DNA of 57,385 nucleotides from Nanobdellota archaeon (GTDB lineage Archaea; Nanobdellota; Nanobdellia; SCGC-AAA011-G17; GW2011-AR17). Position numbers and translations under genes: made by a program. The notes beneath the pieces are model-generated. The model was not told the DNA's origin. It saw nothing but the letters and a program-made list of their open reading frames with translations, and did not search any database. The DNA is taken from assembly GCA_013329215.1 (NCBI GenBank), contig DUKS01000012.1, positions 1-57,385 of the forward strand. Direction: 5' to 3'. The stretch's first letter is position 1, and each line of letters starts with the position of its first letter. Below, piece by piece: positions 1 to 57,385 of the stretch.

Positions 1-885
1 GTCGGAAGCAGCAGGGCAGTAGTGGGGTACAGGATTAAAAACCTTGAAAAAGATGGGGTTATAGAAAGCTATATCACCGCAATCAACCTTGGAAAGCTCG
101 GCTACACAAGCTACAAGATTTATTTCAAGCTTTTCAACCTCAATGACAGGGCTGAAAAGGAGTTCTATTCCTTCATGAAAGAGGCAAAATGCGTCATACA
201 CTGCCTTAAGACAGAAGGCGCATTTGACTGTTCAATTGTTGTAGCCGTAAGCAGCATAAAGGAGCTTGACGATTTTCTCACAGAATTGAAAAACCAGTTT
301 TCCGCAATAATCAGGGATTACCAGATAAGCCTTGTCGTGATGTCAAGGATATTCAAGCTTAGCAAGATTCTGATTGGAAAGGAATCAAAAGAGCCAAAGG
401 CGGAAAGGTTCTCAGGCAGCAAGGAAGACATGGCTCTTGATGAAAAGGACAAGGCAATACTTCAGGCAATTGCAAACAATGCGAACATGCCAATTGTGGA
501 GATTGCAAATAAAACAAACCTAAGCATTGACATTGTAAAATACAGGATGAGGAAAATGCAGGAGACAGGCATTGTAAACACGTTTAGGGCAATATATGAC
601 ACTTCAAAGCTGGGCTTCCACCATTATGTCATACTGCTGAAAACAAGGAAGATTACAAAAACAGGCGAGGAGATGATAAACAGCTGGGCAAAGATGCACC
701 ATTCTGTCATGTACATCACAAAAAGGATTGGAAACTGGGATTATGAGCTTAATGTTGCATTGGCTTCAATAGATGATTTCAGCGAATTCATAGGAGAGAT
801 GAAAAAGCAGCTTTCGGAGATGCTTGAGTCATACGATACAATAATCAATACGAAGATAATAAAGCTAAATTATTTTCCGCTATGA
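1..885 (+). CDS. Lrp/AsnC-family transcriptional regulator with two tandem HTH+RAM modules; 5' end runs off the window
   Basis: Frame is open from nt 1. First module is partial (..YRIKNLEKDGVIESY..). Second HTH is LDEKDKAILQAIANNANMPIVEIANKTNLSIDIVKYRMRKMQETGIV, followed by a RAM-like segment. Confidence 0.8.
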   Translation, partial: VGSSRAVVGYRIKNLEKDGVIESYITAINLGKLGYTSYKIYFKLFNLNDRAEKEFYSFMKEAKCVIHCLKTEGAFDCSIVVAVSSIKELDDFLTELKNQFSAIIRDYQISLVVMSRIFKLSKILIGKESKEPKAERFSGSKEDMALDEKDKAILQAIANNANMPIVEIANKTNLSIDIVKYRMRKMQETGIVNTFRAIYDTSKLGFHHYVILLKTRKITKTGEEMINSWAKMHHSVMYITKRIGNWDYELNVALASIDDFSEFIGEMKKQLSEMLESYDTIINTKIIKLNYFPL

Positions 886-2021
886 CCGGCTTCTTGTTTA
901 ACAGCATGTTTCTGCCTTGGATTAGGCACGCATTTTCTGCGCGCAGCTTCATACAATCCCTTAAAGGGCAATGGGCTAACATAAGCAAGCGGCTCTGCGC
1001 CTGAAAAAACCCTGTCAAAATCCCTTGCCCTGATACCCATGTTTTCTATTATTCCCCTGCATTCCCGGGCCGCCTTCTTTTCAATCAGCCTTATTGCTTC
1101 CCTTGTATATCCCCACTCATTGCCTATCTCTTCCAGTGTCATCCCATAATAAATCCTGCTGATAAGCACAAGCTTAGACTCTGCCCTATTAAGTTGCCTG
1201 ATTGCATCAAAAATAATGCCTGCTGCCTCAATATCGCCGCACTCCGCCTCGGGCATATGGCGCAAATCAGGAACGGTTTCAGCAAGCGTTGATTCTGTGC
1301 CGGGATTCGGGGGTGTGTCAAGGGAAAGCAGCGTTTTGACCTTGGAAGAGTCTATCGCCACAAACACCTGTTCTTCCAGCAGGCCTGTTGCAGCGCATAT
1401 CTGCCCCATGTGCATCCCAAAGTTGTCGTAATTTATCTCGGGGTTTTTGGCAAAAAACTTCTCTATCGCCTGCAGCTGCCTTTGCCTATTCAGGGGGATA
1501 ACGATCGTATGCCTCTTTTCAATCACCCCCCTTAGAATGTATGCCCTTACCCAGTGCCCTGCATAGGATACAAATTTAACATCGAACGTATAATCAAAAT
1601 CCTCAGCTGCCCTCGTAATGCCTGCGTTGCCATCCTGTATCCTGTCAAGAAGCGAAAGCCCCCTGTATTTTTTTGCAAAAGCAACAACAATCCTGAGGTT
1701 TGCAGTTATAAGCGAATCCTTTAATAGGCGCGCCGCTGTTTTTAAGCGCACAACTTCATCATAAAGCGATTTCAGCTCGTTGCCTTCCCTGCCAAGATAC
1801 GGCTTTCCTGAGGCAACAGCATGCTCAAGACCCGCGCTGAAGTTTTTTATCACAAGCCACCTTGTGCCGGGAACTGCATAGCCTGCTGACCTTATCAGAG
1901 CATCAAACTCATCGTTAATGGGATTAAGCTTCCTGCCTATTTCAGCCTCCTCTTCATGGCTTAAAACAGGATATTGTTCAATCTGCCTCCTGTACACCCT
2001 TTCAATTGCAGCCTCGTCCAT
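870..2021 (-). CDS. Bacterial-type RNA polymerase sigma-70 family factor (regions 1.2, 2, 3, 4 recognisable) with a ~65-aa C-terminal tail
   Basis: Region 1.2-like YRRQIEQYPVLSHEEEAEIGRKL. Region 2: LITANLRIVVAFAKKYRGLSLLDRIQDGNAGITRAAEDFD..KFVSYAGHWVRAYILRGV. Region 4.2 HTH: MTLEEIGNEWGYTREAIRLIEKKA. Confidence 0.85.
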   Translation of the reverse strand: MDEAAIERVYRRQIEQYPVLSHEEEAEIGRKLNPINDEFDALIRSAGYAVPGTRWLVIKNFSAGLEHAVASGKPYLGREGNELKSLYDEVVRLKTAARLLKDSLITANLRIVVAFAKKYRGLSLLDRIQDGNAGITRAAEDFDYTFDVKFVSYAGHWVRAYILRGVIEKRHTIVIPLNRQRQLQAIEKFFAKNPEINYDNFGMHMGQICAATGLLEEQVFVAIDSSKVKTLLSLDTPPNPGTESTLAETVPDLRHMPEAECGDIEAAGIIFDAIRQLNRAESKLVLISRIYYGMTLEEIGNEWGYTREAIRLIEKKAARECRGIIENMGIRARDFDRVFSGAEPLAYVSPLPFKGLYEAARRKCVPNPRQKHAVKQEAGHSGK

Positions 2022-2045
2022 TGTAAATGTGAGTTAAAGCTATGG

Positions 2046-2054
2046 TTTTATAAA
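2046..2054 (-). promoter_or_regulatory. TATA-like box upstream of the sigma-70 gene
   Basis: TTTATAAAA on the minus strand, centred ~29 nt upstream of the ATG at 2021. A near-perfect palindrome AAGAAAGCG-T-CGCTTTCTT (2062-2080) sits just upstream. Confidence 0.45.
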
Positions 2055-2082
2055 GCTTTGCAAGAAAGCGTCGCTTTCTTTA

Positions 2083-2107
2083 GCGCACAAAGCTACGCTT
2101 TGTACGC
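2083..2107 (-). terminator. Hairpin directly downstream of the PAC2-like gene
   Basis: ACAAAGC-TAC-GCTTTGT 7-bp stem extended by 3 further pairs, 10 nt after the stop at 2117. Function as a terminator is inferred only. Confidence 0.3.
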
Positions 2108-2116
2108 TGCAAGAAC

Positions 2117-2863
2117 TCATCCAAAATAGCTCATCTGAGGATTTTTTGCCTTTTCATCAACAGCCATTTCAGGCATAAGCGCCTCGTCCTCTATATTGTC
2201 TATTTCCTCTGCTATCTTGTCAAGGTCTATTTTGAAGCCGTACTTCCTGTTTAATACAGCGAGAATCTCCTTTGCGCCTTTTACGCCCAAATAAACAGGG
2301 TGCGCAAATGTCTGCGCCAATAATACAGCTGAAAGCATGCCTTTTTCCTTTGCAAGTCCTGCCAATAGGCCTGTAACCCCTATTATCGGGCCGACAACGC
2401 CGTAAATCCGTATGTTGCAGTCCGGGAATGATTTGATGTAATTCCTGTTGTTGCCTGACACATACACCTTTGGCTTTCTTGGGATTTTTCCAAGCCCTAT
2501 TCCGCCCATTGTGATTATTTCCTTTACTTTCAGCTCTTTCGCAATGTCCAGAAGCTTATAGCAGAAGTCATAGCACGCTTCCTCATTCACAGGCTGCGCA
2601 TCGCCTGAAACAAGTACGAATTCCTTGTTTTTTACTTTCTTGTAATACAGCCTCACTGACGGCATCTCAAGCAATCCCTGCTCTGTTACAAAAACAGAGT
2701 GCGGAAAGCGGCTTGACTCTATTTCCAACAGTTTCTCAGGCTTCAGGTGGTCTATAAGGAAGTCTATTGCGATTTTCCCCACATTCCCTATGCCCGGAAA
2801 TCCTGAAATCAGGATAGGCGCTTTTGTTTTCGCTTTTTTGAAAGTTTTAATCCTAAACTCCAT
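2117..2863 (-). CDS. PAC2-family proteasome assembly chaperone-like protein
   Basis: N-terminal ILISGFPGIGNVGKIAIDFLIDHL and ~250-aa size fit archaeal PAC2/PbaA-B proteins. Motif-level recognition only. Confidence 0.6.
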   Translation of the reverse strand: MEFRIKTFKKAKTKAPILISGFPGIGNVGKIAIDFLIDHLKPEKLLEIESSRFPHSVFVTEQGLLEMPSVRLYYKKVKNKEFVLVSGDAQPVNEEACYDFCYKLLDIAKELKVKEIITMGGIGLGKIPRKPKVYVSGNNRNYIKSFPDCNIRIYGVVGPIIGVTGLLAGLAKEKGMLSAVLLAQTFAHPVYLGVKGAKEILAVLNRKYGFKIDLDKIAEEIDNIEDEALMPEMAVDEKAKNPQMSYFG

Positions 2864-2904
2864 AACGAAAGAAAATATCAGGCGTGGTTTATAAAGCTGC
2901 TGGA

Positions 2905-3537
2905 TTATGCAAGCGCCCTGTACTTCACGTAAGAATAAACAAGGGTATAAATGGAAACCAGCAGAACAGGCGCCGCCAAAAGCCAGATTGCATAATCCGG
3001 AAACAAAAGCCCTGCAAGCGAAACAACCGCAGCAGCCTTGAACAGCCTTGCCCCAAGCGCGTGAGTCCTGCCCCAGACCTTATCGCTGCTCATTGTCCAT
3101 GGAGTCCTTATGCCGATAAACCAGTTTCTCTTTGCCTTTCCCATCATAACGCCGCAGAAATATATCATGATTGCAAACGCAGGCACCATCATCTGCATCA
3201 TGTTAAAGCGCAAGCCGAGGTTCCAGCCCAGCACAAGCAGGAGCATGTAAAACATGAAAGACACGAGCACTGCTATGAACCATTCAAAATAATTCCTGAA
3301 CTTTTCAATGTTCTTTCTCAGCGGGTCCAGCAATGGAAGCGCAAGAAACAGCAGAAACAGGGCGAGCGAGATTATCGGCATTATAAACAATCCCCAGAAT
3401 GCAGGCATATAGCCGTTGACATTCCCGCCTGCGTCCCAGTGCGATGCAACCTTTTCAGGCATCCATGGATAGAAGTATGCAGCCAGCAGGAAAGACGCTG
3501 TAATAACAGCAAGTGTGAATATACGCGCGTATCGCAT
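2905..3537 (-). CDS. SdpI/DUF1648-like integral membrane protein
   Basis: DUF1648-like YFYPWMPEKVASHWDAGGNVNGY followed by several hydrophobic helices. The ORF extends to 3810, but that part overlaps the GNAT gene and lies upstream of the TATA at ~3581-3590. ATG 3537 (or 3570) is preferred. Confidence 0.6.
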   Translation of the reverse strand: MRYARIFTLAVITASFLLAAYFYPWMPEKVASHWDAGGNVNGYMPAFWGLFIMPIISLALFLLFLALPLLDPLRKNIEKFRNYFEWFIAVLVSFMFYMLLLVLGWNLGLRFNMMQMMVPAFAIMIYFCGVMMGKAKRNWFIGIRTPWTMSSDKVWGRTHALGARLFKAAAVVSLAGLLFPDYAIWLLAAPVLLVSIYTLVYSYVKYRALA

Positions 3538-3610
3538 GCGAAATCTTAGGGCTCTATTCTTAATAACCATTTCGCAAAAGCTTTTATAGGGAGATTCCGT
3601 GGTACAGCAT

Positions 3611-4093
3611 ATGATAAAGATAAGAAAAGCCGGGCTGAAGGACATCCGTGCGCTCGTTGAGATGTGGGAAGAGTTTGAAAAGGAGCATGATGAGATGGTC
3701 TTGAAAAGGGGCCTGTCCTTAAAGGAGCTGCTTAAGAAGAAGCCAAATGCCAGGGCTGTGTACATCAAGTACCTCAAAAAAGCTATTTCAAAAAAAGGAA
3801 TTGTGCTCATTGCAGAGGCGGATAAGAAAGCAATCGGCTATCTTGAAGGCTCAATCAAGAAAAATGACCTGTTTGCCAGAAGGCTGGGCAGCATATGGGA
3901 CCTTTTTGTCAGAAAAGGGTTCAGGAAGCAGGGCATAAGCTCAATGCTGAAAGACCGGGCAATTTTCTTGTTCAGAAAAAAAGGCGTTAAGTTCTCTGAG
4001 ATGTACGTGCATGTTTCCAACACCAATGCCCATCAAATCTACAGGAAGTGGGGATTTTACGATGAAAGCATAAGGATGATGAAAAAGCTATAG
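3611..4093 (+). CDS. GNAT-family N-acetyltransferase
   Basis: Acetyl-CoA binding-like VRKGFRKQGISSMLL..NTNAHQIYRKWGF. ATG 3611 lies ~25 nt downstream of CTTTTATAG (leaderless); an alternative GTG is at 3599. Confidence 0.75.
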   Translation: MIKIRKAGLKDIRALVEMWEEFEKEHDEMVLKRGLSLKELLKKKPNARAVYIKYLKKAISKKGIVLIAEADKKAIGYLEGSIKKNDLFARRLGSIWDLFVRKGFRKQGISSMLKDRAIFLFRKKGVKFSEMYVHVSNTNAHQIYRKWGFYDESIRMMKKL

Positions 4094-4630
4094 ATTCCTG
4101 TAATGCTTCACCAGCTCATTCAGCGTCCACGGCAGGCATTGCCCTTTCCTGATGCCGAGCTTTTCCGCGTGCCTATATATTTTCTTTATTGCTCCCTTGT
4201 CATCTTTTGCCATCACTTCTATTTCCATGAACTCGGGAATGAACTCAAACTCCGCATGGTACTTGTCAAACTCAAACAGCACTCCGGGAAGAGAATAGCT
4301 TACTCTTGTCTTTTTCACGTCCCTCCACTGCTCCAGGCTAAGTGATTCAAGAATTGTTTTCATTGTTTTGAAATCAGACACTTCAAGCTCAAGCTCTTCA
4401 CGTATTTTTATGCCGGGGTTATCAACAGGATTTTTCAATGTAAGGTATGTCTTATTTCCTTTTGTCCGCAGCCTCAATGTTCTTGCCGCATTCCGGATGG
4501 ACTTGTCAGGAAAGTCAAAAGAAACAGCGTGTATCTCACCTTCAAAGTATTTCCTGGCGCCCATCGCAAGCAGCTTTTTCACTACCGCGCCCCTGTCAAC
4601 GCCCAGCACCTTCACCTCTACTTCATGCAT
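4088..4630 (-). CDS. CYTH-domain protein (class IV adenylate cyclase / triphosphate tunnel metalloenzyme family)
   Basis: N-terminal EVEVKV (ExExK), LRLRT, ELELEV and FMEIEV strands typical of the CYTH tunnel fold. Confidence 0.7.
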   Translation of the reverse strand: MHEVEVKVLGVDRGAVVKKLLAMGARKYFEGEIHAVSFDFPDKSIRNAARTLRLRTKGNKTYLTLKNPVDNPGIKIREELELEVSDFKTMKTILESLSLEQWRDVKKTRVSYSLPGVLFEFDKYHAEFEFIPEFMEIEVMAKDDKGAIKKIYRHAEKLGIRKGQCLPWTLNELVKHYRNL

Positions 4631-4683
4631 GATTAAAAATACAGAACAATATGGCAGTTATAAAACTTATGCCTGAGAAATAG

Positions 4684-5304
4684 TTAAGGCCTGCTTATCA
4701 GTATAGCCCTTGCAGGGGCGCTGTCACAGCCTTTTATTCTTAAAGGCAACCCTGCAAATATGTATTCTCCGGGCGGGACTTTGCTTAAGTCAAGGCCCTC
4801 AAACAAAGTCATGCTGCTTAGGATTAAATTGTGCACATTCTGGTTACCTGAATGGAATTTCTGGACAGAAAGCGAATCAATGCCAAGCGTTTTAATTCCT
4901 TTTTTTGCAAGATACCCGGCGCCTTCTTCGCTTAAGTAAATAAAATCAGCATAGAATTGTTTAAACCCGCGCAATGAATTCCTGGTTTTCAGGAGGATTA
5001 TATCCCCCGCGCGAATGTCAAGCGCCTGCAGGTCGGCAGCAAGTATACAAGAGCTGCATGCTGTCAGGTCAAGCACTTTTGCATTGCCATAAAAGGAATC
5101 CAATGGCAGTTTTTCAACAGCATTGCCAGTATTCTCAATGTGCCTTAATGAATCGGCATGCGTGCCTGAATGGCTTCCCATTTTTATTTCAGAAACATTC
5201 GCACCCGAACCGGGTATAGATTTTGCTGTTCTTATTTTTATCTCCGGATTATCAGGGTAGGCAATGGTTTCCCCAGAAAGCTCTAACGAAATGTCATAAA
5301 TCAT
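4684..5304 (-). CDS. Putative cyclase / arylformamidase-family hydrolase
   Basis: HxGTHxDxxxH-type motif SHSGTHADSLRH. ~200-aa size. Confidence 0.65.
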   Translation of the reverse strand: MIYDISLELSGETIAYPDNPEIKIRTAKSIPGSGANVSEIKMGSHSGTHADSLRHIENTGNAVEKLPLDSFYGNAKVLDLTACSSCILAADLQALDIRAGDIILLKTRNSLRGFKQFYADFIYLSEEGAGYLAKKGIKTLGIDSLSVQKFHSGNQNVHNLILSSMTLFEGLDLSKVPPGEYIFAGLPLRIKGCDSAPARAILISRP

Positions 5305-6182
5305 TTCGGCTGCCTGTGCCCCCCAAACTCTTCCCTCAGCGCAGCTATAAGCTTTGACGAAAATGAAGGGGCCTGTAATGACCTTATCCTGGCGTCGTAA
5401 GCAGAAATAATGGAATCAAAATCCACACCCCTCTCACTTGCCTCTTGTATGGCCCAGCCCCCGCTTTCACCGCCGCCGATTTTACCGTTATAAGCAGAAA
5501 GCCTGGCATCCCTTTCAAGGCATCTTGTGATTAACTCCAATACCCATGAGCGTATAACACTGCCGTGTTCCCAGGCTTTGGAAACCTGCGCTAAGTCAAT
5601 CCCGGGCTCTGTTTGCAAAAGCCCGAAGCCTTCTGCATAAGCCTGCAGCATTCCATATTCAATTGCATTATGCACCATCTTCACAAAGTGCCCTGCACCG
5701 CTTTTCCCGATATAATGCACGCCATCTTTTGCAGCCATTGCCATAAACGCAGGCAGGGCAAAATCAAACGCTTCCCTTTCGCCACCGACTGTAAAGCTTG
5801 CCCCGTTTGCGGCTCCTTCCAGGCCGCCGCTCGTACCTGAATCCAGATAGCACAAGCCTTTCGCCCTAAGCTCTTCTGCGCGCCTAACAGAATCCCTGTA
5901 AAAAGAATTGCCCGCGTCTACTATAACATCCCCTTTGCTTAAGTAAGGGGCAATTCCGCCGAGCGTATCATCAACCACGCCGGCCGGCACCATCAGAAAT
6001 ATCAGCCTTCTTGGGGCCAGCTGTGCAACCATATCCGGCAGGGAATCTGCCTTATTTATTCCTGCAATGCTGTTTAATGCTGCACGGTCTGTATCATATC
6101 CAGTCACAGAATTGCCTGCATTAACAAGCTGCGATGCAAGCCTTCCGCCCATCCTCCCCAAACCTGCAATGCCAATTTTCAT
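5301..6182 (-). CDS. 6-phosphogluconate dehydrogenase (decarboxylating)-like, short form
   Basis: N-terminal Rossmann IGIAGLGRMGGRLA. GTSGG..GHFVKMVHNAIEYGMLQAYAEGF is typical of Gnd/YqeC-type enzymes. ATGA overlap with the downstream gene. Confidence 0.75.
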   Translation of the reverse strand: MKIGIAGLGRMGGRLASQLVNAGNSVTGYDTDRAALNSIAGINKADSLPDMVAQLAPRRLIFLMVPAGVVDDTLGGIAPYLSKGDVIVDAGNSFYRDSVRRAEELRAKGLCYLDSGTSGGLEGAANGASFTVGGEREAFDFALPAFMAMAAKDGVHYIGKSGAGHFVKMVHNAIEYGMLQAYAEGFGLLQTEPGIDLAQVSKAWEHGSVIRSWVLELITRCLERDARLSAYNGKIGGGESGGWAIQEASERGVDFDSIISAYDARIRSLQAPSFSSKLIAALREEFGGHRQPK

Positions 6183-6183
6183 C

Positions 6184-7065
6184 TTACTTCAACCTCGAAA
6201 TTGCATAAGCGTACGCACCGATTATGCCTATGTCCTCGCCAAATTTTGTTGCGGTTATCTCAGGCACTGAATTTATGGTATATTGCTTTATTTCGCCATT
6301 AGGAGGGATTATGCTCTTAAACTGCTTTATGCCAAGCGTGCCCATTACGACAATAGCATCTGCAGGGAATGCATTCAGCATATTTCCAATGCCATGCGCA
6401 GTATAGCTTTTTGCAGTTTCAACAATTGCTATAGCCCATTTGCTGCCTTTTTTCGCACTTTCAAACACATCCTGGCAGGAAACAGCCATGCCCTGCTTTT
6501 TTGCCGTTTCCTCAATGCCATAGCCAGAAGCCTGCGCCACCCAGCAGCCCAACCGGCCGCAAGAGCATTTGTTTGCCAAAGAAGGGCTGCGCTCAAGCAT
6601 ATCATGCCCAAATTCCCCGCATGAGCCATGCATGGGCCTTCCATTAATTACAATGCCTGCGCCAATCCCTGTGCTTAATGCAAGAAGATAAAAATTTTCA
6701 GGTCTGTTGCCAAAATAAAGTTCAGCCATCACAGCCATATTCAGGTCATTATCAACAAAAACCGGCTCTTCACCAGCACCCAGCCCCGCCCTAATATCCA
6801 AAGGAGCATTAATGTGAAGAGGAGGGGCAGACTGAAGAATGCCGTTTTTAACCGGCCCCGGAAAGCCCATTGAAACGGCATCTATTTTCTGGTTTGCTTT
6901 GCTCCGCAACTGCTTTGAAACAGATTTAATCTGCTCCAATAGTTTTGATGGGTTCCCCCTTTCACTAGCTACCTGCACTTGGCAGATCATCTCATAAGGA
7001 TTGGCTTTTTTGATTAAGGCGCCTTTTATCTTTGTGCCGCCGATGTCATAGCATTCTATTATCAT
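6184..7065 (-). CDS. ROK-family sugar kinase (glucokinase-like)
   Basis: DIGGTKIKGALI N-terminus. ROK signature LSTGIGAGIVINGRPMHG..GEFGH and zinc motif CSCGRLGC. Confidence 0.8.
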   Translation of the reverse strand: MIIECYDIGGTKIKGALIKKANPYEMICQVQVASERGNPSKLLEQIKSVSKQLRSKANQKIDAVSMGFPGPVKNGILQSAPPLHINAPLDIRAGLGAGEEPVFVDNDLNMAVMAELYFGNRPENFYLLALSTGIGAGIVINGRPMHGSCGEFGHDMLERSPSLANKCSCGRLGCWVAQASGYGIEETAKKQGMAVSCQDVFESAKKGSKWAIAIVETAKSYTAHGIGNMLNAFPADAIVVMGTLGIKQFKSIIPPNGEIKQYTINSVPEITATKFGEDIGIIGAYAYAISRLK

Positions 7066-7085
7066 ATTTGGCCCCGGTAATAATA

Positions 7086-7099
7086 ATGAGGCCGCGAGG
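7086..7099. repeat. 14-nt exact copy of the tRNA-Pro 3' end (second copy at 7179-7192)
   Basis: ATGAGGCCGCGAGG occurs at 7086-7099 and again at 7179-7192, where it covers the tRNA acceptor/T-stem 3' end. Confidence 0.9.
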
Positions 7100-7179
7100 C
7101 ACGTTCGCTCCTGCTCTCTGCCTCACGGCATTCCTTCTTTCTGTGCCTGCAAATTAATGCCTGCACTTCCCCGTTTGTA

Positions 7180-7252
7180 TGAGGCCGCGAGGATTTGAAC
7201 CCCGGTTACAAACACCCCAAGCTTGTGTCCTACCAAGCTAGACTACGGCCCC
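7180..7252 (-). tRNA. tRNA-Pro (anticodon GGG), 73 nt, no encoded CCA, no intron
   Basis: Hand-folded cloverleaf from GGGGCCGTAGTCTAGCTTGGTAGGACACAAGCTTGGGGTGTTTGTAACCGGGGTTCAAATCCTCGCGGCCTCA. 7-bp acceptor; anticodon stem CAAGC/GTTTG; loop TTGGGGT with G37; T-loop TTCAAAT. Confidence 0.9.
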
Positions 7253-7375
7253 GTATTTCTTCCTTCAGCCCATCTGTGGGCTACGAGCATAAGCGAGTAT
7301 GCCCGCAACACGATCAAGCGGAATGCCGCTTGCTACGGCTACAGCCCCATAATGCTTTTTGTTATATGACTCTAT

Positions 7376-7924
7376 TTAAAAAGCTTGCCTCTTCACAATC
7401 AGCGGCACTTTGCCTGTGAAATCAATGACTGTCGAAGGATTGTTTGCAAGCGTCCCGGCATCTATAATAAAATCAGCCTTTTCAGTGACCATGGGCGATA
7501 TCTTTTTAACATCCACGGCGGGTGCAGTGCCTGAAATGTTCACGCTCGCGCAGACCAGAGGCAGCTTTGCCTTTTCAAAAGCTTTCATTACAGGGTGCTC
7601 AAACAGCCTTACTCCTATAGCTGATGAAAAGCCCTTTGCCTCTTTCTTCGGCTTAAGCACATAAGTGAAAGGCCCGGGCAGCTTGTCCAGAAAAGCCTTT
7701 TTTACATTAAAGTTTGCATCAATCCATTTCTTGGAAGGCGCAACAACAGACAAAAGTGCGTCCGGCCTTTTTGCCGCGTTCAGCCTTTCAACAGCTTCCG
7801 GCAAAAGCGCGTTGCACGCAATGCAGTAAACAGTGTCAGTCGGTATGATAACCAAAGCGCCTTTTTTAACCGCTTTAACAACATCCGCCCCGCCTGCATC
7901 CTCAACAGGTAATGTCTTTGCCAT
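7376..7924 (-). CDS. L-threonylcarbamoyladenylate synthase, YrdC/Sua5-type (single YrdC domain)
   Basis: IIPTDTVYCIACNA, PGPFTYVL, VCASVNISG and STVIDFTG match conserved YrdC-domain blocks. Confidence 0.8.
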   Translation of the reverse strand: MAKTLPVEDAGGADVVKAVKKGALVIIPTDTVYCIACNALLPEAVERLNAAKRPDALLSVVAPSKKWIDANFNVKKAFLDKLPGPFTYVLKPKKEAKGFSSAIGVRLFEHPVMKAFEKAKLPLVCASVNISGTAPAVDVKKISPMVTEKADFIIDAGTLANNPSTVIDFTGKVPLIVKRQAF

Positions 7925-7965
7925 AGGTATAGAGTTTATAAGAGTGTATATATAAAGATTACTTC

Positions 7966-8700
7966 TTACAGCGCCTGGAGCTTTTTAACAGTGCCGAAAT
8001 CAAGCGTTTCGCCGTTTCCGCCTGCAACAAGTACTTCAAAACCCGAGATATCTGAAAGGAACGGGCTGAGCAGTTCCTCTTTCAGAACGTCAGAGCCTTC
8101 AACAGCCATGTTAAATGATGGCATGACGATAATGCCTTTCCCATTCCATTTTCCCTTAAGGAAGCACTTGAACTTCTCTGCCCTGCTTCCCTCCCTTAGG
8201 CTGACAGCAGGATGCTCGTGCCCTATCATTATTGTTTTAGCTTTAGCCAGAGCTTCTTTCTTTGGTATCTTGTCGCCGTGGCACACAAGAATATCATTTA
8301 CAAGCTCATAATCCTTTACAGCAATATCTCTCTTGTTTGCAATCGGCCCCAAAATAGTATCGTGGTTACCCCTGACTAAAATAATGTTCCCGCATTTTTC
8401 CAGAAGAAAATCAAGAACTCCAAGCGTGTTCCGCCATTCTGTTTCTGATATTGTGCCGAACTCGTGCTTTAAGTCGCCATTGATTATTATCTTTTCCACT
8501 TCAAGCTTTTCCGTTTCAAGCATCCTAAACAGCTTTTCAAGCCTTGCGATAGTGTCCCTGTACTGCATTCTCGGCACCAAAACCCCCTGCTTGTTGACAG
8601 CTTCCTCATAGCCCATGTGCACATCAGAGATTACAAGTGTTTTATCAAAGTATAATGCAAGATCGATTGCAAATATTCCTTTAAAGATTTCAAATGCCAT
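7966..8700 (-). CDS. Calcineurin-like metallophosphoesterase (archaeal ICC/MJ0037-like)
   Basis: Motifs ISDVHMG, INGDLKHEFG, VRGNHD, GHEHP. Confidence 0.75.
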   Translation of the reverse strand: MAFEIFKGIFAIDLALYFDKTLVISDVHMGYEEAVNKQGVLVPRMQYRDTIARLEKLFRMLETEKLEVEKIIINGDLKHEFGTISETEWRNTLGVLDFLLEKCGNIILVRGNHDTILGPIANKRDIAVKDYELVNDILVCHGDKIPKKEALAKAKTIMIGHEHPAVSLREGSRAEKFKCFLKGKWNGKGIIVMPSFNMAVEGSDVLKEELLSPFLSDISGFEVLVAGGNGETLDFGTVKKLQAL

Positions 8701-9052
8701 TCGTTATTCTCCGTATATAGTTCGCCAGCCCCTCTATCTGCCTCAGTTCTGTCTTGAACAATAGCAGCCTCAGCCTGTCATTTATCCTAACGCCTTTCTG
8801 CTGCAGCTCGTGCTTCACATTATGGTAAAGCTTTTTTCCTTCCTCATCCAGGTCAGTGAGTATTATAGCCTCTTTTGCCGTTATTGATTCAACAAGCCTG
8901 TAAAGAGGCTTGCCATTCAGGATGATTATATTGGAAACACCGAGCTCTTCAAGAGCCTTTTTGTCATTGCTTCCTTCGACTATTACAAGCGTGTTGTTCT
9001 CTTTGATTGTTTCAATCTCTTTCAATACATCTTCAATAACCTGCATGTCCAT
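8690..9052 (-). CDS. Small Toprim-domain protein
   Basis: VIVEGSNDKKALEELG ... ILTDLDEEGKKL (Toprim E and DxD motifs). 11-nt overlap with the phosphoesterase gene. Confidence 0.7.
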   Translation of the reverse strand: MDMQVIEDVLKEIETIKENNTLVIVEGSNDKKALEELGVSNIIILNGKPLYRLVESITAKEAIILTDLDEEGKKLYHNVKHELQQKGVRINDRLRLLLFKTELRQIEGLANYIRRITNGI

Positions 9053-9089
9053 AACAGGCTAAAGCAAATAAAGCGTTAAAAATCTATCG

Positions 9090-9740
9090 CTATACTGAAT
9101 CCAGTGTACGTGCCCCATCATAACGCTCAGAGTCCCTGAAAAGCATATTCACCCTCGAGCCGCTGTCTTCAAAAGAAACATCAACCGGGTATATCATGAA
9201 TGACCAGAAGCAGGTGCCCCATCTCTGGAAATACCTTTCATCCGGCTGGAACAGGTATATGCGTCTTTTTCCTTCAAATTTCCCAAAGCCGGCCCTTGCT
9301 TTTTCAATCACATTCCTGAAATCAAAACCCGCGCCTGAATCCTTTACGCTTGCAACAATCCCTGTTTCTCCCTCAAATGCCATAAATTGGACAGGCAATT
9401 CAGGATTTTCCCTGTTGCCATGGTAAAACGCATTCTCCAAAGCCATTGCTATCGGGCTCATGTCAGGAGATGCCTCTGCCAGTACGGCATTCTCTCCCCT
9501 TCTTGCGCGGATGCGGTCCATTACTCTTAGGTCTCCATTATAATGCTTGCTTACAATAGCCCATAATCGCCGCCCTAAGCCAACTTCTTGAGGAGACGGC
9601 ACATGGTCATATTTTACAGGCGGAGCAAATTCCTTGGGGCATCTCGGGTCCATTGCAGGCACTATTACATCATATCTCAGAGTATTCGTTACATGAATCT
9701 CCCTAAGCATGTCCTCAAGCGTCTTGTCCACGAATGCCAT
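9090..9740 (-). CDS. Hypothetical protein with a possible GHKL (histidine-kinase-like ATPase) fold, RsbW/SpoIIAB-like C-terminal half
   Basis: N-box-like ALENAFYHGN. G1-like VKDSGAGFDF. Distal WGTCFWSFMIYPVDVSFEDSGSRVNMLF resembles the G2/C-terminal strands of anti-sigma serine kinases. Pattern-level only. Confidence 0.35.
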   Translation of the reverse strand: MAFVDKTLEDMLREIHVTNTLRYDVIVPAMDPRCPKEFAPPVKYDHVPSPQEVGLGRRLWAIVSKHYNGDLRVMDRIRARRGENAVLAEASPDMSPIAMALENAFYHGNRENPELPVQFMAFEGETGIVASVKDSGAGFDFRNVIEKARAGFGKFEGKRRIYLFQPDERYFQRWGTCFWSFMIYPVDVSFEDSGSRVNMLFRDSERYDGARTLDSV

Positions 9741-9882
9741 TTGTTCCCCTCAAATTATTACCTTTTATCCCCCATATTTAAAGTTTCTGATAGAAAAATC
9801 GTTTAAAAAGGCAGGCAGGCAGGCAGTTAATCGCCGAACAATGCCATAAATTATATAAACAAGCCAGAAGGATAGAATACAA

Positions 9883-11100
9883 ATGCAAAAGCGGTTATTA
9901 TTCGGTATAATGCTTGCTGTAATAATGCTTGCGGGCATTGCAATGGCAGAAGAGCAGTGCTCTGCATCTGAAGAGGCGTGCGCTGCAGCACCGCCTAGCG
10001 GATACTCTGAAACAGGGAGCAGCCTGTTTACGCCAGCTTCAGGCGATGCAATCTGCATAATATACTTCTACGGCGACGGGTGCCCGAACTGCGCAAAGCT
10101 TCACCCTTATATCGAGGAAGTAAAGGCAAAGTACGGGGGCAAGATAGCTGTCTACGAATATGAGATATACCACAATGTAAAGAATTACCAGATGTACAGC
10201 AGCTACTGCGGGATACAGGAAATACCGCTTGAAAAAAGGGGGGTCCCGTTCCTTGCGGTAGGCAATGCATATTACATGGGAGTCACGCAGATACAAACAA
10301 ATCTTGAGCCGAAGATAAAAGAGATGCTGGAATCAGGCGAAAGAATCTGCCCTCTTCCTGAAGCTGGCGTGTGCGGCGATGTAAAGCCGGGGACTGACTC
10401 AAACACGGCAATAAAGGATTTCAAGGAAAAGATTTCATGGGGCGTTGTCGTAACAGCAGGCCTGGTTGACGGAATAAACCCGTGCGCGTTTGCGGTGCTG
10501 ATATTCCTTTTGACATTCCTGCTTGAAGTTTCAAACAGCAGGAGAAGGATGCTGAAGATAGGGCTTGTGTACACAGGCGCTGTGTATGTTTCATACTTCC
10601 TTGCAGGGCTGGGCATATTGAGCGTAATACAGGTAAGCGGATTCGCAGGCTGGATTGTAAAAGCGGCTGCTGCTGTCGCAATATTTGCAGGGCTCGTGAA
10701 CATAAAGGATTATTTCTGGTACGGAAAAGGGTTTACGCTTGCGATACCTGAATCAAAGAGGGGATTGATTGAGAAATGGACAAAAAGGGCAAACATCCCG
10801 GCTGCGGTTGTGCTGGGATTCCTTGTCTCAATGTTTGAGCTGCCGTGCACAGGCGGCGTGTACCTTGCAATACTTGCAATGCTCGGCAATTCAGTGACAA
10901 CTGCGCAGGCAGTCATCTATCTGCTTGTCTACAATGTGCTGTTTGTCCTTCCGCTGCTGGCCATCACAGGGCTTGTGGTGCTTGGTATGAAGGCAGAGCA
11001 CCTTGAGAAGTGGAGAACCTCAAGGAGAAACCTGATGAAGCTGGGGCTTGGATTGCTGCTTCTGCTATTGGGAATAGCAATGCTGATGGGGTGGATATGA
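9883..11100 (+). CDS. Secreted thioredoxin-like domain fused to a CcdA/DsbD-type thiol-disulfide transporter membrane domain
   Basis: Signal peptide. CPNC in IYFYGDGCPNCAKL. DsbD-family motifs GINPCAFAVLIFLL and ELPCTGGVYLAIL within ~6 TM helices. Confidence 0.75.
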   Translation: MQKRLLFGIMLAVIMLAGIAMAEEQCSASEEACAAAPPSGYSETGSSLFTPASGDAICIIYFYGDGCPNCAKLHPYIEEVKAKYGGKIAVYEYEIYHNVKNYQMYSSYCGIQEIPLEKRGVPFLAVGNAYYMGVTQIQTNLEPKIKEMLESGERICPLPEAGVCGDVKPGTDSNTAIKDFKEKISWGVVVTAGLVDGINPCAFAVLIFLLTFLLEVSNSRRRMLKIGLVYTGAVYVSYFLAGLGILSVIQVSGFAGWIVKAAAAVAIFAGLVNIKDYFWYGKGFTLAIPESKRGLIEKWTKRANIPAAVVLGFLVSMFELPCTGGVYLAILAMLGNSVTTAQAVIYLLVYNVLFVLPLLAITGLVVLGMKAEHLEKWRTSRRNLMKLGLGLLLLLLGIAMLMGWI

Positions 11101-11110
11101 AGGAGAAAAG

Positions 11111-11305
11111 ATGGCAAAATACGAAATTATTGTGCACGAAGGATGCATTGGGTGCGGCAACTGCGAGGCTGTTTGCCCGAAATCATTCAAGCTGAAGGAC
11201 TGCGTATCACACCCTGTTAAAAGGCTTGTTGAAAAACTGGCATGCGAGAAAGAGGCTGAAGAACAGTGCCCTGTGCAGGTTATTGAAGTGAAGGAAGCCA
11301 AATAA
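11111..11305 (+). CDS. Small 4Fe-4S ferredoxin
   Basis: CIGCGNCEAVCP plus distal CP (EEQCPVQ). 64 aa. Confidence 0.75.
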   Translation: MAKYEIIVHEGCIGCGNCEAVCPKSFKLKDCVSHPVKRLVEKLACEKEAEEQCPVQVIEVKEAK

Positions 11306-11314
11306 GGTGAATGA

Positions 11315-11731
11315 ATGAAATATATAACTGCAATCGTGCTCATGGCAGTGCTTGTCCTTGCATACGGTTGCGCGCAAAAAGCAATACCGGAAAGCCAATA
11401 TCCGGCTGCTGATGAAAAAGCTGAAAACATTCTCCAGGGCATCAGCAAAGAAGACTATGCGATGCTGAGCAGGGACCTGTCAGAAACATTAAAGCAAAGC
11501 ACGGATGCGGAATATTTCAGCAGGCTAAGCAAATTCATAAAAGAAAACAGCGGGGAATATGTTTCAAAATCGCTTGCCGCAAGCAAGGATGAAAACAGCA
11601 TGCACACGCGGGGCTATGACTGCCAGTTCAGCATGGAATCAGTGTACTTCACAATCACGTTCAATGCAGATTACAGCAAAGTGGAAGGCATATACTTTGA
11701 TTCTGAAAACATGAGGAAGGCGCTTGAATAA
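11315..11731 (+). CDS. Hypothetical lipoprotein
   Basis: Signal plus lipobox-like LAYGC at the N-terminus. No recognised domain. Confidence 0.45.
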   Translation: MKYITAIVLMAVLVLAYGCAQKAIPESQYPAADEKAENILQGISKEDYAMLSRDLSETLKQSTDAEYFSRLSKFIKENSGEYVSKSLAASKDENSMHTRGYDCQFSMESVYFTITFNADYSKVEGIYFDSENMRKALE

Positions 11732-11999
11732 AATGGAACGGCTCGGCACAAGATATTTCATCATAACTGGAATGAGCATTGCATTCATAATAACTGCAGT
11801 GACAGGGCTGATAAAATTCCCAGGGCTTGTTGAGCTGCTCGGGCTGAGGCGGGTAAGCTTTCCGCTCGGCTACATAAGCACAATACATGACTGGTCAAGC
11901 ATTGCGCTGATAGCATTTATAATAGCGCATGTAATACTGAACTTCAGGTGGTTTGTTTGCGCTACAAAGATGATTTTTGAAAAAGAGGAAAAAAGATGA
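11724..11999 (+). CDS. DUF4405-like small membrane protein (MsrQ/cytochrome-b-like helper)
   Basis: Two TM helices with conserved-looking His (STIHDW, IIAHVILNFRWF). Overlaps both neighbours. Confidence 0.45.
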   Translation: MNKMERLGTRYFIITGMSIAFIITAVTGLIKFPGLVELLGLRRVSFPLGYISTIHDWSSIALIAFIIAHVILNFRWFVCATKMIFEKEEKR

Positions 12000-12616
12000 A
12001 AGCAGCCGCGATTATCATAATAATAGCATTGGTATTGGGAGGATGTGCAATGAAACCGAAAAGCCTTGGAGCAGTTGAAGTAAGGGATTATCAGGGAGAG
12101 AAGCTTGACTCTGCTTTTTCTTTGAGGGAAAACTCAATAAAAGGGCCGCAGCACATAGACATAGAGAACTATACGCTGAAAGTGGGCGGCCTTGTTGAAG
12201 CGCCAAAAGAGTATTCATATGATGAGGTTTTGAAGCATAAGGCTTACACCAAAGTCATAAGGCTGTACTGCGTTGAAGGGTGGGACGCAAACCTTTTGTG
12301 GGAAGGCGTGCTGCTAAGCGGCCTTATTGATGAAGCAAAGGCAAAGAAAGAGGCAAACACAGTGATATTCCATGCATATGACGGATACACAAGCTCTTTG
12401 CCGCTTGACTACATAAAGAGCAGGAACATATTGCTTGCATACAAGGTAAACAACATAACGCTTCCAGACGAGCGCGGGTTTCCGTTTGAAGTCATTGCAG
12501 AGGACAAGCTGGGCTACAAATGGGTAAGGTGGGTCACTGAAATAGAGCTTTCAGACAACCCGGATTACAAAGGCACGTGGGAATCAAAAGGGTACAGCAA
12601 TAAAGCTGACGTATAA
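11996..12616 (+). CDS. Molybdopterin-dependent oxidoreductase-fold protein (sulfite oxidase/MsrP-like catalytic domain)
   Basis: LYCVEGWDANLLWEGVLL, HAYDGYTSSLPLDY, LAYKVNN..LPDERGFPFEVIAEDKLGYKWVRWV are typical of the Oxidored_molyb fold. Confidence 0.65.
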   Translation: MKAAAIIIIIALVLGGCAMKPKSLGAVEVRDYQGEKLDSAFSLRENSIKGPQHIDIENYTLKVGGLVEAPKEYSYDEVLKHKAYTKVIRLYCVEGWDANLLWEGVLLSGLIDEAKAKKEANTVIFHAYDGYTSSLPLDYIKSRNILLAYKVNNITLPDERGFPFEVIAEDKLGYKWVRWVTEIELSDNPDYKGTWESKGYSNKADV

Positions 12617-12629
12617 GAGAGGATGTAAC

Positions 12630-12893
12630 ATGAAAAGGCTTATTATGTTTTACGGCACAGAGTGCAGCCACTGCCACGCCATGGAGCCGCTTGTTGAAAA
12701 GCTTGAGAAGGAGAAAAAAATAAAAGTTAAACGGCTCGAGATATGGCACAACGATGCAAATGCTGCGCTGCTGAACAGGCTAAGCGCAGGCAAATGCATG
12801 CAAATACCTTTTTTCTTCAATGAAAAAACAGGCAAACACATATGCGGCCCCGCCGCTTATGAAGAGCTTAAGCAATGGGCAGCAGAAAAATGA
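12630..12893 (+). CDS. Thioredoxin/glutaredoxin-fold protein
   Basis: CSHC active-site motif in FYGTECSHCHAMEP. 87 aa. Confidence 0.7.
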   Translation: MKRLIMFYGTECSHCHAMEPLVEKLEKEKKIKVKRLEIWHNDANAALLNRLSAGKCMQIPFFFNEKTGKHICGPAAYEELKQWAAEK

Positions 12894-13756
12894 AACCCGA
12901 ATGGCTGACGATAAGGCCGCCTAAAAAGCCGCTCGATGAAATGAAAGGCATATTGAAAAGCAGGAAGCTGCATACTGTGTGCGAGGAAAGCCACTGCCCG
13001 AACATGCCTGTTTGCTGGGACAATAAGACAGCAACTTTCCTGATAATGGGAAACACATGCACTAGGCACTGCAGGTTCTGCGCTGTAAAATCCGGAAAGC
13101 CAAAGCCGCTTAACATGAATGAGCCTGAAGGCATTGCAAAAGCTGCAAAAGAAATGGGGCTGGAATACGCAGTTATCACTTCTGTTGACAGGGACGACCT
13201 TCCTGACAAAGGAGCCGCGCATTTTGCCGAATGCATAAGAATGCTGAAGAAAGGAGGCATTGCAGTTGAAGCGCTGATCCCGGACTATGGGGAAAATGAG
13301 CTCAGGAAAGTTGCCAGCGCATGCCCGGATATGATAGCGCATAACCTTGAGGTTGTTGAGCGGCTGCAGGGCAGTGTAAGGGACAAAAGGGCGGGCTATC
13401 AAGAATCTTTAAATACACTAAAGTGCATTAAAAGGCTGTGCAGCAGCCAGTGCACAAAATCATCGCTGATGCTCGGCATTGGCGAAACAAAAAAAGAGGT
13501 TATAGAAGCAATGGAAGAACTGGGAAAAGCAGGAGTTGGCCTTGTAACGCTTGGGCAGTACCTTGCGCCCGGAAAGAGCTTCCCGAAAGTTGAAAGGTAT
13601 GTGACGCCTGAAGAATTTGCCGAATACAAAAGAGAAGGGGAGCGCATGGGCCTTGCTGTTGAGTCAGGGCCTTTCGTGAGAAGCTCGTTCAATGCAAAAG
13701 GCATGTGGCTGCAAAGCAAAAATAGAGAAGATGCTAGAGGTAAAAAATGCCTTTGA
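12890..13756 (+). CDS. lipA: Lipoyl synthase
   Basis: CEESHCPNMPVC auxiliary cluster motif and radical-SAM CTRHCRFCAV. ATGA overlap with the upstream gene; an alternative ATG is at 12875. Confidence 0.9.
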   Translation: MKPEWLTIRPPKKPLDEMKGILKSRKLHTVCEESHCPNMPVCWDNKTATFLIMGNTCTRHCRFCAVKSGKPKPLNMNEPEGIAKAAKEMGLEYAVITSVDRDDLPDKGAAHFAECIRMLKKGGIAVEALIPDYGENELRKVASACPDMIAHNLEVVERLQGSVRDKRAGYQESLNTLKCIKRLCSSQCTKSSLMLGIGETKKEVIEAMEELGKAGVGLVTLGQYLAPGKSFPKVERYVTPEEFAEYKREGERMGLAVESGPFVRSSFNAKGMWLQSKNREDARGKKCL

Positions 13757-14808
13757 CAAAAATCGCCGAGTTTGATGTAAAAAAGCTTGAGATTCTGTCT
13801 CCAGAAGGAAAAGCAGATGAGAAGCTGATGCCGCGGCTTTCAAAAAAAGACATTGCTGAAATGTACAGGCTGATGGTTTTGTCAAGGGCTTTTGACGAAA
13901 AGGCAATAGCCCTTCAAAGGCAGGGCAGGCTTGGGACTTATGTGCCCCAGCTCGGGCAGGAAGCTTCTATAATAGGCCCTGCATACGCGCTTTCAAAGAA
14001 AGACTGGCTTGTCCCGTCATTCAGGGAAACAGGCGCCATGATTGCCCACGGATGCAGCGTTGAAATGATGATGAGGTACTGGGCCGGCGATGAAAGAGGC
14101 TCGCTAATGCCAAAAGGGGCAAGAGTGCTTCCTGTTGCAATACCTGTATCAACGCAGCTTCCGCATGCGGCCGGGATTGCATGGGGCATGAAAAAGCTGA
14201 AAGAAAGGTCGGCAGTAATGGCTTACTTTGGAGACGGCGGGACATCGCCCGGGGATTTTCACGAGGCAATGAACCTTGCAGGAGTTTTCAGGCTTCCTGT
14301 TGTTTTTGTCTGCCAGAACAACCATTATGCAATATCACTGCCTGTAGAGAGGCAGACTGCGTCAAAGACAATTGCGCAGAAGGCAATAGGATACGGCATT
14401 CAGGGCGTGCAGGTTGACGGAAATGACATATTCGCCGCATACTCGGCGGCAAAAAAAGCGCTTGAAGACGCAAAAAACGGCATTCCGACGCTGATAGAAT
14501 GCTTAACTTACAGGATGGGGGACCATACAACTTCTGATGATTCAAAACGGTACAGGGATGAAAAAGAAGTGAAGGAATGGGCAAAAAAAGACCCTGTTGC
14601 AAGGCTTGAAAAATACATGGCAGACCGAAAAATGCTTAATGCGGCATTAAAGGAAAAGATAATCAAAAAATGCAGGGCAATAATAGAGAAGGCGGTTGGG
14701 GATGTTGAATCAAGCCCGCCTGACGCTGAAGACATCTTCAGGTATACATACGCGGAAATGGATGAAAGCCTTAAAGAGCAGGCTGAAGGATTCAGGAGGC
14801 GGGTGTAA
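13747..14808 (+). CDS. 2-oxoacid (pyruvate/branched-chain) dehydrogenase E1 alpha subunit, TPP-dependent
   Basis: YFGDGGTSPGDFHEAMNLAGVFRLPVVFVCQNNHYAIS TPP-binding block. YRMGDHTTSDD. Confidence 0.85.
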   Translation: MPLTKIAEFDVKKLEILSPEGKADEKLMPRLSKKDIAEMYRLMVLSRAFDEKAIALQRQGRLGTYVPQLGQEASIIGPAYALSKKDWLVPSFRETGAMIAHGCSVEMMMRYWAGDERGSLMPKGARVLPVAIPVSTQLPHAAGIAWGMKKLKERSAVMAYFGDGGTSPGDFHEAMNLAGVFRLPVVFVCQNNHYAISLPVERQTASKTIAQKAIGYGIQGVQVDGNDIFAAYSAAKKALEDAKNGIPTLIECLTYRMGDHTTSDDSKRYRDEKEVKEWAKKDPVARLEKYMADRKMLNAALKEKIIKKCRAIIEKAVGDVESSPPDAEDIFRYTYAEMDESLKEQAEGFRRRV

Positions 14809-14809
14809 T

Positions 14810-15775
14810 ATGCCGAGGATGGCAATGGTGGAAGCGCTGAACCTTGCATTAAAGCAGGAAATGAAAAAAGACAAAAGAGTCCTGCTCCTGGGTGAAGACG
14901 TGGGAAAGGACGGCGGGGTTTTCAGGGCCAGTGACGGGCTGCTTAAGAAATTCGGCGCGGAAAGGGTGATAGACACGCCTGTCTCCGAGTCAGGAATAGT
15001 TGGCGCTTCAATAGGGCTTGCAATAGCCGGGTTTAAGCCTGTGGCAGAGATACAGTTCTCCGGATTTTTGCCCCCTGCATTTGACCAGCTTCTTACCCAT
15101 GCAGCAAGGATGCGAAACAGGTCAAGGGGAAGGTATGCAGTGCCAATGGTTGTAAGGTGCCCGTACGGCGGCGGAGTAAGGGCCCTGGAGCACCATTCTG
15201 AAAGCTTTGAAGCAGCATACGCGCACATCCCCGGGCTGAAAGTTGTAATCCCGTCAAGGCCGTATGATGCAAAAGGGCTGTTGGCAAGCGCAATAAGGGG
15301 CCCGGACCCGGTCCTGTTTATGGAGCCGAAAAAAGTTTACAGGTCTGTGAAGGAGGAAGTGCCTGAAAAAGAATACTTAATACCGCTCGGGAAAGCAAAC
15401 ATAGTAAGGCACGGAAGCGATGTTACTGTCATTGCATGGGGCGCGATGGTAAAAACAGCATTGGAAGCTGCAGAGCAGTCGCAATATGACATTGAGGTTA
15501 TTGACCTGCGGACAATAAAGCCGTTTGACAAAAAAGCAATACTTGAGTCAGCCGGAAAAACAGGAAGGGTTATTGTCCTGCATGAAGCAGTAAAAACAGG
15601 GGGCTGGGGCGCTGAGATAGCTGCAAGCATAGCGGAATCAGGCATAAGGCTGAAAGCGCCTGTAAAAAGAGTTGCAAGCCCTGATGTCATAGTTCCGCTG
15701 CTTAAGTCAGAAGATTTCTTTTTTCCAAATGCAAAAACAGTTTTAAGCGCAGCTGAGGAGATGATGAGAAAATGA
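14810..15775 (+). CDS. 2-oxoacid dehydrogenase E1 beta subunit
   Basis: LLGEDVGKDGGVFRAS, DTPVSESGIVGASIGLA, RCPYGGG. ATG 14810 lies 1 nt after the E1alpha stop; the longer track ORF (14696) overlaps E1alpha. Confidence 0.85.
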   Translation: MPRMAMVEALNLALKQEMKKDKRVLLLGEDVGKDGGVFRASDGLLKKFGAERVIDTPVSESGIVGASIGLAIAGFKPVAEIQFSGFLPPAFDQLLTHAARMRNRSRGRYAVPMVVRCPYGGGVRALEHHSESFEAAYAHIPGLKVVIPSRPYDAKGLLASAIRGPDPVLFMEPKKVYRSVKEEVPEKEYLIPLGKANIVRHGSDVTVIAWGAMVKTALEAAEQSQYDIEVIDLRTIKPFDKKAILESAGKTGRVIVLHEAVKTGGWGAEIAASIAESGIRLKAPVKRVASPDVIVPLLKSEDFFFPNAKTVLSAAEEMMRK

Positions 15776-16815
15776 TGTATGAGTTCAGGTTCCCGGATGT
15801 CGGGGAAGGGATAAAGGAAGGCGAGATTGTCGAATGGCTTGTAAAGGAAGGCGGCAAGGTAAGGCAGGACCAGCCTGTTGCAAGGGTTGAGACAGACAAG
15901 GCCGTTGTTGAGCTTCCGTCTCCTGTTGCGGGAAAAATAAAAAAGCTTTACTTTAAAAAAGGGGACGCAGTAAAAGTGGGGCAGGCAATCGCAGCCATAG
16001 AAACAGCGGGCGCAAAGCAGGCAAAAAAAGAGGCAGTTGGCGTTGTCGGCAGGATAGAGGAAGCAGAAGAGGGCGAAAGCATATTTGAAAGGGCTGAAAA
16101 AGCAACTGCAAGGGCAGTTGTAAAGCCCAAATATGACATTTACGGCCCTGTGAGCAGGGTGCCTTTCCGCGGAGTGAGAAAATCAACTGCAGTGCACATG
16201 TCAGAGGCTGTCTCAAGAGCGGCCCACGTAACCCAGACAGACGAAGCCGATATAACGAAGCTTGCCGAATTAAGGGAACAGGGCAATGCAAAATCAAGCG
16301 TGCGCATTACATTCCTGCCTTACATAATAAAGGCGTGCATAAAGGCATTAAAAGAGCACCCTTACCTGAATTCATCGCTTGACGAAAGCGGGCAGGAGAT
16401 AGTGCAGAAAAAATACTATAACATCGGGTTTGCGGTTTCAACAGGGGAAGGGCTGCTTGTGCCTGTCATAAAAGGGGCGGACAACAAAAGCCTTGCAGAT
16501 ATTGCAAAAGAAGTTGCAGAGCTCGCTGAAAAAGCAAGAAGCAGGAAAATAGACCTTGCAGACATGAAAGGAAGCACGTTCACAGTAACAAACATCGGCT
16601 CTGTGGGGGGCATTTTTGCAACCCCCATTGTAAATTACCCCGAGTCTGCAATACTTGCGCTCGGCAGAATCAGCAGGAAGCCTGTTGTATTCAACGGAAG
16701 GATAGAAGCAAGGAGCATTCTGCCTCTCTCGCTCTCGTTTGACCACAGGGTGCTTGACGGTGCAGAGGCTGCAGGCTTCCTTAATGATGTCATAAAATAC
16801 CTGGAGAACCCTTAG
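15772..16815 (+). CDS. Dihydrolipoamide acyltransferase (E2): lipoyl domain plus catalytic domain, no recognisable peripheral-subunit-binding domain
   Basis: Lipoyl-lysine motif VETDKAVVELPSP. Catalytic SFDHRVLDGAEAAGFL. The ~45-aa linker lacks a PSBD-like sequence. Confidence 0.85.
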   Translation: MMYEFRFPDVGEGIKEGEIVEWLVKEGGKVRQDQPVARVETDKAVVELPSPVAGKIKKLYFKKGDAVKVGQAIAAIETAGAKQAKKEAVGVVGRIEEAEEGESIFERAEKATARAVVKPKYDIYGPVSRVPFRGVRKSTAVHMSEAVSRAAHVTQTDEADITKLAELREQGNAKSSVRITFLPYIIKACIKALKEHPYLNSSLDESGQEIVQKKYYNIGFAVSTGEGLLVPVIKGADNKSLADIAKEVAELAEKARSRKIDLADMKGSTFTVTNIGSVGGIFATPIVNYPESAILALGRISRKPVVFNGRIEARSILPLSLSFDHRVLDGAEAAGFLNDVIKYLENP

Positions 16816-16816
16816 T

Positions 16817-17533
16817 ATGTGGCGTATAATTGAAAGCGGCAGCGAAAGCCCTGAAATGAACATGGCTGTTGACGAATCCATACTGCATTCGGTCTCAAAA
16901 GGCGCCAGGCCGACAATCAGGCTCTACGCATGGGACCAGCCTGCCGTTTCCATAGGCATTGCGCAGGATGCCTCAATAGTGAAGGGAAAAATCAGTATTG
17001 TAAGAAGGCCGACAGGAGGCAATGCTGTTTTCCACCATAAGAAGGATTTCACATATTCTGTTGCAGCGCCAAAAAAGCTTTTCTGCAATGATTTTTCAAC
17101 TGCGTATGAAAGCATAAGCAGGTGCGTCCTTGATGCAATCAACTGCGTCTCGCAAAAAAAGGCGGCTATTGCCGAAAAGAGGGATATAGTCATATGCAAA
17201 AAGAAAGTGTGCGGCAATGCAATGGACTTTTCAGGGAAGAATGCCTTCCTGCTTCACGGCGCAGTATTTTACAATGATTCATCAGAGGAGATTGCAAGGC
17301 TGTTCAATGAAAAGCCAAAAGCGGCATTTCTTTCAGGATATGCAAAAAGCAGCGCGGAATTTTATAGTGCACTGAAGAAATCATTTGAAAAGTTCGCAGG
17401 GGACTACTGCTATGAAAAGCTGAGCACAGAAGAAAAAAAGCAGGCAAAAAAGCTTGCAAAAGAAAAATATTCAGACCCAAACTGGCATGCTCCCGCCAAA
17501 AAAGGGACAATATGCGCAGGTGACCTGAAATAA
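16817..17533 (+). CDS. lplA: Lipoate-protein ligase A-family protein
   Basis: RLYAWDQPAVSIGIAQD, VRRPTGGNAVFHHK, KVCGNA (BPL/LplA catalytic-domain blocks). Confidence 0.75.
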   Translation: MWRIIESGSESPEMNMAVDESILHSVSKGARPTIRLYAWDQPAVSIGIAQDASIVKGKISIVRRPTGGNAVFHHKKDFTYSVAAPKKLFCNDFSTAYESISRCVLDAINCVSQKKAAIAEKRDIVICKKKVCGNAMDFSGKNAFLLHGAVFYNDSSEEIARLFNEKPKAAFLSGYAKSSAEFYSALKKSFEKFAGDYCYEKLSTEEKKQAKKLAKEKYSDPNWHAPAKKGTICAGDLK

Positions 17534-17548
17534 GAAAGGAGGACTAAA

Positions 17549-18130
17549 ATGTATGAGACAAAACCGTTGAAATTTGACCCAAAGTCGCTTAAGGGCATAT
17601 CTGAAAAACAGATTACCCTGCACCATGACAAGCATTATGCAGCATATGTTGCGGCAAGGAACAAAATTGAGGAAAAGCTTGCAAACGGAGAGCTGGACTG
17701 CATAAGGGAGCTTAAGAAAAATGAAAGCCACAACGCGTCGGGCCAGGTTCTGCATGAGATATATTTTGCCAACCTCGGGGGAAATGGCGGGGTGCCGGAA
17801 AAGCCGCTTATGGACATGATAAGCCGGTGCTTCGGGAGCTTTGAAAACTGGAAAAAGGAATTCACGGCATGCACAACTGCCGCAAGAGGATGGGTTTTGC
17901 TTTGCTATGACTGGACAGACGGAAAGCTGCACAACTATGCTGTTGACTTCCATGATGAGGGCGCTGTCTGGAACGCCGCGCCTGTAATGGCCCTTGACCT
18001 GTGGGAGCACGCATATTACCTTGATTACGGCCCTGACAAGGCAAAGTATATAGAGGCGTTTTTTGCAAACCTCGACTGGAAAGATGTAGGGGAAAGGCTT
18101 AAAAAATATGCAAGGGAGGCAAAAAAATGA
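17549..18130 (+). CDS. sod: Fe/Mn superoxide dismutase
   Basis: LHHDKHYAAYV and DLWEHAYYLDY metal-ligand motifs. Confidence 0.9.
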   Translation: MYETKPLKFDPKSLKGISEKQITLHHDKHYAAYVAARNKIEEKLANGELDCIRELKKNESHNASGQVLHEIYFANLGGNGGVPEKPLMDMISRCFGSFENWKKEFTACTTAARGWVLLCYDWTDGKLHNYAVDFHDEGAVWNAAPVMALDLWEHAYYLDYGPDKAKYIEAFFANLDWKDVGERLKKYAREAKK

Positions 18131-18453
18131 AAGTAAAATTTATTCCAATAGAGACCCTCCTTGAAATGAAGGAGAACAATGCGGGATTCAGGCTTGTTGA
18201 AGTGCTTTCAGAGGATAGCTTTGCAGAAGGGCACATTCCGGGCGCAATTAATATGCCAGCAGACAGGATTAAAGGGATGGCAGGAAAGATGCTGAAGAAA
18301 ACCGATACAATAGTTGTGTACTGTGGGGGCTACCACTGCCCTGCCAGCACAAATGCCGCAAAAATCCTGATGTCAATGGGCTATAAGAAAGTGCTTGATT
18401 ACAAGGCCGGCAAGAAAGGATGGAAAGATGCAGGGCTTGAGCTTGAAAAATAA
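18127..18453 (+). CDS. Rhodanese-domain sulfurtransferase
   Basis: Single rhodanese domain with active-site loop VVYCGGYHCPAS. Confidence 0.75.
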   Translation: MKVKFIPIETLLEMKENNAGFRLVEVLSEDSFAEGHIPGAINMPADRIKGMAGKMLKKTDTIVVYCGGYHCPASTNAAKILMSMGYKKVLDYKAGKKGWKDAGLELEK

Positions 18454-19792
18454 GGGCAGCAAAGCTATACTCATAACAGCGCTGCTTGCAATAATCCTTG
18501 TACTGGGCTATTCAGCTTTTTACCGCTATATATCCCCACCCGCCCCAAGCATAGAATCATTTGGCGAAGTTGGGATTAAGCTTATAGCAGACGGGCTTGC
18601 GTCTCCGGCAGACATAGCATTCCCGGATGACGAGACAGGAAGGCTGTTTGTCGCTGACAGGCCGGGCATTGTAAAGCTGATAAACAGCGACGGTTCTGTG
18701 CAGGATGAGCCATTTCTTGACATCACAGGCAGGGTAGCAAGCCTAAGCCCCTCATATGATGAGCGCGGCCTTCTCGGGATTGCATTTCACCAGAAATTCA
18801 GGGAAAACGGCAGGCTCTATGTATTTTATAATGCCGAACTTCGCAATGAAGCGCCGGCAGGATGGGACTCAACAATACGGGTTTCTGAATTCAGAGCAAA
18901 TGAGCCAAACAAGGCAGACCCCGCATCAGAGCGGATAATTATGGAGCTGGACAAGCCTTATATGAACCACAACGGCGGGCAGATTATATTCGGCCCTGAC
19001 GGATTCCTTTATGTTTCGACAGGAGACGGAGGAAATGCAAACGACGTTGGCACAGGGCATAATGCTCCCATCGGAAACGGCCAGGACACATTTTCACTGC
19101 TTGGTAAAATACTGCGCATTGATGTGGACAGCAGGAACAGCGGAAAGGAATATGGGATACCAAAAGACAACCCATTCAGTGACGGAAAAGAAGGGCTTGA
19201 AGAAATATACGCCTATGGCTTCAGGAATCCATGGAGGATGTCATTTGATGAAAAAGGGAGGCTGTTTGCAGGGGATGCAGGCCAGAACCTGTGGGAAGAG
19301 ATAGACCTTGTGGATAAAGGCGGAAACTACGGCTGGAATATCCGCGAAGGGGCGCACTGCTTTGACATTAACAATGCCGACAAATCTCCTGAAACATGCG
19401 CTTCAACAGGCTATCGCGGGGAACCTCTTTTGGAACCGGTTATAGAATATCCCAATGCAAACCAAAAAGACGGGCTCGGGCGCACAAATGTAGGGGGATT
19501 TATGTACACAGGCAATGCAATTCCGGAGTTGCGCAACAAATTCATTTTTGCGGACTGGAGCATTGGCTTTATCAATGGCGATGGGACATTGTTTGCAGCA
19601 GAGCCGCAGGAAAAAGGGCTGTGGCTGTTCAAAGAGCTTAAAATAGCAGGAAAGGCAAACGGGAGGCTGGGGGAGTTTATACTTTCATTGGGCCGCGATT
19701 CAGGGAATGAGCTGTATCTTCTGGCAACAGAAAACGCAGGGCCCGGCGGCAGCGCAGGCAGGGTTTACAAGCTCGCCCCCGCAATTGCGTAA
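18428..19792 (+). CDS. PQQ-dependent soluble sugar (glucose/sorbosone) dehydrogenase-like beta-propeller, membrane-anchored or secreted
   Basis: HNGGQIIFGPDGFLYVSTGDGG and YAYGFRNPWRMSFD. N-terminal TM helix after the ATG at 18428; the track ORF starts at 18395. Confidence 0.75.
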   Translation: MQGLSLKNKGSKAILITALLAIILVLGYSAFYRYISPPAPSIESFGEVGIKLIADGLASPADIAFPDDETGRLFVADRPGIVKLINSDGSVQDEPFLDITGRVASLSPSYDERGLLGIAFHQKFRENGRLYVFYNAELRNEAPAGWDSTIRVSEFRANEPNKADPASERIIMELDKPYMNHNGGQIIFGPDGFLYVSTGDGGNANDVGTGHNAPIGNGQDTFSLLGKILRIDVDSRNSGKEYGIPKDNPFSDGKEGLEEIYAYGFRNPWRMSFDEKGRLFAGDAGQNLWEEIDLVDKGGNYGWNIREGAHCFDINNADKSPETCASTGYRGEPLLEPVIEYPNANQKDGLGRTNVGGFMYTGNAIPELRNKFIFADWSIGFINGDGTLFAAEPQEKGLWLFKELKIAGKANGRLGEFILSLGRDSGNELYLLATENAGPGGSAGRVYKLAPAIA

Positions 19793-19825
19793 AGCTTATA
19801 ACCCCCCAAGAAGTGCCTTATAGCC

Positions 19826-20551
19826 ATGAATTTCCTTGAGCGACTGACAAGAAGGAATACGCTGTACTACCCGGGCTGCCTTGCGAAGTTTGCCGCCAAA
19901 GAGATTTCTGATAAATACCAGAAGATTCTGAAACAGATAGGCGCAGAATTTATAATGCTGCCCAATGCAGAGCTGTGCTGCGGCAGCCCGCTGATTAACT
20001 CAGGCCATCCGGATATTGCCAGGGAAATGGCTGAAAAGAATTTTAAAATATTCAAAGAGCATGGTGTGAAAAAAATTATTACAAACTGCCCGGGCTGCTA
20101 CAAGGTGTTTGCAAAAGATTATCCTAAACTCGTTCAGGGCTGGGACATTGAGACTGAGCATACTGTTGTGACATTGCTGAGGCATTTTGAGAAAAACCCG
20201 CCAAAAGTGGAAAAAAGGATAACAGCAGCATACCATGACCCGTGCCACCTTGGAAGGCATATGGGCTTGTATGAAGAGCCAAGAAAACTGCTTAGCCTGC
20301 TCGGCGTTGATTTGAAGGAAATGCCGCTTTCAGGAAAAGAGTCATTATGCTGCGGGGGCGGAAGCGGAGTGAAAACAAACTATCCTGAGCTTGCAAATTC
20401 TGTTGCAAAAGAAAGGCTCGAGATGGCCAAAAAAGTTGCAAACCTTGTGATCACGCCCTGCCCGATGTGCTTTAAGCATATGGATGAGAATGCAGAAGGA
20501 ATCAATGTAATTGAAATGAGCGAGCTGATTGACACAGGTGAAACAAAATGA
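19826..20551 (+). CDS. Cysteine-rich (CCG-domain) Fe-S oxidoreductase, LutA/GlpC-like
   Basis: Two CCG-type motifs: CCGSP..NCPGC and CCGGG..PCPMC. Confidence 0.7.
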   Translation: MNFLERLTRRNTLYYPGCLAKFAAKEISDKYQKILKQIGAEFIMLPNAELCCGSPLINSGHPDIAREMAEKNFKIFKEHGVKKIITNCPGCYKVFAKDYPKLVQGWDIETEHTVVTLLRHFEKNPPKVEKRITAAYHDPCHLGRHMGLYEEPRKLLSLLGVDLKEMPLSGKESLCCGGGSGVKTNYPELANSVAKERLEMAKKVANLVITPCPMCFKHMDENAEGINVIEMSELIDTGETK

Positions 20552-21810
20552 CTGACGTTGCAAAGCTCGTAGAAGAAAGGGCAAAGGGAAGGGATGCAAT
20601 ACTGCAGTTCGCGCTTGAGTATAAGGCAAAAAGGGAGAATGCGCTTTCAGGAGAAAATGAGGAAGAGCTGAAGAACAGGCTTGAGGCGATAAGAAAGAAT
20701 TCAATAACAAACCTTAGTGCGCTGAAATCAAGGGCAATTGCAAGCCTTGCCGCAAACGGGTTTGTTGTACATGAGGCAAAAAATGCAGAAGAGGCTGTTG
20801 AAAAGGCCAAAGAGGCCATCGGCAAAGAGAAGCTAATTGTTAAATCAAAGTCAAACACGCTTGATGAAATAAAAATAGAGGAAGCGCTTGAAGGCAGGGA
20901 AGTCGTTGAAACAGACCTCGGTGACTTTATGAACCAGGTTGCGGGCAACAAAGACATGCATCCTGTGATGCCTGCATTGAACTTGACGCCGAGGGACATG
21001 GCAAACGCGATACGGGAAAAGTTCAAGGAAGTTGTCGAGGCAAAGCCTGAGGCGATTGCCGGCTTCGCAAGGGAATACCTGCGGGAGAAGCTCATAAAAG
21101 CGAAGGTCGGGATTTCAGGCGCAAATGCAGTAACTGCCCAGGGCAATGTTATAATGCTTGAGAATGAGGGAAATATCTCGCTTGTTTCAAGAATGCCCGA
21201 CACGCACATAATTGTTGTCGGCATTGACAGGATTGTTGAAAATGTTGAAGAGGCAATGCATGTTGCAAAATGCAGTGCGATATGGGGCACTGGCCAGAAA
21301 TGGACTTCATATGTAAGCGTCATATCAGGGCCAAGCAAGACAGCCGATGTGCAGAACAAGCTTGTCGTCGGGGCGCAGGGGGCAAAAGAAGTGCACATAA
21401 TACTTCTGGATAACGGGAGAACGCAGATGATAAACGAGGGATTCGGGGAGCTTTTGCAGTGCATTGGCTGCGGCGCATGCCTGAACTTCTGCCCGGCTTT
21501 TCATCAGGTGCAGAATGGGTTTGGATGCGATGCGCTCGGAGGAATAAAAGGCGTTGTAACGCAAATGTTCCGCAAAGGAAAGCAGGCTGCTTTTGAATGC
21601 GGCGCATTCTACTGCCTGACCTGCCTGTCATGCAAGTTCAACTGCCCTGCAAAAATCGGCTTTGGAAAATATTTGCTTAAAACCAGGGAGCTTCTTGTTA
21701 AAGAAGGGCTTGAGCCTGAAGCTTCAAAAAAGATGGCTGAAAAGGCAAAAGCAACAGGCAACCCGTTCGGGAGCAGCTCTGAAAATCCGAAGGAATTGTA
21801 CTGCTGCTAA
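20548..21810 (+). CDS. LUD-domain plus 4Fe-4S protein, LutB-like
   Basis: Ferredoxin motifs CIGCGACLNFCP and CLTCLSCKFNCP C-terminal to a LUD-like domain. ATGA overlap with the LutA-like gene. Confidence 0.7.
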   Translation: MTDVAKLVEERAKGRDAILQFALEYKAKRENALSGENEEELKNRLEAIRKNSITNLSALKSRAIASLAANGFVVHEAKNAEEAVEKAKEAIGKEKLIVKSKSNTLDEIKIEEALEGREVVETDLGDFMNQVAGNKDMHPVMPALNLTPRDMANAIREKFKEVVEAKPEAIAGFAREYLREKLIKAKVGISGANAVTAQGNVIMLENEGNISLVSRMPDTHIIVVGIDRIVENVEEAMHVAKCSAIWGTGQKWTSYVSVISGPSKTADVQNKLVVGAQGAKEVHIILLDNGRTQMINEGFGELLQCIGCGACLNFCPAFHQVQNGFGCDALGGIKGVVTQMFRKGKQAAFECGAFYCLTCLSCKFNCPAKIGFGKYLLKTRELLVKEGLEPEASKKMAEKAKATGNPFGSSSENPKELYCC

Positions 21811-22505
21811 TCTTTTTTCATATAAAATGCTCTCTTATCCCCGCCAAACTTTTCAATAGCATACCTCAGCATTGTCCTCGGCATCTGCCTGTAATGCTTC
21901 TTTAGAAAATTCTCTTCTGCATTCAAATCCCTTTTTCCGATTTCCCTCAGCATCCAGCCGGCCGCCTTGTGAATTAAGTCGTGCGTGTCTTTGAGCAAAA
22001 GCTCTGCAATTGCCAAAGAGTCCCTGAAATCATTCTCTTTGATAAAGGCGAATGTTGAAAGCACAGCAATTCTCCTCTCCCAGAGCATTGGTGACTTTGC
22101 AAGCCGGTAAAGCGGCTTCCTGCCCTTGTCCAAAAGGTATTCGCCAAGAATCTTTGGCGCTGAAAGGTCAACCAGGTCCCAGTTGTTTATGTTTTTGGTA
22201 TTGGCAAGATAAAGCTTAACAATAGCCTCTTTCTTTTTTTCATCCGCTTTCTTAAACTGGCATGCCAGTATGAGCAGCGCAGTCAGCCTGTGTTCGTGTA
22301 TCCTGCTGTTCAAAAGCCCCTGGATCTCAGGAAGCGAAAGTTCCCTGTATTTTGCAGCCACCTTTCTCTGCAATGGGACAACAATCCCAAAGAACACATC
22401 CCCTTCACTGTACTCACCTTTCCCAGTCTTGAAAAACCAGGCGTAGTCTTTCGCCTTTTTGGGGTCTGCAAGCTTTTGCATTTCCTTCTTAAGATGTGAA
22501 AGCAT
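21807..22505 (-). CDS. DNA alkylation repair protein (AlkD/AlkC-like HEAT-repeat glycosylase family)
   Basis: DPKKAKDYAWFFKTGKGEYSEGDVFFGI, HEHRLTALLIL and NNWDLVDLSAP match the family's conserved blocks. Confidence 0.7.
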   Translation of the reverse strand: MLSHLKKEMQKLADPKKAKDYAWFFKTGKGEYSEGDVFFGIVVPLQRKVAAKYRELSLPEIQGLLNSRIHEHRLTALLILACQFKKADEKKKEAIVKLYLANTKNINNWDLVDLSAPKILGEYLLDKGRKPLYRLAKSPMLWERRIAVLSTFAFIKENDFRDSLAIAELLLKDTHDLIHKAAGWMLREIGKRDLNAEENFLKKHYRQMPRTMLRYAIEKFGGDKRAFYMKKD

Positions 22506-22579
22506 GATATTGAGAACAAAGCCAGCAATATAAATGTAGTGGGAAAAAGATTTAAAGAACAGATGCGCCTAATAAAGCA

Positions 22580-25078
22580 ATGAAAAAAGCGCTTATCGCC
22601 ATGTTATGCCTTGCACTGCTTGTTTCTGCGGCATTTGCGCTTGAAGAAACCATAACAGGCAACATTGTAAAGCTGCCGTTATTGAAAAATCTTGTTGCAA
22701 AAAACAATGCAGCGCCTGCGGAGCAGCCGCCTTCTGAAGATGAGATGGAATTGAGAGAGGGCACATTCTCAGCAAACATAAAACGCACTGAAAGGTATTA
22801 TGGGAAGCAGGCATTCGTTGTTTCTGACAAAGACTGGCACAATGTTTTATCCCTGGTTCCTGTTTCACTTTGGTATGAGGGCGGGGAGCTGAAAAAATAC
22901 CCTGTATTGATTTACCACGAGGAAGACAACGGGTTTGACGCTGATTCTGCCATAACGTTCCTCAGGCAATATAATTCAAAGAAGGTTGTCCTTGTCGGCG
23001 ATACACCTGAAGAGCTTGACAATATACTGATAGCGGATGGCTACACTTATTTGCTTGAAGCGGATGTTGAGCCTGTCGCGCCTGAATTTGCTCCCCTGAC
23101 TGGAAGGCCGATAGCAAACATCCCGCCCCCAAGGAGAGATGAATTGATATCTCCTGTAAGAGGAATTGACCTAACTCCTGACTGGCTTACAAGAATCAGC
23201 CCTGATGATTACACAAGGTACTGGAGCAGATATAATACAGTTGTTGTTTGCGAAGATAATTACCAGTTGGGGCTGCTGGCTTCTGTTTACGCATCATACC
23301 TGAATGCACCTTTGTTTTTTGAAGGGAGAGTGCCTTCTGATGTGAGCCTTGCAAGGAAAAGAATTGTCACGGTTGGAAGAACAAGCTATACCGGAGCAGA
23401 AAGCTATAACCTTGCCCAGATTGAGCAAAAACTTGCAAGGGATTATCCAACAGACAAGATAATTCTTGTAAATTACAATGATTTGGCGATAAGGGAAACA
23501 AGGCCATTGTATATGCCATATACTACTATGCTAAATCGCGCAGAGATAGAAGAGCTGTATTCAAAAACATCCCTCTCGGCGCCGTTCCTTGCAGCCGGCA
23601 AGAATGAATTTATCATTACAACTGATAATACTGACAAAAATGGGGTGAAAGTGATAATGGAATGGAAAATCGCGAGGTACGGCCTTGACCCCAAATACCT
23701 GACAATAATGGCATCACCTCCGGCAATACAGATGGATGAGAACGTTGGGGCAAGGGAGGATTACACAGAAGTAGACAACCATATATACGGCGATATGAAT
23801 GTCATGGGGGTTGTTGACGGGCTGCAGGACCTCGCAGTCGGAAGAATCTTCAGCCTTACGCCCTCGGACGTTTCCTCATACGTTGCAAGGGACCTTTTCA
23901 TTGAATATTTTGGGCGGGACCGGGCTTTTGCTTCATTGTGGCCGGCTGCAATGATACCGAAGAAAGCGGACGGGAAGGCGACCGACAAGGCATTCAGGAA
24001 TGCAGGGTTTAGGCAGGAAAGCGTTTATACAGATGAAGGCACAACCGGAATTGAAGCTGAAAGAGACATGAACCATAAGTCGTATATCGCCTACCTTGCC
24101 CACGGCACCGTCCTGGGATGGGGCGGAGGGATACAGACAGACACGCTAAGAAGCTATAACATACATATGGACCCGGCAATCGTATTCAGCGTTGCATGCG
24201 ATACCTGCGCTTATTCTTTGGCCAATGCATATGCGAGCGGGTTGTTCTGCGCAAACATACTGAAGCATGGCGCAATCGCCCACATCGGAGCCGTGGACGG
24301 TGAAAGCGTCGAACTCAAGAGCAGCTCTATTATTGCCAATGAATTGTTAAATGGCAAGGATATAGGGCAGGCCATGCTCAGGTACAAGCAGATATTCGAG
24401 GCTTACGGGCATTTAAAGAAGGAAACCCAAAAAATAGCCTATCCCTCCGGAAGGGAAGAACTGCCTTATGAGCCGGTCTATGTACTGCTCGGCGACCCAA
24501 CAATCAGGCTTACAGAAAGCCCGTATGAAACAGATGAAGTTGCAATCACAGAAGAGGACGCAACATTCACAGACAAAATAATAAGAATACGCATAGAACA
24601 GGCAGATGATAACTTTATGATAACCTGCGACAGAGACGGAGGCGCAGAATGCAGCAGGGGAGAATTCACATTTTACGAAAACCCAGTGAGCAAAGCCTAT
24701 GTTGACGGCATAAGAAAGGTGGAAGATGAGCTGGACCCGGAATTTGTGCCTGTTTTTGGCGACATGATATACCTTGAAACAGATGGATTTACGGAGATAG
24801 CATCGCTAAAATTAAAAATAACATATGCAGACGGCAGAAGCGAGAGCCACAGCTTAACCAGGCATGGCGACTTATTTTACAAATGCTCCTCAACATGCCT
24901 CTCAAGCACAGAAGATTTGATTGCGCAGGTATACGACCTTAAGACAGGCGGCAACAGGCACAGGATTTTCCTGAATTTCAATAAAAGAGGCATTGGCGCA
25001 GACAAAATAATACCAGGGTACAGCTATGAGCTTGAGCTTAAAACTGAAACCGCCACCGGGACAAGGAGGTTTGACTAG
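22580..25078 (+). CDS. Large secreted protein: N-terminal cell-wall-binding-repeat-like region and a putative clan-CD (gingipain C25-like) cysteine peptidase core
   Basis: Signal peptide MKKALIAMLCLALLVSAAFA. Candidate His/Cys dyad contexts YLAHGTVLGWGG and VFSVACDTCAY. Weak, pattern-level. Confidence 0.35.
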   Translation: MKKALIAMLCLALLVSAAFALEETITGNIVKLPLLKNLVAKNNAAPAEQPPSEDEMELREGTFSANIKRTERYYGKQAFVVSDKDWHNVLSLVPVSLWYEGGELKKYPVLIYHEEDNGFDADSAITFLRQYNSKKVVLVGDTPEELDNILIADGYTYLLEADVEPVAPEFAPLTGRPIANIPPPRRDELISPVRGIDLTPDWLTRISPDDYTRYWSRYNTVVVCEDNYQLGLLASVYASYLNAPLFFEGRVPSDVSLARKRIVTVGRTSYTGAESYNLAQIEQKLARDYPTDKIILVNYNDLAIRETRPLYMPYTTMLNRAEIEELYSKTSLSAPFLAAGKNEFIITTDNTDKNGVKVIMEWKIARYGLDPKYLTIMASPPAIQMDENVGAREDYTEVDNHIYGDMNVMGVVDGLQDLAVGRIFSLTPSDVSSYVARDLFIEYFGRDRAFASLWPAAMIPKKADGKATDKAFRNAGFRQESVYTDEGTTGIEAERDMNHKSYIAYLAHGTVLGWGGGIQTDTLRSYNIHMDPAIVFSVACDTCAYSLANAYASGLFCANILKHGAIAHIGAVDGESVELKSSSIIANELLNGKDIGQAMLRYKQIFEAYGHLKKETQKIAYPSGREELPYEPVYVLLGDPTIRLTESPYETDEVAITEEDATFTDKIIRIRIEQADDNFMITCDRDGGAECSRGEFTFYENPVSKAYVDGIRKVEDELDPEFVPVFGDMIYLETDGFTEIASLKLKITYADGRSESHSLTRHGDLFYKCSSTCLSSTEDLIAQVYDLKTGGNRHRIFLNFNKRGIGADKIIPGYSYELELKTETATGTRRFD

Positions 25079-25899
25079 TGAAGCAGATTACAGCAATAAT
25101 CGCAATGCTGGCTATATTAAGCAGTATGGCCTCTGCACTAACATGCAGCATTGATGCAAAAAGCGAAGTCAGGGCAGGGGAAGAACTGTATTTTGCCTAT
25201 ACAATAAGCTCAGAAGCCGGCAGTGGAGTTATATACATCCCGGAAATTTCATGCCAAAGCAATATGCCTTCAAGCGCGCTCGAAAAATCATTGGGCAGGG
25301 CTGACGCCAAAGGGAAGATCAGCGGAAGATACAGCATGGGAACTGTTAATGCCGTTATAAAATCCCAGGAATGCACCGCAAGAATAGGAATAACAGCCCC
25401 CGCCGAAGCAGCCTGCGAAAAGAAAATAATGATAAGGGCAGACCCTGAGATTGACATCAGGTTAACGGCATGCAGCAATAATGCATGCACAACTAAAAGG
25501 TCCTCTTTTGTAAAAGGAAGCGCAGTATATCTTCAGGCGCCTTCAAAAGTATCCGCTTCTGCCACAGCTTCAATTGCATTCCCTGACAAGATAATAAAAA
25601 CAATTGCATTGCCGGGAAGCTTCATAGCAACCCAATCAGGCGAATACATGATAGAATATACTGCAACAAAACCAGGGTATAAGGAAACGAAGGGTACGGC
25701 AAGCATATTTGTAATAGAGCAGGCATATACAGTGCCTTATGCAGACTTTTCTTCAAAAGCAGGGCAGGCAGTCGTCAGGCCTGTGTTCAGGGAGCCTTCT
25801 GCCTTAGCCGCGCCGGCTGCAGCAAAAGCCACTGCAAAGAAATCAACCTTCAGGGGGCTTCTGAGCAGGATTACAGGGTATTTTGCAATGATATTCTGA
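25078..25899 (+). CDS. Secreted hypothetical protein with a C-terminal hydrophobic anchor
   Basis: GTG start overlapping the upstream stop (TAGTG). Signal peptide. C-terminal ..KKSTFRGLLSRITGYFAMIF. Confidence 0.45.
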   Translation: MKQITAIIAMLAILSSMASALTCSIDAKSEVRAGEELYFAYTISSEAGSGVIYIPEISCQSNMPSSALEKSLGRADAKGKISGRYSMGTVNAVIKSQECTARIGITAPAEAACEKKIMIRADPEIDIRLTACSNNACTTKRSSFVKGSAVYLQAPSKVSASATASIAFPDKIIKTIALPGSFIATQSGEYMIEYTATKPGYKETKGTASIFVIEQAYTVPYADFSSKAGQAVVRPVFREPSALAAPAAAKATAKKSTFRGLLSRITGYFAMIF

Positions 25900-25907
25900 A
25901 TCAAGCC

Positions 25908-26270
25908 ATGCCCAAAAGCCTTTTTAACCCCAAACAGCATATATTCCTCATGCCTAAAAAATCCCTCTGGGAGATTCTTGTCCCGAAGTATTCAAATCAG
26001 GGCAGGCAGTATCCTCTTAAGCACCACCATTTGTGGGATGAAAAAGTAAGGGAGATTGCAGGCGGCATAACAATACTGAAAAGCGCAAAAGGGCAGTGGG
26101 TAAACACCAAAGGGAAACTGTTTGCAGAAAAAATGATTCCTGTGCGGGTGTATTGCAGCAAAAAAGAGATTGGAAAGATAATACGGCTTACTCTGGAGCA
26201 TTACAACCAGGAGGCAGCCATGGCTTATGAGCTGAGCTCAAACGTAAAGGTTGTGAAGCGTAGCACGTAG
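25908..26270 (+). CDS. Hypothetical protein
   Basis: 120-aa ORF with no competing frame and no recognised motif. Confidence 0.4.
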   Translation: MPKSLFNPKQHIFLMPKKSLWEILVPKYSNQGRQYPLKHHHLWDEKVREIAGGITILKSAKGQWVNTKGKLFAEKMIPVRVYCSKKEIGKIIRLTLEHYNQEAAMAYELSSNVKVVKRST

Positions 26271-26416
26271 GCGGTAGCTACTGCCCACCAGCCACTACCT
26301 ACGTGCCATATGCCATCTCCACCACAGAAATCCTTTTATACCATTAGTCTTTTTGCTATATTCGAGGCAACGAAATTAACATTTCGAGCCTCACTTCGTA
26401 AATACTCGTGAGGCAA

Positions 26417-28717
26417 ATGGAAACTTTAATCTGGACTGAGAAATACCGCCCGAGGGACTTTAATGAAATAAAAGGCCAGGGCGACATAATAAAAACAATA
26501 CATGCAATGGTTGAAAAGCAGAATCTTCCCCATCTGCTGTTCTCAGGGCCTGCAGGCGTCGGGAAAACCACATTGTCATTAATAATCGCAAGAAAGCTCT
26601 TTGGAGAAAGCTGGAAGCAGAACTTTTTGGAATTAAACGCAAGCGTAGCCCCGGAAACCCCCATACTAATTAAAGAGCGAGGCAGGGTAAAGAGAACTAA
26701 TTTCGGAAAACTTGCTGAAGCCTGCTTTAAAGATAGCAATCCGAAATATGCATATCCGGAAAGCCTGGAAATTCTTTCAATTAATAAAGAACATAAGATT
26801 AAGTTTATGCCTGTAAAAAATATTTCAAGACATAAAGTCGGCAGAATAGCCAAGATTTCATATGAGGGAGGGTATATAAGAACCAGCTTGAATCATTCAG
26901 TAATTGTCTTGGACAAAGAGGGAAACCTGTCATCAAAGGAAGTTGCCTGCCTAAAAACAGGAGACCATTTGATAACTTTTAAAGATGCAGTGGATTCCGG
27001 CATGATGCGCATACCAGTGGATGAATTTGCGCCAAAAACGCATAATCAGTTAAGAAGCGGGCTAATAGAAAATCCCCGCGTAAAAACTATCATCGATTAC
27101 ATGGAAGTTGACAACAGCAATTCATGGCTAATGGGCTTATACCTTGCAGAGGGATGCACCAGTTTCAAAGGCAAAACAAGCGGACAAACGATTTTTACAG
27201 TCAGATACCCGCATGAGGAGCAAATCGCCCAAAAAGTCGCAGGCTTTGCCAAGGAAAAGTGGGGCATACCTTCTTACATCGTAAAAGGGAAATCAGGATT
27301 TAACCGGAATATTGAATCATCAATACAGGTAAGATTATTAAATACGCAATTAGCCAGATTCTTCAAAAATAATTTTTATGATGCAATGGGCATAAAGCGG
27401 GCGCCTTTCAAAAGGGTGCCTTGTTTTATGTTTGATGCCCCCTTAGAGTCAAAGTGGGCTTTTCTTCAGGGCTATATGGGCGATGCCTGCGGCGACTGGG
27501 AAAGTTATCTGAGATATAGCTCTGCCTCTCAGGAGAATTTAATAGATATAGCATGGCTTGGAAGGCTTTCTGGGTTGGACACATCTGTTTTTAACGAAGA
27601 AGCAAGGATAGTATGGAAACGGCCTTCTTTTTCGTATTTAAAAACAGAGCTTCTGCCTGCTGAATTGCTGATAGAATTGGCAAACAAGCTGGGCGAAAGA
27701 AAAGGGTTTAACGCCAAATACCTTCTTAGGCATCACCTTTATTGCAAAAAAGCAAAACGCATATCTAAAGATGCATTCCATAAAATCTTAACGCTTATTG
27801 AGTCAAAATCGTCTTTAGATGCGGGGGAGAGGGATATGCTTAAAAAATTTGGTAAGCTCATAGAGTCTCCCCTTTCAATTATTCAAATTAAGAAAATATC
27901 TATAGATGAAACATATCATGATTTCGTGTATGATGTCAGTGTGCCGGGCGCTGAAATGTTCTGGGGAGGCACAACACCCGTGCTTTTGCACAATAGTGAC
28001 GACCGCGGGATAGACGTCGTAAGGAACACAATAAAGGACTTTGCAAAGACAAGGGCAATAGGCAATTTCCCGTTCAAGATAATATATCTCGACGAATGCG
28101 ACAGCCTTACAAAAGAGGCGCAGCAGGCATTAAGAAGGACGATGGAGAATTTCGTGTCAGGCACTAGATTTATTTTAAGTTGCAACTATTCAAGCAAGAT
28201 AATTGATGCGATACAGAGCAGGTGCGCTGTTTTCAAGTTCAGGCCTTTGGAGGCAAACGAGCTTCTGCCTGTCATAAACGACATTGCGAAAAAAGAGTCG
28301 CTGGACATTGATGAGGCAGCGAAGAAAGCATTGTGCGAAATGGCCGACGGCGATGTGAGAAAAGTGGTCAACATACTCCAGAGCTGCGCTGCATTGACCA
28401 GCAAAGTGACTGAGAAGTCTGTTTACAGCATTGCGTCGCTTGCAGAGCCCAAGGAAATAGCTGATGTGCTTAACGCGGCTGTTAAAGGCGACTTTTCAAA
28501 CGCAAGGAGCATGCTGCTGGACACGCAGCTCAAATACGGGCTTTCCGGCATTGACATAATCAAGCAAATCCAAAAAGAAGTATGGAAGCTTAACATCCCT
28601 GACAAGGAAAAGCTGGGCATGATTGAAAAGTGCGGCGAGATTGAGTTCAGGATGGTTGAGGGGGCTGACGAGTTTGTGCAGCTGGAAGCGCTGATTGCAT
28701 CATTCATCCGCAGGTAA
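26417..28717 (+). CDS. rfcS: Replication factor C small subunit, interrupted by one intein
   Basis: WTEKYRP, Walker A GPAGVGKTT, ELNA|S...HN|SDDRGIDVVR, Walker B YLDECD, SRC motif QSRCAVFKF. The spliced product would be ~315 aa. Confidence 0.92.
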   Translation: METLIWTEKYRPRDFNEIKGQGDIIKTIHAMVEKQNLPHLLFSGPAGVGKTTLSLIIARKLFGESWKQNFLELNASVAPETPILIKERGRVKRTNFGKLAEACFKDSNPKYAYPESLEILSINKEHKIKFMPVKNISRHKVGRIAKISYEGGYIRTSLNHSVIVLDKEGNLSSKEVACLKTGDHLITFKDAVDSGMMRIPVDEFAPKTHNQLRSGLIENPRVKTIIDYMEVDNSNSWLMGLYLAEGCTSFKGKTSGQTIFTVRYPHEEQIAQKVAGFAKEKWGIPSYIVKGKSGFNRNIESSIQVRLLNTQLARFFKNNFYDAMGIKRAPFKRVPCFMFDAPLESKWAFLQGYMGDACGDWESYLRYSSASQENLIDIAWLGRLSGLDTSVFNEEARIVWKRPSFSYLKTELLPAELLIELANKLGERKGFNAKYLLRHHLYCKKAKRISKDAFHKILTLIESKSSLDAGERDMLKKFGKLIESPLSIIQIKKISIDETYHDFVYDVSVPGAEMFWGGTTPVLLHNSDDRGIDVVRNTIKDFAKTRAIGNFPFKIIYLDECDSLTKEAQQALRRTMENFVSGTRFILSCNYSSKIIDAIQSRCAVFKFRPLEANELLPVINDIAKKESLDIDEAAKKALCEMADGDVRKVVNILQSCAALTSKVTEKSVYSIASLAEPKEIADVLNAAVKGDFSNARSMLLDTQLKYGLSGIDIIKQIQKEVWKLNIPDKEKLGMIEKCGEIEFRMVEGADEFVQLEALIASFIRR
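26642..27994 (+). mobile_element. 451-aa intein with a LAGLIDADG homing-endonuclease domain inside rfcS
   Basis: Starts with Ser (SVAPETPILI, block A). Block B TSLNHSV. LAGLIDADG motifs WLMGLYLAEGCT and AFLQGYMGDACGD. Ends VLLHN followed by the +1 Ser of the extein SDDRGID. Confidence 0.85.
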
Positions 28718-28738
28718 AACTGCAAAAAGGGGCATATT

Positions 28739-29956
28739 ATGTGGAAATTTTTAAGAAGCTTGTTTGAAGCCAGGGAAGAGAAGGCAAAAGTTGATTTCTT
28801 TGAGCTGGAAAAGTTCATTGCAGAAAGAATGTGGAAGGATGCAAGGCAGGATGCTGAAGCGCTGAACAATGCGCGGCAGAAACTTGAAGAAGGGCTTGAA
28901 AAGCTGCAGCAAAAGAGCATTGACGATGCAAAGGTCCAGGAAAGGATAAAGGATGTTGTAAAAGGCAACAGGAACGCGTTTGCCATAACATTAAGGATAC
29001 TATTGCAGCAGACAGCGCCGCCGGCATCATACAGCACAAAATCAGTGATTGAGTTCTGCAGGCGATTCAATGAAGCGATGGAGGATTTTAACAAGAAAAC
29101 AATAAGGAATTATTTCATAATGAAAAACCTTATCGGCGAAGAGCTTGAAGAGATAAGAAAAGGCCTGAAAGAGACAGAAACCATTGCAAGAAGAATGCAG
29201 AAAAACGCTGAAAAAGGCGAGATGGCGCTGCTTGAGGATATACAGAAGAGGCTGGCTGACATTTACAGGCACCTGGAAGAGAAAGAAGAAAGGGAAAGCA
29301 GGCTTGAATTGCTTGAAAAAAAGGCAAAAGACCTCCTTGAAAAAGAGAAGGAAGCAACAGAAGCAATTGAAAAATTAAAGGACAGCCCAGAATTCACAGA
29401 GCTTGCAAAAGACAAGGCAGGGCTCCAGGAGGCTATGAAGGAGCTTGAGGCTGTAAAGAACAGGCTCAGGTCTGAGTTCTCAGAGGTCTCAAGGCCGCTT
29501 AAAAAGTTTGAAAAAGCATATCCAAGCAGGATGATAAGCGAATATGTTGAGGGCCCTGTTGAAGCAATACGGAAAGATGATGCATTAAAGATGGCAGGCC
29601 TGCTGCATTCTGCCGCAGAATCGCTCGGGAAAGGGGAAATAGAATCAAAGAACCTTGAAAAGGAAACACAGAAAGTCCAGGAGCTGGGCAGCAGGCTTGG
29701 CGAAATGCGAAGCAGCATGCTCGCTGTTGAGGCAAAGCTGGATGAGTTTGCTGAAAAGATAAAGCGCAACAGGGCTGAGGAAGAAAGGGGCCTGAAGATA
29801 GCTGCGCTTAATGCAATTGAAAAAGAGCTGGCTGAAACAGAAACCGCAATAGAAGACATGAAAGAGCGGGCCATTGGAAAAGACATTGAGGCGATAAAAA
29901 CAGACCTGAAGAAAGCAGGGTTTGATGCGGAGCTGGAAAATGTACCTTATGAATGA
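28739..29956 (+). CDS. Long coiled-coil protein of unknown function, embedded between the RFC subunit genes
   Basis: 405 aa, highly charged with heptad-like E/K/L-rich sequence throughout. Its stop overlaps the rfcL start (ATGAATGA). Confidence 0.55.
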   Translation: MWKFLRSLFEAREEKAKVDFFELEKFIAERMWKDARQDAEALNNARQKLEEGLEKLQQKSIDDAKVQERIKDVVKGNRNAFAITLRILLQQTAPPASYSTKSVIEFCRRFNEAMEDFNKKTIRNYFIMKNLIGEELEEIRKGLKETETIARRMQKNAEKGEMALLEDIQKRLADIYRHLEEKEERESRLELLEKKAKDLLEKEKEATEAIEKLKDSPEFTELAKDKAGLQEAMKELEAVKNRLRSEFSEVSRPLKKFEKAYPSRMISEYVEGPVEAIRKDDALKMAGLLHSAAESLGKGEIESKNLEKETQKVQELGSRLGEMRSSMLAVEAKLDEFAEKIKRNRAEEERGLKIAALNAIEKELAETETAIEDMKERAIGKDIEAIKTDLKKAGFDAELENVPYE

Positions 29957-31118
29957 CTGCACGCCCTGCAGCGTGTCCGGGTTCTCAGGCAGGGGGCCTG
30001 AATTCAGGCAGATTGCTGATTTTGTCAGGAATTACAAAGGGGGCGCGCTGCTTGTCCACGGGCAGACAGGCTCAGGTAAGACAGATTTTGTGCACAAGCT
30101 TGCAAAGGACATGGGGCTTGAGATTCTTGAGCTGAACGCTTCTGACATGAGAAACAAGGAAGCCCTGCTGAAGACCGCAAAAAATGCAGCGATGCAGATG
30201 AGCCTGTTTTCAGACGGAAAAATAATACTTATTGATGAGGTTGACGCGCTGTCAGGCACAGACAGGGGCGCTGTTTCCGCAATAGCAGACATCATAAAAG
30301 AAACAAAATGGCCCATAATACTCACTGCAAATGATGAAATGAATGAAAGGGTGCACGACCTGAAGAAAAAGTGCAGGTTCATGGAGCTTCCTCCGCCAAC
30401 GCATAATGAAATGGTGGGCATACTTAAGGAAGCGTGCACCAAAAACAGCGTGTGCTTTGAGGAAAGCGCGCTGCAGATGCTCGCAAGGCAGTCCGACGGG
30501 GACGTGAGGGCTTCGCTGATAGACCTGTATGTTGCGTCTTTTGCAGGCAGCATAAAAGACGTGTCCGGCCTTTCAGGCAGGATGAGGAACAGGGATGTTT
30601 CAGAGTCAATGAAAATAATATTCAACACAAGCGACCCGCAGATTGCGGTTTCTGCATTTGACAATACGGATATGCAGCTTAATGACTGCATGATGTGGGT
30701 TGAGGAAAATATGCCGAAAGAATACTCGGGAGTAGAACTGTCGGCAGGCTACGACGCACTGTCAAAGGCGGACGTCTTCCTGGGAAGAATAAGGAGATGG
30801 CAGCACTGGCGCTTCCTTGTATACGCAAACGCATTGCTTACGGCAGGAATTGCGCTTTCAAAAAGCAGCAGCCACAGGAAAGCAGGGGATGTCAAGTACG
30901 CGAGAAGCTCAAGGCCGCTGAAATACTGGATAATGAACGCAAAGAACGGCAAGAAAAAGGCGATCGCGGAAAAGCTTGCGAAAGCATGCCACACTTCAAA
31001 GAGAAAAGCTTTAAAATCAATGATGCCATACTTCAGGCTGCAGTTCAGCAATAATCCCAAAGCAATATCAGAAGAGCTTAAGCTTGAGGAAGATGAGGCT
31101 GAATGGATAACTGATTAA
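29949..31118 (+). CDS. rfcL: Replication factor C large subunit
   Basis: LLVHGQTGSGKT (Walker A), ELNASDMRN, ILIDEVDAL (Walker B), PIILTAND. Start chosen at the ATG overlapping the upstream stop. Confidence 0.85.
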   Translation: MNDCTPCSVSGFSGRGPEFRQIADFVRNYKGGALLVHGQTGSGKTDFVHKLAKDMGLEILELNASDMRNKEALLKTAKNAAMQMSLFSDGKIILIDEVDALSGTDRGAVSAIADIIKETKWPIILTANDEMNERVHDLKKKCRFMELPPPTHNEMVGILKEACTKNSVCFEESALQMLARQSDGDVRASLIDLYVASFAGSIKDVSGLSGRMRNRDVSESMKIIFNTSDPQIAVSAFDNTDMQLNDCMMWVEENMPKEYSGVELSAGYDALSKADVFLGRIRRWQHWRFLVYANALLTAGIALSKSSSHRKAGDVKYARSSRPLKYWIMNAKNGKKKAIAEKLAKACHTSKRKALKSMMPYFRLQFSNNPKAISEELKLEEDEAEWITD

Positions 31119-31182
31119 CGGAGGTAGAAGATGGTCTACGAGCGAATGCGAAGTGGACCTTTGAACGACAGGAGGAGTGAAA

Positions 31183-31470
31183 ATGAAAGTAAGCGATTTA
31201 AAGCCCAGGATGGGAAAAGTGGACATTGAAATTGAAGTCACTGAAATAGGCGAGCCGCGGGAGTTCCAGAAATTCGGAAGCGCAGGCAGGGTTGCAACAG
31301 CGACTGCAAAGGACGAAACAGGCGAGATAAAGCTGTCGCTGTGGAACGAGGAGATAGACCTTGTGAAGAAAGGCTCAAAGATAAAGATAACAAACGGCTA
31401 TGTCAATGAGTTCCAGGGCGAGATGCAGCTCACTGCAGGCAGGTTTGGAAAGCTGGAAGTCGTTAGCTAA
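31183..31470 (+). CDS. Single OB-fold ssDNA-binding protein (short SSB/RPA-like)
   Basis: MKVSDLKP..VDIEIEVTEIGEPREF..GRVATATAKDETGEIKLSLWNEE..ITNGYVNEFQGEMQL is the classic archaeal OB-fold pattern. GGAGG lies 8 nt upstream. Confidence 0.75.
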   Translation: MKVSDLKPRMGKVDIEIEVTEIGEPREFQKFGSAGRVATATAKDETGEIKLSLWNEEIDLVKKGSKIKITNGYVNEFQGEMQLTAGRFGKLEVVS

Positions 31471-31522
31471 TGGCTGGTAGAGAGTAGGTGGTAGCTACGG
31501 ACTAAAGGCTGCCTGCTACAGG

Positions 31523-31960
31523 CTATTTATTATTTACTTCTGTCCAGCCGTCGGTGTATGCAACTCTCTTTGTCTTTTTGGTTTTCTTCAGGACCTTCAA
31601 GGGGTGGAACAATTCATAAATATTCTCTTTTATTCTTTTCATAAAGAAAAGCCTTGCTTTAAACGATTGTTTCGGCGCCGCCTTCATCTGCCGCGCTTTT
31701 TGCTTTGCAACAGCGTCAAACTCCTTAACCATATGCCTGCCAACATCTTTCTTAGCCTGTTTTCTTGCATCCATCAGATTTCTATCTCCAATCTCAAAAT
31801 GCTTTTTTGAAATCTCATCAAGGTTTTTCATCCTGAGCCATGCATAAGCAAGCGCAAGATGCTTTTTGGCATTAAGCAAAAAGCGCTTGAACGGAAGTGC
31901 AATATAGCGCCTTGCAAGCAGCGCAACCCTCTTTTTTGCCGGCTTATCCCTCTGGTCCAT
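31523..31960 (-). CDS. Basic (K/R-rich) hypothetical protein
   Basis: 145-aa ORF. CTATATAAAAC box ~25-30 nt upstream of the ATG. No recognised domain. Confidence 0.4.
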   Translation of the reverse strand: MDQRDKPAKKRVALLARRYIALPFKRFLLNAKKHLALAYAWLRMKNLDEISKKHFEIGDRNLMDARKQAKKDVGRHMVKEFDAVAKQKARQMKAAPKQSFKARLFFMKRIKENIYELFHPLKVLKKTKKTKRVAYTDGWTEVNNK

Positions 31961-32034
31961 GCCAATATATACTGCTTTATTGTTTTATATAGATAGCGAT
32001 AGGTTTTTATGATTAAAGCCGCACTTAATCTGCA

Positions 32035-32397
32035 TTGAAAACAATATCTGTCAGGCATAAAGGCAAAATAATCTGCACTGCAATGCACTGCAATAATTTA
32101 TTAACAAGAAGCCTGGGCCTTATGCTCAGGAAAAAGCAATCCGCCCTGTTAGAGCTTCCTGCTGAAAGCAGGGCATTTGCAGGCATTCACACTTTCTTCA
32201 TGCTGTTTCCGATTGATGTCGCATGGCTGGACAGCAAATGCGTTATTGTTTCTGTTAAACAGCGCATAAGGCCGTGCAGGATAGCGCAAGCTGAGAAGCC
32301 TGCAAAATACATACTTGAAACGCCGGCAGGAGCTATAAGCCTGAAACAAGGGCAAAAACTTGCTTTCCTGCATTCCGGACATCTCAGAAACCTTTAA
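32035..32397 (+). CDS. DUF192-family protein
   Basis: LTRSLGLMLRK, FPIDVAWLD and YILETPAG match DUF192 blocks. Apparent TTG start. Confidence 0.6.
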   Translation: MKTISVRHKGKIICTAMHCNNLLTRSLGLMLRKKQSALLELPAESRAFAGIHTFFMLFPIDVAWLDSKCVIVSVKQRIRPCRIAQAEKPAKYILETPAGAISLKQGQKLAFLHSGHLRNL

Positions 32398-32452
32398 ATA
32401 TCTACAGCCCATAAGTACTATTAATAATTGTTATTAAAACAGAGGTGAAAAA

Positions 32453-32869
32453 ATGGCAAACAAAAAAGGCGCAGAGCTGTCGCTGAACTTTATCATAATA
32501 GCGGCGATTGTGCTTGTTGTGCTCATAGTCGCGATACTGTTCTTTACAGGAGCAAGCGGCAAGCTGCTCAAGCAAAAGGCAGAAGTAACAAAGCTAAGCA
32601 CGCAGGAATACAACCTTGCGCTGACTATATGCAGAAGCTCATGCTCGGCAAAAGCAGAGGCAGCCTATGACAACCCCAGTTTTACAGAGGGGCTGGTTAA
32701 GGCAGGGTACACATCATGTGAAGACCTCGTAGAACTTGAGCCATTTGCAGACGAGTGCTCAAAGAGCTGCAAGGAGCCGGCAGGCACGCCCGAAGCGCCC
32801 GTACCTGCGGAAGGCTGCACAGGCAAAAACAGGGCAGACTGCAAGGCCCCGTGCAAATGGGAGCTATAA
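32453..32869 (+). CDS. Type IV pilin-like protein (class III signal peptide), Cys-rich ectodomain
   Basis: MANKKG|AELSLNFIIIAAIVLVVLIVAILFF prepilin-type N-terminus. 8 Cys in the C-terminal part. GAGGTGA SD upstream and a strong oligo-T tract downstream. Confidence 0.7.
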   Translation: MANKKGAELSLNFIIIAAIVLVVLIVAILFFTGASGKLLKQKAEVTKLSTQEYNLALTICRSSCSAKAEAAYDNPSFTEGLVKAGYTSCEDLVELEPFADECSKSCKEPAGTPEAPVPAEGCTGKNRADCKAPCKWEL

Positions 32870-32872
32870 AGC

Positions 32873-32900
32873 TTTCTTTCTTTTTATTTTTAATTTTTTC
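32873..32900 (+). terminator. Oligo-T tract (archaeal-type terminator) after the pilin-like gene
   Basis: TTTCTTTCTTTTTATTTTTAATTTTTTC begins 4 nt after the stop. Confidence 0.55.
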
Positions 32901-32963
32901 TGCCCCTGCCGCGAAAATTGATTGACAAAAGCCTTATTAAGTCTCCCGCATATTAATTTTTAC

Positions 32964-33152
32964 ATGAAACTCAACAAAAAAGGTGTAGAGCTTTCAATGA
33001 CCATGATTGTGATTATTGCCCTTCTCCTGATAGTGCTGATTGTAGCAATACTCATATTCAGCGGCGGCATGGAAAGCTTTGTCGGAAAGCTGAAGGGCGT
33101 AAACGCAGAAATCTGGGCTGCAAAGCCTAACTTCACAGGCATGGGAAAGTGA
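32964..33152 (+). CDS. Small type IV pilin-like protein (class III signal peptide)
   Basis: MKLNKKG|VELSMTMIVIIALLLIVLIVAILIF. 62 aa from ATG 32964. Confidence 0.6.
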   Translation: MKLNKKGVELSMTMIVIIALLLIVLIVAILIFSGGMESFVGKLKGVNAEIWAAKPNFTGMGK

Positions 33153-33159
33153 AACGCCA

Positions 33160-34974
33160 ATGGCATTAAGCAGGAAAGGAAGCACTGAATCATTAAGCAC
33201 GCTTATAGGCGTGATAGTGGCTATTCTGATAATCGTGCCTGTCGGCATCGCATTCTACCATTATATTGCTGCCGAAACAAACATGGAAAAAACACTGGCT
33301 ATGCTTGTGAAAAGGACAGGCAGCCTTGATGATGGGGAGAAAGGCGCAATAGTCGGCTATATAGATGAAGGGTACATCCTGATAGGATTCCAGAAAGATG
33401 CAACTGACTTCGGCTCAAACAGGTTCTGGTGGTCATGCGGTGAAGGCTTCTGGAACAGGTATACAATGCTCTGGAACATAAAAAAGCCCGCATCATGCAA
33501 GGACAAGGCATGCCTCTGCGCCTGCAAATTCGTCGACGTGTGGGGGGCAGAGCCTGTACTGCAGCCGAGCGCTTGCGAGCAGGGCATGTGCGTGCCTTAT
33601 GAAGAGGATTTTGATGAAGTAATGCACGGCGGGCCTGCATGCGAATTCGGGCCGTGGATAGACACTGAGAACAACCCTGTCGTTGAGATACATTATGAGA
33701 AGAAAGGCGACATAACAGGAATATGCGAGCATGAAGAGTGCGTTTCAAGCGACCTAGACAAGGCAAGAAAGGTGTTTACAGAGTTCTACAACTCATACAT
33801 GGAATGCAGAAACTACAATTCAAATGACTGCATATGCGACAAGGTGTATGTTGAGGAAATGCCGCGCAATTATGAGATAGCGCTTGACGGAAACGGCGTA
33901 AAGACAACAATAAAGCTTGTAGACACTGAAAGCAAGGCAATGAGCTCAAGGCTTGTCGAGCCAGATACGTTCGGAGTGTATAATCCCGCTACAGACGAAG
34001 CAAGGGAAAGAAGCTCACTGCGCATAATATCATTCCTGCCTTCAATAAACCCGACAGAAGCCAGCGATATACGGCCTGACAGCACAAGGCTGCCTGTTAT
34101 ATTGTTCAAGGCAAAGAACGGAGCTGTAAGCATGGTGCAGGGAAGGCTTGAGGACGCAATTGCAAAAGGAAAAGACTACTGCACCGCAGAAAAAGCAGAG
34201 CCCTGCAGTTTTGGGATTGGAGGCGAGACATTATATGGCCTATGCGTTAATACCAGCTGCGACATGCCGTTTTGGGCAGAAACAGAAGCATTGCCCGAAG
34301 GAAAATGCGGCAGGGAAGGCTATGTCTGCTGCAAGGAAAAAAACCCGTGCGAATTCTCCGGAGGCCTGTGCAGAGAGGGCTGCGCGCAGGGTGAAATAGA
34401 GCTCAAGCACCCGGCTTACGGAAGCATGGCTTGCCAGCTTGACAATCAAGTGTGCTGCGCGCCGGCGGGAACAGCGCTTCCGGGCGGAAACCAGTGCCAG
34501 TCTAACTTCGGCGTATGCAGGAAAGGCCTGTGCAGGGCTGACACAGAATACAGGGATTCCGATTACAGGTGTGACAGCTCTGAAGAAGTTTGCTGCATGG
34601 TGCAGGGGCAGCTTTCCGAGTATAAATCAGACATTGCATTAACAAGGCAGGAAGAAGAAACAAGAACAAGGATTGCAAATGCGCCGCCCGCGCCGGAGCA
34701 GTGCGCGAATGCCGGAGACGAGTTTTGCGGCCCCTCGCCCTGCGACTTAAGCACGCAAACGCCGCTTGAAGGCAAGATATGCCCCGGAGCCAGCCCCTAC
34801 TGCTGCAGGCAGGGTTCCCAGTGCGAAAAAATGGCAGGAGGCACATGCAAAAACGTATGTGAAGAAAGGCTTAATGAAGAAATGGCGTCTGGTTCCTTAT
34901 TCACTTCGCCGCCTTGCGGCTCCGGAGAGGTATGCTGCGTTGAAACTATTATTCCTCTCGGCACAGGAGGTTAA
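33160..34974 (+). CDS. Large pilin-like/surface protein with a class III signal peptide and five C-terminal six-cysteine repeat modules
   Basis: MALSRKG|STESLSTLIGVIVAILIIVPVGIAF. ~47 Cys in total. Repeats span aa 349-593, each ending in CC. Confidence 0.65.
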   Translation: MALSRKGSTESLSTLIGVIVAILIIVPVGIAFYHYIAAETNMEKTLAMLVKRTGSLDDGEKGAIVGYIDEGYILIGFQKDATDFGSNRFWWSCGEGFWNRYTMLWNIKKPASCKDKACLCACKFVDVWGAEPVLQPSACEQGMCVPYEEDFDEVMHGGPACEFGPWIDTENNPVVEIHYEKKGDITGICEHEECVSSDLDKARKVFTEFYNSYMECRNYNSNDCICDKVYVEEMPRNYEIALDGNGVKTTIKLVDTESKAMSSRLVEPDTFGVYNPATDEARERSSLRIISFLPSINPTEASDIRPDSTRLPVILFKAKNGAVSMVQGRLEDAIAKGKDYCTAEKAEPCSFGIGGETLYGLCVNTSCDMPFWAETEALPEGKCGREGYVCCKEKNPCEFSGGLCREGCAQGEIELKHPAYGSMACQLDNQVCCAPAGTALPGGNQCQSNFGVCRKGLCRADTEYRDSDYRCDSSEEVCCMVQGQLSEYKSDIALTRQEEETRTRIANAPPAPEQCANAGDEFCGPSPCDLSTQTPLEGKICPGASPYCCRQGSQCEKMAGGTCKNVCEERLNEEMASGSLFTSPPCGSGEVCCVETIIPLGTGG

Positions 34975-34975
34975 A

Positions 34976-35575
34976 ATGAGAGAATTCATTCTTCGCGCAA
35001 GGACAGCAAAAACGTCCGCTGATTTCGATACAAACAACCTCCCTGCCGCGGGCAGGATGGACTCTGTGTGCGCGTCTGTTTCAAATGCGCTGAACATTGC
35101 AAACACATTAAGAAAAGATACCGCAATCCATGTTGTAATGGAAGGGGGCCCTGAGCCGCCGAAGCTTTTGAGCTTTTACGGCGACAGGCTGAAAGGCATG
35201 GCATGGGACGAAAAAAGCATCGGAGAGTTCATAAAGAACGCCCTTGCAAAAGGAAAAGGCATGGAGGTTGGGGAAAAGAGAGAATTCTGCGACGGGCTTC
35301 TTGTTGAGAAAAAAAGCTTTGAGGCGCTGGTCAAGGAAAAGATAAAAGAGGGGAAGCAGGTTTTGTACCTGCACCAGGAAGGGAAAGACATAAGGGAAGC
35401 AAAGCTTCACGAGGATATTGTTGTTGTGTTCGGAGATTACATAGGAATGCCGCGGGCAACCGAAGGCTTGTTGGACAGGCTGGGCGCCGAAAGAGTTTCC
35501 CTGGGCCCCAAAATGCTGTTTGCAGCGCACTGCATCATAGTCGCGCATAACGAGCTTGACAGAAAGTTTGGCTGA
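34976..35575 (+). CDS. trmY: tRNA (pseudouridine54-N1)-methyltransferase TrmY-like (DUF358/SPOUT)
   Basis: MREFILRARTAKTSADFDTNNLPAAGRMDSVCASVSNAL... and C-terminal SLGPKMLFAAHCIIVAHNELD resemble Mj1640-type TrmY. The longer track ORF (34766) overlaps the upstream gene. Confidence 0.65.
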   Translation: MREFILRARTAKTSADFDTNNLPAAGRMDSVCASVSNALNIANTLRKDTAIHVVMEGGPEPPKLLSFYGDRLKGMAWDEKSIGEFIKNALAKGKGMEVGEKREFCDGLLVEKKSFEALVKEKIKEGKQVLYLHQEGKDIREAKLHEDIVVVFGDYIGMPRATEGLLDRLGAERVSLGPKMLFAAHCIIVAHNELDRKFG

Positions 35576-35613
35576 GAAAAAAGCTTATAATATAGTAAAG
35601 CGTCTTATTTCCC

Positions 35614-35997
35614 ATGAAAAAGAGGATTATATTAATAATGGCGATAATATCGCTTCTTGCCGCGGGCTGCTCGCAGTATAATGCGCAGCCTTACACAGCA
35701 CCTTCCGCCCCCGCGGTTTCGGAAGCCGCGCCAGGCACAGGAAGCACGGAAGCAGAAACAAATGCAGTAACAATAAGCAGCTTTGCATTCAACCCGCAGG
35801 AAATCACGATAAAAGCAGGAGGCTCAATAACCTGGACGAATCTCGACTCCGCGCCCCATACAGTTAAGTTCGAAGGTTTTGAATCAGAAAGGATGGGCAA
35901 CGGAGGCAGGTATGAGCATGCATTCATGGAGCCTGGAGAATATGATTATATCTGTAGCATTCACCCGTCAATGAAAGGGAAGGTGATTGTGCAATGA
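35614..35997 (+). CDS. Blue-copper (cupredoxin, plastocyanin/amicyanin-like) lipoprotein
   Basis: Lipobox LLAAGC. Type-1 Cu ligands in SAPHTV and YICSIHPSMKG. Confidence 0.8.
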   Translation: MKKRIILIMAIISLLAAGCSQYNAQPYTAPSAPAVSEAAPGTGSTEAETNAVTISSFAFNPQEITIKAGGSITWTNLDSAPHTVKFEGFESERMGNGGRYEHAFMEPGEYDYICSIHPSMKGKVIVQ

Positions 35998-36260
35998 GCG
36001 GAGAAAAATTTGACGCAGGCATGGCACCAAAGAAATGCATCTGCATTTCATGCCCCACATACAAGGATTGCGGGGAATTGGCATTCTGCCTGTCAAAAAA
36101 AGAGGCATGCAAGGCAATAACTGAAGAAAAAGGCTGCCTGTGCCAGTCCTGCCCTGTGCATGAAGCAATGAGTTTCAGGCACGCATATTATTGTACAAGC
36201 GGCGGAGAAAAGCACCAGACAACAAAAACAGAGAAGGCCCGCTACGCAAGAAAGCAGTAA
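35994..36260 (+). CDS. DUF2769-like Cys-rich small protein (paralog 1)
   Basis: CICISCPTYKDCG..FCL..C..EEKGCLCQSCPVH..YYC. Confidence 0.6.
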   Translation: MSGEKFDAGMAPKKCICISCPTYKDCGELAFCLSKKEACKAITEEKGCLCQSCPVHEAMSFRHAYYCTSGGEKHQTTKTEKARYARKQ

Positions 36261-36274
36261 AGGTGAAATAAAAT

Positions 36275-36490
36275 ATGGCAGGAAAAGAACCAAGGTGCAT
36301 TTGCGGCTCATGCCCCAGCTTTAATGAATGCGGCGCAAAGGCGTTCTGCTTTGATGAAACAGGGAAAAGCAAGTGCATAAAAGAAGAAAAAGGCTGCTTG
36401 TGCCCGTCATGCCCTGTGCAGGATAAATTTAAGTTCAGCCACACATATTACTGCATAAGGGGAAGCGACAAAAAGCAGGGCAAAAAATGA
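36275..36490 (+). CDS. DUF2769-like Cys-rich small protein (paralog 2)
   Basis: CICGSCPSFNECG..FCF..C..EEKGCLCPSCPVQ..YYC, colinear with paralog 1. Confidence 0.6.
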   Translation: MAGKEPRCICGSCPSFNECGAKAFCFDETGKSKCIKEEKGCLCPSCPVQDKFKFSHTYYCIRGSDKKQGKK

Positions 36491-37269
36491 AATGGAAATG
36501 CTCTGTCTGCGGATATGTGCATGAAGGCAAAAGCCCGCCGAAGGAATGCCCGCAGTGCAGCTCCGGCGCAGGAGAATTTGTAAGGGATGCGCCAGGGAAA
36601 AAGCTGGCTTATGACGGAAAAAAATTCGATGTCCTGCTGATTAACGGAAGCTCGCACAATGCGCACAACACAAGCCTGCTTGCAGACATTGCAGAAGGCG
36701 AACTGAAAAAAAGAAAAATAAGCTGCAGGCGCTTTGACCTGAACAGGCTGCAGATATACCACTGCTGGTGCTGCTACAGCATGGAAGACAAGGCATGCAC
36801 TTACCCGTGCAGGAACCAGCTTGACGATGCGCCCGCCCTGCATGAAATGCTTCTTCAGGCAAAAGCTGTCATCGTAGTAAGCCCCATAAACTGGAACAAC
36901 ATGTCTGCGCGGCTCAAGGATTTCCTTGACAGGCTGACATGCATAGAGAACATGCCCCTGCTGGGGAAGAAAGCGCCGTGCATAGGAAAGATTGCCGCTG
37001 TTCTCATAAACGGGCATGAAGACGGCGCAATGAAGACAGCAATGGACATTTTCCTTTATTTCGAGCAGATGGGATTCATTCTTGCCCCGTTCGGCTTTGC
37101 GTACAGGACACACGGCGGGCAGTTCAATGCAAAGGAAGACAATGGCTTCTTCAGGGGGGACAGGAAAATAAAAAAGGATATCGAAGGCGTTGTCCATAAT
37201 GTTGCAGAGATGATTAAGCTCGGCATTGAAAAAAAAGCAGAAGGCAGGATAAAAGAGGTGTGCGAGTAA
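36487..37269 (+). CDS. Rubredoxin-like zinc ribbon fused to a flavodoxin-like FMN reductase / iron-sulfur flavoprotein
   Basis: WKCSVCGYVHEG..PKECPQC, then VLLINGSSHNAHNTS and the compact Cys cluster HCWCCYSMEDKACTYPC. Confidence 0.65.
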   Translation: MKWKCSVCGYVHEGKSPPKECPQCSSGAGEFVRDAPGKKLAYDGKKFDVLLINGSSHNAHNTSLLADIAEGELKKRKISCRRFDLNRLQIYHCWCCYSMEDKACTYPCRNQLDDAPALHEMLLQAKAVIVVSPINWNNMSARLKDFLDRLTCIENMPLLGKKAPCIGKIAAVLINGHEDGAMKTAMDIFLYFEQMGFILAPFGFAYRTHGGQFNAKEDNGFFRGDRKIKKDIEGVVHNVAEMIKLGIEKKAEGRIKEVCE

Positions 37270-37482
37270 ATGCTGAACAATATCTCATATTACCTGATTC
37301 TCGGCAGGCCCCTGATATTCTATCTCGGGCTTTTGACTTTAACTTCGCTTCTTACAACAGCAACGCTCGGAGCGCTTGTGATTAAGGGCAGGATAAAATT
37401 CAAATACCATAAGGCGCTTGCAATAACCACAGTCTGCATAGCGCTTACGCACGGAACGCTGGCGTTCCTGGCCTATCTGTAA
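37270..37482 (+). CDS. Small two-helix membrane protein
   Basis: 70 aa with two hydrophobic helices. Starts immediately after the upstream stop. Confidence 0.4.
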   Translation: MLNNISYYLILGRPLIFYLGLLTLTSLLTTATLGALVIKGRIKFKYHKALAITTVCIALTHGTLAFLAYL

Positions 37483-37593
37483 CTGCATAAAATCAGTAAA
37501 CTATTTTCACTTCGTTCAAAAGTTCACCCACTACGTTCGTAAACTATAAAAAACACCAGCCTATATCATATCTGTCAAAAAGGGGATGATACC

Positions 37594-38172
37594 ATGAAAA
37601 CAACCGAAAACCTGTCAAAAGCATTTGCAGGCGAGTCAATGGCAAGGAACCGCTACACGTTTTTTGCAGCTATAGCAAGAAAAGAGGGATACGAGCAGAT
37701 AGCCGAGATATTCACAATGACTGCCGACAACGAAAAAGAGCACGGAAGCTGGTTCTTCAGGATGGCTAACGAGCTCAAGAAAGGCGACAAAAAGCTTGCA
37801 GAGATTAAGGTTGAAGCGCCTGTGAATACTGCATTGGGAACAACAGCAGACAACCTCATGGAAGCAATACACGGTGAAAACATGGAGCATACAAAGCTTT
37901 ATCCTGAATATGCAGACACAGCAGAAAAAGAGGGATTCAAGGCAATCGCGGCAAGAATCAGGGCTATTGCAAAGGCAGAATCGCACCATGAAGAGAGGTA
38001 TGCAAAGCTTTTGGCTGAGCTGAAAGCAGGGACTTTGTTCAAAAAGAACGAGCCAGTTGCGTGGATGTGCAGGGAATGCGGGTATGTGCATATAGGGAAA
38101 GAGCCGCCTGCAAAGTGCCCGTCATGCGACCATGCAAAGGGATTTTACCAGATAAAGTGCGAGAGCTATTAA
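37594..38172 (+). CDS. rbr: Rubrerythrin
   Basis: Di-iron four-helix motifs (FAGESMARNRY, EKEH, ENMEH, ESHHEERY) plus a C-terminal rubredoxin CRECG..CPSC. Confidence 0.9.
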   Translation: MKTTENLSKAFAGESMARNRYTFFAAIARKEGYEQIAEIFTMTADNEKEHGSWFFRMANELKKGDKKLAEIKVEAPVNTALGTTADNLMEAIHGENMEHTKLYPEYADTAEKEGFKAIAARIRAIAKAESHHEERYAKLLAELKAGTLFKKNEPVAWMCRECGYVHIGKEPPAKCPSCDHAKGFYQIKCESY

Positions 38173-38222
38173 AAAGCTGAAGGGTTAGATATATAAATTC
38201 CCCCGCCCACAAAATAAGTGGC

Positions 38223-38600
38223 ATGAAAGCGCTGGGCAAAAGAGGGGAAGCTGAAGAGCTGGAAACACTTACACTGTTTGATGTTGTGCTTGGGATTGTG
38301 GTTGCAACTTTTCTGGTAATTGCCGCGCTGTCGTTCAGCAGCATTTCATCATTCGGCAGGCTGTACCTTGAAAAAGACGTGTCTCTTCTCACAAGCGCGG
38401 TGCTGTCATCCCCCGGGCAGATTACGCTGAAATACCCTATAGGAGAAGATTACAGAGTGCAGATGTGCGAACCTGAAACCAATATATGCAATCATGTGAA
38501 AGTTGTGCATGACCCCACGCTTCTTGGCGTATTAAAGAAAGACAGGCTGGTATTCGGCTCAAGCCCTGCAACAGACCTTAGCCTGGAGAGGGAAGAATGA
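38223..38600 (+). CDS. Pilin-like protein (class III signal peptide)
   Basis: MKALGKRG|EAEELETLTLFDVVLGIVVATFLVIAALSF. TATA-like GATATATAAA ~28 nt upstream. Confidence 0.5.
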   Translation: MKALGKRGEAEELETLTLFDVVLGIVVATFLVIAALSFSSISSFGRLYLEKDVSLLTSAVLSSPGQITLKYPIGEDYRVQMCEPETNICNHVKVVHDPTLLGVLKKDRLVFGSSPATDLSLEREE

Positions 38601-39172
38601 GAATAGGCAAAAAGGCCAGCTATGACTTCAGCAGGAAGGCAATCTATTTTATAGTTGTCCTGTTTGTGCTTACGTTCATATTCCTTTACATGCACGGCGC
38701 CATTGTAAATTACAACAAGATTGCGGTGCAGAAAGAGGCTGCAATAGCAGGGGTTGTGCTTGCGCAGGAAGCGATAATGTCGCCCAAGTGCTTTGCATAC
38801 GTGGACGCGGCAACAGGCAGGGCTTATCCGGGCATGATAGACCTTGAAAAATTCAACAGCGAAGGCAAGCAGCGCTGCATGGAATACCTGAACATCCCTT
38901 ATAAAATAACGCTTTTGTCATTTGGGAACGTGCCCGAGCTGCAGTCTGACGGAAAAACAATAGCAAAAGGCAGCCAGGAAGAGCTTAAAGAAAAAGTTGT
39001 AAGAAGCGTGCTGATAATGAACAAAGGCCAGGTTACAAGAGGCTCAATGACATTTGAGCTTAATGACTATTTCATAGATGACAGCAAGAAAGAAAACTCA
39101 GAGCCTTATGAGGAAATATCAAGGCAGTCTGAGGAATTTTATGAGAATGTGGGGGCAACTGTGTCTATCTAA
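38597..39172 (+). CDS. N-terminally anchored hypothetical protein (pilin-like operon member)
   Basis: One N-terminal TM helix (AIYFIVVLFVLTFIFLY). ATGA overlap with the upstream gene. Confidence 0.45.
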   Translation: MRIGKKASYDFSRKAIYFIVVLFVLTFIFLYMHGAIVNYNKIAVQKEAAIAGVVLAQEAIMSPKCFAYVDAATGRAYPGMIDLEKFNSEGKQRCMEYLNIPYKITLLSFGNVPELQSDGKTIAKGSQEELKEKVVRSVLIMNKGQVTRGSMTFELNDYFIDDSKKENSEPYEEISRQSEEFYENVGATVSI

Positions 39173-39177
39173 GCAAA

Positions 39178-39756
39178 ATGAAAACGAACAGAAAAAAAGG
39201 GCAGACAGAGGATATATTCGCAGATCTTGTCATCGCGTTAATCCTGATTGTAGCGACAATAGCAATAATCGCTACAAAAGAGTATTTTCAGGGCAACAGC
39301 GTGCCTGTAAAAACACAAAAAGACGTAACAGGGCTCTATGGCACTGACATAGTGACATTGATGCGGACACCTGTGCCTGAATTTTACCTGCGCGATACAA
39401 TATGGCGTGAGTCTGAGGTAAAATTCGGAGAGATGCTGGCAATAATCGGCGAAGGGAACAAAGAAAAATACCCATGGGTATTCTCAAAGCAGATTGCGGG
39501 ATTTTCCCCAAACTACGGGTTTGTGGTGCAGGAAGGCGGCAAATGCACTGCAAGCTTTGAAGAGGCGCTTGGCATTTACATGCGCTTTTTATGGCAGGTT
39601 GCATTGTACAACGATAAAGGGGAGCAGGTATTCTGGTGCTCGCCAAAGGGCGTCAAGTTCACAAACGAGCGCGACCCTTACTGCCAGCTCATAAGGACAA
39701 AGCTGCCAACAGAGACAGGAAATACAATAACTGCTGAAATAGGGGTGTGCCCATGA
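39178..39756 (+). CDS. Pilin-like protein (class III signal peptide)
   Basis: MKTNRKKG|QTEDIFADLVIALILIVATIAIIA. Confidence 0.5.
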   Translation: MKTNRKKGQTEDIFADLVIALILIVATIAIIATKEYFQGNSVPVKTQKDVTGLYGTDIVTLMRTPVPEFYLRDTIWRESEVKFGEMLAIIGEGNKEKYPWVFSKQIAGFSPNYGFVVQEGGKCTASFEEALGIYMRFLWQVALYNDKGEQVFWCSPKGVKFTNERDPYCQLIRTKLPTETGNTITAEIGVCP

Positions 39757-41141
39757 ACAGAAAAGCGGTTGCTGTGCTTGCTATATCCGCAATCGGGTTC
39801 CTTGTGGCGATTATATTATTCTATAACAAGGCCATCAACCTTGTCCCGGGCCCGCCTGCCGAATACCTCGGCGAAACCCAGGTCAAGGTGTATGGAGCAT
39901 ACATTGAGGGGGAAAGGCAGCTGCTTTACATTGACATGGCTGCAGAATATGCATTTGACGCTGCAGGCGGGGCTGAAAAGCTAAGCGCAGCGAATGACGG
40001 ATTCCTGGTAAGGTTCGGGCTTGAATTCTCAGGATACCTGGACAAGTTTAACAGCATGTTTAACGCAGGCTTAAACATTTCAAATTACACATTTTATGCT
40101 GACAATACGGGAATATGGGGGGTCTGCAACAAGGACCTGAACCTGACAACAGAGCTTTACGATTATAAGTTCAGGCCTAACTTCAGGGTTGCTGCAAAGA
40201 ACAGGCTGCCGCAGGAAGTGCAGCAGCACTATGAAGAGCAGGCTCAGGAAGCTCCTGCAGAGGAGCCTGTGCAGGAAGTGCCGGCAGAGGAAGAAACGCC
40301 AGTAGAGCTTGTTTCCGGCAATGTAAAATTCGTTGTAATGAGCGATATCCACACATTCCCGGAGGGTGGCCGGGCTTTAAGGATAGCGGCCGCAGATGCT
40401 GTAAAAGCATTAAACCCGGACCTGGTGGTTATGACCGGCGACATTGTGTCAGGCGACCCGGATACAACACTTGAATCAAGAGTAACAGCAATGTGGAGCC
40501 TGTTTGACACTGAAACAAGAAGCAGGCTGGGCAGCATACCTATTGCAGCCCTCGGCGGGAACCATGACATGTATACATCCCAACTATTGGAGGGATACAC
40601 AAATTACTGGAATGAACATCGGCCCGCCCTTGATGTAACAGGCAATTACCCGCTTTATTATTCATTTGACTTCAACAATGTGCATTTTGTCATGCTTAAG
40701 AGCAACAGGGCGCGTATGGAAGAGTCGCAGCTCGAATGGCTCGCAGATGACCTCGGCAATGCAAAATCCGAAGGCAAGGCTTCATTGGTGTTTTCCCATT
40801 ACGCCCTTGCCGCCATGAAACTAAACGACCCGGATGTGCTGCAGCCAAATGCAAGGCTTAAGGACATCTTAAAGCAGAACAATATTATAGCATTCATACA
40901 TGGCGACACGCATGTCTTTTTCAGGGGACTGACAGACGGGATTAATGTAATAAATCTAGCGTCTGTTGCCGGCGTAAAAAGAAAGCTGGCCGGCGCAGAA
41001 ACGAACACGCCGCGTATGATAATGGTCGGGGAAATAAGCAACGGGCAATTAAGCACTTATGAGCTCATAGAGCCGGATTATCTCACGCAAAGGTTTGACG
41101 AAAGCGTGATTGCGGGCATAAGGCCACCAGGCTTTAGCTAG
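39753..41141 (+). CDS. Membrane-anchored extracytoplasmic calcineurin-like metallophosphoesterase
   Basis: N-terminal TM helix. Motifs VVMSDIH, MTGDIVSGD, GGNHD, FSHYAL, IHGDTH. ATGA overlap with the upstream gene. Confidence 0.7.
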   Translation: MNRKAVAVLAISAIGFLVAIILFYNKAINLVPGPPAEYLGETQVKVYGAYIEGERQLLYIDMAAEYAFDAAGGAEKLSAANDGFLVRFGLEFSGYLDKFNSMFNAGLNISNYTFYADNTGIWGVCNKDLNLTTELYDYKFRPNFRVAAKNRLPQEVQQHYEEQAQEAPAEEPVQEVPAEEETPVELVSGNVKFVVMSDIHTFPEGGRALRIAAADAVKALNPDLVVMTGDIVSGDPDTTLESRVTAMWSLFDTETRSRLGSIPIAALGGNHDMYTSQLLEGYTNYWNEHRPALDVTGNYPLYYSFDFNNVHFVMLKSNRARMEESQLEWLADDLGNAKSEGKASLVFSHYALAAMKLNDPDVLQPNARLKDILKQNNIIAFIHGDTHVFFRGLTDGINVINLASVAGVKRKLAGAETNTPRMIMVGEISNGQLSTYELIEPDYLTQRFDESVIAGIRPPGFS

Positions 41142-42348
41142 CCGCCCTTCTTTTGATTTTCCTTGCAACGCCAAAAACAGGGAACCCTATTGTCAGCGCA
41201 GCCAGAATGTCTGACAAAGGCCTGCCAAGCCCGAGCATTGCATATAGGCCCCTTACAATGGAATAGCCTGAAGCGAGATACTCTCCGATAATGTCAATTA
41301 ACCCGCCATTTACCTTATCTATCTGCTGCCCGCTCTTTTTCTCCAGGGCCTGCTTTTCAATATCATCCGCCTTTGCAAGTATCTCTGCCCTATCATTAAA
41401 GTAATCAGCATCTGCAAGGCCTGTTTCAATCCTGCTGCAGATATCCTCCGCAGTTCCGTAATGCCCCAATGAGATTTCTGCTTCCGCCTGTGTAATTAAG
41501 ACGGAATATTCCTGCCCCATATCTTCCTGAAGCCTCTCACTAAAGGAGTCCGTCATTTCAATCATGCGCGAAGAATAATACTTGTGCCCGCCCCTTAACT
41601 TAAAAGCAAGCCTTTGGCCGCATGCGTGTGCCTCACCATATTTTTCAGACAAGAGGTATGTTTCGCATTCGGCTAATTCATCCAGTGCTTCACAGTAAGA
41701 AGAATTCTGCGATGCATTCCAGTCTGTATAAGCATGTATCCCTGTGCATACAGCTGTGCCCAGCAGACCGGCAGCAGCAAGCCCGAGAAGCGGGTATTTC
41801 AGGCGCGCCATTGCTGGATTAAACCCACCCCCGCCTTCTCTATCGCTTCTTCCCGCGCCATGCTGCGCCCTGTACCTTGATGAAAAGTCGTTTGCAATGT
41901 CTTCTATCGGCTTTGAACTGTCTATGGTGTATCCTGCTTTGCCTGCCAATGCATCCGCAAACAATATAGCTTTCAGCTGCTGGATATTCCTTGCTTTCAG
42001 CACAAGCGATTTCGAGCCTCTTGCTTCAAGCTCGCGGATGTAAACAGCAGCCGCCATTTTGTCCGCTGCATCAGGATCGCCTGCGCTAATGCCTGAAGAA
42101 GATATCGCAACCGGTGTTTCACAACAGGCATAAAGCAGACCTCCCCCCAAATCATGCCGGCTGCAGCCTGCGTAATCCGCGCATATAACCTCTTTCACGC
42201 TATAAGCGCCAACCATTCTGCCGAGCACGCCGCGGTCCATTGACCCGACAAAATAATCCAGCAGCAGCTGCTTGTCAAGGCTCAACCCCGTGTTTTTTGG
42301 CCTGCGTTTTCCTGCGATTATCTGTGCCGCACAGTCAACATCCCGCAT
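41134..42348 (-). CDS. Hypothetical membrane protein: ~200-aa cytoplasmic N-domain, a TM helix, ~150-aa outside domain and a C-terminal hydrophobic segment. Last gene of the E1/JAB operon.
   Basis: ATG 42348 overlaps the AsnC-like gene stop by 14 nt. TM YPLLGLAAAGLLGTAVCTGIHAY. The longer track ORF (to 42492) overlaps the regulator gene. Confidence 0.5.
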   Translation of the reverse strand: MRDVDCAAQIIAGKRRPKNTGLSLDKQLLLDYFVGSMDRGVLGRMVGAYSVKEVICADYAGCSRHDLGGGLLYACCETPVAISSSGISAGDPDAADKMAAAVYIRELEARGSKSLVLKARNIQQLKAILFADALAGKAGYTIDSSKPIEDIANDFSSRYRAQHGAGRSDREGGGGFNPAMARLKYPLLGLAAAGLLGTAVCTGIHAYTDWNASQNSSYCEALDELAECETYLLSEKYGEAHACGQRLAFKLRGGHKYYSSRMIEMTDSFSERLQEDMGQEYSVLITQAEAEISLGHYGTAEDICSRIETGLADADYFNDRAEILAKADDIEKQALEKKSGQQIDKVNGGLIDIIGEYLASGYSIVRGLYAMLGLGRPLSDILAALTIGFPVFGVARKIKRRAAS

Positions 42349-42760
42349 CTTCCTGCTTAACCTCCTCAACAATAAAATGCGTACGTTTTGAACTGCAAAG
42401 CCTTGCAGCCTGCTCCTCAAATTCATAATATGCTCCCATATTGCGGAATATCGCCGTTGCCATGACAGCAAACCTGCCTGAAGACACTGCAAGCGAGTTG
42501 GTGTTCCGGCTCTTTTTTAAAAATGACAAAAGCCTCCTGCTTTTCGGGTGGAACAGCATGAGCGCGTGCACTTCAAAACCGAGCGCCTTAAAATCAGGGA
42601 GAGTTGTGTATTTCAGCATCTTAGCCTCCGCGCGCTTAAGCGCCCTCATTGCAGTTTGCCTTGACATGCCCAGCTTGCTTGCAATCCCGGACAGCCTCTG
42701 CCTGGGGTCACGCCTAAGCTCCCTTACTACCTCATTCTCATAACCGTTCAATTGCACCAC
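42335..42760 (-). CDS. Lrp/AsnC-type HTH regulator inside the E1/JAB operon
   Basis: HTH RLSGIASKLGMSRQTAMRALKRAEA followed by a RAM-like beta-alpha-beta (FEVHALMLF..). Apparent GTG start overlapping the E1-like gene by 23 nt. Confidence 0.6.
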   Translation of the reverse strand: MVQLNGYENEVVRELRRDPRQRLSGIASKLGMSRQTAMRALKRAEAKMLKYTTLPDFKALGFEVHALMLFHPKSRRLLSFLKKSRNTNSLAVSSGRFAVMATAIFRNMGAYYEFEEQAARLCSSKRTHFIVEEVKQEDAGC

Positions 42761-44081
42761 CCTGTTTATGGCATTTGCAGCCTCTGATTATATTGCATGC
42801 GCACTGCCTTTCGGCAGGCAGGTAAGACACTTTTTCTGTAAGCTGTTTTTTTGAGAAATACAGCATCTGCCTCCCGGAACTTTCAAGCCCGGTTAAAGAA
42901 GCACCCAGCTCGGCCGCCATCATCGCGCCCGCAAACGCATTGCACATAACAATGTTCGATTCCTGCATTGTATTGCAGGCCTGCGGCTGCGTGCTTGCCT
43001 GTTCAACATTTCCTCTTCTGCATTCCAGGCAAATGTTGTGATTGTATATGTCAAGCCTTGCCGTAAAAGGGCCAACGCCGGCATCGATTAAAACAATGTT
43101 GTTTGCAACAGCATACCTGCTCAAAAGCTCCCTTGCGCCCCAATTGTCAACGCACGAGAGCACAGCAGAATATTTTTTGCCTGCAGTTTTTGCTTCATTC
43201 TCATCAAAAAACCTGCCGAACGCGCGCATATTCGCTCCAAGCAGGCTTTCGAGCCTTTGCTTAAGCACAGCAGCCTTATTCCTGCCTATTGCATCATAGT
43301 ACAGCACCTGCCTGTTTAGGTTTGTCGCATCAATATCATCGCCGTCATAAACATCAAAAGGAATCCTGAGGCAGGCAAGGTTCAAAGCAGCGTACGTGCC
43401 TATCCCGCCTGCGCCAACAACAAGCACCCGCCCGCTTTTCAGCCTGGGAAACGAAACAGCCTTTTCTGCCCTTACAGAATCCGCTATTGACATTTTTCTG
43501 AAAAACCTGCCTTTCGCAAAAAGATTATAGTTTAAAACTCCGGAAACAGCCTCATCCCCTTCAAGCCCAAGAAGCGCTTTTCTTATTTCGTCCAGTGCAA
43601 TTGCAGCGATTAAGCCTGACGAAAACGAGCCCTGCTCTTTTCCATTATACCTGCGCATGGCTGCTGTTTCCAGGCAAGCATGGCCTTTTTCCCCACTGTA
43701 GCCTGCATATATTGATGCGGAAATATCATCGCTCGAAGCGCTTACAAAAAGCCTTGCCTTCCCTGCATATTCACATGCAGCTTGTTTTGAGGCTTCATTG
43801 TTTGTGAAATCAGCAACAACATCAGCAGGCCCTATGCTTCCGGCGTTTGCGGCAGTATTCAGGCGTATTTCCGGGTTTATTTCACTAATGAGTCTTTCAA
43901 GCGGTTTTTTAAACAAGTGCCGCTGCCTATGATTTTGCTGCACCAGTGTTATGTTTCCTATCCCCAGGCCAGCCATGTACAGCAATGCGTAATCACTTAC
44001 CATTGAATCCCCCACCAGCACAACACGGCTGTTTCTAAGTATAGCCTGGTCAAAAACAGATGACTGCCTTGTATAGTCCAT
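42738..44081 (-). CDS. E1-like (ThiF/MoeB/UBA superfamily) enzyme with tandem domains: degenerate N-terminal and intact C-terminal adenylation domain
   Basis: C-terminal half: RVLVVGAGGIGTYAALNLA, DGDDIDATNLNRQ, SCVDNWGAR, CLEC ... CACNIIRGCKC. N-terminal half: same fold pattern but GDSMVS replaces GxGxxG, and LVQQNHRQRHLF replaces DxDxxxxSNLxRQ. Confidence 0.8.
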   Translation of the reverse strand: MDYTRQSSVFDQAILRNSRVVLVGDSMVSDYALLYMAGLGIGNITLVQQNHRQRHLFKKPLERLISEINPEIRLNTAANAGSIGPADVVADFTNNEASKQAACEYAGKARLFVSASSDDISASIYAGYSGEKGHACLETAAMRRYNGKEQGSFSSGLIAAIALDEIRKALLGLEGDEAVSGVLNYNLFAKGRFFRKMSIADSVRAEKAVSFPRLKSGRVLVVGAGGIGTYAALNLACLRIPFDVYDGDDIDATNLNRQVLYYDAIGRNKAAVLKQRLESLLGANMRAFGRFFDENEAKTAGKKYSAVLSCVDNWGARELLSRYAVANNIVLIDAGVGPFTARLDIYNHNICLECRRGNVEQASTQPQACNTMQESNIVMCNAFAGAMMAAELGASLTGLESSGRQMLYFSKKQLTEKVSYLPAERQCACNIIRGCKCHKQGGAIERL

Positions 44082-44082
44082 A

Positions 44083-45081
44083 TTAGTTCACATTTGTAAC
44101 CCTGCTAATGCCCGGGGCTCCTGTTATTCTCTGTCTCTCAAACCGGCTGTCTGTGAGGAAAGCATACGGCTTTGCATTGCTCCTGTATTCCTCTGTGAGC
44201 ACAGCCCTTGCCTTTTCCATCAATGCCTCAAGCTGCAGCTTCGGATTGTCAGGATGCAGCCTTTTTATTGAGCCATAATCATACCTGCCTGTGCATATGC
44301 ACTGCAATGGCTTTCCGGCAGCAGGAAGCGAAGGGTGGCTGTAAGGGTTAAGCACATAGAGCTTGCCAAAGTCAACCGAATCCGCGTTCATGAATACAGG
44401 GGCGCCCACTTCTGCCTCTCCAAAGCTGTAGTAAGCGCCGTTCTTTCTCTCATAAAGGATGTAAGGCTGTATTTTTGTGAAAACATAGAAGCGACTGTCC
44501 ATTATCCTAAAGCCCACCTGCTTTTCATTGTCATAAAAAATCCCTTCTGCAATGCTGTCCAAAGCCATACGCAGGGGGCTGCCTGCCGCGCGTTTCCTTA
44601 TTTTTTTCTTATAATCCGCTTCAATATCACTTACTGCTGCTATGTGCGACAAGCCAAGATTAAAATTTCTTCCTCTAACAAAAATATCCCCCCGGCTGGA
44701 TTCAAAAAGCGGATACACCATAGAATTAAGAAAAAGCAGTTCCTTCTTTGGCAGGACATGCTCTGCTATCGCACCGCCGCCCACAGCGCCCGAAAGCTGC
44801 GTGATAACAAGCAGCGCAGGCTGCAAATGCGGGCTTTGTGTTCCGGATTCTGCCTTTGTCCTTATTGCGGAAAGCAGGCCCGAATGCATCCCTGATTTTG
44901 CCAGATAATCCTGCTCAAGCATCGGGATTGTTGTTTTTTGCACAAGCCCGATTCTGCATCCGAAAAAGTCCATATACGCGCCCCCATAGCCATTGCATGC
45001 CTGATAAACAGCAGGATAGACAATAACGCACGGGCCTTCTGAAAAATACCTGAAGAATGTGTCAGGAACAGGCATGCCCAT
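44083..45081 (-). CDS. Hypothetical protein; the C-terminal ~140 aa is a candidate E2 (UBC-like) domain
   Basis: YVLNPYSHPSLPAAGKPLQCICTGRY resembles the E2 HPN-loop-Cys signature. It is preceded by beta-strand-like segments (FYVFTKI, YILYERKNG, YYSFGEAEV) and followed by a helix. Inference only. Confidence 0.3.
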   Translation of the reverse strand: MGMPVPDTFFRYFSEGPCVIVYPAVYQACNGYGGAYMDFFGCRIGLVQKTTIPMLEQDYLAKSGMHSGLLSAIRTKAESGTQSPHLQPALLVITQLSGAVGGGAIAEHVLPKKELLFLNSMVYPLFESSRGDIFVRGRNFNLGLSHIAAVSDIEADYKKKIRKRAAGSPLRMALDSIAEGIFYDNEKQVGFRIMDSRFYVFTKIQPYILYERKNGAYYSFGEAEVGAPVFMNADSVDFGKLYVLNPYSHPSLPAAGKPLQCICTGRYDYGSIKRLHPDNPKLQLEALMEKARAVLTEEYRSNAKPYAFLTDSRFERQRITGAPGISRVTNVN

Positions 45082-46465
45082 CACCCGGATTAAGTGTTTT
45101 CATATTCTCTGCAAGCTGTTTTGATTTTCCAATGCACCTGCCCGCATACTCTCCTGTGCTGATTATGCCTAATGCCTCATTCACAGCATCCTTGTGTATT
45201 TGCTCCAACACCCCCGATTCCTCCAGCCTTGCAATGCATTCTTCAACCTTGTCCAGCCTTTTTTCATAGTCTGCTGCGTTCCCGTCAAACACACCGGACA
45301 ATGCGGCAAACATGTCCACTACAGCCTTGTCAGCATCCATATGATTTCTGTGGCCATGCCTGTAAAAGTCAACTGAACCGAGGAAAAGCTGCACATACAA
45401 AAGGTGCAGTTCCCTTGCGCCATTAAAGTATTCATTGTTTGACTTGTAAGGTGCCTGGGAAACAATTGCTTCCTGCTTTTCCCCCGGATTTAATATGCCT
45501 TCAAGCCGTTTTTTGGCAGGTAGCCTGCTGCAGGCAGGAATATGCCTTGCTGTTTCTTCCTGCGAAATGGATTCAACAGACTTTATGCGCGACGCAAAGC
45601 GCAATGCAGATTCCCGGTCTCCAAGATTAATCCTGAAAATGCCATGGCTGCTTTTGAGCTCAACGCTGTTATCCCTTGCTATTGCTTCAAATGCAGGCCT
45701 CTCCCTCTCCGCCATTGCAAGCGGCTGCGCAAACTGCAGCTTTCTTTTGAATAGCTCTGTGTCTTTCAGCCTGGCGGCATGCTCTCTTTGATTGTCAAGC
45801 GAGAAAGAATATTTTTCCCCAATCTCCGCAAGATGCTCCTGCGGCAGGCAAACATTCGGCATTGAGCAGGCTGCCAGCCCAAGCCCGGCTTTTGTGTGCT
45901 TCAATTCCCCGCCCTTAATGCTGAACAGCTCTGCAAGATATTTGCCATTGCCTTTCGTATAAGCCCCTGCATTTATCACTATGCTTAAGAACGAAGAAGG
46001 CAGAACCTCTTCAACTGATTTTATGCAGTATTCGGTTCCCGCCTCAAGCATTATGCGCCTGCCCTGCATTGTCTGCGCATTAAACAGGTCCAGGCACGGG
46101 CCGCCTGCATTAAAATCCCAGCGCCCGGCCTTTTCATTATGCTTTTTCATTGCAGCAAGCTTTGACTTTATATGTTCGTGGTCTGTATGCGAATGAAAAA
46201 GCCCGTGCACGCCGTGGCTGTGCCACATGCCAACAAGGTGTGCGCCTGCCTTGTATAGGTCCATGCACGGGAACTCTGATGCAGAAGCCCTTGATATTGA
46301 GCCGTACTGCTCGGGAAAAAAGAAGCCCGTAATCCTGCCGCTGCCTTTTTCTGAATAGAGATACCCCATGCATTCTATATCTTTTCCAGCAAAGCCTGAG
46401 ATTTCCCTTGCATAAAGGCACATTTCGGCGAATACAGCCGCTTCCAGATTCACGTATTCTTTCAT
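45062..46465 (-). CDS. JAB/MPN (JAMM) metalloprotease with a ~370-aa C-terminal extension of unknown function
   Basis: Upstream Glu in KDIECMGYLY and a complete HSH-x7-S-x2-D (WHSHGVHGLFHSHTD, nt 46181-46222). ATG 46465 forms an ATGA overlap with the upstream stop. Confidence 0.8.
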   Translation of the reverse strand: MKEYVNLEAAVFAEMCLYAREISGFAGKDIECMGYLYSEKGSGRITGFFFPEQYGSISRASASEFPCMDLYKAGAHLVGMWHSHGVHGLFHSHTDHEHIKSKLAAMKKHNEKAGRWDFNAGGPCLDLFNAQTMQGRRIMLEAGTEYCIKSVEEVLPSSFLSIVINAGAYTKGNGKYLAELFSIKGGELKHTKAGLGLAACSMPNVCLPQEHLAEIGEKYSFSLDNQREHAARLKDTELFKRKLQFAQPLAMAERERPAFEAIARDNSVELKSSHGIFRINLGDRESALRFASRIKSVESISQEETARHIPACSRLPAKKRLEGILNPGEKQEAIVSQAPYKSNNEYFNGARELHLLYVQLFLGSVDFYRHGHRNHMDADKAVVDMFAALSGVFDGNAADYEKRLDKVEECIARLEESGVLEQIHKDAVNEALGIISTGEYAGRCIGKSKQLAENMKTLNPGDGHACS

Positions 46466-46887
46466 CTGCACCCTACATCATCGTAGCGCTTTACAGCCAT
46501 GTCAAGGCAGTCATAAGCTATGCCGTCAGCTGTATGCCGCTGGTCAATATAGCCCGCAACCCTGTCATCAAGGCGTATGATTTCTGTTTCAGCGCCTATG
46601 CGCTTTTTTTTGGTGTTGTCTGCATTATACACGCGCACTTCGCAAAATGTGTTTGCGCCGTTGTGCGCTGCAAGGTATTCTTTTATTTCAGGAGCGGCCC
46701 CTTCCTGGCTGTTGCCTGCAATTTCTTCAATGACTTCCCTGAACGTGGCTTTTCTCAGCCTGTCATCAAGCTCTGCATAAACAGCCCTTGACTCGTAATC
46801 AGCTTTTTCAGCTGCGTCTTTCGCGCCCGCCGCCTTTTGCCTGTTCACTTCTGTGTTCACTATGCCCACAAGTTTGTTCTCACCCAT
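46462..46887 (-). CDS. Hypothetical protein, first gene of the E1/JAB operon
   Basis: 141 aa from ATG 46887, with AGGAG 9 nt upstream; alternatives are ATG 46896 and TTG 46917. No recognised motif. C-terminus is ..KRYDDVGCR. Confidence 0.45.
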   Translation of the reverse strand: MGENKLVGIVNTEVNRQKAAGAKDAAEKADYESRAVYAELDDRLRKATFREVIEEIAGNSQEGAAPEIKEYLAAHNGANTFCEVRVYNADNTKKKRIGAETEIIRLDDRVAGYIDQRHTADGIAYDCLDMAVKRYDDVGCR

Positions 46888-46931
46888 CTTTTTCATCTCC
46901 TGAGCCGAAGCCCGCAATTACCCTGTATTCG

Positions 46932-46941
46932 TTTTTAATAA
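46932..46941 (-). promoter_or_regulatory. TATA-like box of the E1/JAB operon
   Basis: Minus-sense CCTTATTAAAAAC, ~40-50 nt upstream of the candidate start codons. Confidence 0.4.
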
Positions 46942-46963
46942 GGATTGCCGAAAAAAAACATCA

Positions 46964-47043
46964 GGATTTTCAGCAGAATGGAAAAATCCCGCAGAACTTC
47001 CGTAAAAACAACGGGAATTTCCTGCCTTTGCATTGGAAATTCC
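46964..47043. promoter_or_regulatory. Two related inverted repeats upstream of the E1/JAB operon
   Basis: GGAATTTCC-N12-GGAAATTCC (47014-47043, perfect 9-bp arms) and GGATTTT-N12-AAAATCC (46964-46989). Confidence 0.5.
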
Positions 47044-47081
47044 GGTTATGGCGAAAAGCGCCTCTGAGAATAAAGATTTGC

Positions 47082-47726
47082 TTACCTATAGCATTTTTTC
47101 AAGTTTTTTTTTAATTTCCTGAAGTCTTTTTCAACTGTCTTTTCCGCCTTTTTCACGTCCTTCTCAACATCTTCAACTTCCTCAAGCTCATGCAAGTGGT
47201 GCTTGCCTGTGGGCTTTTCATAGAACGGAATTGCCTTGACTAGCCTTGGCGCCCTTGCAACCGGCCTCATAATCCTTAAAACGCGCTCTGTCCTGCTTAT
47301 CTTGCCTGCGGCTTCCGCCTCTTTTATCAGCTTCTCGCTTTCGCCAAACAGCTTTGCAAACTCTTCCCTACCCTGGACAATCGTGTGCAGTATTGACTGG
47401 CCTTCCTTGACCTCTGCAGAGAACCTTGCAAGGAAAACAACTTCCTCAACAAGCCTGAATACCAGGACGAACGGAAAAACAGCTATTATGTCAATCCAGC
47501 ATTCCTTAAAGAAGGTCTTGAAGTTTCTTATCCTGTTGTACTTGAACCCGAGGTCCACGATGAATAAAGAGATTATGGCATAATCCCCAATCTCAAGGTA
47601 AAGTGCATAATGCTCTGCAAACTCCTTGAAAAAGATGTTAATTATTATGATGCCTGCGAGCAGGATTAATGCATAAGGTATAGCCCTGTCCACGAAGGAT
47701 TCCACCTTGTGAAGCCATAGTTTCAT
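47082..47726 (-). CDS. Membrane protein resembling an isolated voltage-sensor (S1-S4-like) domain, with no pore domain
   Basis: Three TM helices including the S3-like WIDIIAVFPFVLVF. An Arg-every-third segment RVLRIMRPVARAPRLVK appears after a ~45-aa insert. Charged C-terminal tail. Confidence 0.35.
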   Translation of the reverse strand: MKLWLHKVESFVDRAIPYALILLAGIIIINIFFKEFAEHYALYLEIGDYAIISLFIVDLGFKYNRIRNFKTFFKECWIDIIAVFPFVLVFRLVEEVVFLARFSAEVKEGQSILHTIVQGREEFAKLFGESEKLIKEAEAAGKISRTERVLRIMRPVARAPRLVKAIPFYEKPTGKHHLHELEEVEDVEKDVKKAEKTVEKDFRKLKKNLKKCYR

Positions 47727-47999
47727 GTTATTCTGAAAGGTAATAAATGCTTATTAAGGTATCGCTGACGTAGAAAAGGCGGCCCGTAAAAATGTCCACA
47801 TTTCTGGACAAGGTTTTTTATAGAACCTGTGCAAACAGCCCTTCTAATGCAAAAGAGGTATTTTCGCTCCGCTCAAGACCTTGCTTCGCCGCCGTTCGCA
47901 AGGTATTACATTGACACGCCTATCTGGCGGGACTTCTATGAGAATAGAACAGACAGGTTCAGGCCGCTGGGAGAATGAGCGTTCCAGTTATCCTTAGTA

Positions 48000-48578
48000 T
48001 TACGACAGCTTCAGCGTCCTCTGCTCTGTGAAAATGACATTCTTGTTTTTTAAGAAAGCAACAATCCTTGCCTCGCTTTCTGCAGGCACCAAAATGGAGC
48101 CCCTTCCCGCAACTTTCCCTTTTATTTCCGCAAGCAGGCCCTCGCCTTTTTTTCTCCCGTATAATGCGTATGAAAACATCACTTTCTCAGAAGCGGTCTT
48201 ACCTGCAAGCAAATAGGTTATAAGAAAGTAAGGCGCAACGCCGAGAAGCTCTTTTATTGATTTATTATGCCTTACGCTGAATCCCTCGTGAAGCACTGAA
48301 AGAAGCACTGGCTGAAACAGCTCCTCTGCAAACATCGGCTCTGTATGAAGGCTGATGCCTAACGAATCTGCCGCCTTTTTTGCCGTGTATAAAATGTTTT
48401 CCGCAGCCCTGTAATTCTTTTCCCTGAAAAAGCCGATTACATCTATGTCATTAGGATGCTCCTTTCCTTTCACTGCAGAGCCGAATATGAAAATGTCAGC
48501 AAGCAGCTTTTCTTTTTTTAGCAAGCTCTGCAATTCGTTTAAAAGCTTCTTCCTCTGTTGGGATGTCAATTGCTCCAT
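48000..48578 (-). CDS. Minimal nucleotidyltransferase (MNT)-domain protein
   Basis: FIFGSAVKGKEHPNDIDVIGF (GS..D.D motif). Confidence 0.65.
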   Translation of the reverse strand: MEQLTSQQRKKLLNELQSLLKKEKLLADIFIFGSAVKGKEHPNDIDVIGFFREKNYRAAENILYTAKKAADSLGISLHTEPMFAEELFQPVLLSVLHEGFSVRHNKSIKELLGVAPYFLITYLLAGKTASEKVMFSYALYGRKKGEGLLAEIKGKVAGRGSILVPAESEARIVAFLKNKNVIFTEQRTLKLS

Positions 48579-48894
48579 TTTTAAAAGCCTCCGTTACCTT
48601 TTCCCTTACTATTTCAAGCTCTTCCCTTGAAAGCTCCCTTGTATAAGTTCTCCTGTAAGTGCTGAACAGCCTGTCTGTAATGTCGTAAAGCGCAGGAATA
48701 TGCGCCTTAAGCATTTCAAACCGCTCATTGTGATCATTTGGAGCATGCTTCAGCTTTTCCTGCAGCGCCAGGTCATCAACTGCAAAAAGCGCCTTGAAAT
48801 AGTTTGAGCCTGACTCTGCGCGCATCCCCATCTTTTCCGCCAATAATGCAATGAGGAAATAGTTCCTTGCCTTTTCTTTAAGCACTTCAGCCAT
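48496..48894 (-). CDS. Helical HEPN-like partner of the MNT protein
   Basis: All-helical 132 aa. Candidate R-x6-H (RFEMLKAH). 83-nt overlap with the MNT gene. Assignment is tentative. Confidence 0.4.
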   Translation of the reverse strand: MAEVLKEKARNYFLIALLAEKMGMRAESGSNYFKALFAVDDLALQEKLKHAPNDHNERFEMLKAHIPALYDITDRLFSTYRRTYTRELSREELEIVREKVTEAFKNGAIDIPTEEEAFKRIAELAKKRKAAC

Positions 48895-48895
48895 G

Positions 48896-49009
48896 TGTTA
48901 ATAGTTAACATATCTCCTATTTAAAGCTTTTCTTTGTTAATTGTTAGCAAAATGTTAATAGTTAACATATAAGGGCTTAAAATAGGCTTATTGTTAATTG
49001 TTAACAAAA
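48896..49009. repeat. Tandem 57-bp unit x2 carrying four TGTTAA-N3-TTAACA palindromes and two oppositely oriented TATA-like boxes
   Basis: TGTTAATAGTTAACATAT at 48896-48913 and 48953-48970 (identical). TTGTTAATTGTTA(G/A)CAAAA at 48934-48952 and 48991-49009. The 20-nt spacers are inverted relative to each other (CCTATTTAAAGC vs GCTTAAAATAGG). Confidence 0.85.
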
Positions 49010-49058
49010 CAGGAAAATGAGATAAGCAGATACTGCAAACTAACAGCCAAAAATAAAT

Positions 49059-49330
49059 TGCGGCGGAAGCCCGGAATTGTCTCATACTTTAACAATGGTT
49101 AATCCCTCGCTTTCCTCGGCCCTGCTAACCCGCAAGCGTTATCACAGTTGGTTAAGGCTGCTCCATTCCTGGCCTGACCTGATTCCCGAAAGCAACGACC
49201 CTGCAGGACAAGGTGTCAACGTACGGCAAGGGACCAAGGCCAAAGCATGACCCGCTCCCAGGCGATAGCCCCTTCATAGGTTCGTTTAAGGTGATAGGGT
49301 AGAACCAACACCCCGGCATATCCACCGCAT
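49059..49330 (-). ncRNA. ffs: Signal recognition particle RNA (archaeal 7S-type), ends approximate
   Basis: Minus-sense CAGGTCAGGCCAGGAATGGAGCAGCC (nt 49156-49181) matches the universal helix-8 motif with a GGAA tetraloop. The 5' GCGGTGGA pairs with the 3' TTCCGCCGC. TATA box lies ~25 nt upstream. Confidence 0.8.
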
Positions 49331-49345
49331 TCTAGAACGTGATTG

Positions 49346-49359
49346 GAGGGTTTATATAG
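49346..49359 (-). promoter_or_regulatory. BRE/TATA of the SRP RNA gene (14 nt identical to the dph5 promoter)
   Basis: Minus-sense CTATATAAACCCTC. An identical 14-mer lies at 55317-55330. Confidence 0.55.
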
Positions 49360-49379
49360 GTTATGGTGCGGGAAGGAAT

Positions 49380-49413
49380 AAAGCCCCTAAGGGCAAACCC
49401 CTTAGAAACCCCT
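49380..49413. repeat. 34-nt hairpin repeat, copy A
   Basis: AAAGCCCCTAAGGGCAAACCCCTTAGAAACCCCT, 33/34 identical to 55387-55420. Internal stem CTAAGGG(G/C)/CCCCTTAG. Overlaps the last 4 codons of the 49402-50211 gene. Confidence 0.9.
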
Positions 49414-50211
49414 AATAGCTTCTGCTGCCCTGCATACATAGCTTTGCACTTTTTCCATGACCAGCCATTCCCTGTCTTCTGTCCTTAATCTGCCCTGCGC
49501 GTCTATGCAGAACGGCTCGCTTACCCTTTCATGGAGTTTCTGCATCTTTTCAAGCACATTGCCGCCTGAAAACCCGCCTGCAACCCCGATTCTTGTGTTT
49601 GGCAGTTTTTGCCCAAGTGCCAGCATCAGACCTGTGCATTGCCCTACATCAAACTCTTTTCCCTTGCCGCCTGAAGGGTCAACGAGCATATAGTCTGCAA
49701 ATCCTGCATATTCATTTGCTTTTGCAGCTATGGATTCTATGTCAAGGCCGCTGTTTTTTGTGTAAGCCTGCATTGCCCTTTGCGGAATCTGGAATATCAT
49801 AACCATTTCAGGCATTGCTTTTTTAATTGCCTCAACCTGCCTAAGCTCTGGCCAGTCCATGTTTATCTGCACTGCAGAGCAATGTTCCCCATACATCCTG
49901 CCGATTGAGAACAGCTCTGCCAGCTCATCAGCCAATTTGCCCCTGTTTTCGGTGGAGTAATGCATTACAGGCATGCATCCGCCCGGCACTCCCCTCAGCA
50001 GCGAAACAAGATTATCTGCAGAAGGGGACATTGTTCCTCCCTTTGCCCTGTCTGCAAGCCTTTTATTTGACGCGGCAATTCCGAACATAGGCTTGTATGC
50101 GCCAAGCCTGCTGTCCCTGCCCAAAAAGCCTTCGCATGCAAAGATTTGCCCTGCCTGCCTCACCTCGCCTATCGTCTTAAACCCTGTTATTCCAATGTAT
50201 GATTTGTTCAT
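49402..50211 (-). CDS. TIM-barrel protein resembling phosphoribosylanthranilate isomerase (TrpF-like)
   Basis: LVDPSGGKGKEFD and IGVAGGFSGGNV resemble the TrpF phosphate-binding blocks. No other trp genes are nearby. Confidence 0.45.
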   Translation of the reverse strand: MNKSYIGITGFKTIGEVRQAGQIFACEGFLGRDSRLGAYKPMFGIAASNKRLADRAKGGTMSPSADNLVSLLRGVPGGCMPVMHYSTENRGKLADELAELFSIGRMYGEHCSAVQINMDWPELRQVEAIKKAMPEMVMIFQIPQRAMQAYTKNSGLDIESIAAKANEYAGFADYMLVDPSGGKGKEFDVGQCTGLMLALGQKLPNTRIGVAGGFSGGNVLEKMQKLHERVSEPFCIDAQGRLRTEDREWLVMEKVQSYVCRAAEAIRGF

Positions 50212-50340
50212 TTTAGCCCTCCTTATTATTACGTGAAGGCAGAATGCATTAGTTAAACTTTTAGCTTATACTATATATATTAGTTAAATTCTATATATTT
50301 CAGGAAAACGTTTAAATAGTTGAATAGCGCCTCTTTTTCC

Positions 50341-51219
50341 ATGCAAAGGAAACTAATACAGCTCTCGCCTTCAACAGCAGTCGTGTCCATGCCATCTTCA
50401 TGGGTGAAAGCCAACAGGCTGAAGAAAGGGCAGCAGGTTTCTGTGGATGTGCAGGACAACAGAGTCGTGGTTGCAGCAGAAAGCAACAAGGCGGAAAATG
50501 AAGTTAAGCTTGACATCTCAAAGCTGGAAGGCAAGCTTGTCTGGATTGCAATAGACGCTGCGTACATTGCAGGGCACGATTCAATCATTATCAGCACCAA
50601 GGACGCTGCGCAGGCTGCATTGATGGGAAAAGTGGTAAGGTACTTTCCCGGCATGATGATTTTTGACGAAAGAAAGAATATGGTGCATTTCAAGTCCATT
50701 GCAGGGCAGGACAGGGAAGACGTCGGAAAAATTCTTAGCAGGATATTCAACCTGGACATATCAATGGCGGAAGACGCAGCCGGCATGATAAAATCAAGGG
50801 ACTACAGTAGCCTTGCCGGCATGAAAAAAAGGGATTATGCAATAAACAGCTACATAAGCTACTGCAACAGGCAGATAAACAAGTTTGGCTTTTCGCCATT
50901 CTCAAAAACAGGCGTTATGCACACCTACCTGAAATTATTGGAAATGCTCGCTGATGCAATGTCTGCGCTTTTTGTTGAGATTGGTGAGAATAAGGCAGGC
51001 ATTGGAACAGAGCCGGTTAATATGCTCGCAGAGCTGCTTAAGCACCTGCAGGCAATGCATGCAAGCTTCAGCAATGAAAAGCTAATCCTGTCTGAAGAGA
51101 AAAGGCAGGCTGCGCTGAAAAAAGCAAAAAGCATGCCTTCAGTTGTGCGCCACCCATACAGCAGGGTTATGGAACTTTTCTTTGACCTGGAAGAGCTTGA
51201 GCTGCAGATGAACGGCTGA
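50341..51219 (+). CDS. AbrB/SpoVT-domain plus PhoU-like regulator (archaeal phosphate-uptake-regulator type)
   Basis: MQRKLIQLSPSTAVVSMPSSWVKANRLKKGQQVSV (SpoVT-AbrB) followed by a helical PhoU-like region. TTTAAATA lies ~25 nt upstream (leaderless). Confidence 0.6.
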   Translation: MQRKLIQLSPSTAVVSMPSSWVKANRLKKGQQVSVDVQDNRVVVAAESNKAENEVKLDISKLEGKLVWIAIDAAYIAGHDSIIISTKDAAQAALMGKVVRYFPGMMIFDERKNMVHFKSIAGQDREDVGKILSRIFNLDISMAEDAAGMIKSRDYSSLAGMKKRDYAINSYISYCNRQINKFGFSPFSKTGVMHTYLKLLEMLADAMSALFVEIGENKAGIGTEPVNMLAELLKHLQAMHASFSNEKLILSEEKRQAALKKAKSMPSVVRHPYSRVMELFFDLEELELQMNG

Positions 51220-51245
51220 GTTTCAGTAAGCTTTTTATAATCAGC

Positions 51246-52196
51246 ATGCTTTACTATTATATGCAGCCCATAAGAAAGATTGAGAAAGGCGAATCAGTTG
51301 AGGGCTATGCCAGCAATCTTGCATATTCTTTGTTCAAGGGCATTACAAGGGACACAGGCCTTCCTTATACGCATGACCATCTAGCAAGGCTTGCATTATT
51401 GATAGGAGACCTTGCGCTTCCCTCAAAATACCATGACGCGTTAATAGCAGCTGCATGGCTGCATGATTCGGCAGAAGACATAGAAGGCATAGGCGTGTTT
51501 GACCCGTTTGAAAAAGAGCCTGCACGGGAAAAAGGCGCTGTTTACCTTAACGACTTGCTTGAAAATGCAGGGGACACGGGAAAATACATCTGCTTCATTG
51601 TAAACCTGATGACGCACAGGAAAGGCATGCTTTACCAGTCATATGTTTACAAGATTTTCACGTTTCCGGAAAAGCCCGCACTGCGCGACCTGCACATACT
51701 CACAGGATTGCTTAAGATGGCTGACATAAGGCTGAACACAAATCCTGATGAGAAAAAGAATGTGAACAGCTGTGTTGAGGATTATTTTACATTAAGGAAC
51801 GCTGATGAAAAATCGCTTGCAGCATTCTACAGCAAGACAAAAGTGATAGACGCATTCAGGAAGAGCGGCGCAATGGTGTTTGACGTGGGCCTGTTTGTTG
51901 AGACGCTGCTTGAGGGGTTTAAGCAGAAGCAGAGGGCCATTGCAACAGACAATATCTGCCAGTACCTGCCCCTTGCAGAGCACAGGCTTCTGGTTGAAGT
52001 CGGCAAGAATAATGCACTGTTTGACTGGCAAAAGCTCAGGAAAATGCTGAAAAGCACGTATATTGATTCGTTGAGATGCTATCCGGGAAGCCTGTATGAT
52101 GTCAAGAGAATGGGCATCAACCGCAAGGCTCCTAAGATTTCAGGCTATACGCCCCTCCTGAAAGAGATAAGGCTGGAAGCTGCAAAAGCGGAATAG
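51246..52196 (+). CDS. HD-domain protein (RelA/SpoT-hydrolase-like HD_4 type)
   Basis: AAWLHDSAEDIEG resembles the (p)ppGpp-hydrolase HD motif. The start could be ATG 51261. Confidence 0.45.
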   Translation: MLYYYMQPIRKIEKGESVEGYASNLAYSLFKGITRDTGLPYTHDHLARLALLIGDLALPSKYHDALIAAAWLHDSAEDIEGIGVFDPFEKEPAREKGAVYLNDLLENAGDTGKYICFIVNLMTHRKGMLYQSYVYKIFTFPEKPALRDLHILTGLLKMADIRLNTNPDEKKNVNSCVEDYFTLRNADEKSLAAFYSKTKVIDAFRKSGAMVFDVGLFVETLLEGFKQKQRAIATDNICQYLPLAEHRLLVEVGKNNALFDWQKLRKMLKSTYIDSLRCYPGSLYDVKRMGINRKAPKISGYTPLLKEIRLEAAKAE

Positions 52197-52462
52197 AAAG
52201 CCGCAGGGGAAACCCCTGAACCCCTTTCACAGATTTATTGACGGAAAATAAAACTGCTTTCCGGCAATGCTGAAAATTCTTATGCCTTTTGGCGAGTATT
52301 TTTAAACCATTTTCAGCGCACCTGCCGGGATTTCCGGATTGTTTGAAAGATTTGCGAAATTTTTCCAGCAATACTTATCAATAAGCGTGGATAAGCTACA
52401 TTAATGCAGATAGCATATGCCCGCAAGGTTTATATACCAATAATGGATAATATTATCTGAAA

Positions 52463-53029
52463 ATGGATAATAAGATGACAATAATAAACTATCTAGGAAA
52501 GAACAAAGGAAAGCGGCCGACAATGAATGCATTGAGCAAGGCAGTGAAAGTCCCATATGCCACATTCCACAGACTGATTAGCCATATGAAAGGGCTTGTA
52601 GTGCTTGATACAATTGGCAAGGCGAAGGTGGTTTCGCTCAATACTGGAAACCCTGCCATAAAATCATACCTTTCGGTAAGCTCTGAAGAGGAAAAAAATG
52701 ATTTCCTTGAGAGGCAGCCAATAATACGGAAGATTGCATCAGAGCTTGATACAAAAGATATTGTATTGCTCTTTGGCAGCTATGCAAAAGGCAAGGAAAA
52801 GGAAAGATCGGACATAGACATAATGGTTGTCAATACCAAAGGGGAAAGAAGCATTTCATTCTCAAAGTATGAAGTGATGTTCAGGAAAAAAATCAATGCG
52901 CTGTTTGTTGCAAAACCAGAATTAAGGCAAATGCTCAGGGAAGAAGGGGAAAATGTGGGGAAGCAGGCGCTTGAAAGCCATATCCTGCTTAACAATTCAG
53001 AAGGGTTTTGGGAGTGTGTGTATGGATGA
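52463..53029 (+). CDS. Winged-helix plus minimal nucleotidyltransferase (MNT) protein
   Basis: LLFGSYAKGKEKERSDIDIMVV. N-terminal wHTH-like segment. TATA ~27 nt upstream. Confidence 0.7.
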   Translation: MDNKMTIINYLGKNKGKRPTMNALSKAVKVPYATFHRLISHMKGLVVLDTIGKAKVVSLNTGNPAIKSYLSVSSEEEKNDFLERQPIIRKIASELDTKDIVLLFGSYAKGKEKERSDIDIMVVNTKGERSISFSKYEVMFRKKINALFVAKPELRQMLREEGENVGKQALESHILLNNSEGFWECVYG

Positions 53030-53537
53030 GTATAAGGAATTCTTCAGCGAAATGCTGGGAAAACAGCTTATAACAAAATCAGATTCCCTCTTCAAGATAA
53101 AGCTTTTTCTTAAGAAAGGCGAGAACAGCCTTTTAATAGCGAAGCATAACAAAGATATAAAACCGAATAAAGGGGAAGCGGGCAAGATTTACTGGAATTA
53201 CTGGGCAATAATCATCTCTTATTATTCAATGCTTTACTGCGCAAAAGCGCTGATTCTTTCAAAAGGGTATGAAGTGCATACGCATGACGCATGCCAAGCT
53301 GCATTGGGCTATCTGTGCGTGCCGAATGAGATGGAAGAAGAGGATTTGGAAATGCTGAACCAGTCATACAAGATATTCGAGGATGAATACGTGAAGTATT
53401 TTGAGGATGCAAAAGCGGAAAGTAGGATTGCAAGGTATTCGGCCATAAAGGCTTACAGCGAAAGAAGGCTTGATGAAATCTTTGAGAATGCAAGGAAGTT
53501 TGTGGCGAAAGTGGCTTTGGTTTTGCAAGAGTATTGA
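53022..53537 (+). CDS. HEPN-domain protein (partner of the MNT)
   Basis: SYYSMLYCAKALILSKGYEVHTHDACQAAL is typical of archaeal HEPN partners. 8-nt overlap with the MNT gene. Confidence 0.6.
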   Translation: MDEYKEFFSEMLGKQLITKSDSLFKIKLFLKKGENSLLIAKHNKDIKPNKGEAGKIYWNYWAIIISYYSMLYCAKALILSKGYEVHTHDACQAALGYLCVPNEMEEEDLEMLNQSYKIFEDEYVKYFEDAKAESRIARYSAIKAYSERRLDEIFENARKFVAKVALVLQEY

Positions 53538-53540
53538 GAG

Positions 53541-54146
53541 CTACTTCAATACATAAAACTTCTCAGAAAAAGGAGCCCAAACTGAAGAATCCTTTGTTTT
53601 CGTGAATTCTGCAATAGTCGCTGCGCATTCAAACGGGCTTTTTTGCTCTGTATGAACTTCAATATCATATATTTTTCCTTCATGCACGTGCGGGAACTGC
53701 ATTTCGGCTATACCTACAGCCCTGTCTCTTCTTGCTATCTCCCTTCGCTTCAGGGTTTCAAGCGGGCAGTGCACGCCTACAAATAATATATCAAAAGGTG
53801 CCAGCGTTGTTACGCAATCATCAATTATTGGCTGCCACCATAGCACGTGATCCAGAATATAATTCAATCCGTGTCTAATGCCGGTTGAAATTGAAGAATG
53901 ATAACCGCTTATGACTTCTGTCGCCAACTTTTTTGATTTTCGTATCACCTCTTCATTGTCGGCGCCTAATATTCTGGTCAATCCTCTAAGGTGCTCAATG
54001 CGTTCCGCATTTTGTTTCGCCCAATTATCGCTATAGTTATCCACAGAAGTATAAGTGTATGAAGGCAAAAGCATCTCCAGCTCCCTTGCTATTGAAGTCT
54101 TGCCTGAGCTTGATGTTCCGTTCAGCAGGATTGAGGGCTTTCCCAT
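53541..54146 (-). CDS. P-loop kinase, chloramphenicol-phosphotransferase-like (CPT family)
   Basis: ILLNGTSSSGKTSIARELE Walker A. ~200-aa size. Confidence 0.55.
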   Translation of the reverse strand: MGKPSILLNGTSSSGKTSIARELEMLLPSYTYTSVDNYSDNWAKQNAERIEHLRGLTRILGADNEEVIRKSKKLATEVISGYHSSISTGIRHGLNYILDHVLWWQPIIDDCVTTLAPFDILFVGVHCPLETLKRREIARRDRAVGIAEMQFPHVHEGKIYDIEVHTEQKSPFECAATIAEFTKTKDSSVWAPFSEKFYVLK

Positions 54147-54199
54147 AAGAAATAGCTCAAAAATAGGGCTATATAAAGATTAGCTATTTGAGTTCAAAA

Positions 54200-54541
54200 T
54201 TAGGTTTTCTCAGCTTCCCGCTCTGCATGCCGCTTGTTCAGCTTCTCAATCTTAGCTTCAAGCGCCGTTTCTATGTCCACGTTTAATGTCTTTGCAAGAA
54301 GAAGCGTTGTTATGAGCACATCTGCAAATTCCCCCTGCAGGCTTTCTGCTGAATGATTGTCCAGCTTGCTCTTCCTCTGCACTGCATTATGCGCAAGAAC
54401 CTCATTTGACAGCTCGCCAAGCTCTTCTGCAAGCTTTACAGTCCTTGAAAGGATGCGCTTTTCCTCATCAGTATAATTATAATATGTCTTTAGCCTTCCA
54501 TCCTGCATCTCTATGAATTTTAGAAGCTGTTTTAGTTCCAT
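54200..54541 (-). CDS. MazG-like nucleotide pyrophosphohydrolase
   Basis: KLAEELGELSNEV ... EFADVLITTLLLAK (EExxE / ExxD helices). Confidence 0.65.
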   Translation of the reverse strand: MELKQLLKFIEMQDGRLKTYYNYTDEEKRILSRTVKLAEELGELSNEVLAHNAVQRKSKLDNHSAESLQGEFADVLITTLLLAKTLNVDIETALEAKIEKLNKRHAEREAEKT

Positions 54542-54542
54542 T

Positions 54543-55298
54543 TTACTTCACTTCAAAGCCCTTCAAATACTCTTCTTCCATGAAGTGGAGCTTGCCGGGG
54601 ACAATTAAACACTGCGGGAACTTGCTGAGCTTTTCCTTTATTATTTGCTTTGCAGTTGCGTATACGATTTCCTCGTCTTCAAACCCCAATCTTGCGCACG
54701 CAACGCACATTGTCTCTTCTGTGAAGAATTTCTCCTTTCTTTTTTCCTCAACCTTCAAAAGAAAATCAACTGCCTCTTTCGCAGACATTGTCTTGTTCTC
54801 TTCTACTTTCAAATCCAAAAGAAATAAAGTGTGCATTCCTGCATTTTCCTTCAGAACATCATAAGGCGCCTCAATATCCTTGTTTTCAAACGGTATTGAA
54901 GTTATCTTGCCGAACTTGTATAATGACAATCCGGTGTCTCCCACTGCTGTAAGGATTGATGCGTTATGTATCAGATAGAGCTTGATGCCTGCTTTTCTCG
55001 CCCTTAAAGCCAAATCAACGTGAGTTGTTGCTGAAAACACGTCTCCTACAACCAGAAAAGCAACATCATTCTCAACAGCTTTCTTCAGTATTTCCTCTTC
55101 TGCCTGCTTTTCAACAATATCCCTTGTTGCAGGTATTAGTTTCTTGCCGTAAAAGTCCTCTAATTTCTTGATTTCAGCTGGAAGTATTGAAGTGTAAGTA
55201 TCTATGTAGACGAAGTTGCAGTTCCTTACTGCTTCCAGCCCTTTTTCAGTTATGTCCTTCTCAGAGCCCAGCCCTAATCCTATTATGTATAAAGCCAT
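54543..55298 (-). CDS. dph5: Diphthine synthase
   Basis: MALYIIGLGLG..DITEKGLEAVRNCNFVYIDTYTS, FLVVGDVFSATTH, class III tetrapyrrole-methylase fold. Archaea/eukaryote-specific enzyme. Confidence 0.85.
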   Translation of the reverse strand: MALYIIGLGLGSEKDITEKGLEAVRNCNFVYIDTYTSILPAEIKKLEDFYGKKLIPATRDIVEKQAEEEILKKAVENDVAFLVVGDVFSATTHVDLALRARKAGIKLYLIHNASILTAVGDTGLSLYKFGKITSIPFENKDIEAPYDVLKENAGMHTLFLLDLKVEENKTMSAKEAVDFLLKVEEKRKEKFFTEETMCVACARLGFEDEEIVYATAKQIIKEKLSKFPQCLIVPGKLHFMEEEYLKGFEVK

Positions 55299-55316
55299 GG
55301 GTTTAGATGGTAGAGT

Positions 55317-55330
55317 GAGGGTTTATATAG
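55317..55330 (-). promoter_or_regulatory. BRE/TATA of dph5 (14 nt identical to the SRP RNA promoter)
   Basis: Minus-sense CTATATAAACCCTC, ~25-30 nt upstream of ATG 55298. Confidence 0.55.
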
Positions 55331-55386
55331 CTTTCTGCATAGTGCAGGAAGATTCGAACGTGCTGAGAAATGTTTTGGAGGTGGAG

Positions 55387-55420
55387 AAAGCCCCTAAGGG
55401 GAAACCCCTTAGAAACCCCT
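55387..55420. repeat. 34-nt hairpin repeat, copy B
   Basis: AAAGCCCCTAAGGGGAAACCCCTTAGAAACCCCT. Perfect 8-bp stem CTAAGGGG-AAA-CCCCTTAG. Intergenic, ~80 nt downstream of the GNAT gene stop. Confidence 0.9.
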
Positions 55421-55499
55421 TACGGGCGGAAGTGATAATTGCTCTCCAGAATCTCTTTTCACATAAGGCTATTTGGCAGAATATTGCCTTGCACCCGCA

Positions 55500-55949
55500 T
55501 TACAGCTTTTTCTCTAAAATTACAGCGGAGCCTGCATCTTTAATTTGCTTATATCCCAGTTTCAAATAAAGCTTTCTGGCGATATTATCTTTGAAAACTT
55601 TAAGCCTGATTTTTCTTAGCTTATATTTTTTGGTGTCTCTTTCCATCAGATACATTAAAAAAGTGCCAAGCCCTTTTCCTTGCATGGATGTAGAGACTTG
55701 GACATTATGGATATAAGAAAAATTATCTTTAAATTCAAAGTCAAAGAAAGCAACTCTTTTTGCCCCATATTCAACAATCCTGATATTTTTCTTATGGAAA
55801 TTATCCTTGAACACCTTCGGGTTCCATTCGCCCCAATGCTTGACAAAAAGGGCGTACATATTTTTTTTGGATAAGGTATAGACAAACCCATAATCTTTAT
55901 CCTCGCAATTCCTGATTTTGAATTTATAATTCTTAATATTGGCAATCAT
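55500..55949 (-). CDS. GNAT-family N-acetyltransferase
   Basis: VQVSTSMQGKGLGTFLM ... ARKLYLKLGY. Confidence 0.7.
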   Translation of the reverse strand: MIANIKNYKFKIRNCEDKDYGFVYTLSKKNMYALFVKHWGEWNPKVFKDNFHKKNIRIVEYGAKRVAFFDFEFKDNFSYIHNVQVSTSMQGKGLGTFLMYLMERDTKKYKLRKIRLKVFKDNIARKLYLKLGYKQIKDAGSAVILEKKL

Positions 55950-56312
55950 AAGAATATAAGAAACTCGAGCATATAAAAAGTTGTCGGCGCCTGCGCCCTA
56001 CTTCTCCGCTTCTCGCTCTGCGGGGATGCAGTATTCATCACAATGCCCATACACCCCAACCAACAGTTTCACGCCGGAGACCCGCCTTTGATTCTAATTA
56101 TCTTTGTTCAGTTAGCCAGCTTTGACGATACAAACCCAAAACTGCCTTCCGGAGACATTGAAAATTCAGATGCAGTCTGCCCTTTTTTGCCTATTTTTTC
56201 CGGCGCGCCCATCCGGTTTTTCAACACCTGCCGGAAATCCTGCGGATTTTGAGCCGAAGAGTTTATATTCGAAAACCCCCAGTTTTCGGATATCCAAAAA
56301 CGCACGGCGTTT

Positions 56313-57359
56313 TTGAATATGAATAAGAAACAACGAGCCACGCTTATGCAAAAAGAAGGGTATAACAGGCTGGTATCAGACATAGGAAGCCTGCTTGAAC
56401 AAGGAAGAAGGCAGGCAGTCTCGGCTCTAAACACAGCTATAACATTAACTTATTGGCACATAGGAAAAAGGGTTGTTGAATTTGAGCAGAAAGGAAAGAC
56501 AAAGGCAGAATATGGCACCAAACTGATAGAAATGCTTTCTAATGACCTTAAACAAAAATATGGCAGGGGATTTTCTGTAGATAATCTTGAGAATATGAGG
56601 CGATTCTATATTCTTTTCAAGAATTCCGAGACACTGTCTCGGAAATTGTCCTGGAGCCATTATGTAGCGCTGCTTAAGGTAAATAATGAGCCCGCACTGC
56701 AATTTTATTTAACTCATGCTGAAACGGAAAACTGGGGTACAAGAGAACTCGACAGGAATATAAACTCCTTGCTTTATGAGCGGACTGCTTTAAGCAAAGA
56801 CAAAAAAGCAGTTCTTGCAAAGGCAAGAGGCACAGCTCCAACTCCGGAAGAGGAAGTAAAAGACCCTTACGTGCTTGAATTCCTGAATCTCAAGGAAGAA
56901 AAAGAATATTCAGAAAGCCAGATAGAGCAGGCATTAATTGATAATTTGCAGGAATTCATGCTTGAGCTTGGCAGGGGATTTGCTTTTATAGCAAGGCAAA
57001 AAAGGATTTCCATCAATAATGAGCATTATTATGCTGATTTGGTGCTATACAACCGCATATTGAAATGCCTTGTAATAATAGACGTGAAAAGCGGAAAATT
57101 CACGCATGCTGATGCAGGGCAGATGAATTTTTATGTCAATTACTTCAGGGAAAATGAAATGATGGAAGGGGAAAATGAGCCCATAGGCATTGTGCTTTGC
57201 ACTGACAAGGACAATACATTTGTAAAATATGCGCTTGGCGGCATGAGCAACAGGATATTCGCGTCAAAATACCGGCTCAGCCTGCCTTCTCCTGAAGACT
57301 GGAAGAAGGTAGTTGAGAAAGCAAGAGATTCATGCAAACGAAAATTAATAAAAGAATGA
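56313..57359 (+). CDS. YhcG/DUF1016-family PDDEXK nuclease-like protein
   Basis: YWHIGKRVVEFEQ, GRGFSVDNLENMRRFY, LSWSHY, DPYVLEFLNL, and the C-terminal nuclease core ADLVLYNRILKCLVIIDVKSGK. Confidence 0.75.
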   Translation: MNMNKKQRATLMQKEGYNRLVSDIGSLLEQGRRQAVSALNTAITLTYWHIGKRVVEFEQKGKTKAEYGTKLIEMLSNDLKQKYGRGFSVDNLENMRRFYILFKNSETLSRKLSWSHYVALLKVNNEPALQFYLTHAETENWGTRELDRNINSLLYERTALSKDKKAVLAKARGTAPTPEEEVKDPYVLEFLNLKEEKEYSESQIEQALIDNLQEFMLELGRGFAFIARQKRISINNEHYYADLVLYNRILKCLVIIDVKSGKFTHADAGQMNFYVNYFRENEMMEGENEPIGIVLCTDKDNTFVKYALGGMSNRIFASKYRLSLPSPEDWKKVVEKARDSCKRKLIKE

Positions 57360-57385
57360 ATGCCGGAGGCCTGCCTTCTGCCATC

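Follow-up and report, generated by a model that had tools for sequence, protein, structure and literature searches.

A conserved archaeal gene cassette with a JAMM peptidase, an E1-like enzyme and a probable new kind of E2-like protein

Introduction

The locus analysed here raises the question of what kind of protein occupies the place expected of an E2 enzyme, between a JAB/JAMM metallopeptidase gene and an E1-like gene, in the genome of a Nanobdellota archaeon. The protein, hereafter X, is encoded in a window of 57,385 nucleotides (contig DUKS01000012.1, the whole stretch of DNA that was analysed), together with a small protein, SM, which is a candidate ubiquitin-like (Ubl) modifier. Type II CBASS, Bil and Bub systems have recently reshaped ideas on the origin of ubiquitination, and to our knowledge all three use recognisable UBC-type E2s. 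The archaeal cassette retains an E1 and a JAMM peptidase, but its E2 and Ubl slots are filled by families that neither profile libraries nor solved structures recognise, and X still bears an E2-style His-Pro…Cys site.

The E2 position of X in a conserved operon, together with a His-Pro…Cys motif that hardly varies, makes it probable that X represents an E2-like enzyme of a new kind. Should it be a working thioester carrier, either the UBC superfamily would be far wider than known or E2 chemistry would have arisen twice. The X family, which comprises at least 144 clusters, and its partner modifier family can now be annotated and tested. The present study characterised X, its homologues and the neighbouring genes by profile searches, structure prediction and comparison of gene order, and weighed the proposed function against the alternatives.

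The gene of protein X and its His-Pro…Cys motif

X is encoded on the minus strand at 44083..45084, an open reading frame borne out by the ORF call and backed by a HMMER family and an AlphaFold2 model. Translation from a GTG yields 333 residues, from an ATG at 45081 332 residues, while the public call (P0001) has 330. The start of the gene is overlapped by the JAB gene over 23 nt and its end lies 2 bases before the E1 gene. The position initially annotated, between a JAB/JAMM gene upstream and a ThiF/E1 gene downstream (E 3.6e-38), was upheld.

The motif H250-P251-S252…C262-I263-C264, defined by translation, conservation and hhalign alignment, spans nt 44293..44337 on the minus strand and reads HPSLPAAGKPLQCIC, the codons of H250 and C264 being 44335-44337 and 44293-44295, respectively. 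The initial annotation had translated this segment correctly, and its residue numbers 250-264 are those of the 333-residue form counted from the GTG, not of the 332-residue form that it named. In the approximately 115,000 six-frame residues of the whole window, HP[NS]-x(6-14)-C is matched a single time.

Three domains were distinguished in X. The N-terminal domain (approximately residues 1-100) contains a PxTFF motif common to the whole family and is followed by a middle domain (approximately residues 105-180). The conserved C-terminal alpha/beta domain (residues 181-333; 44086..44544, minus strand), recognised from both conservation and the model, comprises G191, a beta-meander, Y248-x-H-P, Q261-x-I-C-x-G266, a helix at 281-297, Y300, L310 and a V-T-N331 element. 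X matched nothing in Pfam, NCBIfam, PADLOC, PHROG or the sequences of the PDB; the statement that its N-terminal 190 or so residues lack a recognisable motif agrees with the lack of a Pfam match anywhere in the protein.

Conservation within the X family

X had been described as an orphan, a view that exhaustive HMMER searching overturned. With a two-sequence profile as query, homologues were recovered in 144 representative clusters at E<=1e-3, including 73 at E<=1e-10 and 20 at E<=1e-30. Word-indexed searching found a single homologue, with 39% identity, and returned 2 sequences when queried with X alone and 3 with a 57-sequence alignment. Judged by profile similarity, X thus defines a previously unannotated family of at least 144 clusters. 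Its members are 250-680 residues long and share approximately 20-40% identity overall; the C-terminal 150 or so residues are the best kept, and distant members further have in common the middle region and, N-terminally, the PxTFF motif.

Conservation is concentrated on the putative active site. Of the 144 representatives, 140 retain H250, 143 P251 and 139 C264 (two have Ser at the latter position), alongside F221 and Y248 (137 each), G191 (135), Y300 (130), G266 (121) and I263 (114), and N331 is invariant wherever the position could be aligned. The family signature can be written as Y-x-H-P-x-[LVI]…Q-x-I-C-x-G, with a spacing from His to Cys of 14 in the X of the window and of 9-27 across the family. 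The HP[NS]/Cys signature initially read from the single sequence consequently survives in part: position 252 is occupied by F in 57 representatives, A in 44, S in 20 and G in 8, the Asn of an HPN motif has no equivalent in the family, and C262 is variable. Since C262 varies and C264 is conserved, it is C264 that is proposed as the candidate catalytic or thioester-forming cysteine.

No credible match to Pfam, NCBIfam or PHROG was obtained for 142 members of the family, nor did the family profile match any PDB sequence. One marginal member, P0142 (E 6.1e-4, over six short stretches), was judged spurious, as was its match to Skp1_POZ, in which none of the stretches passed on its own. The idea that V-T-N forms a processed or adenylated C-terminus, by analogy with the Asn of MccA, was also set aside, given that tails of 0-15 residues follow the element and that it is confidently modelled. 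Searches of 50,697 phage records with X and P0057 by tblastn returned nothing, and neither did a scan of viral contigs.

Comparison of X with UBC-type E2 enzymes

An AlphaFold2 model of X built on the 57-sequence alignment reached a pLDDT of 91.8 and a pTM of 0.73 (a 2-sequence alignment gave a pLDDT of 40). In this model, a sheet-plus-helices domain (1-100) is followed by a middle part of four strands and two helices (115-180) and by a C-terminal domain in which seven short strands (182-239) lead to the HP turn; Cys264 comes next, and then two helices, one short (271-276) and one long (281-297). The strands and the helix that had been anticipated on either side of the motif are therefore predicted, although the strands number seven and not four. 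The local order in the model resembles that of the UBC core, in which beta4, the HPN turn, the catalytic Cys, a 3-10 helix and alpha2 succeed one another. A complete UBC fold comprises alpha1, an antiparallel meander of four strands, the HPN loop, the Cys and alpha2-alpha4.

The suggestion that X mimics a UBC core was not borne out by fold comparison. Despite the confidence of the model, a Foldseek search with the whole three-domain structure against 350,542 PDB chains produced nothing significant (best E 0.31, TM approximately 0.1), and no E2 structure figured among the best 50 PDB matches. The PDB includes many E2, Cap2 and BilB structures. Against BFVD, the Foldseek matches were no better than borderline (E approximately 2e-3, TM <0.3) and concerned uncharacterised viral proteins. 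Profile searches for E2 families were equally unrewarding: no Pfam match to UQ_con, Prok-E2_A-E, UEV, RWD or UFC1 was found at E<=0.001 in the 142 members, and X matched none of the PADLOC E2 models. A UEV match in P0084 (E 0.0059, 16.9 bits against a cutoff of 27) was dismissed as noise, being below threshold and in another register, with YPYKHPFV aligned onto the YP..PP loop.

A weaker, local relationship emerged from profile-profile alignment. When the C-terminal profile of X was compared by hhalign with a UBC profile made of nine eukaryotic UBC sequences, a single local alignment of 42 columns was obtained (P 0.008, probability 2-5%). It places H250-P251 on H75-P76 and I263-C264 on I84-C85 of UBE2D2, whose Cys85 is the catalytic cysteine, and the helix 281-297 on alpha2. 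After shuffling of the UBC columns, 1 of 200 replicates reached the real score of 21.2 (median 11.8, 95th percentile 15.8), corresponding to an empirical P of approximately 0.005-0.01; a reversed control gave P 0.36. The active-site segment of X thus appears E2-like with modest significance. X also differs from UBC enzymes in lacking the HPN Asn, in its longer spacing from His to Cys (approximately 8-10 in UBC enzymes, and 10 in UBE2D2) and in having seven strands in place of four; what the two have in common is the succession of a beta-strand, an aromatic residue, H-P, any residue, an aliphatic residue, a loop, an aliphatic residue followed by Cys, a short helix and a long helix.

X is at most a putative member of the UBC superfamily, and its predicted fold, taken as a whole, is not recognisably UBC. 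The C-terminal domain may be either a UBC domain that has diverged to an extreme or a separate fold in which an HP…Cys site arose by convergence. The more general suggestion of the initial annotation, of an E2-position partner with a cysteine after an HP turn, gained support from the near-invariant H, P and C, from the gene linkage described below and from the alignment in UBC register, which point towards such a partner.

The JAMM peptidase, the E1-like enzyme and the small protein

The JAB/JAMM metallopeptidase (469 residues; 45062..46471, minus strand) scored 24.6 bits against Prok-JAB, for which the cutoff is 25. Its catalytic domain covers approximately residues 1-170 and is followed by an extension of approximately 300 residues without matches. 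The active-site motif E…HxH-x7-S-x2-D is complete, and the form E…HSHG-x6-HS-x2-D is kept in all nine aligned orthologues.

The E1-like enzyme (447 residues; 42738..44081, minus strand) matched Pfam ThiF at 3.6e-38 in two stretches. Its N-terminal half (approximately 1-200) corresponds to an inactive adenylation half, with GDSMVS replacing GxGxxG and no NLNRQ, while the active half (213-431) displays GAGGIG, D246, D248, N254, R257, Q258, K269 and D312. Comparison of the two halves by hhalign gave a probability of 98.2% (E 4.7e-14); as read from its sequence, the enzyme is an internal duplication, a fused pseudo-dimer of one inactive and one active half, in which it resembles BilD and the E1s of eukaryotes (PMC10557695). 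The zinc cysteines C351xxC354 and C435xC437 are kept in 11 of 11 E1 sequences. Cys369 (nt 42975-42977), in a short crossover loop 15 residues past the CxxC, is conserved in ten of them and shifted in the eleventh. Among PDB relatives, the active half is equidistant by sequence from E. coli ThiF, the SUMO E1 and Cap2, and the adenylation domain alone accounts for the matches of the protein to the PADLOC Cap2 'E1-E2' models (up to 9.7e-15). An attempt to collect prokaryotic E2s through plasmid relatives of the E1 yielded solely a MoaD/ThiS-YcaO cluster, in which the sole relative inspected adjoins a MoaD/ThiS gene.

Directly upstream in the window lies the gene of SM (46462..46917, minus strand), the candidate Ubl modifier precursor, with 151 residues from a TTG, although the true start may be an internal ATG. 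Its orthologues have 133-180 residues. The window protein ends in …YDDVG-CR, and in 10 of 12 orthologues the C-terminus consists of [V/G]G plus 0-15 residues (for example DDVG-CR, DDVG-TR, TAVG-KC, SGVG-RY and DEGG-RKYRTLDTLFK); one orthologue (SPGVG) stops exactly at the Gly. Such endings follow the pattern of Ubl precursors that are trimmed by a JAMM enzyme, as in the Bil system, where the BilA precursor is processed by BilC (PMC10557695). No similarity of SM to Pfam, PDB or Ub, ThiS and MoaD profiles was detected, and its beta-grasp nature is presumed.

Conservation of the cassette

Local HMMs for X, E1, JAB and SM were run on all ORFs of 22 loci and of the window, from which 14 independent X loci were distinguished (the window, the L002 group, L007, L008, L009, L010, L011/12, L013, L015, L016, L017, L018/19, L020 and L021/22). 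In all 14, the E1 gene adjoins the X gene or sits one gene away, and JAB and SM genes were found at every X locus with sufficient flank, the SM gene directly upstream. The linkage is kept down to 20-26% identity of X, and it has outlasted rearrangement, as three different gene orders occur (SM-JAB-X-E1, SM-X-E1-JAB and SM-X-JAB-E1). Scanning contigs from genomes and metagenomes contributed no more than seven loci, the conserved words being short. The relatives are archaeal or metagenomic, one bearing the title of a Nanoarchaeota MAG and a second that of 'archaeon'. One locus (L007) shows an expansion of X paralogues.

Proposed mechanism and alternative explanations

The explanation towards which we lean, with some reserve, is that X fills the E2 position in a conserved Ubl conjugation cassette of four genes, acting as both an E2-like thioester carrier and a target selector. 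From the conserved genes and motifs we infer the following chemistry. The JAMM peptidase would trim the tail of 0-15 residues from SM and expose its C-terminal Gly, which the single-chain E1 would adenylate before holding SM as a thioester on Cys369. SM would then pass by transthiolation to Cys264 of X, which lies past the invariant Y-x-H-P turn and ahead of the long helix, and X would conjugate it to targets picked by its own, more variable N-terminal and middle domains. No E3 is encoded in the cassette, as in Bil systems, and the JAMM enzyme may also undo the conjugation. The cassette could serve in defence or regulation. A possible but doubtful reading goes further, namely that X is a Ubl-conjugating enzyme on a non-UBC fold, a convergent 'E2' that acquired an HP…Cys site independently and carries target-recognition domains in the same chain, and that its partner in these small-genome archaea is a Ubl just as hard to recognise. 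In that event, X would be the first E2 with a thioester-carrying role to lie beyond the UBC superfamily.

Other functions can be envisaged for the same four genes. X may be a Cys/His hydrolase or transferase, such as a second deconjugase, a maturation protease or a transglutaminase-like ligase, that uses an H250-C264 dyad and carries no thioester. The invariant His and Cys, 9-27 residues apart, could make such a dyad, the fold is not recognisably UBC, and Bub operons, with their additional, formerly unrecognised protease BubE, offer a precedent (PMC11601596). We nevertheless hold this explanation to be unlikely, since it would leave the operon without an E2 although the E1 retains a conserved loop Cys, an intact JAMM peptidase is already at hand, the Foldseek search with the X model retrieved no structure of a protease, a transglutaminase or an L,D-transpeptidase, and the local profile match of X is to the active-site segment of UBC. 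A sulfur-carrier pathway of the QbsC/D/E or CysO-Mec type appears improbable. SM would there be a thiocarboxylate carrier whose tail is removed by the JAMM enzyme, the E1 would only adenylate, and X would either carry a persulfide on Cys264 or be a biosynthetic partner. A small protein ending in Gly plus approximately two residues, a JAMM enzyme and a ThiF-like protein with a loop Cys are indeed also a sulfur-carrier signature; the active E1 half is equally close to E. coli ThiF and to the SUMO E1, and a MoaD/ThiS gene lies beside the plasmid relative of the E1. The E1 is, however, a fused pseudo-dimer of an inactive and an active half, a layout of conjugating E1s (PMC10557695) as opposed to the homodimeric MoeB or ThiF. 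Moreover, SM has VG where a carrier would have GG, and it matched no ThiS or MoaD profile, a rhodanese, a cysteine desulfurase or a biosynthetic gene is conserved in none of the loci, and target recognition better accounts for the variability of the N-terminal regions of X and for the expanded set of paralogues in L007.

X might also be a non-catalytic partner, whether a substrate, an adaptor or a regulatory subunit of the E1, in which H, P and C are structural. Its fold is unassigned and its catalysis putative, and the E1/JAB pair of type II CBASS handles a substrate CD-NTase in place of a Ubl (PMC10097602). This too seems quite improbable, as a near-invariant lone Cys and His in Y-x-H-P…Q-x-I-C-x-G at 20-40% identity are typical of active sites, X does not terminate in a conserved Gly/Ala but in V-T-N with 0-15 further residues behind it, and every locus with sufficient flank encodes a Gly-ended small protein besides X. 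As for a motif arising by chance in a non-functional or mis-called ORF, HP…C is short and such patterns can appear at random; we attach practically no weight to this, for it is refuted by the 144 homologous clusters, the near-invariant motif residues and the confident model, and the pattern is unique within the window. Among these explanations, an E2-like thioester carrier in a Ubl conjugation cassette is the one that we prefer.

Relation to known conjugation and sulfur-carrier systems

Among the closest parallels is the bacterial Bil system, a ubiquitination-like antiphage operon (BilABCD; PMC10557695, PMC11601596), with which the cassette shares a Gly-ended tailed modifier (in SM, a candidate one), a protein in the E2 position, a JAMM peptidase and a single-chain E1 of two halves. 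In both, the zinc site of the E1 is formed by two crossover-loop and two C-terminal cysteines, and neither encodes an E3. The components in the E2 and Ubl positions differ. BilB has a UBC fold of approximately 150 residues (C-alpha r.m.s.d. approximately 3.2 A to UBE2D2) with His after the Cys (CEHH), whereas X, with 250-680 residues in three domains, has its His-Pro ahead of the Cys and matched no UBC entry in Foldseek or Pfam; SM carries no detectable beta-grasp signature. BilD contains a helical CYS insertion of approximately 75 residues, with the corresponding cysteines C343 and C417 (PMC10557695), in place of which the cassette E1 has a short loop Cys. Bil is bacterial, whereas the host of the cassette is archaeal. 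By its predicted parts, the cassette resembles Bil in its presumed working yet falls outside that family, since X is not recognisably of the BilB type, no similarity to Ubls was detected for SM and the E1 has no CYS domain.

The type II CBASS pair Cap2/Cap3, Bub (6E/DUF6527) and the cassette are all prokaryotic assemblies of an E1-like and a JAB protein that conjugate a protein C-terminus, in the case of the cassette presumably that of SM. Cap2 fuses a UBC-like E2 to its E1 and acts on a CD-NTase, which the cassette lacks. Bub employs Ser/oxyester chemistry and a DUF6527 protease (PMC11601596), whereas the E1 and X of the cassette keep Cys and no DUF6527 protein is present. The ubiquitin operons of Caldiarchaeum subterraneum (PMC5654768, PMC6043591) are likewise archaeal and likewise pair an E1 with a modifier precursor processed by a JAMM/Rpn11-like enzyme, but a ubiquitin, a UBC E2 and a RING E3 can be recognised there, whereas the cassette has no recognisable counterpart of any of the three. 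In gene content as annotated here, the cassette is therefore not a type II CBASS, a Bub or a Caldiarchaeum-type ubiquitin operon. No description of an archaeal or DPANN system of this kind was found in the limited collection of papers that was searched.

Sulfur-carrier systems such as QbsCDE and CysO/Mec+ consist of a small protein ending in Gly plus approximately two residues, a JAMM enzyme and a ThiF-like adenylating enzyme. The cassette departs from them in having no rhodanese or biosynthetic partner, a fused E1 and an extra conserved Cys protein, X.

Accessory genes and genomic setting

Two further genes accompany the cassette in the window. An AsnC/MarR-type winged-helix protein of 141 residues (42335..42760, minus strand; HTH_24, 4.7e-5) is encoded 3' of the E1 gene, as it is in the L002 group, L013 and L008; its gene is missing from distant loci and is thus an accessory of the close subclade. 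The same holds for a membrane-anchored protein of up to 452 residues (41134..42492, minus strand; start uncertain), which is conserved over residues 228-449, had no Pfam match and trails E1 only in the close subclade.

Toxin-antitoxin-like and reverse-transcriptase elements occur near the cassette in the window and in L001. A mobile island is disfavoured, because the locus is syntenic among close relatives. An archaeal SRP RNA was located at 49060-49328 in the window, and L013 has the same SRP RNA synteny.

C-terminal motif of the E2-position protein family

Near the C-terminus of the E2-position protein (333 aa), whose H250-P251…C264 motif lacks the HPN-type Asn at position 252, a short motif of the form [VI]-[TS]-N or C-L-N-[DE]-[FY] (window 44086-44100) is kept in most members of the family. 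Within it, N331 is invariant, being found in 70 of 70 proteins where the position could be aligned, and this residue might be the source of the Asn missing from the HP motif.

Operon variants in related loci

Among the related loci carrying the operon, L007 contains additional paralogues of both the Gly-ended candidate modifier precursor and the E2-position protein (1870-2424 and 10277-11557, respectively); the second modifier paralogue ends in ICVFD, without a C-terminal Gly, while the second E2-position paralogue, of 426 aa, lies a few genes 3' of the core operon. In L001, on a 261-kb contig, the operon is preceded upstream by an RT-16 RNA and an RVT_1 reverse transcriptase (4810-6140), and the JAB and E1 genes (8702-12205) are each divided into two ORFs, of 266 and 175 aa and of 105 and 288 aa, respectively, which indicates frameshifts or assembly errors.

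Genes flanking the operon

A membrane protein gene (window 41134-42492, minus strand) lies 3' of the winged-helix HTH gene, and its product bears an N-terminal extension of approximately 227 aa that is missing in its 244-aa orthologues. Its true start is uncertain, since an ORF beginning at the annotated TTG shares 158 nt with the HTH gene. Further along, on the plus strand, three small proteins (window 38223-39756) are followed by a Metallophos protein (39747-41141). The small proteins have hydrophobic N-terminal segments (e.g., KGQTEDIFADLVIALILIV), which on inspection of the sequences appear to be of the pilin/archaellin-like kind, and L002 and L009 likewise carry homologues of this group beside their operons.

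A nucleotidyltransferase gene and a gene overlapping it (window 48000-48894, minus strand) are located in the interval that separates the operon from the SRP RNA. The nucleotidyltransferase (192 aa) matches NTP_transf_2, Polbeta and DUF6932, and a search for domain matches in the 132-aa product of the overlapping gene returned none; the two may constitute an MNT/HEPN-type toxin-antitoxin pair.

Other genes in the window

The minus strand at window 870-2021 encodes a 383-aa protein that matches both Sigma70_r2 and Sigma70_r4, with E-values of about 1e-7 to 1e-8. Apart from this gene the contig is archaeal, as seen in its SRP RNA and replication factor C, and a bacterial-type sigma factor is unusual in such a setting; its presence could be due to horizontal transfer or to a chimeric assembly. 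The replication factor C small-subunit gene (window 26408-28717, plus strand) is itself split by an intein, with Intein_splicing spanning residues 122-529 and the AAA and Rep_fac_C parts on either side. The same strand also encodes an 832-aa Peptidase_C25 (gingipain-like) protein (window 22580-25078; E 3.2e-13).

Follow-up and report, generated by a model that had tools for sequence, protein, structure and literature searches.

We propose that the first gene (gene 1) of an operon encoding E1-like, JAB and putative E2 proteins in a Nanobdellota archaeon probably encodes the ubiquitin-like modifier of that operon, made as a precursor in which the C-terminal glycine is masked by a tail of two residues. 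The operon lies in the window, by which we mean the whole stretch of 57,385 nucleotides that was analysed (contig DUKS01000012.1). An earlier reading of these letters without database searches (hereafter the sequence-only reading) had raised the masked modifier as a speculation, and computation now supports it through the predicted fold of the protein, the conservation of its glycine and the linkage of the gene to the rest of the operon. An E1/E2-like/JAB operon with no tag is uninterpretable; with the tag identified, the cassette can be tested, since it comes down to four small proteins and a single defined glycine. If correct, the assignment extends complete Bil-like ubiquitin-type cassettes to the DPANN archaea and adds a family of ubiquitin-like proteins (Ubls) that sequence methods had missed, namely a 141-aa beta-grasp protein with large inserts and no Pfam or PDB sequence match. 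It would also bear on the breadth and age of ubiquitin-type protein tagging outside eukaryotes.

The operon and the search for its modifier

Table 1. Features of the operon, in coordinates of the window
Feature	Position	Strand	Basis
Gene 1, putative ubiquitin-like beta-grasp modifier precursor, 141 aa	46462..46887, stop included	-	ORF, translation, homologues, model, structural matches
Gly139 codon (proposed reactive C-terminal Gly of the mature form)	46471..46473	-	GGG; alignment column and model
Cys140-Arg141 tail codons (removal proposed)	46465..46470	-	Homologue tails variable in length and sequence
ATGA overlap of gene 1 stop and JAB start	46462..46465	-	Read from sequence
AGGAG Shine-Dalgarno-like box	46897..46901	-	Read from sequence; 9 nt upstream of gene 1 ATG
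JAB/JAMM metalloprotease, 467 aa from ATG, long C-terminal extension	45062..46465	-	Pfam Prok-JAB, E 2.4e-5, residues 33-104
333-aa orphan protein in E2 position	44083..45084	-	H250-P251 ... I263-C264
E1, degenerate N-terminal ThiF-like domain and intact adenylation domain	42738..44081	-	Pfam ThiF, E 3.6e-38, two stretches
AsnC/Lrp-type winged-helix regulator at operon end	42335..42760	-	Pfam HTH_24 and HTH_AsnC-type

As shown in Table 1, all the features lie on the same strand. Gene 1 opens with an ATG at position 46887, and its homologues share the same start methionine. At its other end, the TGA (46462-46464) overlaps the ATG of the JAB gene (46463-46465), so that the ATGA coupling described in the sequence-only reading is indeed present, and translation of the open reading frame gives the C-terminus described there, ..Y-D-D-V-G139-C140-R141.

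The JAB/JAMM protein carries an intact HSH-x7-S-x2-D motif, which is found also in the JAB genes of related loci, and it is our candidate for the enzyme of both tail trimming and deconjugation. The 333-aa protein has no match in Pfam, PADLOC or the PDB sequences, and its alignment profile found nothing significant among the PDB sequences. Among its 14 homologues the H, P and I of the motif in Table 1 are invariant and C264 is nearly so, and in the second of two gene orders (see below) its gene directly adjoins gene 1; we call it a putative E2 on the strength of this HP..C motif and of its position. In the E1, the Gly-rich ATP loop is kept in the second ThiF stretch only, and the alignment retains GAGGxGT, NxNRQ, K269, D312, C351-x2-C354 and an invariant C369, with a C-x-C close to the C-terminus in most homologues. 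PADLOC assigned the E1 to CBASS E1-E2 models only, and its best matches among PDB sequences were ThiF, SAE2 and Cap2. Judged by the motifs that they keep, among them the ATP-binding and catalytic residues of the E1, the JAMM, the E1 and the 333-aa protein look competent. No UBC or RING domain was detectable in the operon with Pfam. The AsnC/Lrp-type regulator is retained in loci L008-L010, L036 and L080.

The sequence-only reading had found no ORF ending in Gly in or next to the operon, and none resembling ubiquitin or ThiS; on both points it was right. Between 40 and 49 kb only six stop-to-stop frames end in Gly, of 31-55 codons each, and we rejected all of them as genes, as they either run across real genes in another frame or fall in the promoter gap with no usable start (in the promoter-gap frame at 46918-47085, no ATG, GTG or TTG would begin a product of at least 40 aa). 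The Pfam ubiquitin, Prok_Ub and Multi_ubiq models matched nothing across the whole genome, and the ThiS model matched only outside the window. Nor was gene 1 recognised by such models: 25 family members gave no match at E<=0.1 to ubiquitin (PF00240), ThiS (PF02597), Prok_Ub (PF14454) or Multi_ubiq (PF14452), PADLOC returned no match for gene 1, and its alignment profile found nothing significant, and no Bil chain, among the PDB sequences. The genome does encode a small bona fide Ubl at another place, as the sequence-only reading had allowed: a 63-aa ThiS-like protein ending ..SGG, encoded on another contig and flanked by ThiI-like and TtuA/Ncs6-like tRNA-thiolation genes. Given these tRNA-thiolation neighbours, and a second, canonical ThiF-type E1 (240 bits) in the genome, we do not take it for the missing modifier of the operon.

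Predicted fold, conserved glycine and gene linkage

Structure prediction had been suggested as a way to look for a beta-grasp, and a beta-grasp is what it returned. The AlphaFold2 model of the gene 1 protein, built from a 25-sequence alignment, reached a pLDDT of 89.7 and a pTM of 0.82, with pLDDT <50 solely at residues 139-141 and disorder from residue 139 on. A confident model required this alignment, as the six close homologues alone gave a useless one (pLDDT 45.9). In the model, strands 6-12, 36-40, 80-87, 115-118 and 124-136 form one beta-grasp that spans the entire protein together with about 55 residues of inserts. Helical inserts are placed between strands 1 and 2 and past the main helix, and a long loop joins strands 3 and 4. 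The strand-rich C-terminal ~70 aa, which the sequence-only reading had singled out, do not make a domain of their own in the model; strands from both ends of the protein build the single beta-grasp instead. Past the last strand there is a short flexible stub, Asp-Val-Gly139, and then Cys-Arg.

We compared the model with 48,161 PDB chains using VIA-align, a search independent of Foldseek. The best 50 matches were all ubiquitin-type beta-grasp domains (Z 6.4-4.8), and each of these 50 covered the whole target domain. Among them were the TBCE Ubl (Z 6.4, rmsd 2.7 over 83 residues), FAT10 and the bacterial multi-ubiquitin 9d5b (both Z 5.9), Citrobacter BubA (Z 5.8, 75/75 residues), BilA (Z 5.2), SAMP1 (Z 4.9) and ISG15. 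Values of Z 5-6.4 are middling, and a Z <8 may mean just a common arrangement; the fold argument holds because the match list is uniform and not because of any one Z-score. Foldseek gave no match at E<=0.001 against the PDB or viral structures, and its lists contained mostly Ubl or beta-grasp domains with non-significant E-values. An ESM Atlas look-up of gene 1 gave no usable feature match, its structure rows having TM <0.4 with a poor Atlas model. The gene 1 protein is predicted with high confidence to be a ubiquitin-type beta-grasp enlarged by inserts.

The glycine on which the masked modifier depends is conserved in homologues. The column aligned with Gly139 holds Gly in 42/51 family members, and its identity (86%) is the highest of the last 20 alignment columns, the columns near it reaching <=57% and those after it 15-30%. 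Six of the 51 members terminate exactly at this Gly. Over the 51 sequences, a median of 2 residues (range 0-30) follows the Gly, and these residues are unrelated in sequence. The conservation of Gly139 exceeds chance. The stretch YDDVG is invariant in the six close homologues, in front of tails reading CR, SRCI, ACAY.., GRCRY.. (30 aa), CR and ICI; in more divergent relatives the C-terminus consists of a hydrophobic strand, five to six residues, GG and a tail. Nine of the 51 have no aligned Gly: three of these have a conserved SPLEK tail after an Ala or Ser in its place, and in two a GG is displaced by two residues. In the clade of the window, the next start codon lies 1-9 nt past the Gly codon, so that the tail is translated across the gene overlap; its Cys seems to arise incidentally from the start codon with which the next gene overlaps gene 1.

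Gene 1 homologues consist of a set with 59-67% identity plus 19 more distant sequences. A third search, with a 36-sequence profile, added only three Woesearchaeota entries, and a six-sequence alignment used to search for related loci found three close loci. Every full-module locus examined contains gene 1, the 333-aa protein and the E1, arranged in one of two gene orders (g1-JAB-333-E1 and g1-333-E1-JAB), and all of these loci but one have a JAMM gene as well. Wherever a locus has a tail-bearing modifier and readable genes after the E1, a JAMM gene is there; in locus G147, the modifier ends at the Gly and the module has no JAMM gene. A strict link between the tail and the JAMM gene is ruled out by locus L079, where the modifier ends in GG and yet a JAMM gene is present; trimming is therefore not the sole role of that JAMM protease. 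Proteins of the 333-aa family were found in 36 of the 401 sampled genomes of the phylum (~9%). The source organism of the window is known solely from a groundwater metagenome; four DNA sequencing runs of a single groundwater study may be where this DNA comes from, and no RNA data set was listed with them.

Other possible roles of gene 1

Gene 1 might encode a beta-grasp subunit that is not conjugated, an adaptor or a regulator, with a structural Gly and a retained tail, while the enzymes act on another substrate. As in type II CBASS, this could for instance be the C-terminal end of some other protein. Beta-grasp domains frequently act as adaptors, the type II CBASS E1-E2 does act on the C-terminus of a non-Ubl protein, and the nine sequences with no aligned Gly would suit such a subunit. 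We nevertheless consider this unlikely. A structural Gly is not expected in a disordered stub past the last strand, nor at precisely the residue after which conservation is lost and with which six proteins end, and no other protein of the operon has a conserved C-terminal Gly.

The same glycine could belong to a sulfur carrier of the ThiS/MoaD/QbsE type, exposed by the JAMM and adenylated by the E1, whose thiocarboxylate would serve a small molecule or tRNA with no protein conjugation. Sulfur carriers share the fold class and the E1 chemistry, JAMM-trimmed examples are known (QbsE and CxnE; PMC5925218), and many divergent members of the gene 1 family end in GG plus a tail. We consider this role improbable. 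Neither the operon nor the genes flanking it gave a Pfam match to a rhodanese, a sulfurtransferase or a biosynthetic enzyme that uses sulfur, the conserved HP..C protein is always present alongside, and the E1 is a single-chain pair of one dead and one live domain, a layout known from BilD and other conjugating E1s, whereas ThiF and MoeB form homodimers. Further, none of the 25 family members matches ThiS (0/25), and the genome already has its ThiS-like protein by the tRNA-thiolation genes, with a ThiF-type E1 of its own.

That ThiS-like protein, a recognised Ubl, already has its GG free, and the operon E1 could in principle act on it in trans, leaving gene 1 unrelated to modification. We hold this to be very improbable: the ThiS-like gene is on another contig, between the ThiI-like and TtuA-like genes, the genome has the separate canonical ThiF-type E1, and it is gene 1, not the ThiS-like gene, that accompanies the E1 in every locus examined. 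Least probable of all, and largely refuted by the spacing at divergent loci, is selection on the DNA itself, in which the Gly codon (GGR) would persist as a ribosome-binding element that serves the overlapping gene downstream. In the clade of the window this codon reads GGA or GGG, with the start codon 1-9 nt past it. Divergent loci, however, retain their Gly-Gly codons although the next start is 22-187 nt away, the Val in front of the Gly persists although all four synonymous codons are used for it, six proteins terminate at the Gly, and a Shine-Dalgarno element needs a wider spacing than 1-5 nt.

Related systems and a proposed mechanism

Taking gene 1 as the masked modifier, the closest known system is bacterial BilABCD. 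Bil operons encode the Ubl BilA, the E2 BilB, the JAB peptidase BilC and the E1 BilD (PMC10557695; bioRxiv 10.1101/2024.11.21.623966). BilC cleaves BilA between Gly97 and Ala98, and type II BilA homologues have <=9 residues past the conserved Gly (PMC10557695). Both systems have separate genes for the Ubl, an E2-position protein (a putative E2 in our case), a JAB/JAMM peptidase and an E1. In both, the N-terminal adenylation domain of the E1 is inactive and the C-terminal one active, a CxxC lies in the crossover region and a Cys pair near the C-terminus, and the archaeal E1 fits the BilD-like Cys4 zinc-site pattern (C351-x2-C354 conserved, C-x-C in most homologues). Both have a Ubl with one conserved Gly and a short variable tail, whose removal by the JAB is known in Bil. 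They differ in that Bil is bacterial whereas the present, putative system is archaeal (DPANN). The E1, the JAB and the profiles of the 333-aa protein and gene 1 found no match to Bil structures among the PDB sequences; the gene 1 protein is one beta-grasp with inserts in 141 aa, whereas BilA is a compact single or multiple beta-grasp; the E2-position protein here is unrecognisable by sequence; and an AsnC-type regulator is embedded in the archaeal operon.

Other systems share single traits with gene 1. UFM1 ends in Val-Gly once Ser-Cys has been removed by UFSP proteases (PMC9638016), so that the single-Gly mature end and the two-residue, Cys-containing tail resemble those proposed for gene 1 (Cys-Arg); it is however a compact Ubl of eukaryotes, 85 aa long, its tail is removed by cysteine proteases, and it has no sequence relation to gene 1. 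The ubiquitin operon of Caldiarchaeum subterraneum (PMC6043591, PMC5654768) is an archaeal operon in which a Ubl precursor is processed by an Rpn11-type JAMM and is accompanied by an E1 and an E2; that system has a recognisable ubiquitin, a UBC-type E2 and a RING E3, whereas with Pfam no ubiquitin is found in the present genome and no UBC or RING domain in the operon. In QbsE the GG is followed by Cys-Phe, removed by QbsD, and in CxnE by ten residues (PMC5925218). The QbsE/QbsD and CxnE/CxnF pairs thus resemble gene 1 in having a small beta-grasp protein, a tail after the Gly and a JAMM in the cluster that is proposed to remove it (PMC5925218), but they are of the ThiS/MoaD family and sit in biosynthetic clusters with rhodanese-bearing MoeZ-type E1s, all absent here.

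In the mechanism that we propose, a protease, most likely the operon JAMM, would strip Cys-Arg and expose Gly139. Adenylation of Gly139 would fall to the intact C-terminal domain of the E1, which would probably then load it onto the invariant Cys369, from where the 333-aa HP..C protein would receive the modifier on Cys264. The modifier would end on a target, by analogy on a lysine, and the JAMM enzyme could reverse the conjugation as well. We infer that the gene 1 protein is cleaved, adenylated and conjugated in this way.

A larger claim, which we put forward only tentatively and regard as rather doubtful, is that the operon represents a separate, archaeal-lineage ubiquitin-type conjugation system in DPANN, made of an enlarged tag whose Gly can be freed by trimming, a conjugating enzyme with a fold that no solved E2 shows, a minimal E1 that is a single-chain pseudo-dimer, and a long JAMM. 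With the 333-aa family as marker, such a system would be present in about 9% of the sampled genomes. If true, it might form a branch of its own next to the bacterial Bil/Bub systems and the ubiquitin operons of Caldiarchaeum and Asgard, and it could serve in conflict with viruses or with the host in these host-attached organisms. An antiviral or other conflict role, as for bacterial Bil, is our guess by analogy, made because of the patchy distribution and the toxin-antitoxin-like neighbours.

The operon and its first gene

The operon is tightly packed on the minus strand at 42.3-46.9 kb of the window, and an AGGAG box stands 9 nt 5' of the ATG of its first gene (gene 1). A sequence-only reading of this DNA had speculated that gene 1 encodes a masked modifier, whose glycine would be exposed if the JAB protease removed a terminal Cys-Arg. 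The features on which that reading relied are present: translation gives a C-terminus of Tyr-Asp-Asp-Val-Gly139-Cys-Arg, the gene 1 TGA overlaps the JAB start as ATGA, and no nearby gene ends in Gly, the six Gly-ending stop-to-stop frames at 40-49 kb being 31-55 codons long and none of them plausible as a gene. Searches of gene 1 against Pfam and PADLOC returned no match.

Features of the operon and its surroundings in the window
Feature	Coordinates	Strand	Remarks
Gene 1	46462-46887	-	141 aa
JAB/JAMM protease	45062-46465	-	
Orphan 333-aa protein	44083-45084	-	
E1, ThiF-type	42738-44081	-	two ThiF-like stretches
AsnC-type regulator	42335-42760	-	
452-aa protein	41134-42492		downstream of the regulator
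Ion-transport-like membrane protein	47082-47726		214 aa; upstream
MNT-type nucleotidyltransferase	48000-48894		overlaps a 132-aa ORF without Pfam match
AbrB/MazE-domain protein	50320-51219		
MNT-type nucleotidyltransferase	52463-53537		paired with a Pfam HEPN gene

Fold, conservation and synteny support the identification of gene 1 as the masked ubiquitin-like modifier (Ubl) of the operon. The JAMM enzyme would cleave its tail, the E1 would adenylate Gly139, and the modifier would then pass to Cys264 of the 333-aa protein and on to a target. The closest known system is bacterial BilABCD, whose four parts the operon would match with the 333-aa protein as putative E2, and the E1 layout described for BilD is that of the operon's E1 (PMC10557695). 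BilA and gene 1 alike have a single conserved Gly followed by a tail, of up to nine residues in BilA, which is pre-processed by its JAB protease between Gly97 and Ala98 (PMC10557695). For the terminus of gene 1 itself the nearest parallel is UFM1, from which Ser-Cys is removed to leave Val-Gly (PMC9638016). We found no description of such a system in DPANN archaea in the literature. The main mechanistic alternative is that gene 1 encodes a JAMM-trimmed sulfur carrier, as QbsE and CxnE are (PMC5925218); however, Pfam scans show no sulfur-transfer or biosynthetic gene in the operon.

The partner enzymes were examined by alignment and database search. The second half of the E1 retains GAGGxGT, NxNRQ, Lys269, Asp312, C351-x2-C354, an invariant Cys369 and a C-terminal C-x-C; the ATP loop is missing from the first half. 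In sequence, the solved structures nearest to the E1 are those of ThiF, SAE2 and Cap2, not BilD. The 333-aa protein has no match in Pfam or in PDB sequence searches, and an Atlas feature search leans weakly towards Prok-E2_D, a lead only. His250-Pro251 and Ile263-Cys264 are kept across 14 homologues, with Asp for Cys in one paralogue. Toxin-antitoxin-like accessory genes surround the operon, as indicated by the MNT, HEPN and AbrB/MazE genes nearby.

Predicted fold of gene 1 and other Ubls in the genome

An AlphaFold model built from six sequences was unusable (pLDDT 45.9), whereas a 25-sequence alignment gave pLDDT 89.7 and pTM 0.82, with pLDDT below 50 only at residues 139-141. The predicted order of elements is that of a ubiquitin-type beta-grasp (strands 6-12 and 36-40, helix 49-58, strands 80-87, 115-118 and 124-136), enlarged by a pair of helices that separate strands 1 and 2, by a further helix at 65-74 and by a long loop (88-114). 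When the model was compared with 48,161 PDB chains independently of Foldseek, all 50 of the best matches listed were ubiquitin-type domains, in agreement with the beta-grasp that the sequence-only reading had asked after. They include the Ubls of TBCE (Z 6.4, rmsd 2.7 over 83) and TBCB (Z 6.0), FAT10 and bacterial multi-ubiquitin (both Z 5.9), Citrobacter BubA (Z 5.8, 75/75 residues), ISG15 (Z 5.3), BilA (Z 5.2) and SAMP1 (Z 4.9), and re-alignment of Foldseek's top 1000 agrees. Since Z values below 8 are middling for this comparison and none of the Foldseek E-values was significant, what argues for the fold is that the list is uniform and that the matches cover full domains, rather than any one score.

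A small ThiS-like Ubl does exist elsewhere in the genome (1.4 Mb, 95% complete), but it does not travel with the operon. This 63-aa protein, ending ..SGG, is encoded in the window's own genome at G000:C46:73748-73939 (L001:1474-1665), with a ThiI-like gene on one side and a PP-loop TtuA/Ncs6-like gene on the other. At C54:7693-8376 the genome has a further, canonical E1 of ThiF type, and the 646-aa ORF beside it includes a stretch weakly resembling ThiS. The ThiS-like protein and this E1 look like the usual tRNA-thiolation/SAMP system.

The terminal glycine and its tail

A word-indexed search found five gene 1 homologues, 62-66% identical, of which one comes from a Nanoarchaeota MAG. YDDVG is invariant in this close set, and what follows the Gly varies in length and sequence (CR, SRCI, ACAYNRRSS, a 30-residue tail, CR and ICI). 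Searching 1.84 billion representative proteins with a profile added only 19 relatives (E 0.001 or better), 18 of them of 115-148 aa. The exception, P0010 (284 aa, JGI metagenome), has the gene 1 domain duplicated in tandem within a single chain and ends in Gly-Gly plus four residues, a two-domain architecture like that of ISG15 or FAT10. Named family members belong to Woesearchaeota or Nanoarchaeota, and none of 25 members matched a Pfam family.

As the masked-modifier proposal expected, the Gly is conserved. Among 51 sequences aligned with MAFFT (24 single-domain proteins plus ORFs from related genomes), 42 have it at the Gly139 column, and this column is the best kept of the last 20 (86%, against at most 57% for its neighbours and 15-30% for later columns). 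The preceding residue is Val in 24 sequences and Gly in 11. Six proteins terminate exactly at this Gly; the tails of the others span 1-30 residues (median 2). Among the nine exceptions, two have GG shifted by two residues, one has Gly one residue earlier, three lack any nearby Gly (two of these align there only through gaps), and the last three, which come from two genomes belonging to a single genus, carry Ala or Ser there, with a conserved tail starting SPLEK. In these genomes (G363 and G388; L029:224-637 and 1721-3154, and L030:7923-8867 and 5406-6839), an almost identical octapeptide, [AS]-S-P-L-E-K-x-[IL], recurs in the cognate E1, where it lies in an insert of the inactive half; the common segment could be a protease or docking motif.

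In the window's clade the start codon of the next gene lies 1-9 nt 3' of the Gly codon, so that the tails are the gene 1 frame read inside the next gene, and tail Cys is frequent because NNA-TGY spells the overlapping ATG. A DNA-level artefact, in which a GGR Gly codon serves as a Shine-Dalgarno element, is rejected, since divergent loci keep Gly-Gly codons 22-187 nt before the next start, the Val before Gly is drawn from all four synonymous codons, and several proteins terminate at Gly.

Linkage of the four genes across genomes

The window's gene order is kept in three Nanoarchaeota MAG loci, and in neighbourhoods of related loci the four genes also occur in another arrangement (gene 1, 333-aa protein, E1, JAB). 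Of 401 genomes sampled from the phylum, 15 have a match to the gene 1 profile and 36 to the wider 333-aa family. At the additional 333-aa loci the ORF immediately upstream is again of 134-168 aa; many of these ORFs are picked up by the gene 1 profile, and their C-termini run through a hydrophobic strand, five or six residues, GG and a tail. The 214-aa membrane protein adjoins gene 1 in related loci L008-L010 too (64-66% identity), where 218-224-aa ORFs matching C-terminal residues ~224-451 of the 452-aa protein occupy the same position as that protein; both are absent from loci with the second gene order.

A JAMM gene with intact H-x-H-x7-S-x2-D is present in all tail-bearing loci with readable genes past the E1. 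In genome G147 the modifier ends ..Arg-Val-Gly and the module is without a JAMM gene, a weak JAB-like ORF lying elsewhere in the genome. In G297 the modifier already ends ..Gly-Gly, yet a JAMM gene is present, so trimming cannot be the sole role of the protease.

A variant cassette in G036 (L028:4522-9866), with no E1 or JAMM gene within about 8 kb, contains genes for an HTH regulator, for a protein of 349 aa and for a transglutaminase-like cysteine peptidase (Pfam, 2.2e-13), as well as for a 333-like paralogue, a gene 1-like protein and another 333-like paralogue (hhalign probability 98.5%). In G229 (L032:6696-8958 and 10811-11464) tandem gene 1 paralogues end ..GG-CD and ..GG plus 11 residues, and the conserved Cys is replaced by Asp in an additional, shorter 333-like paralogue, a change reminiscent of inactive E2 variants.
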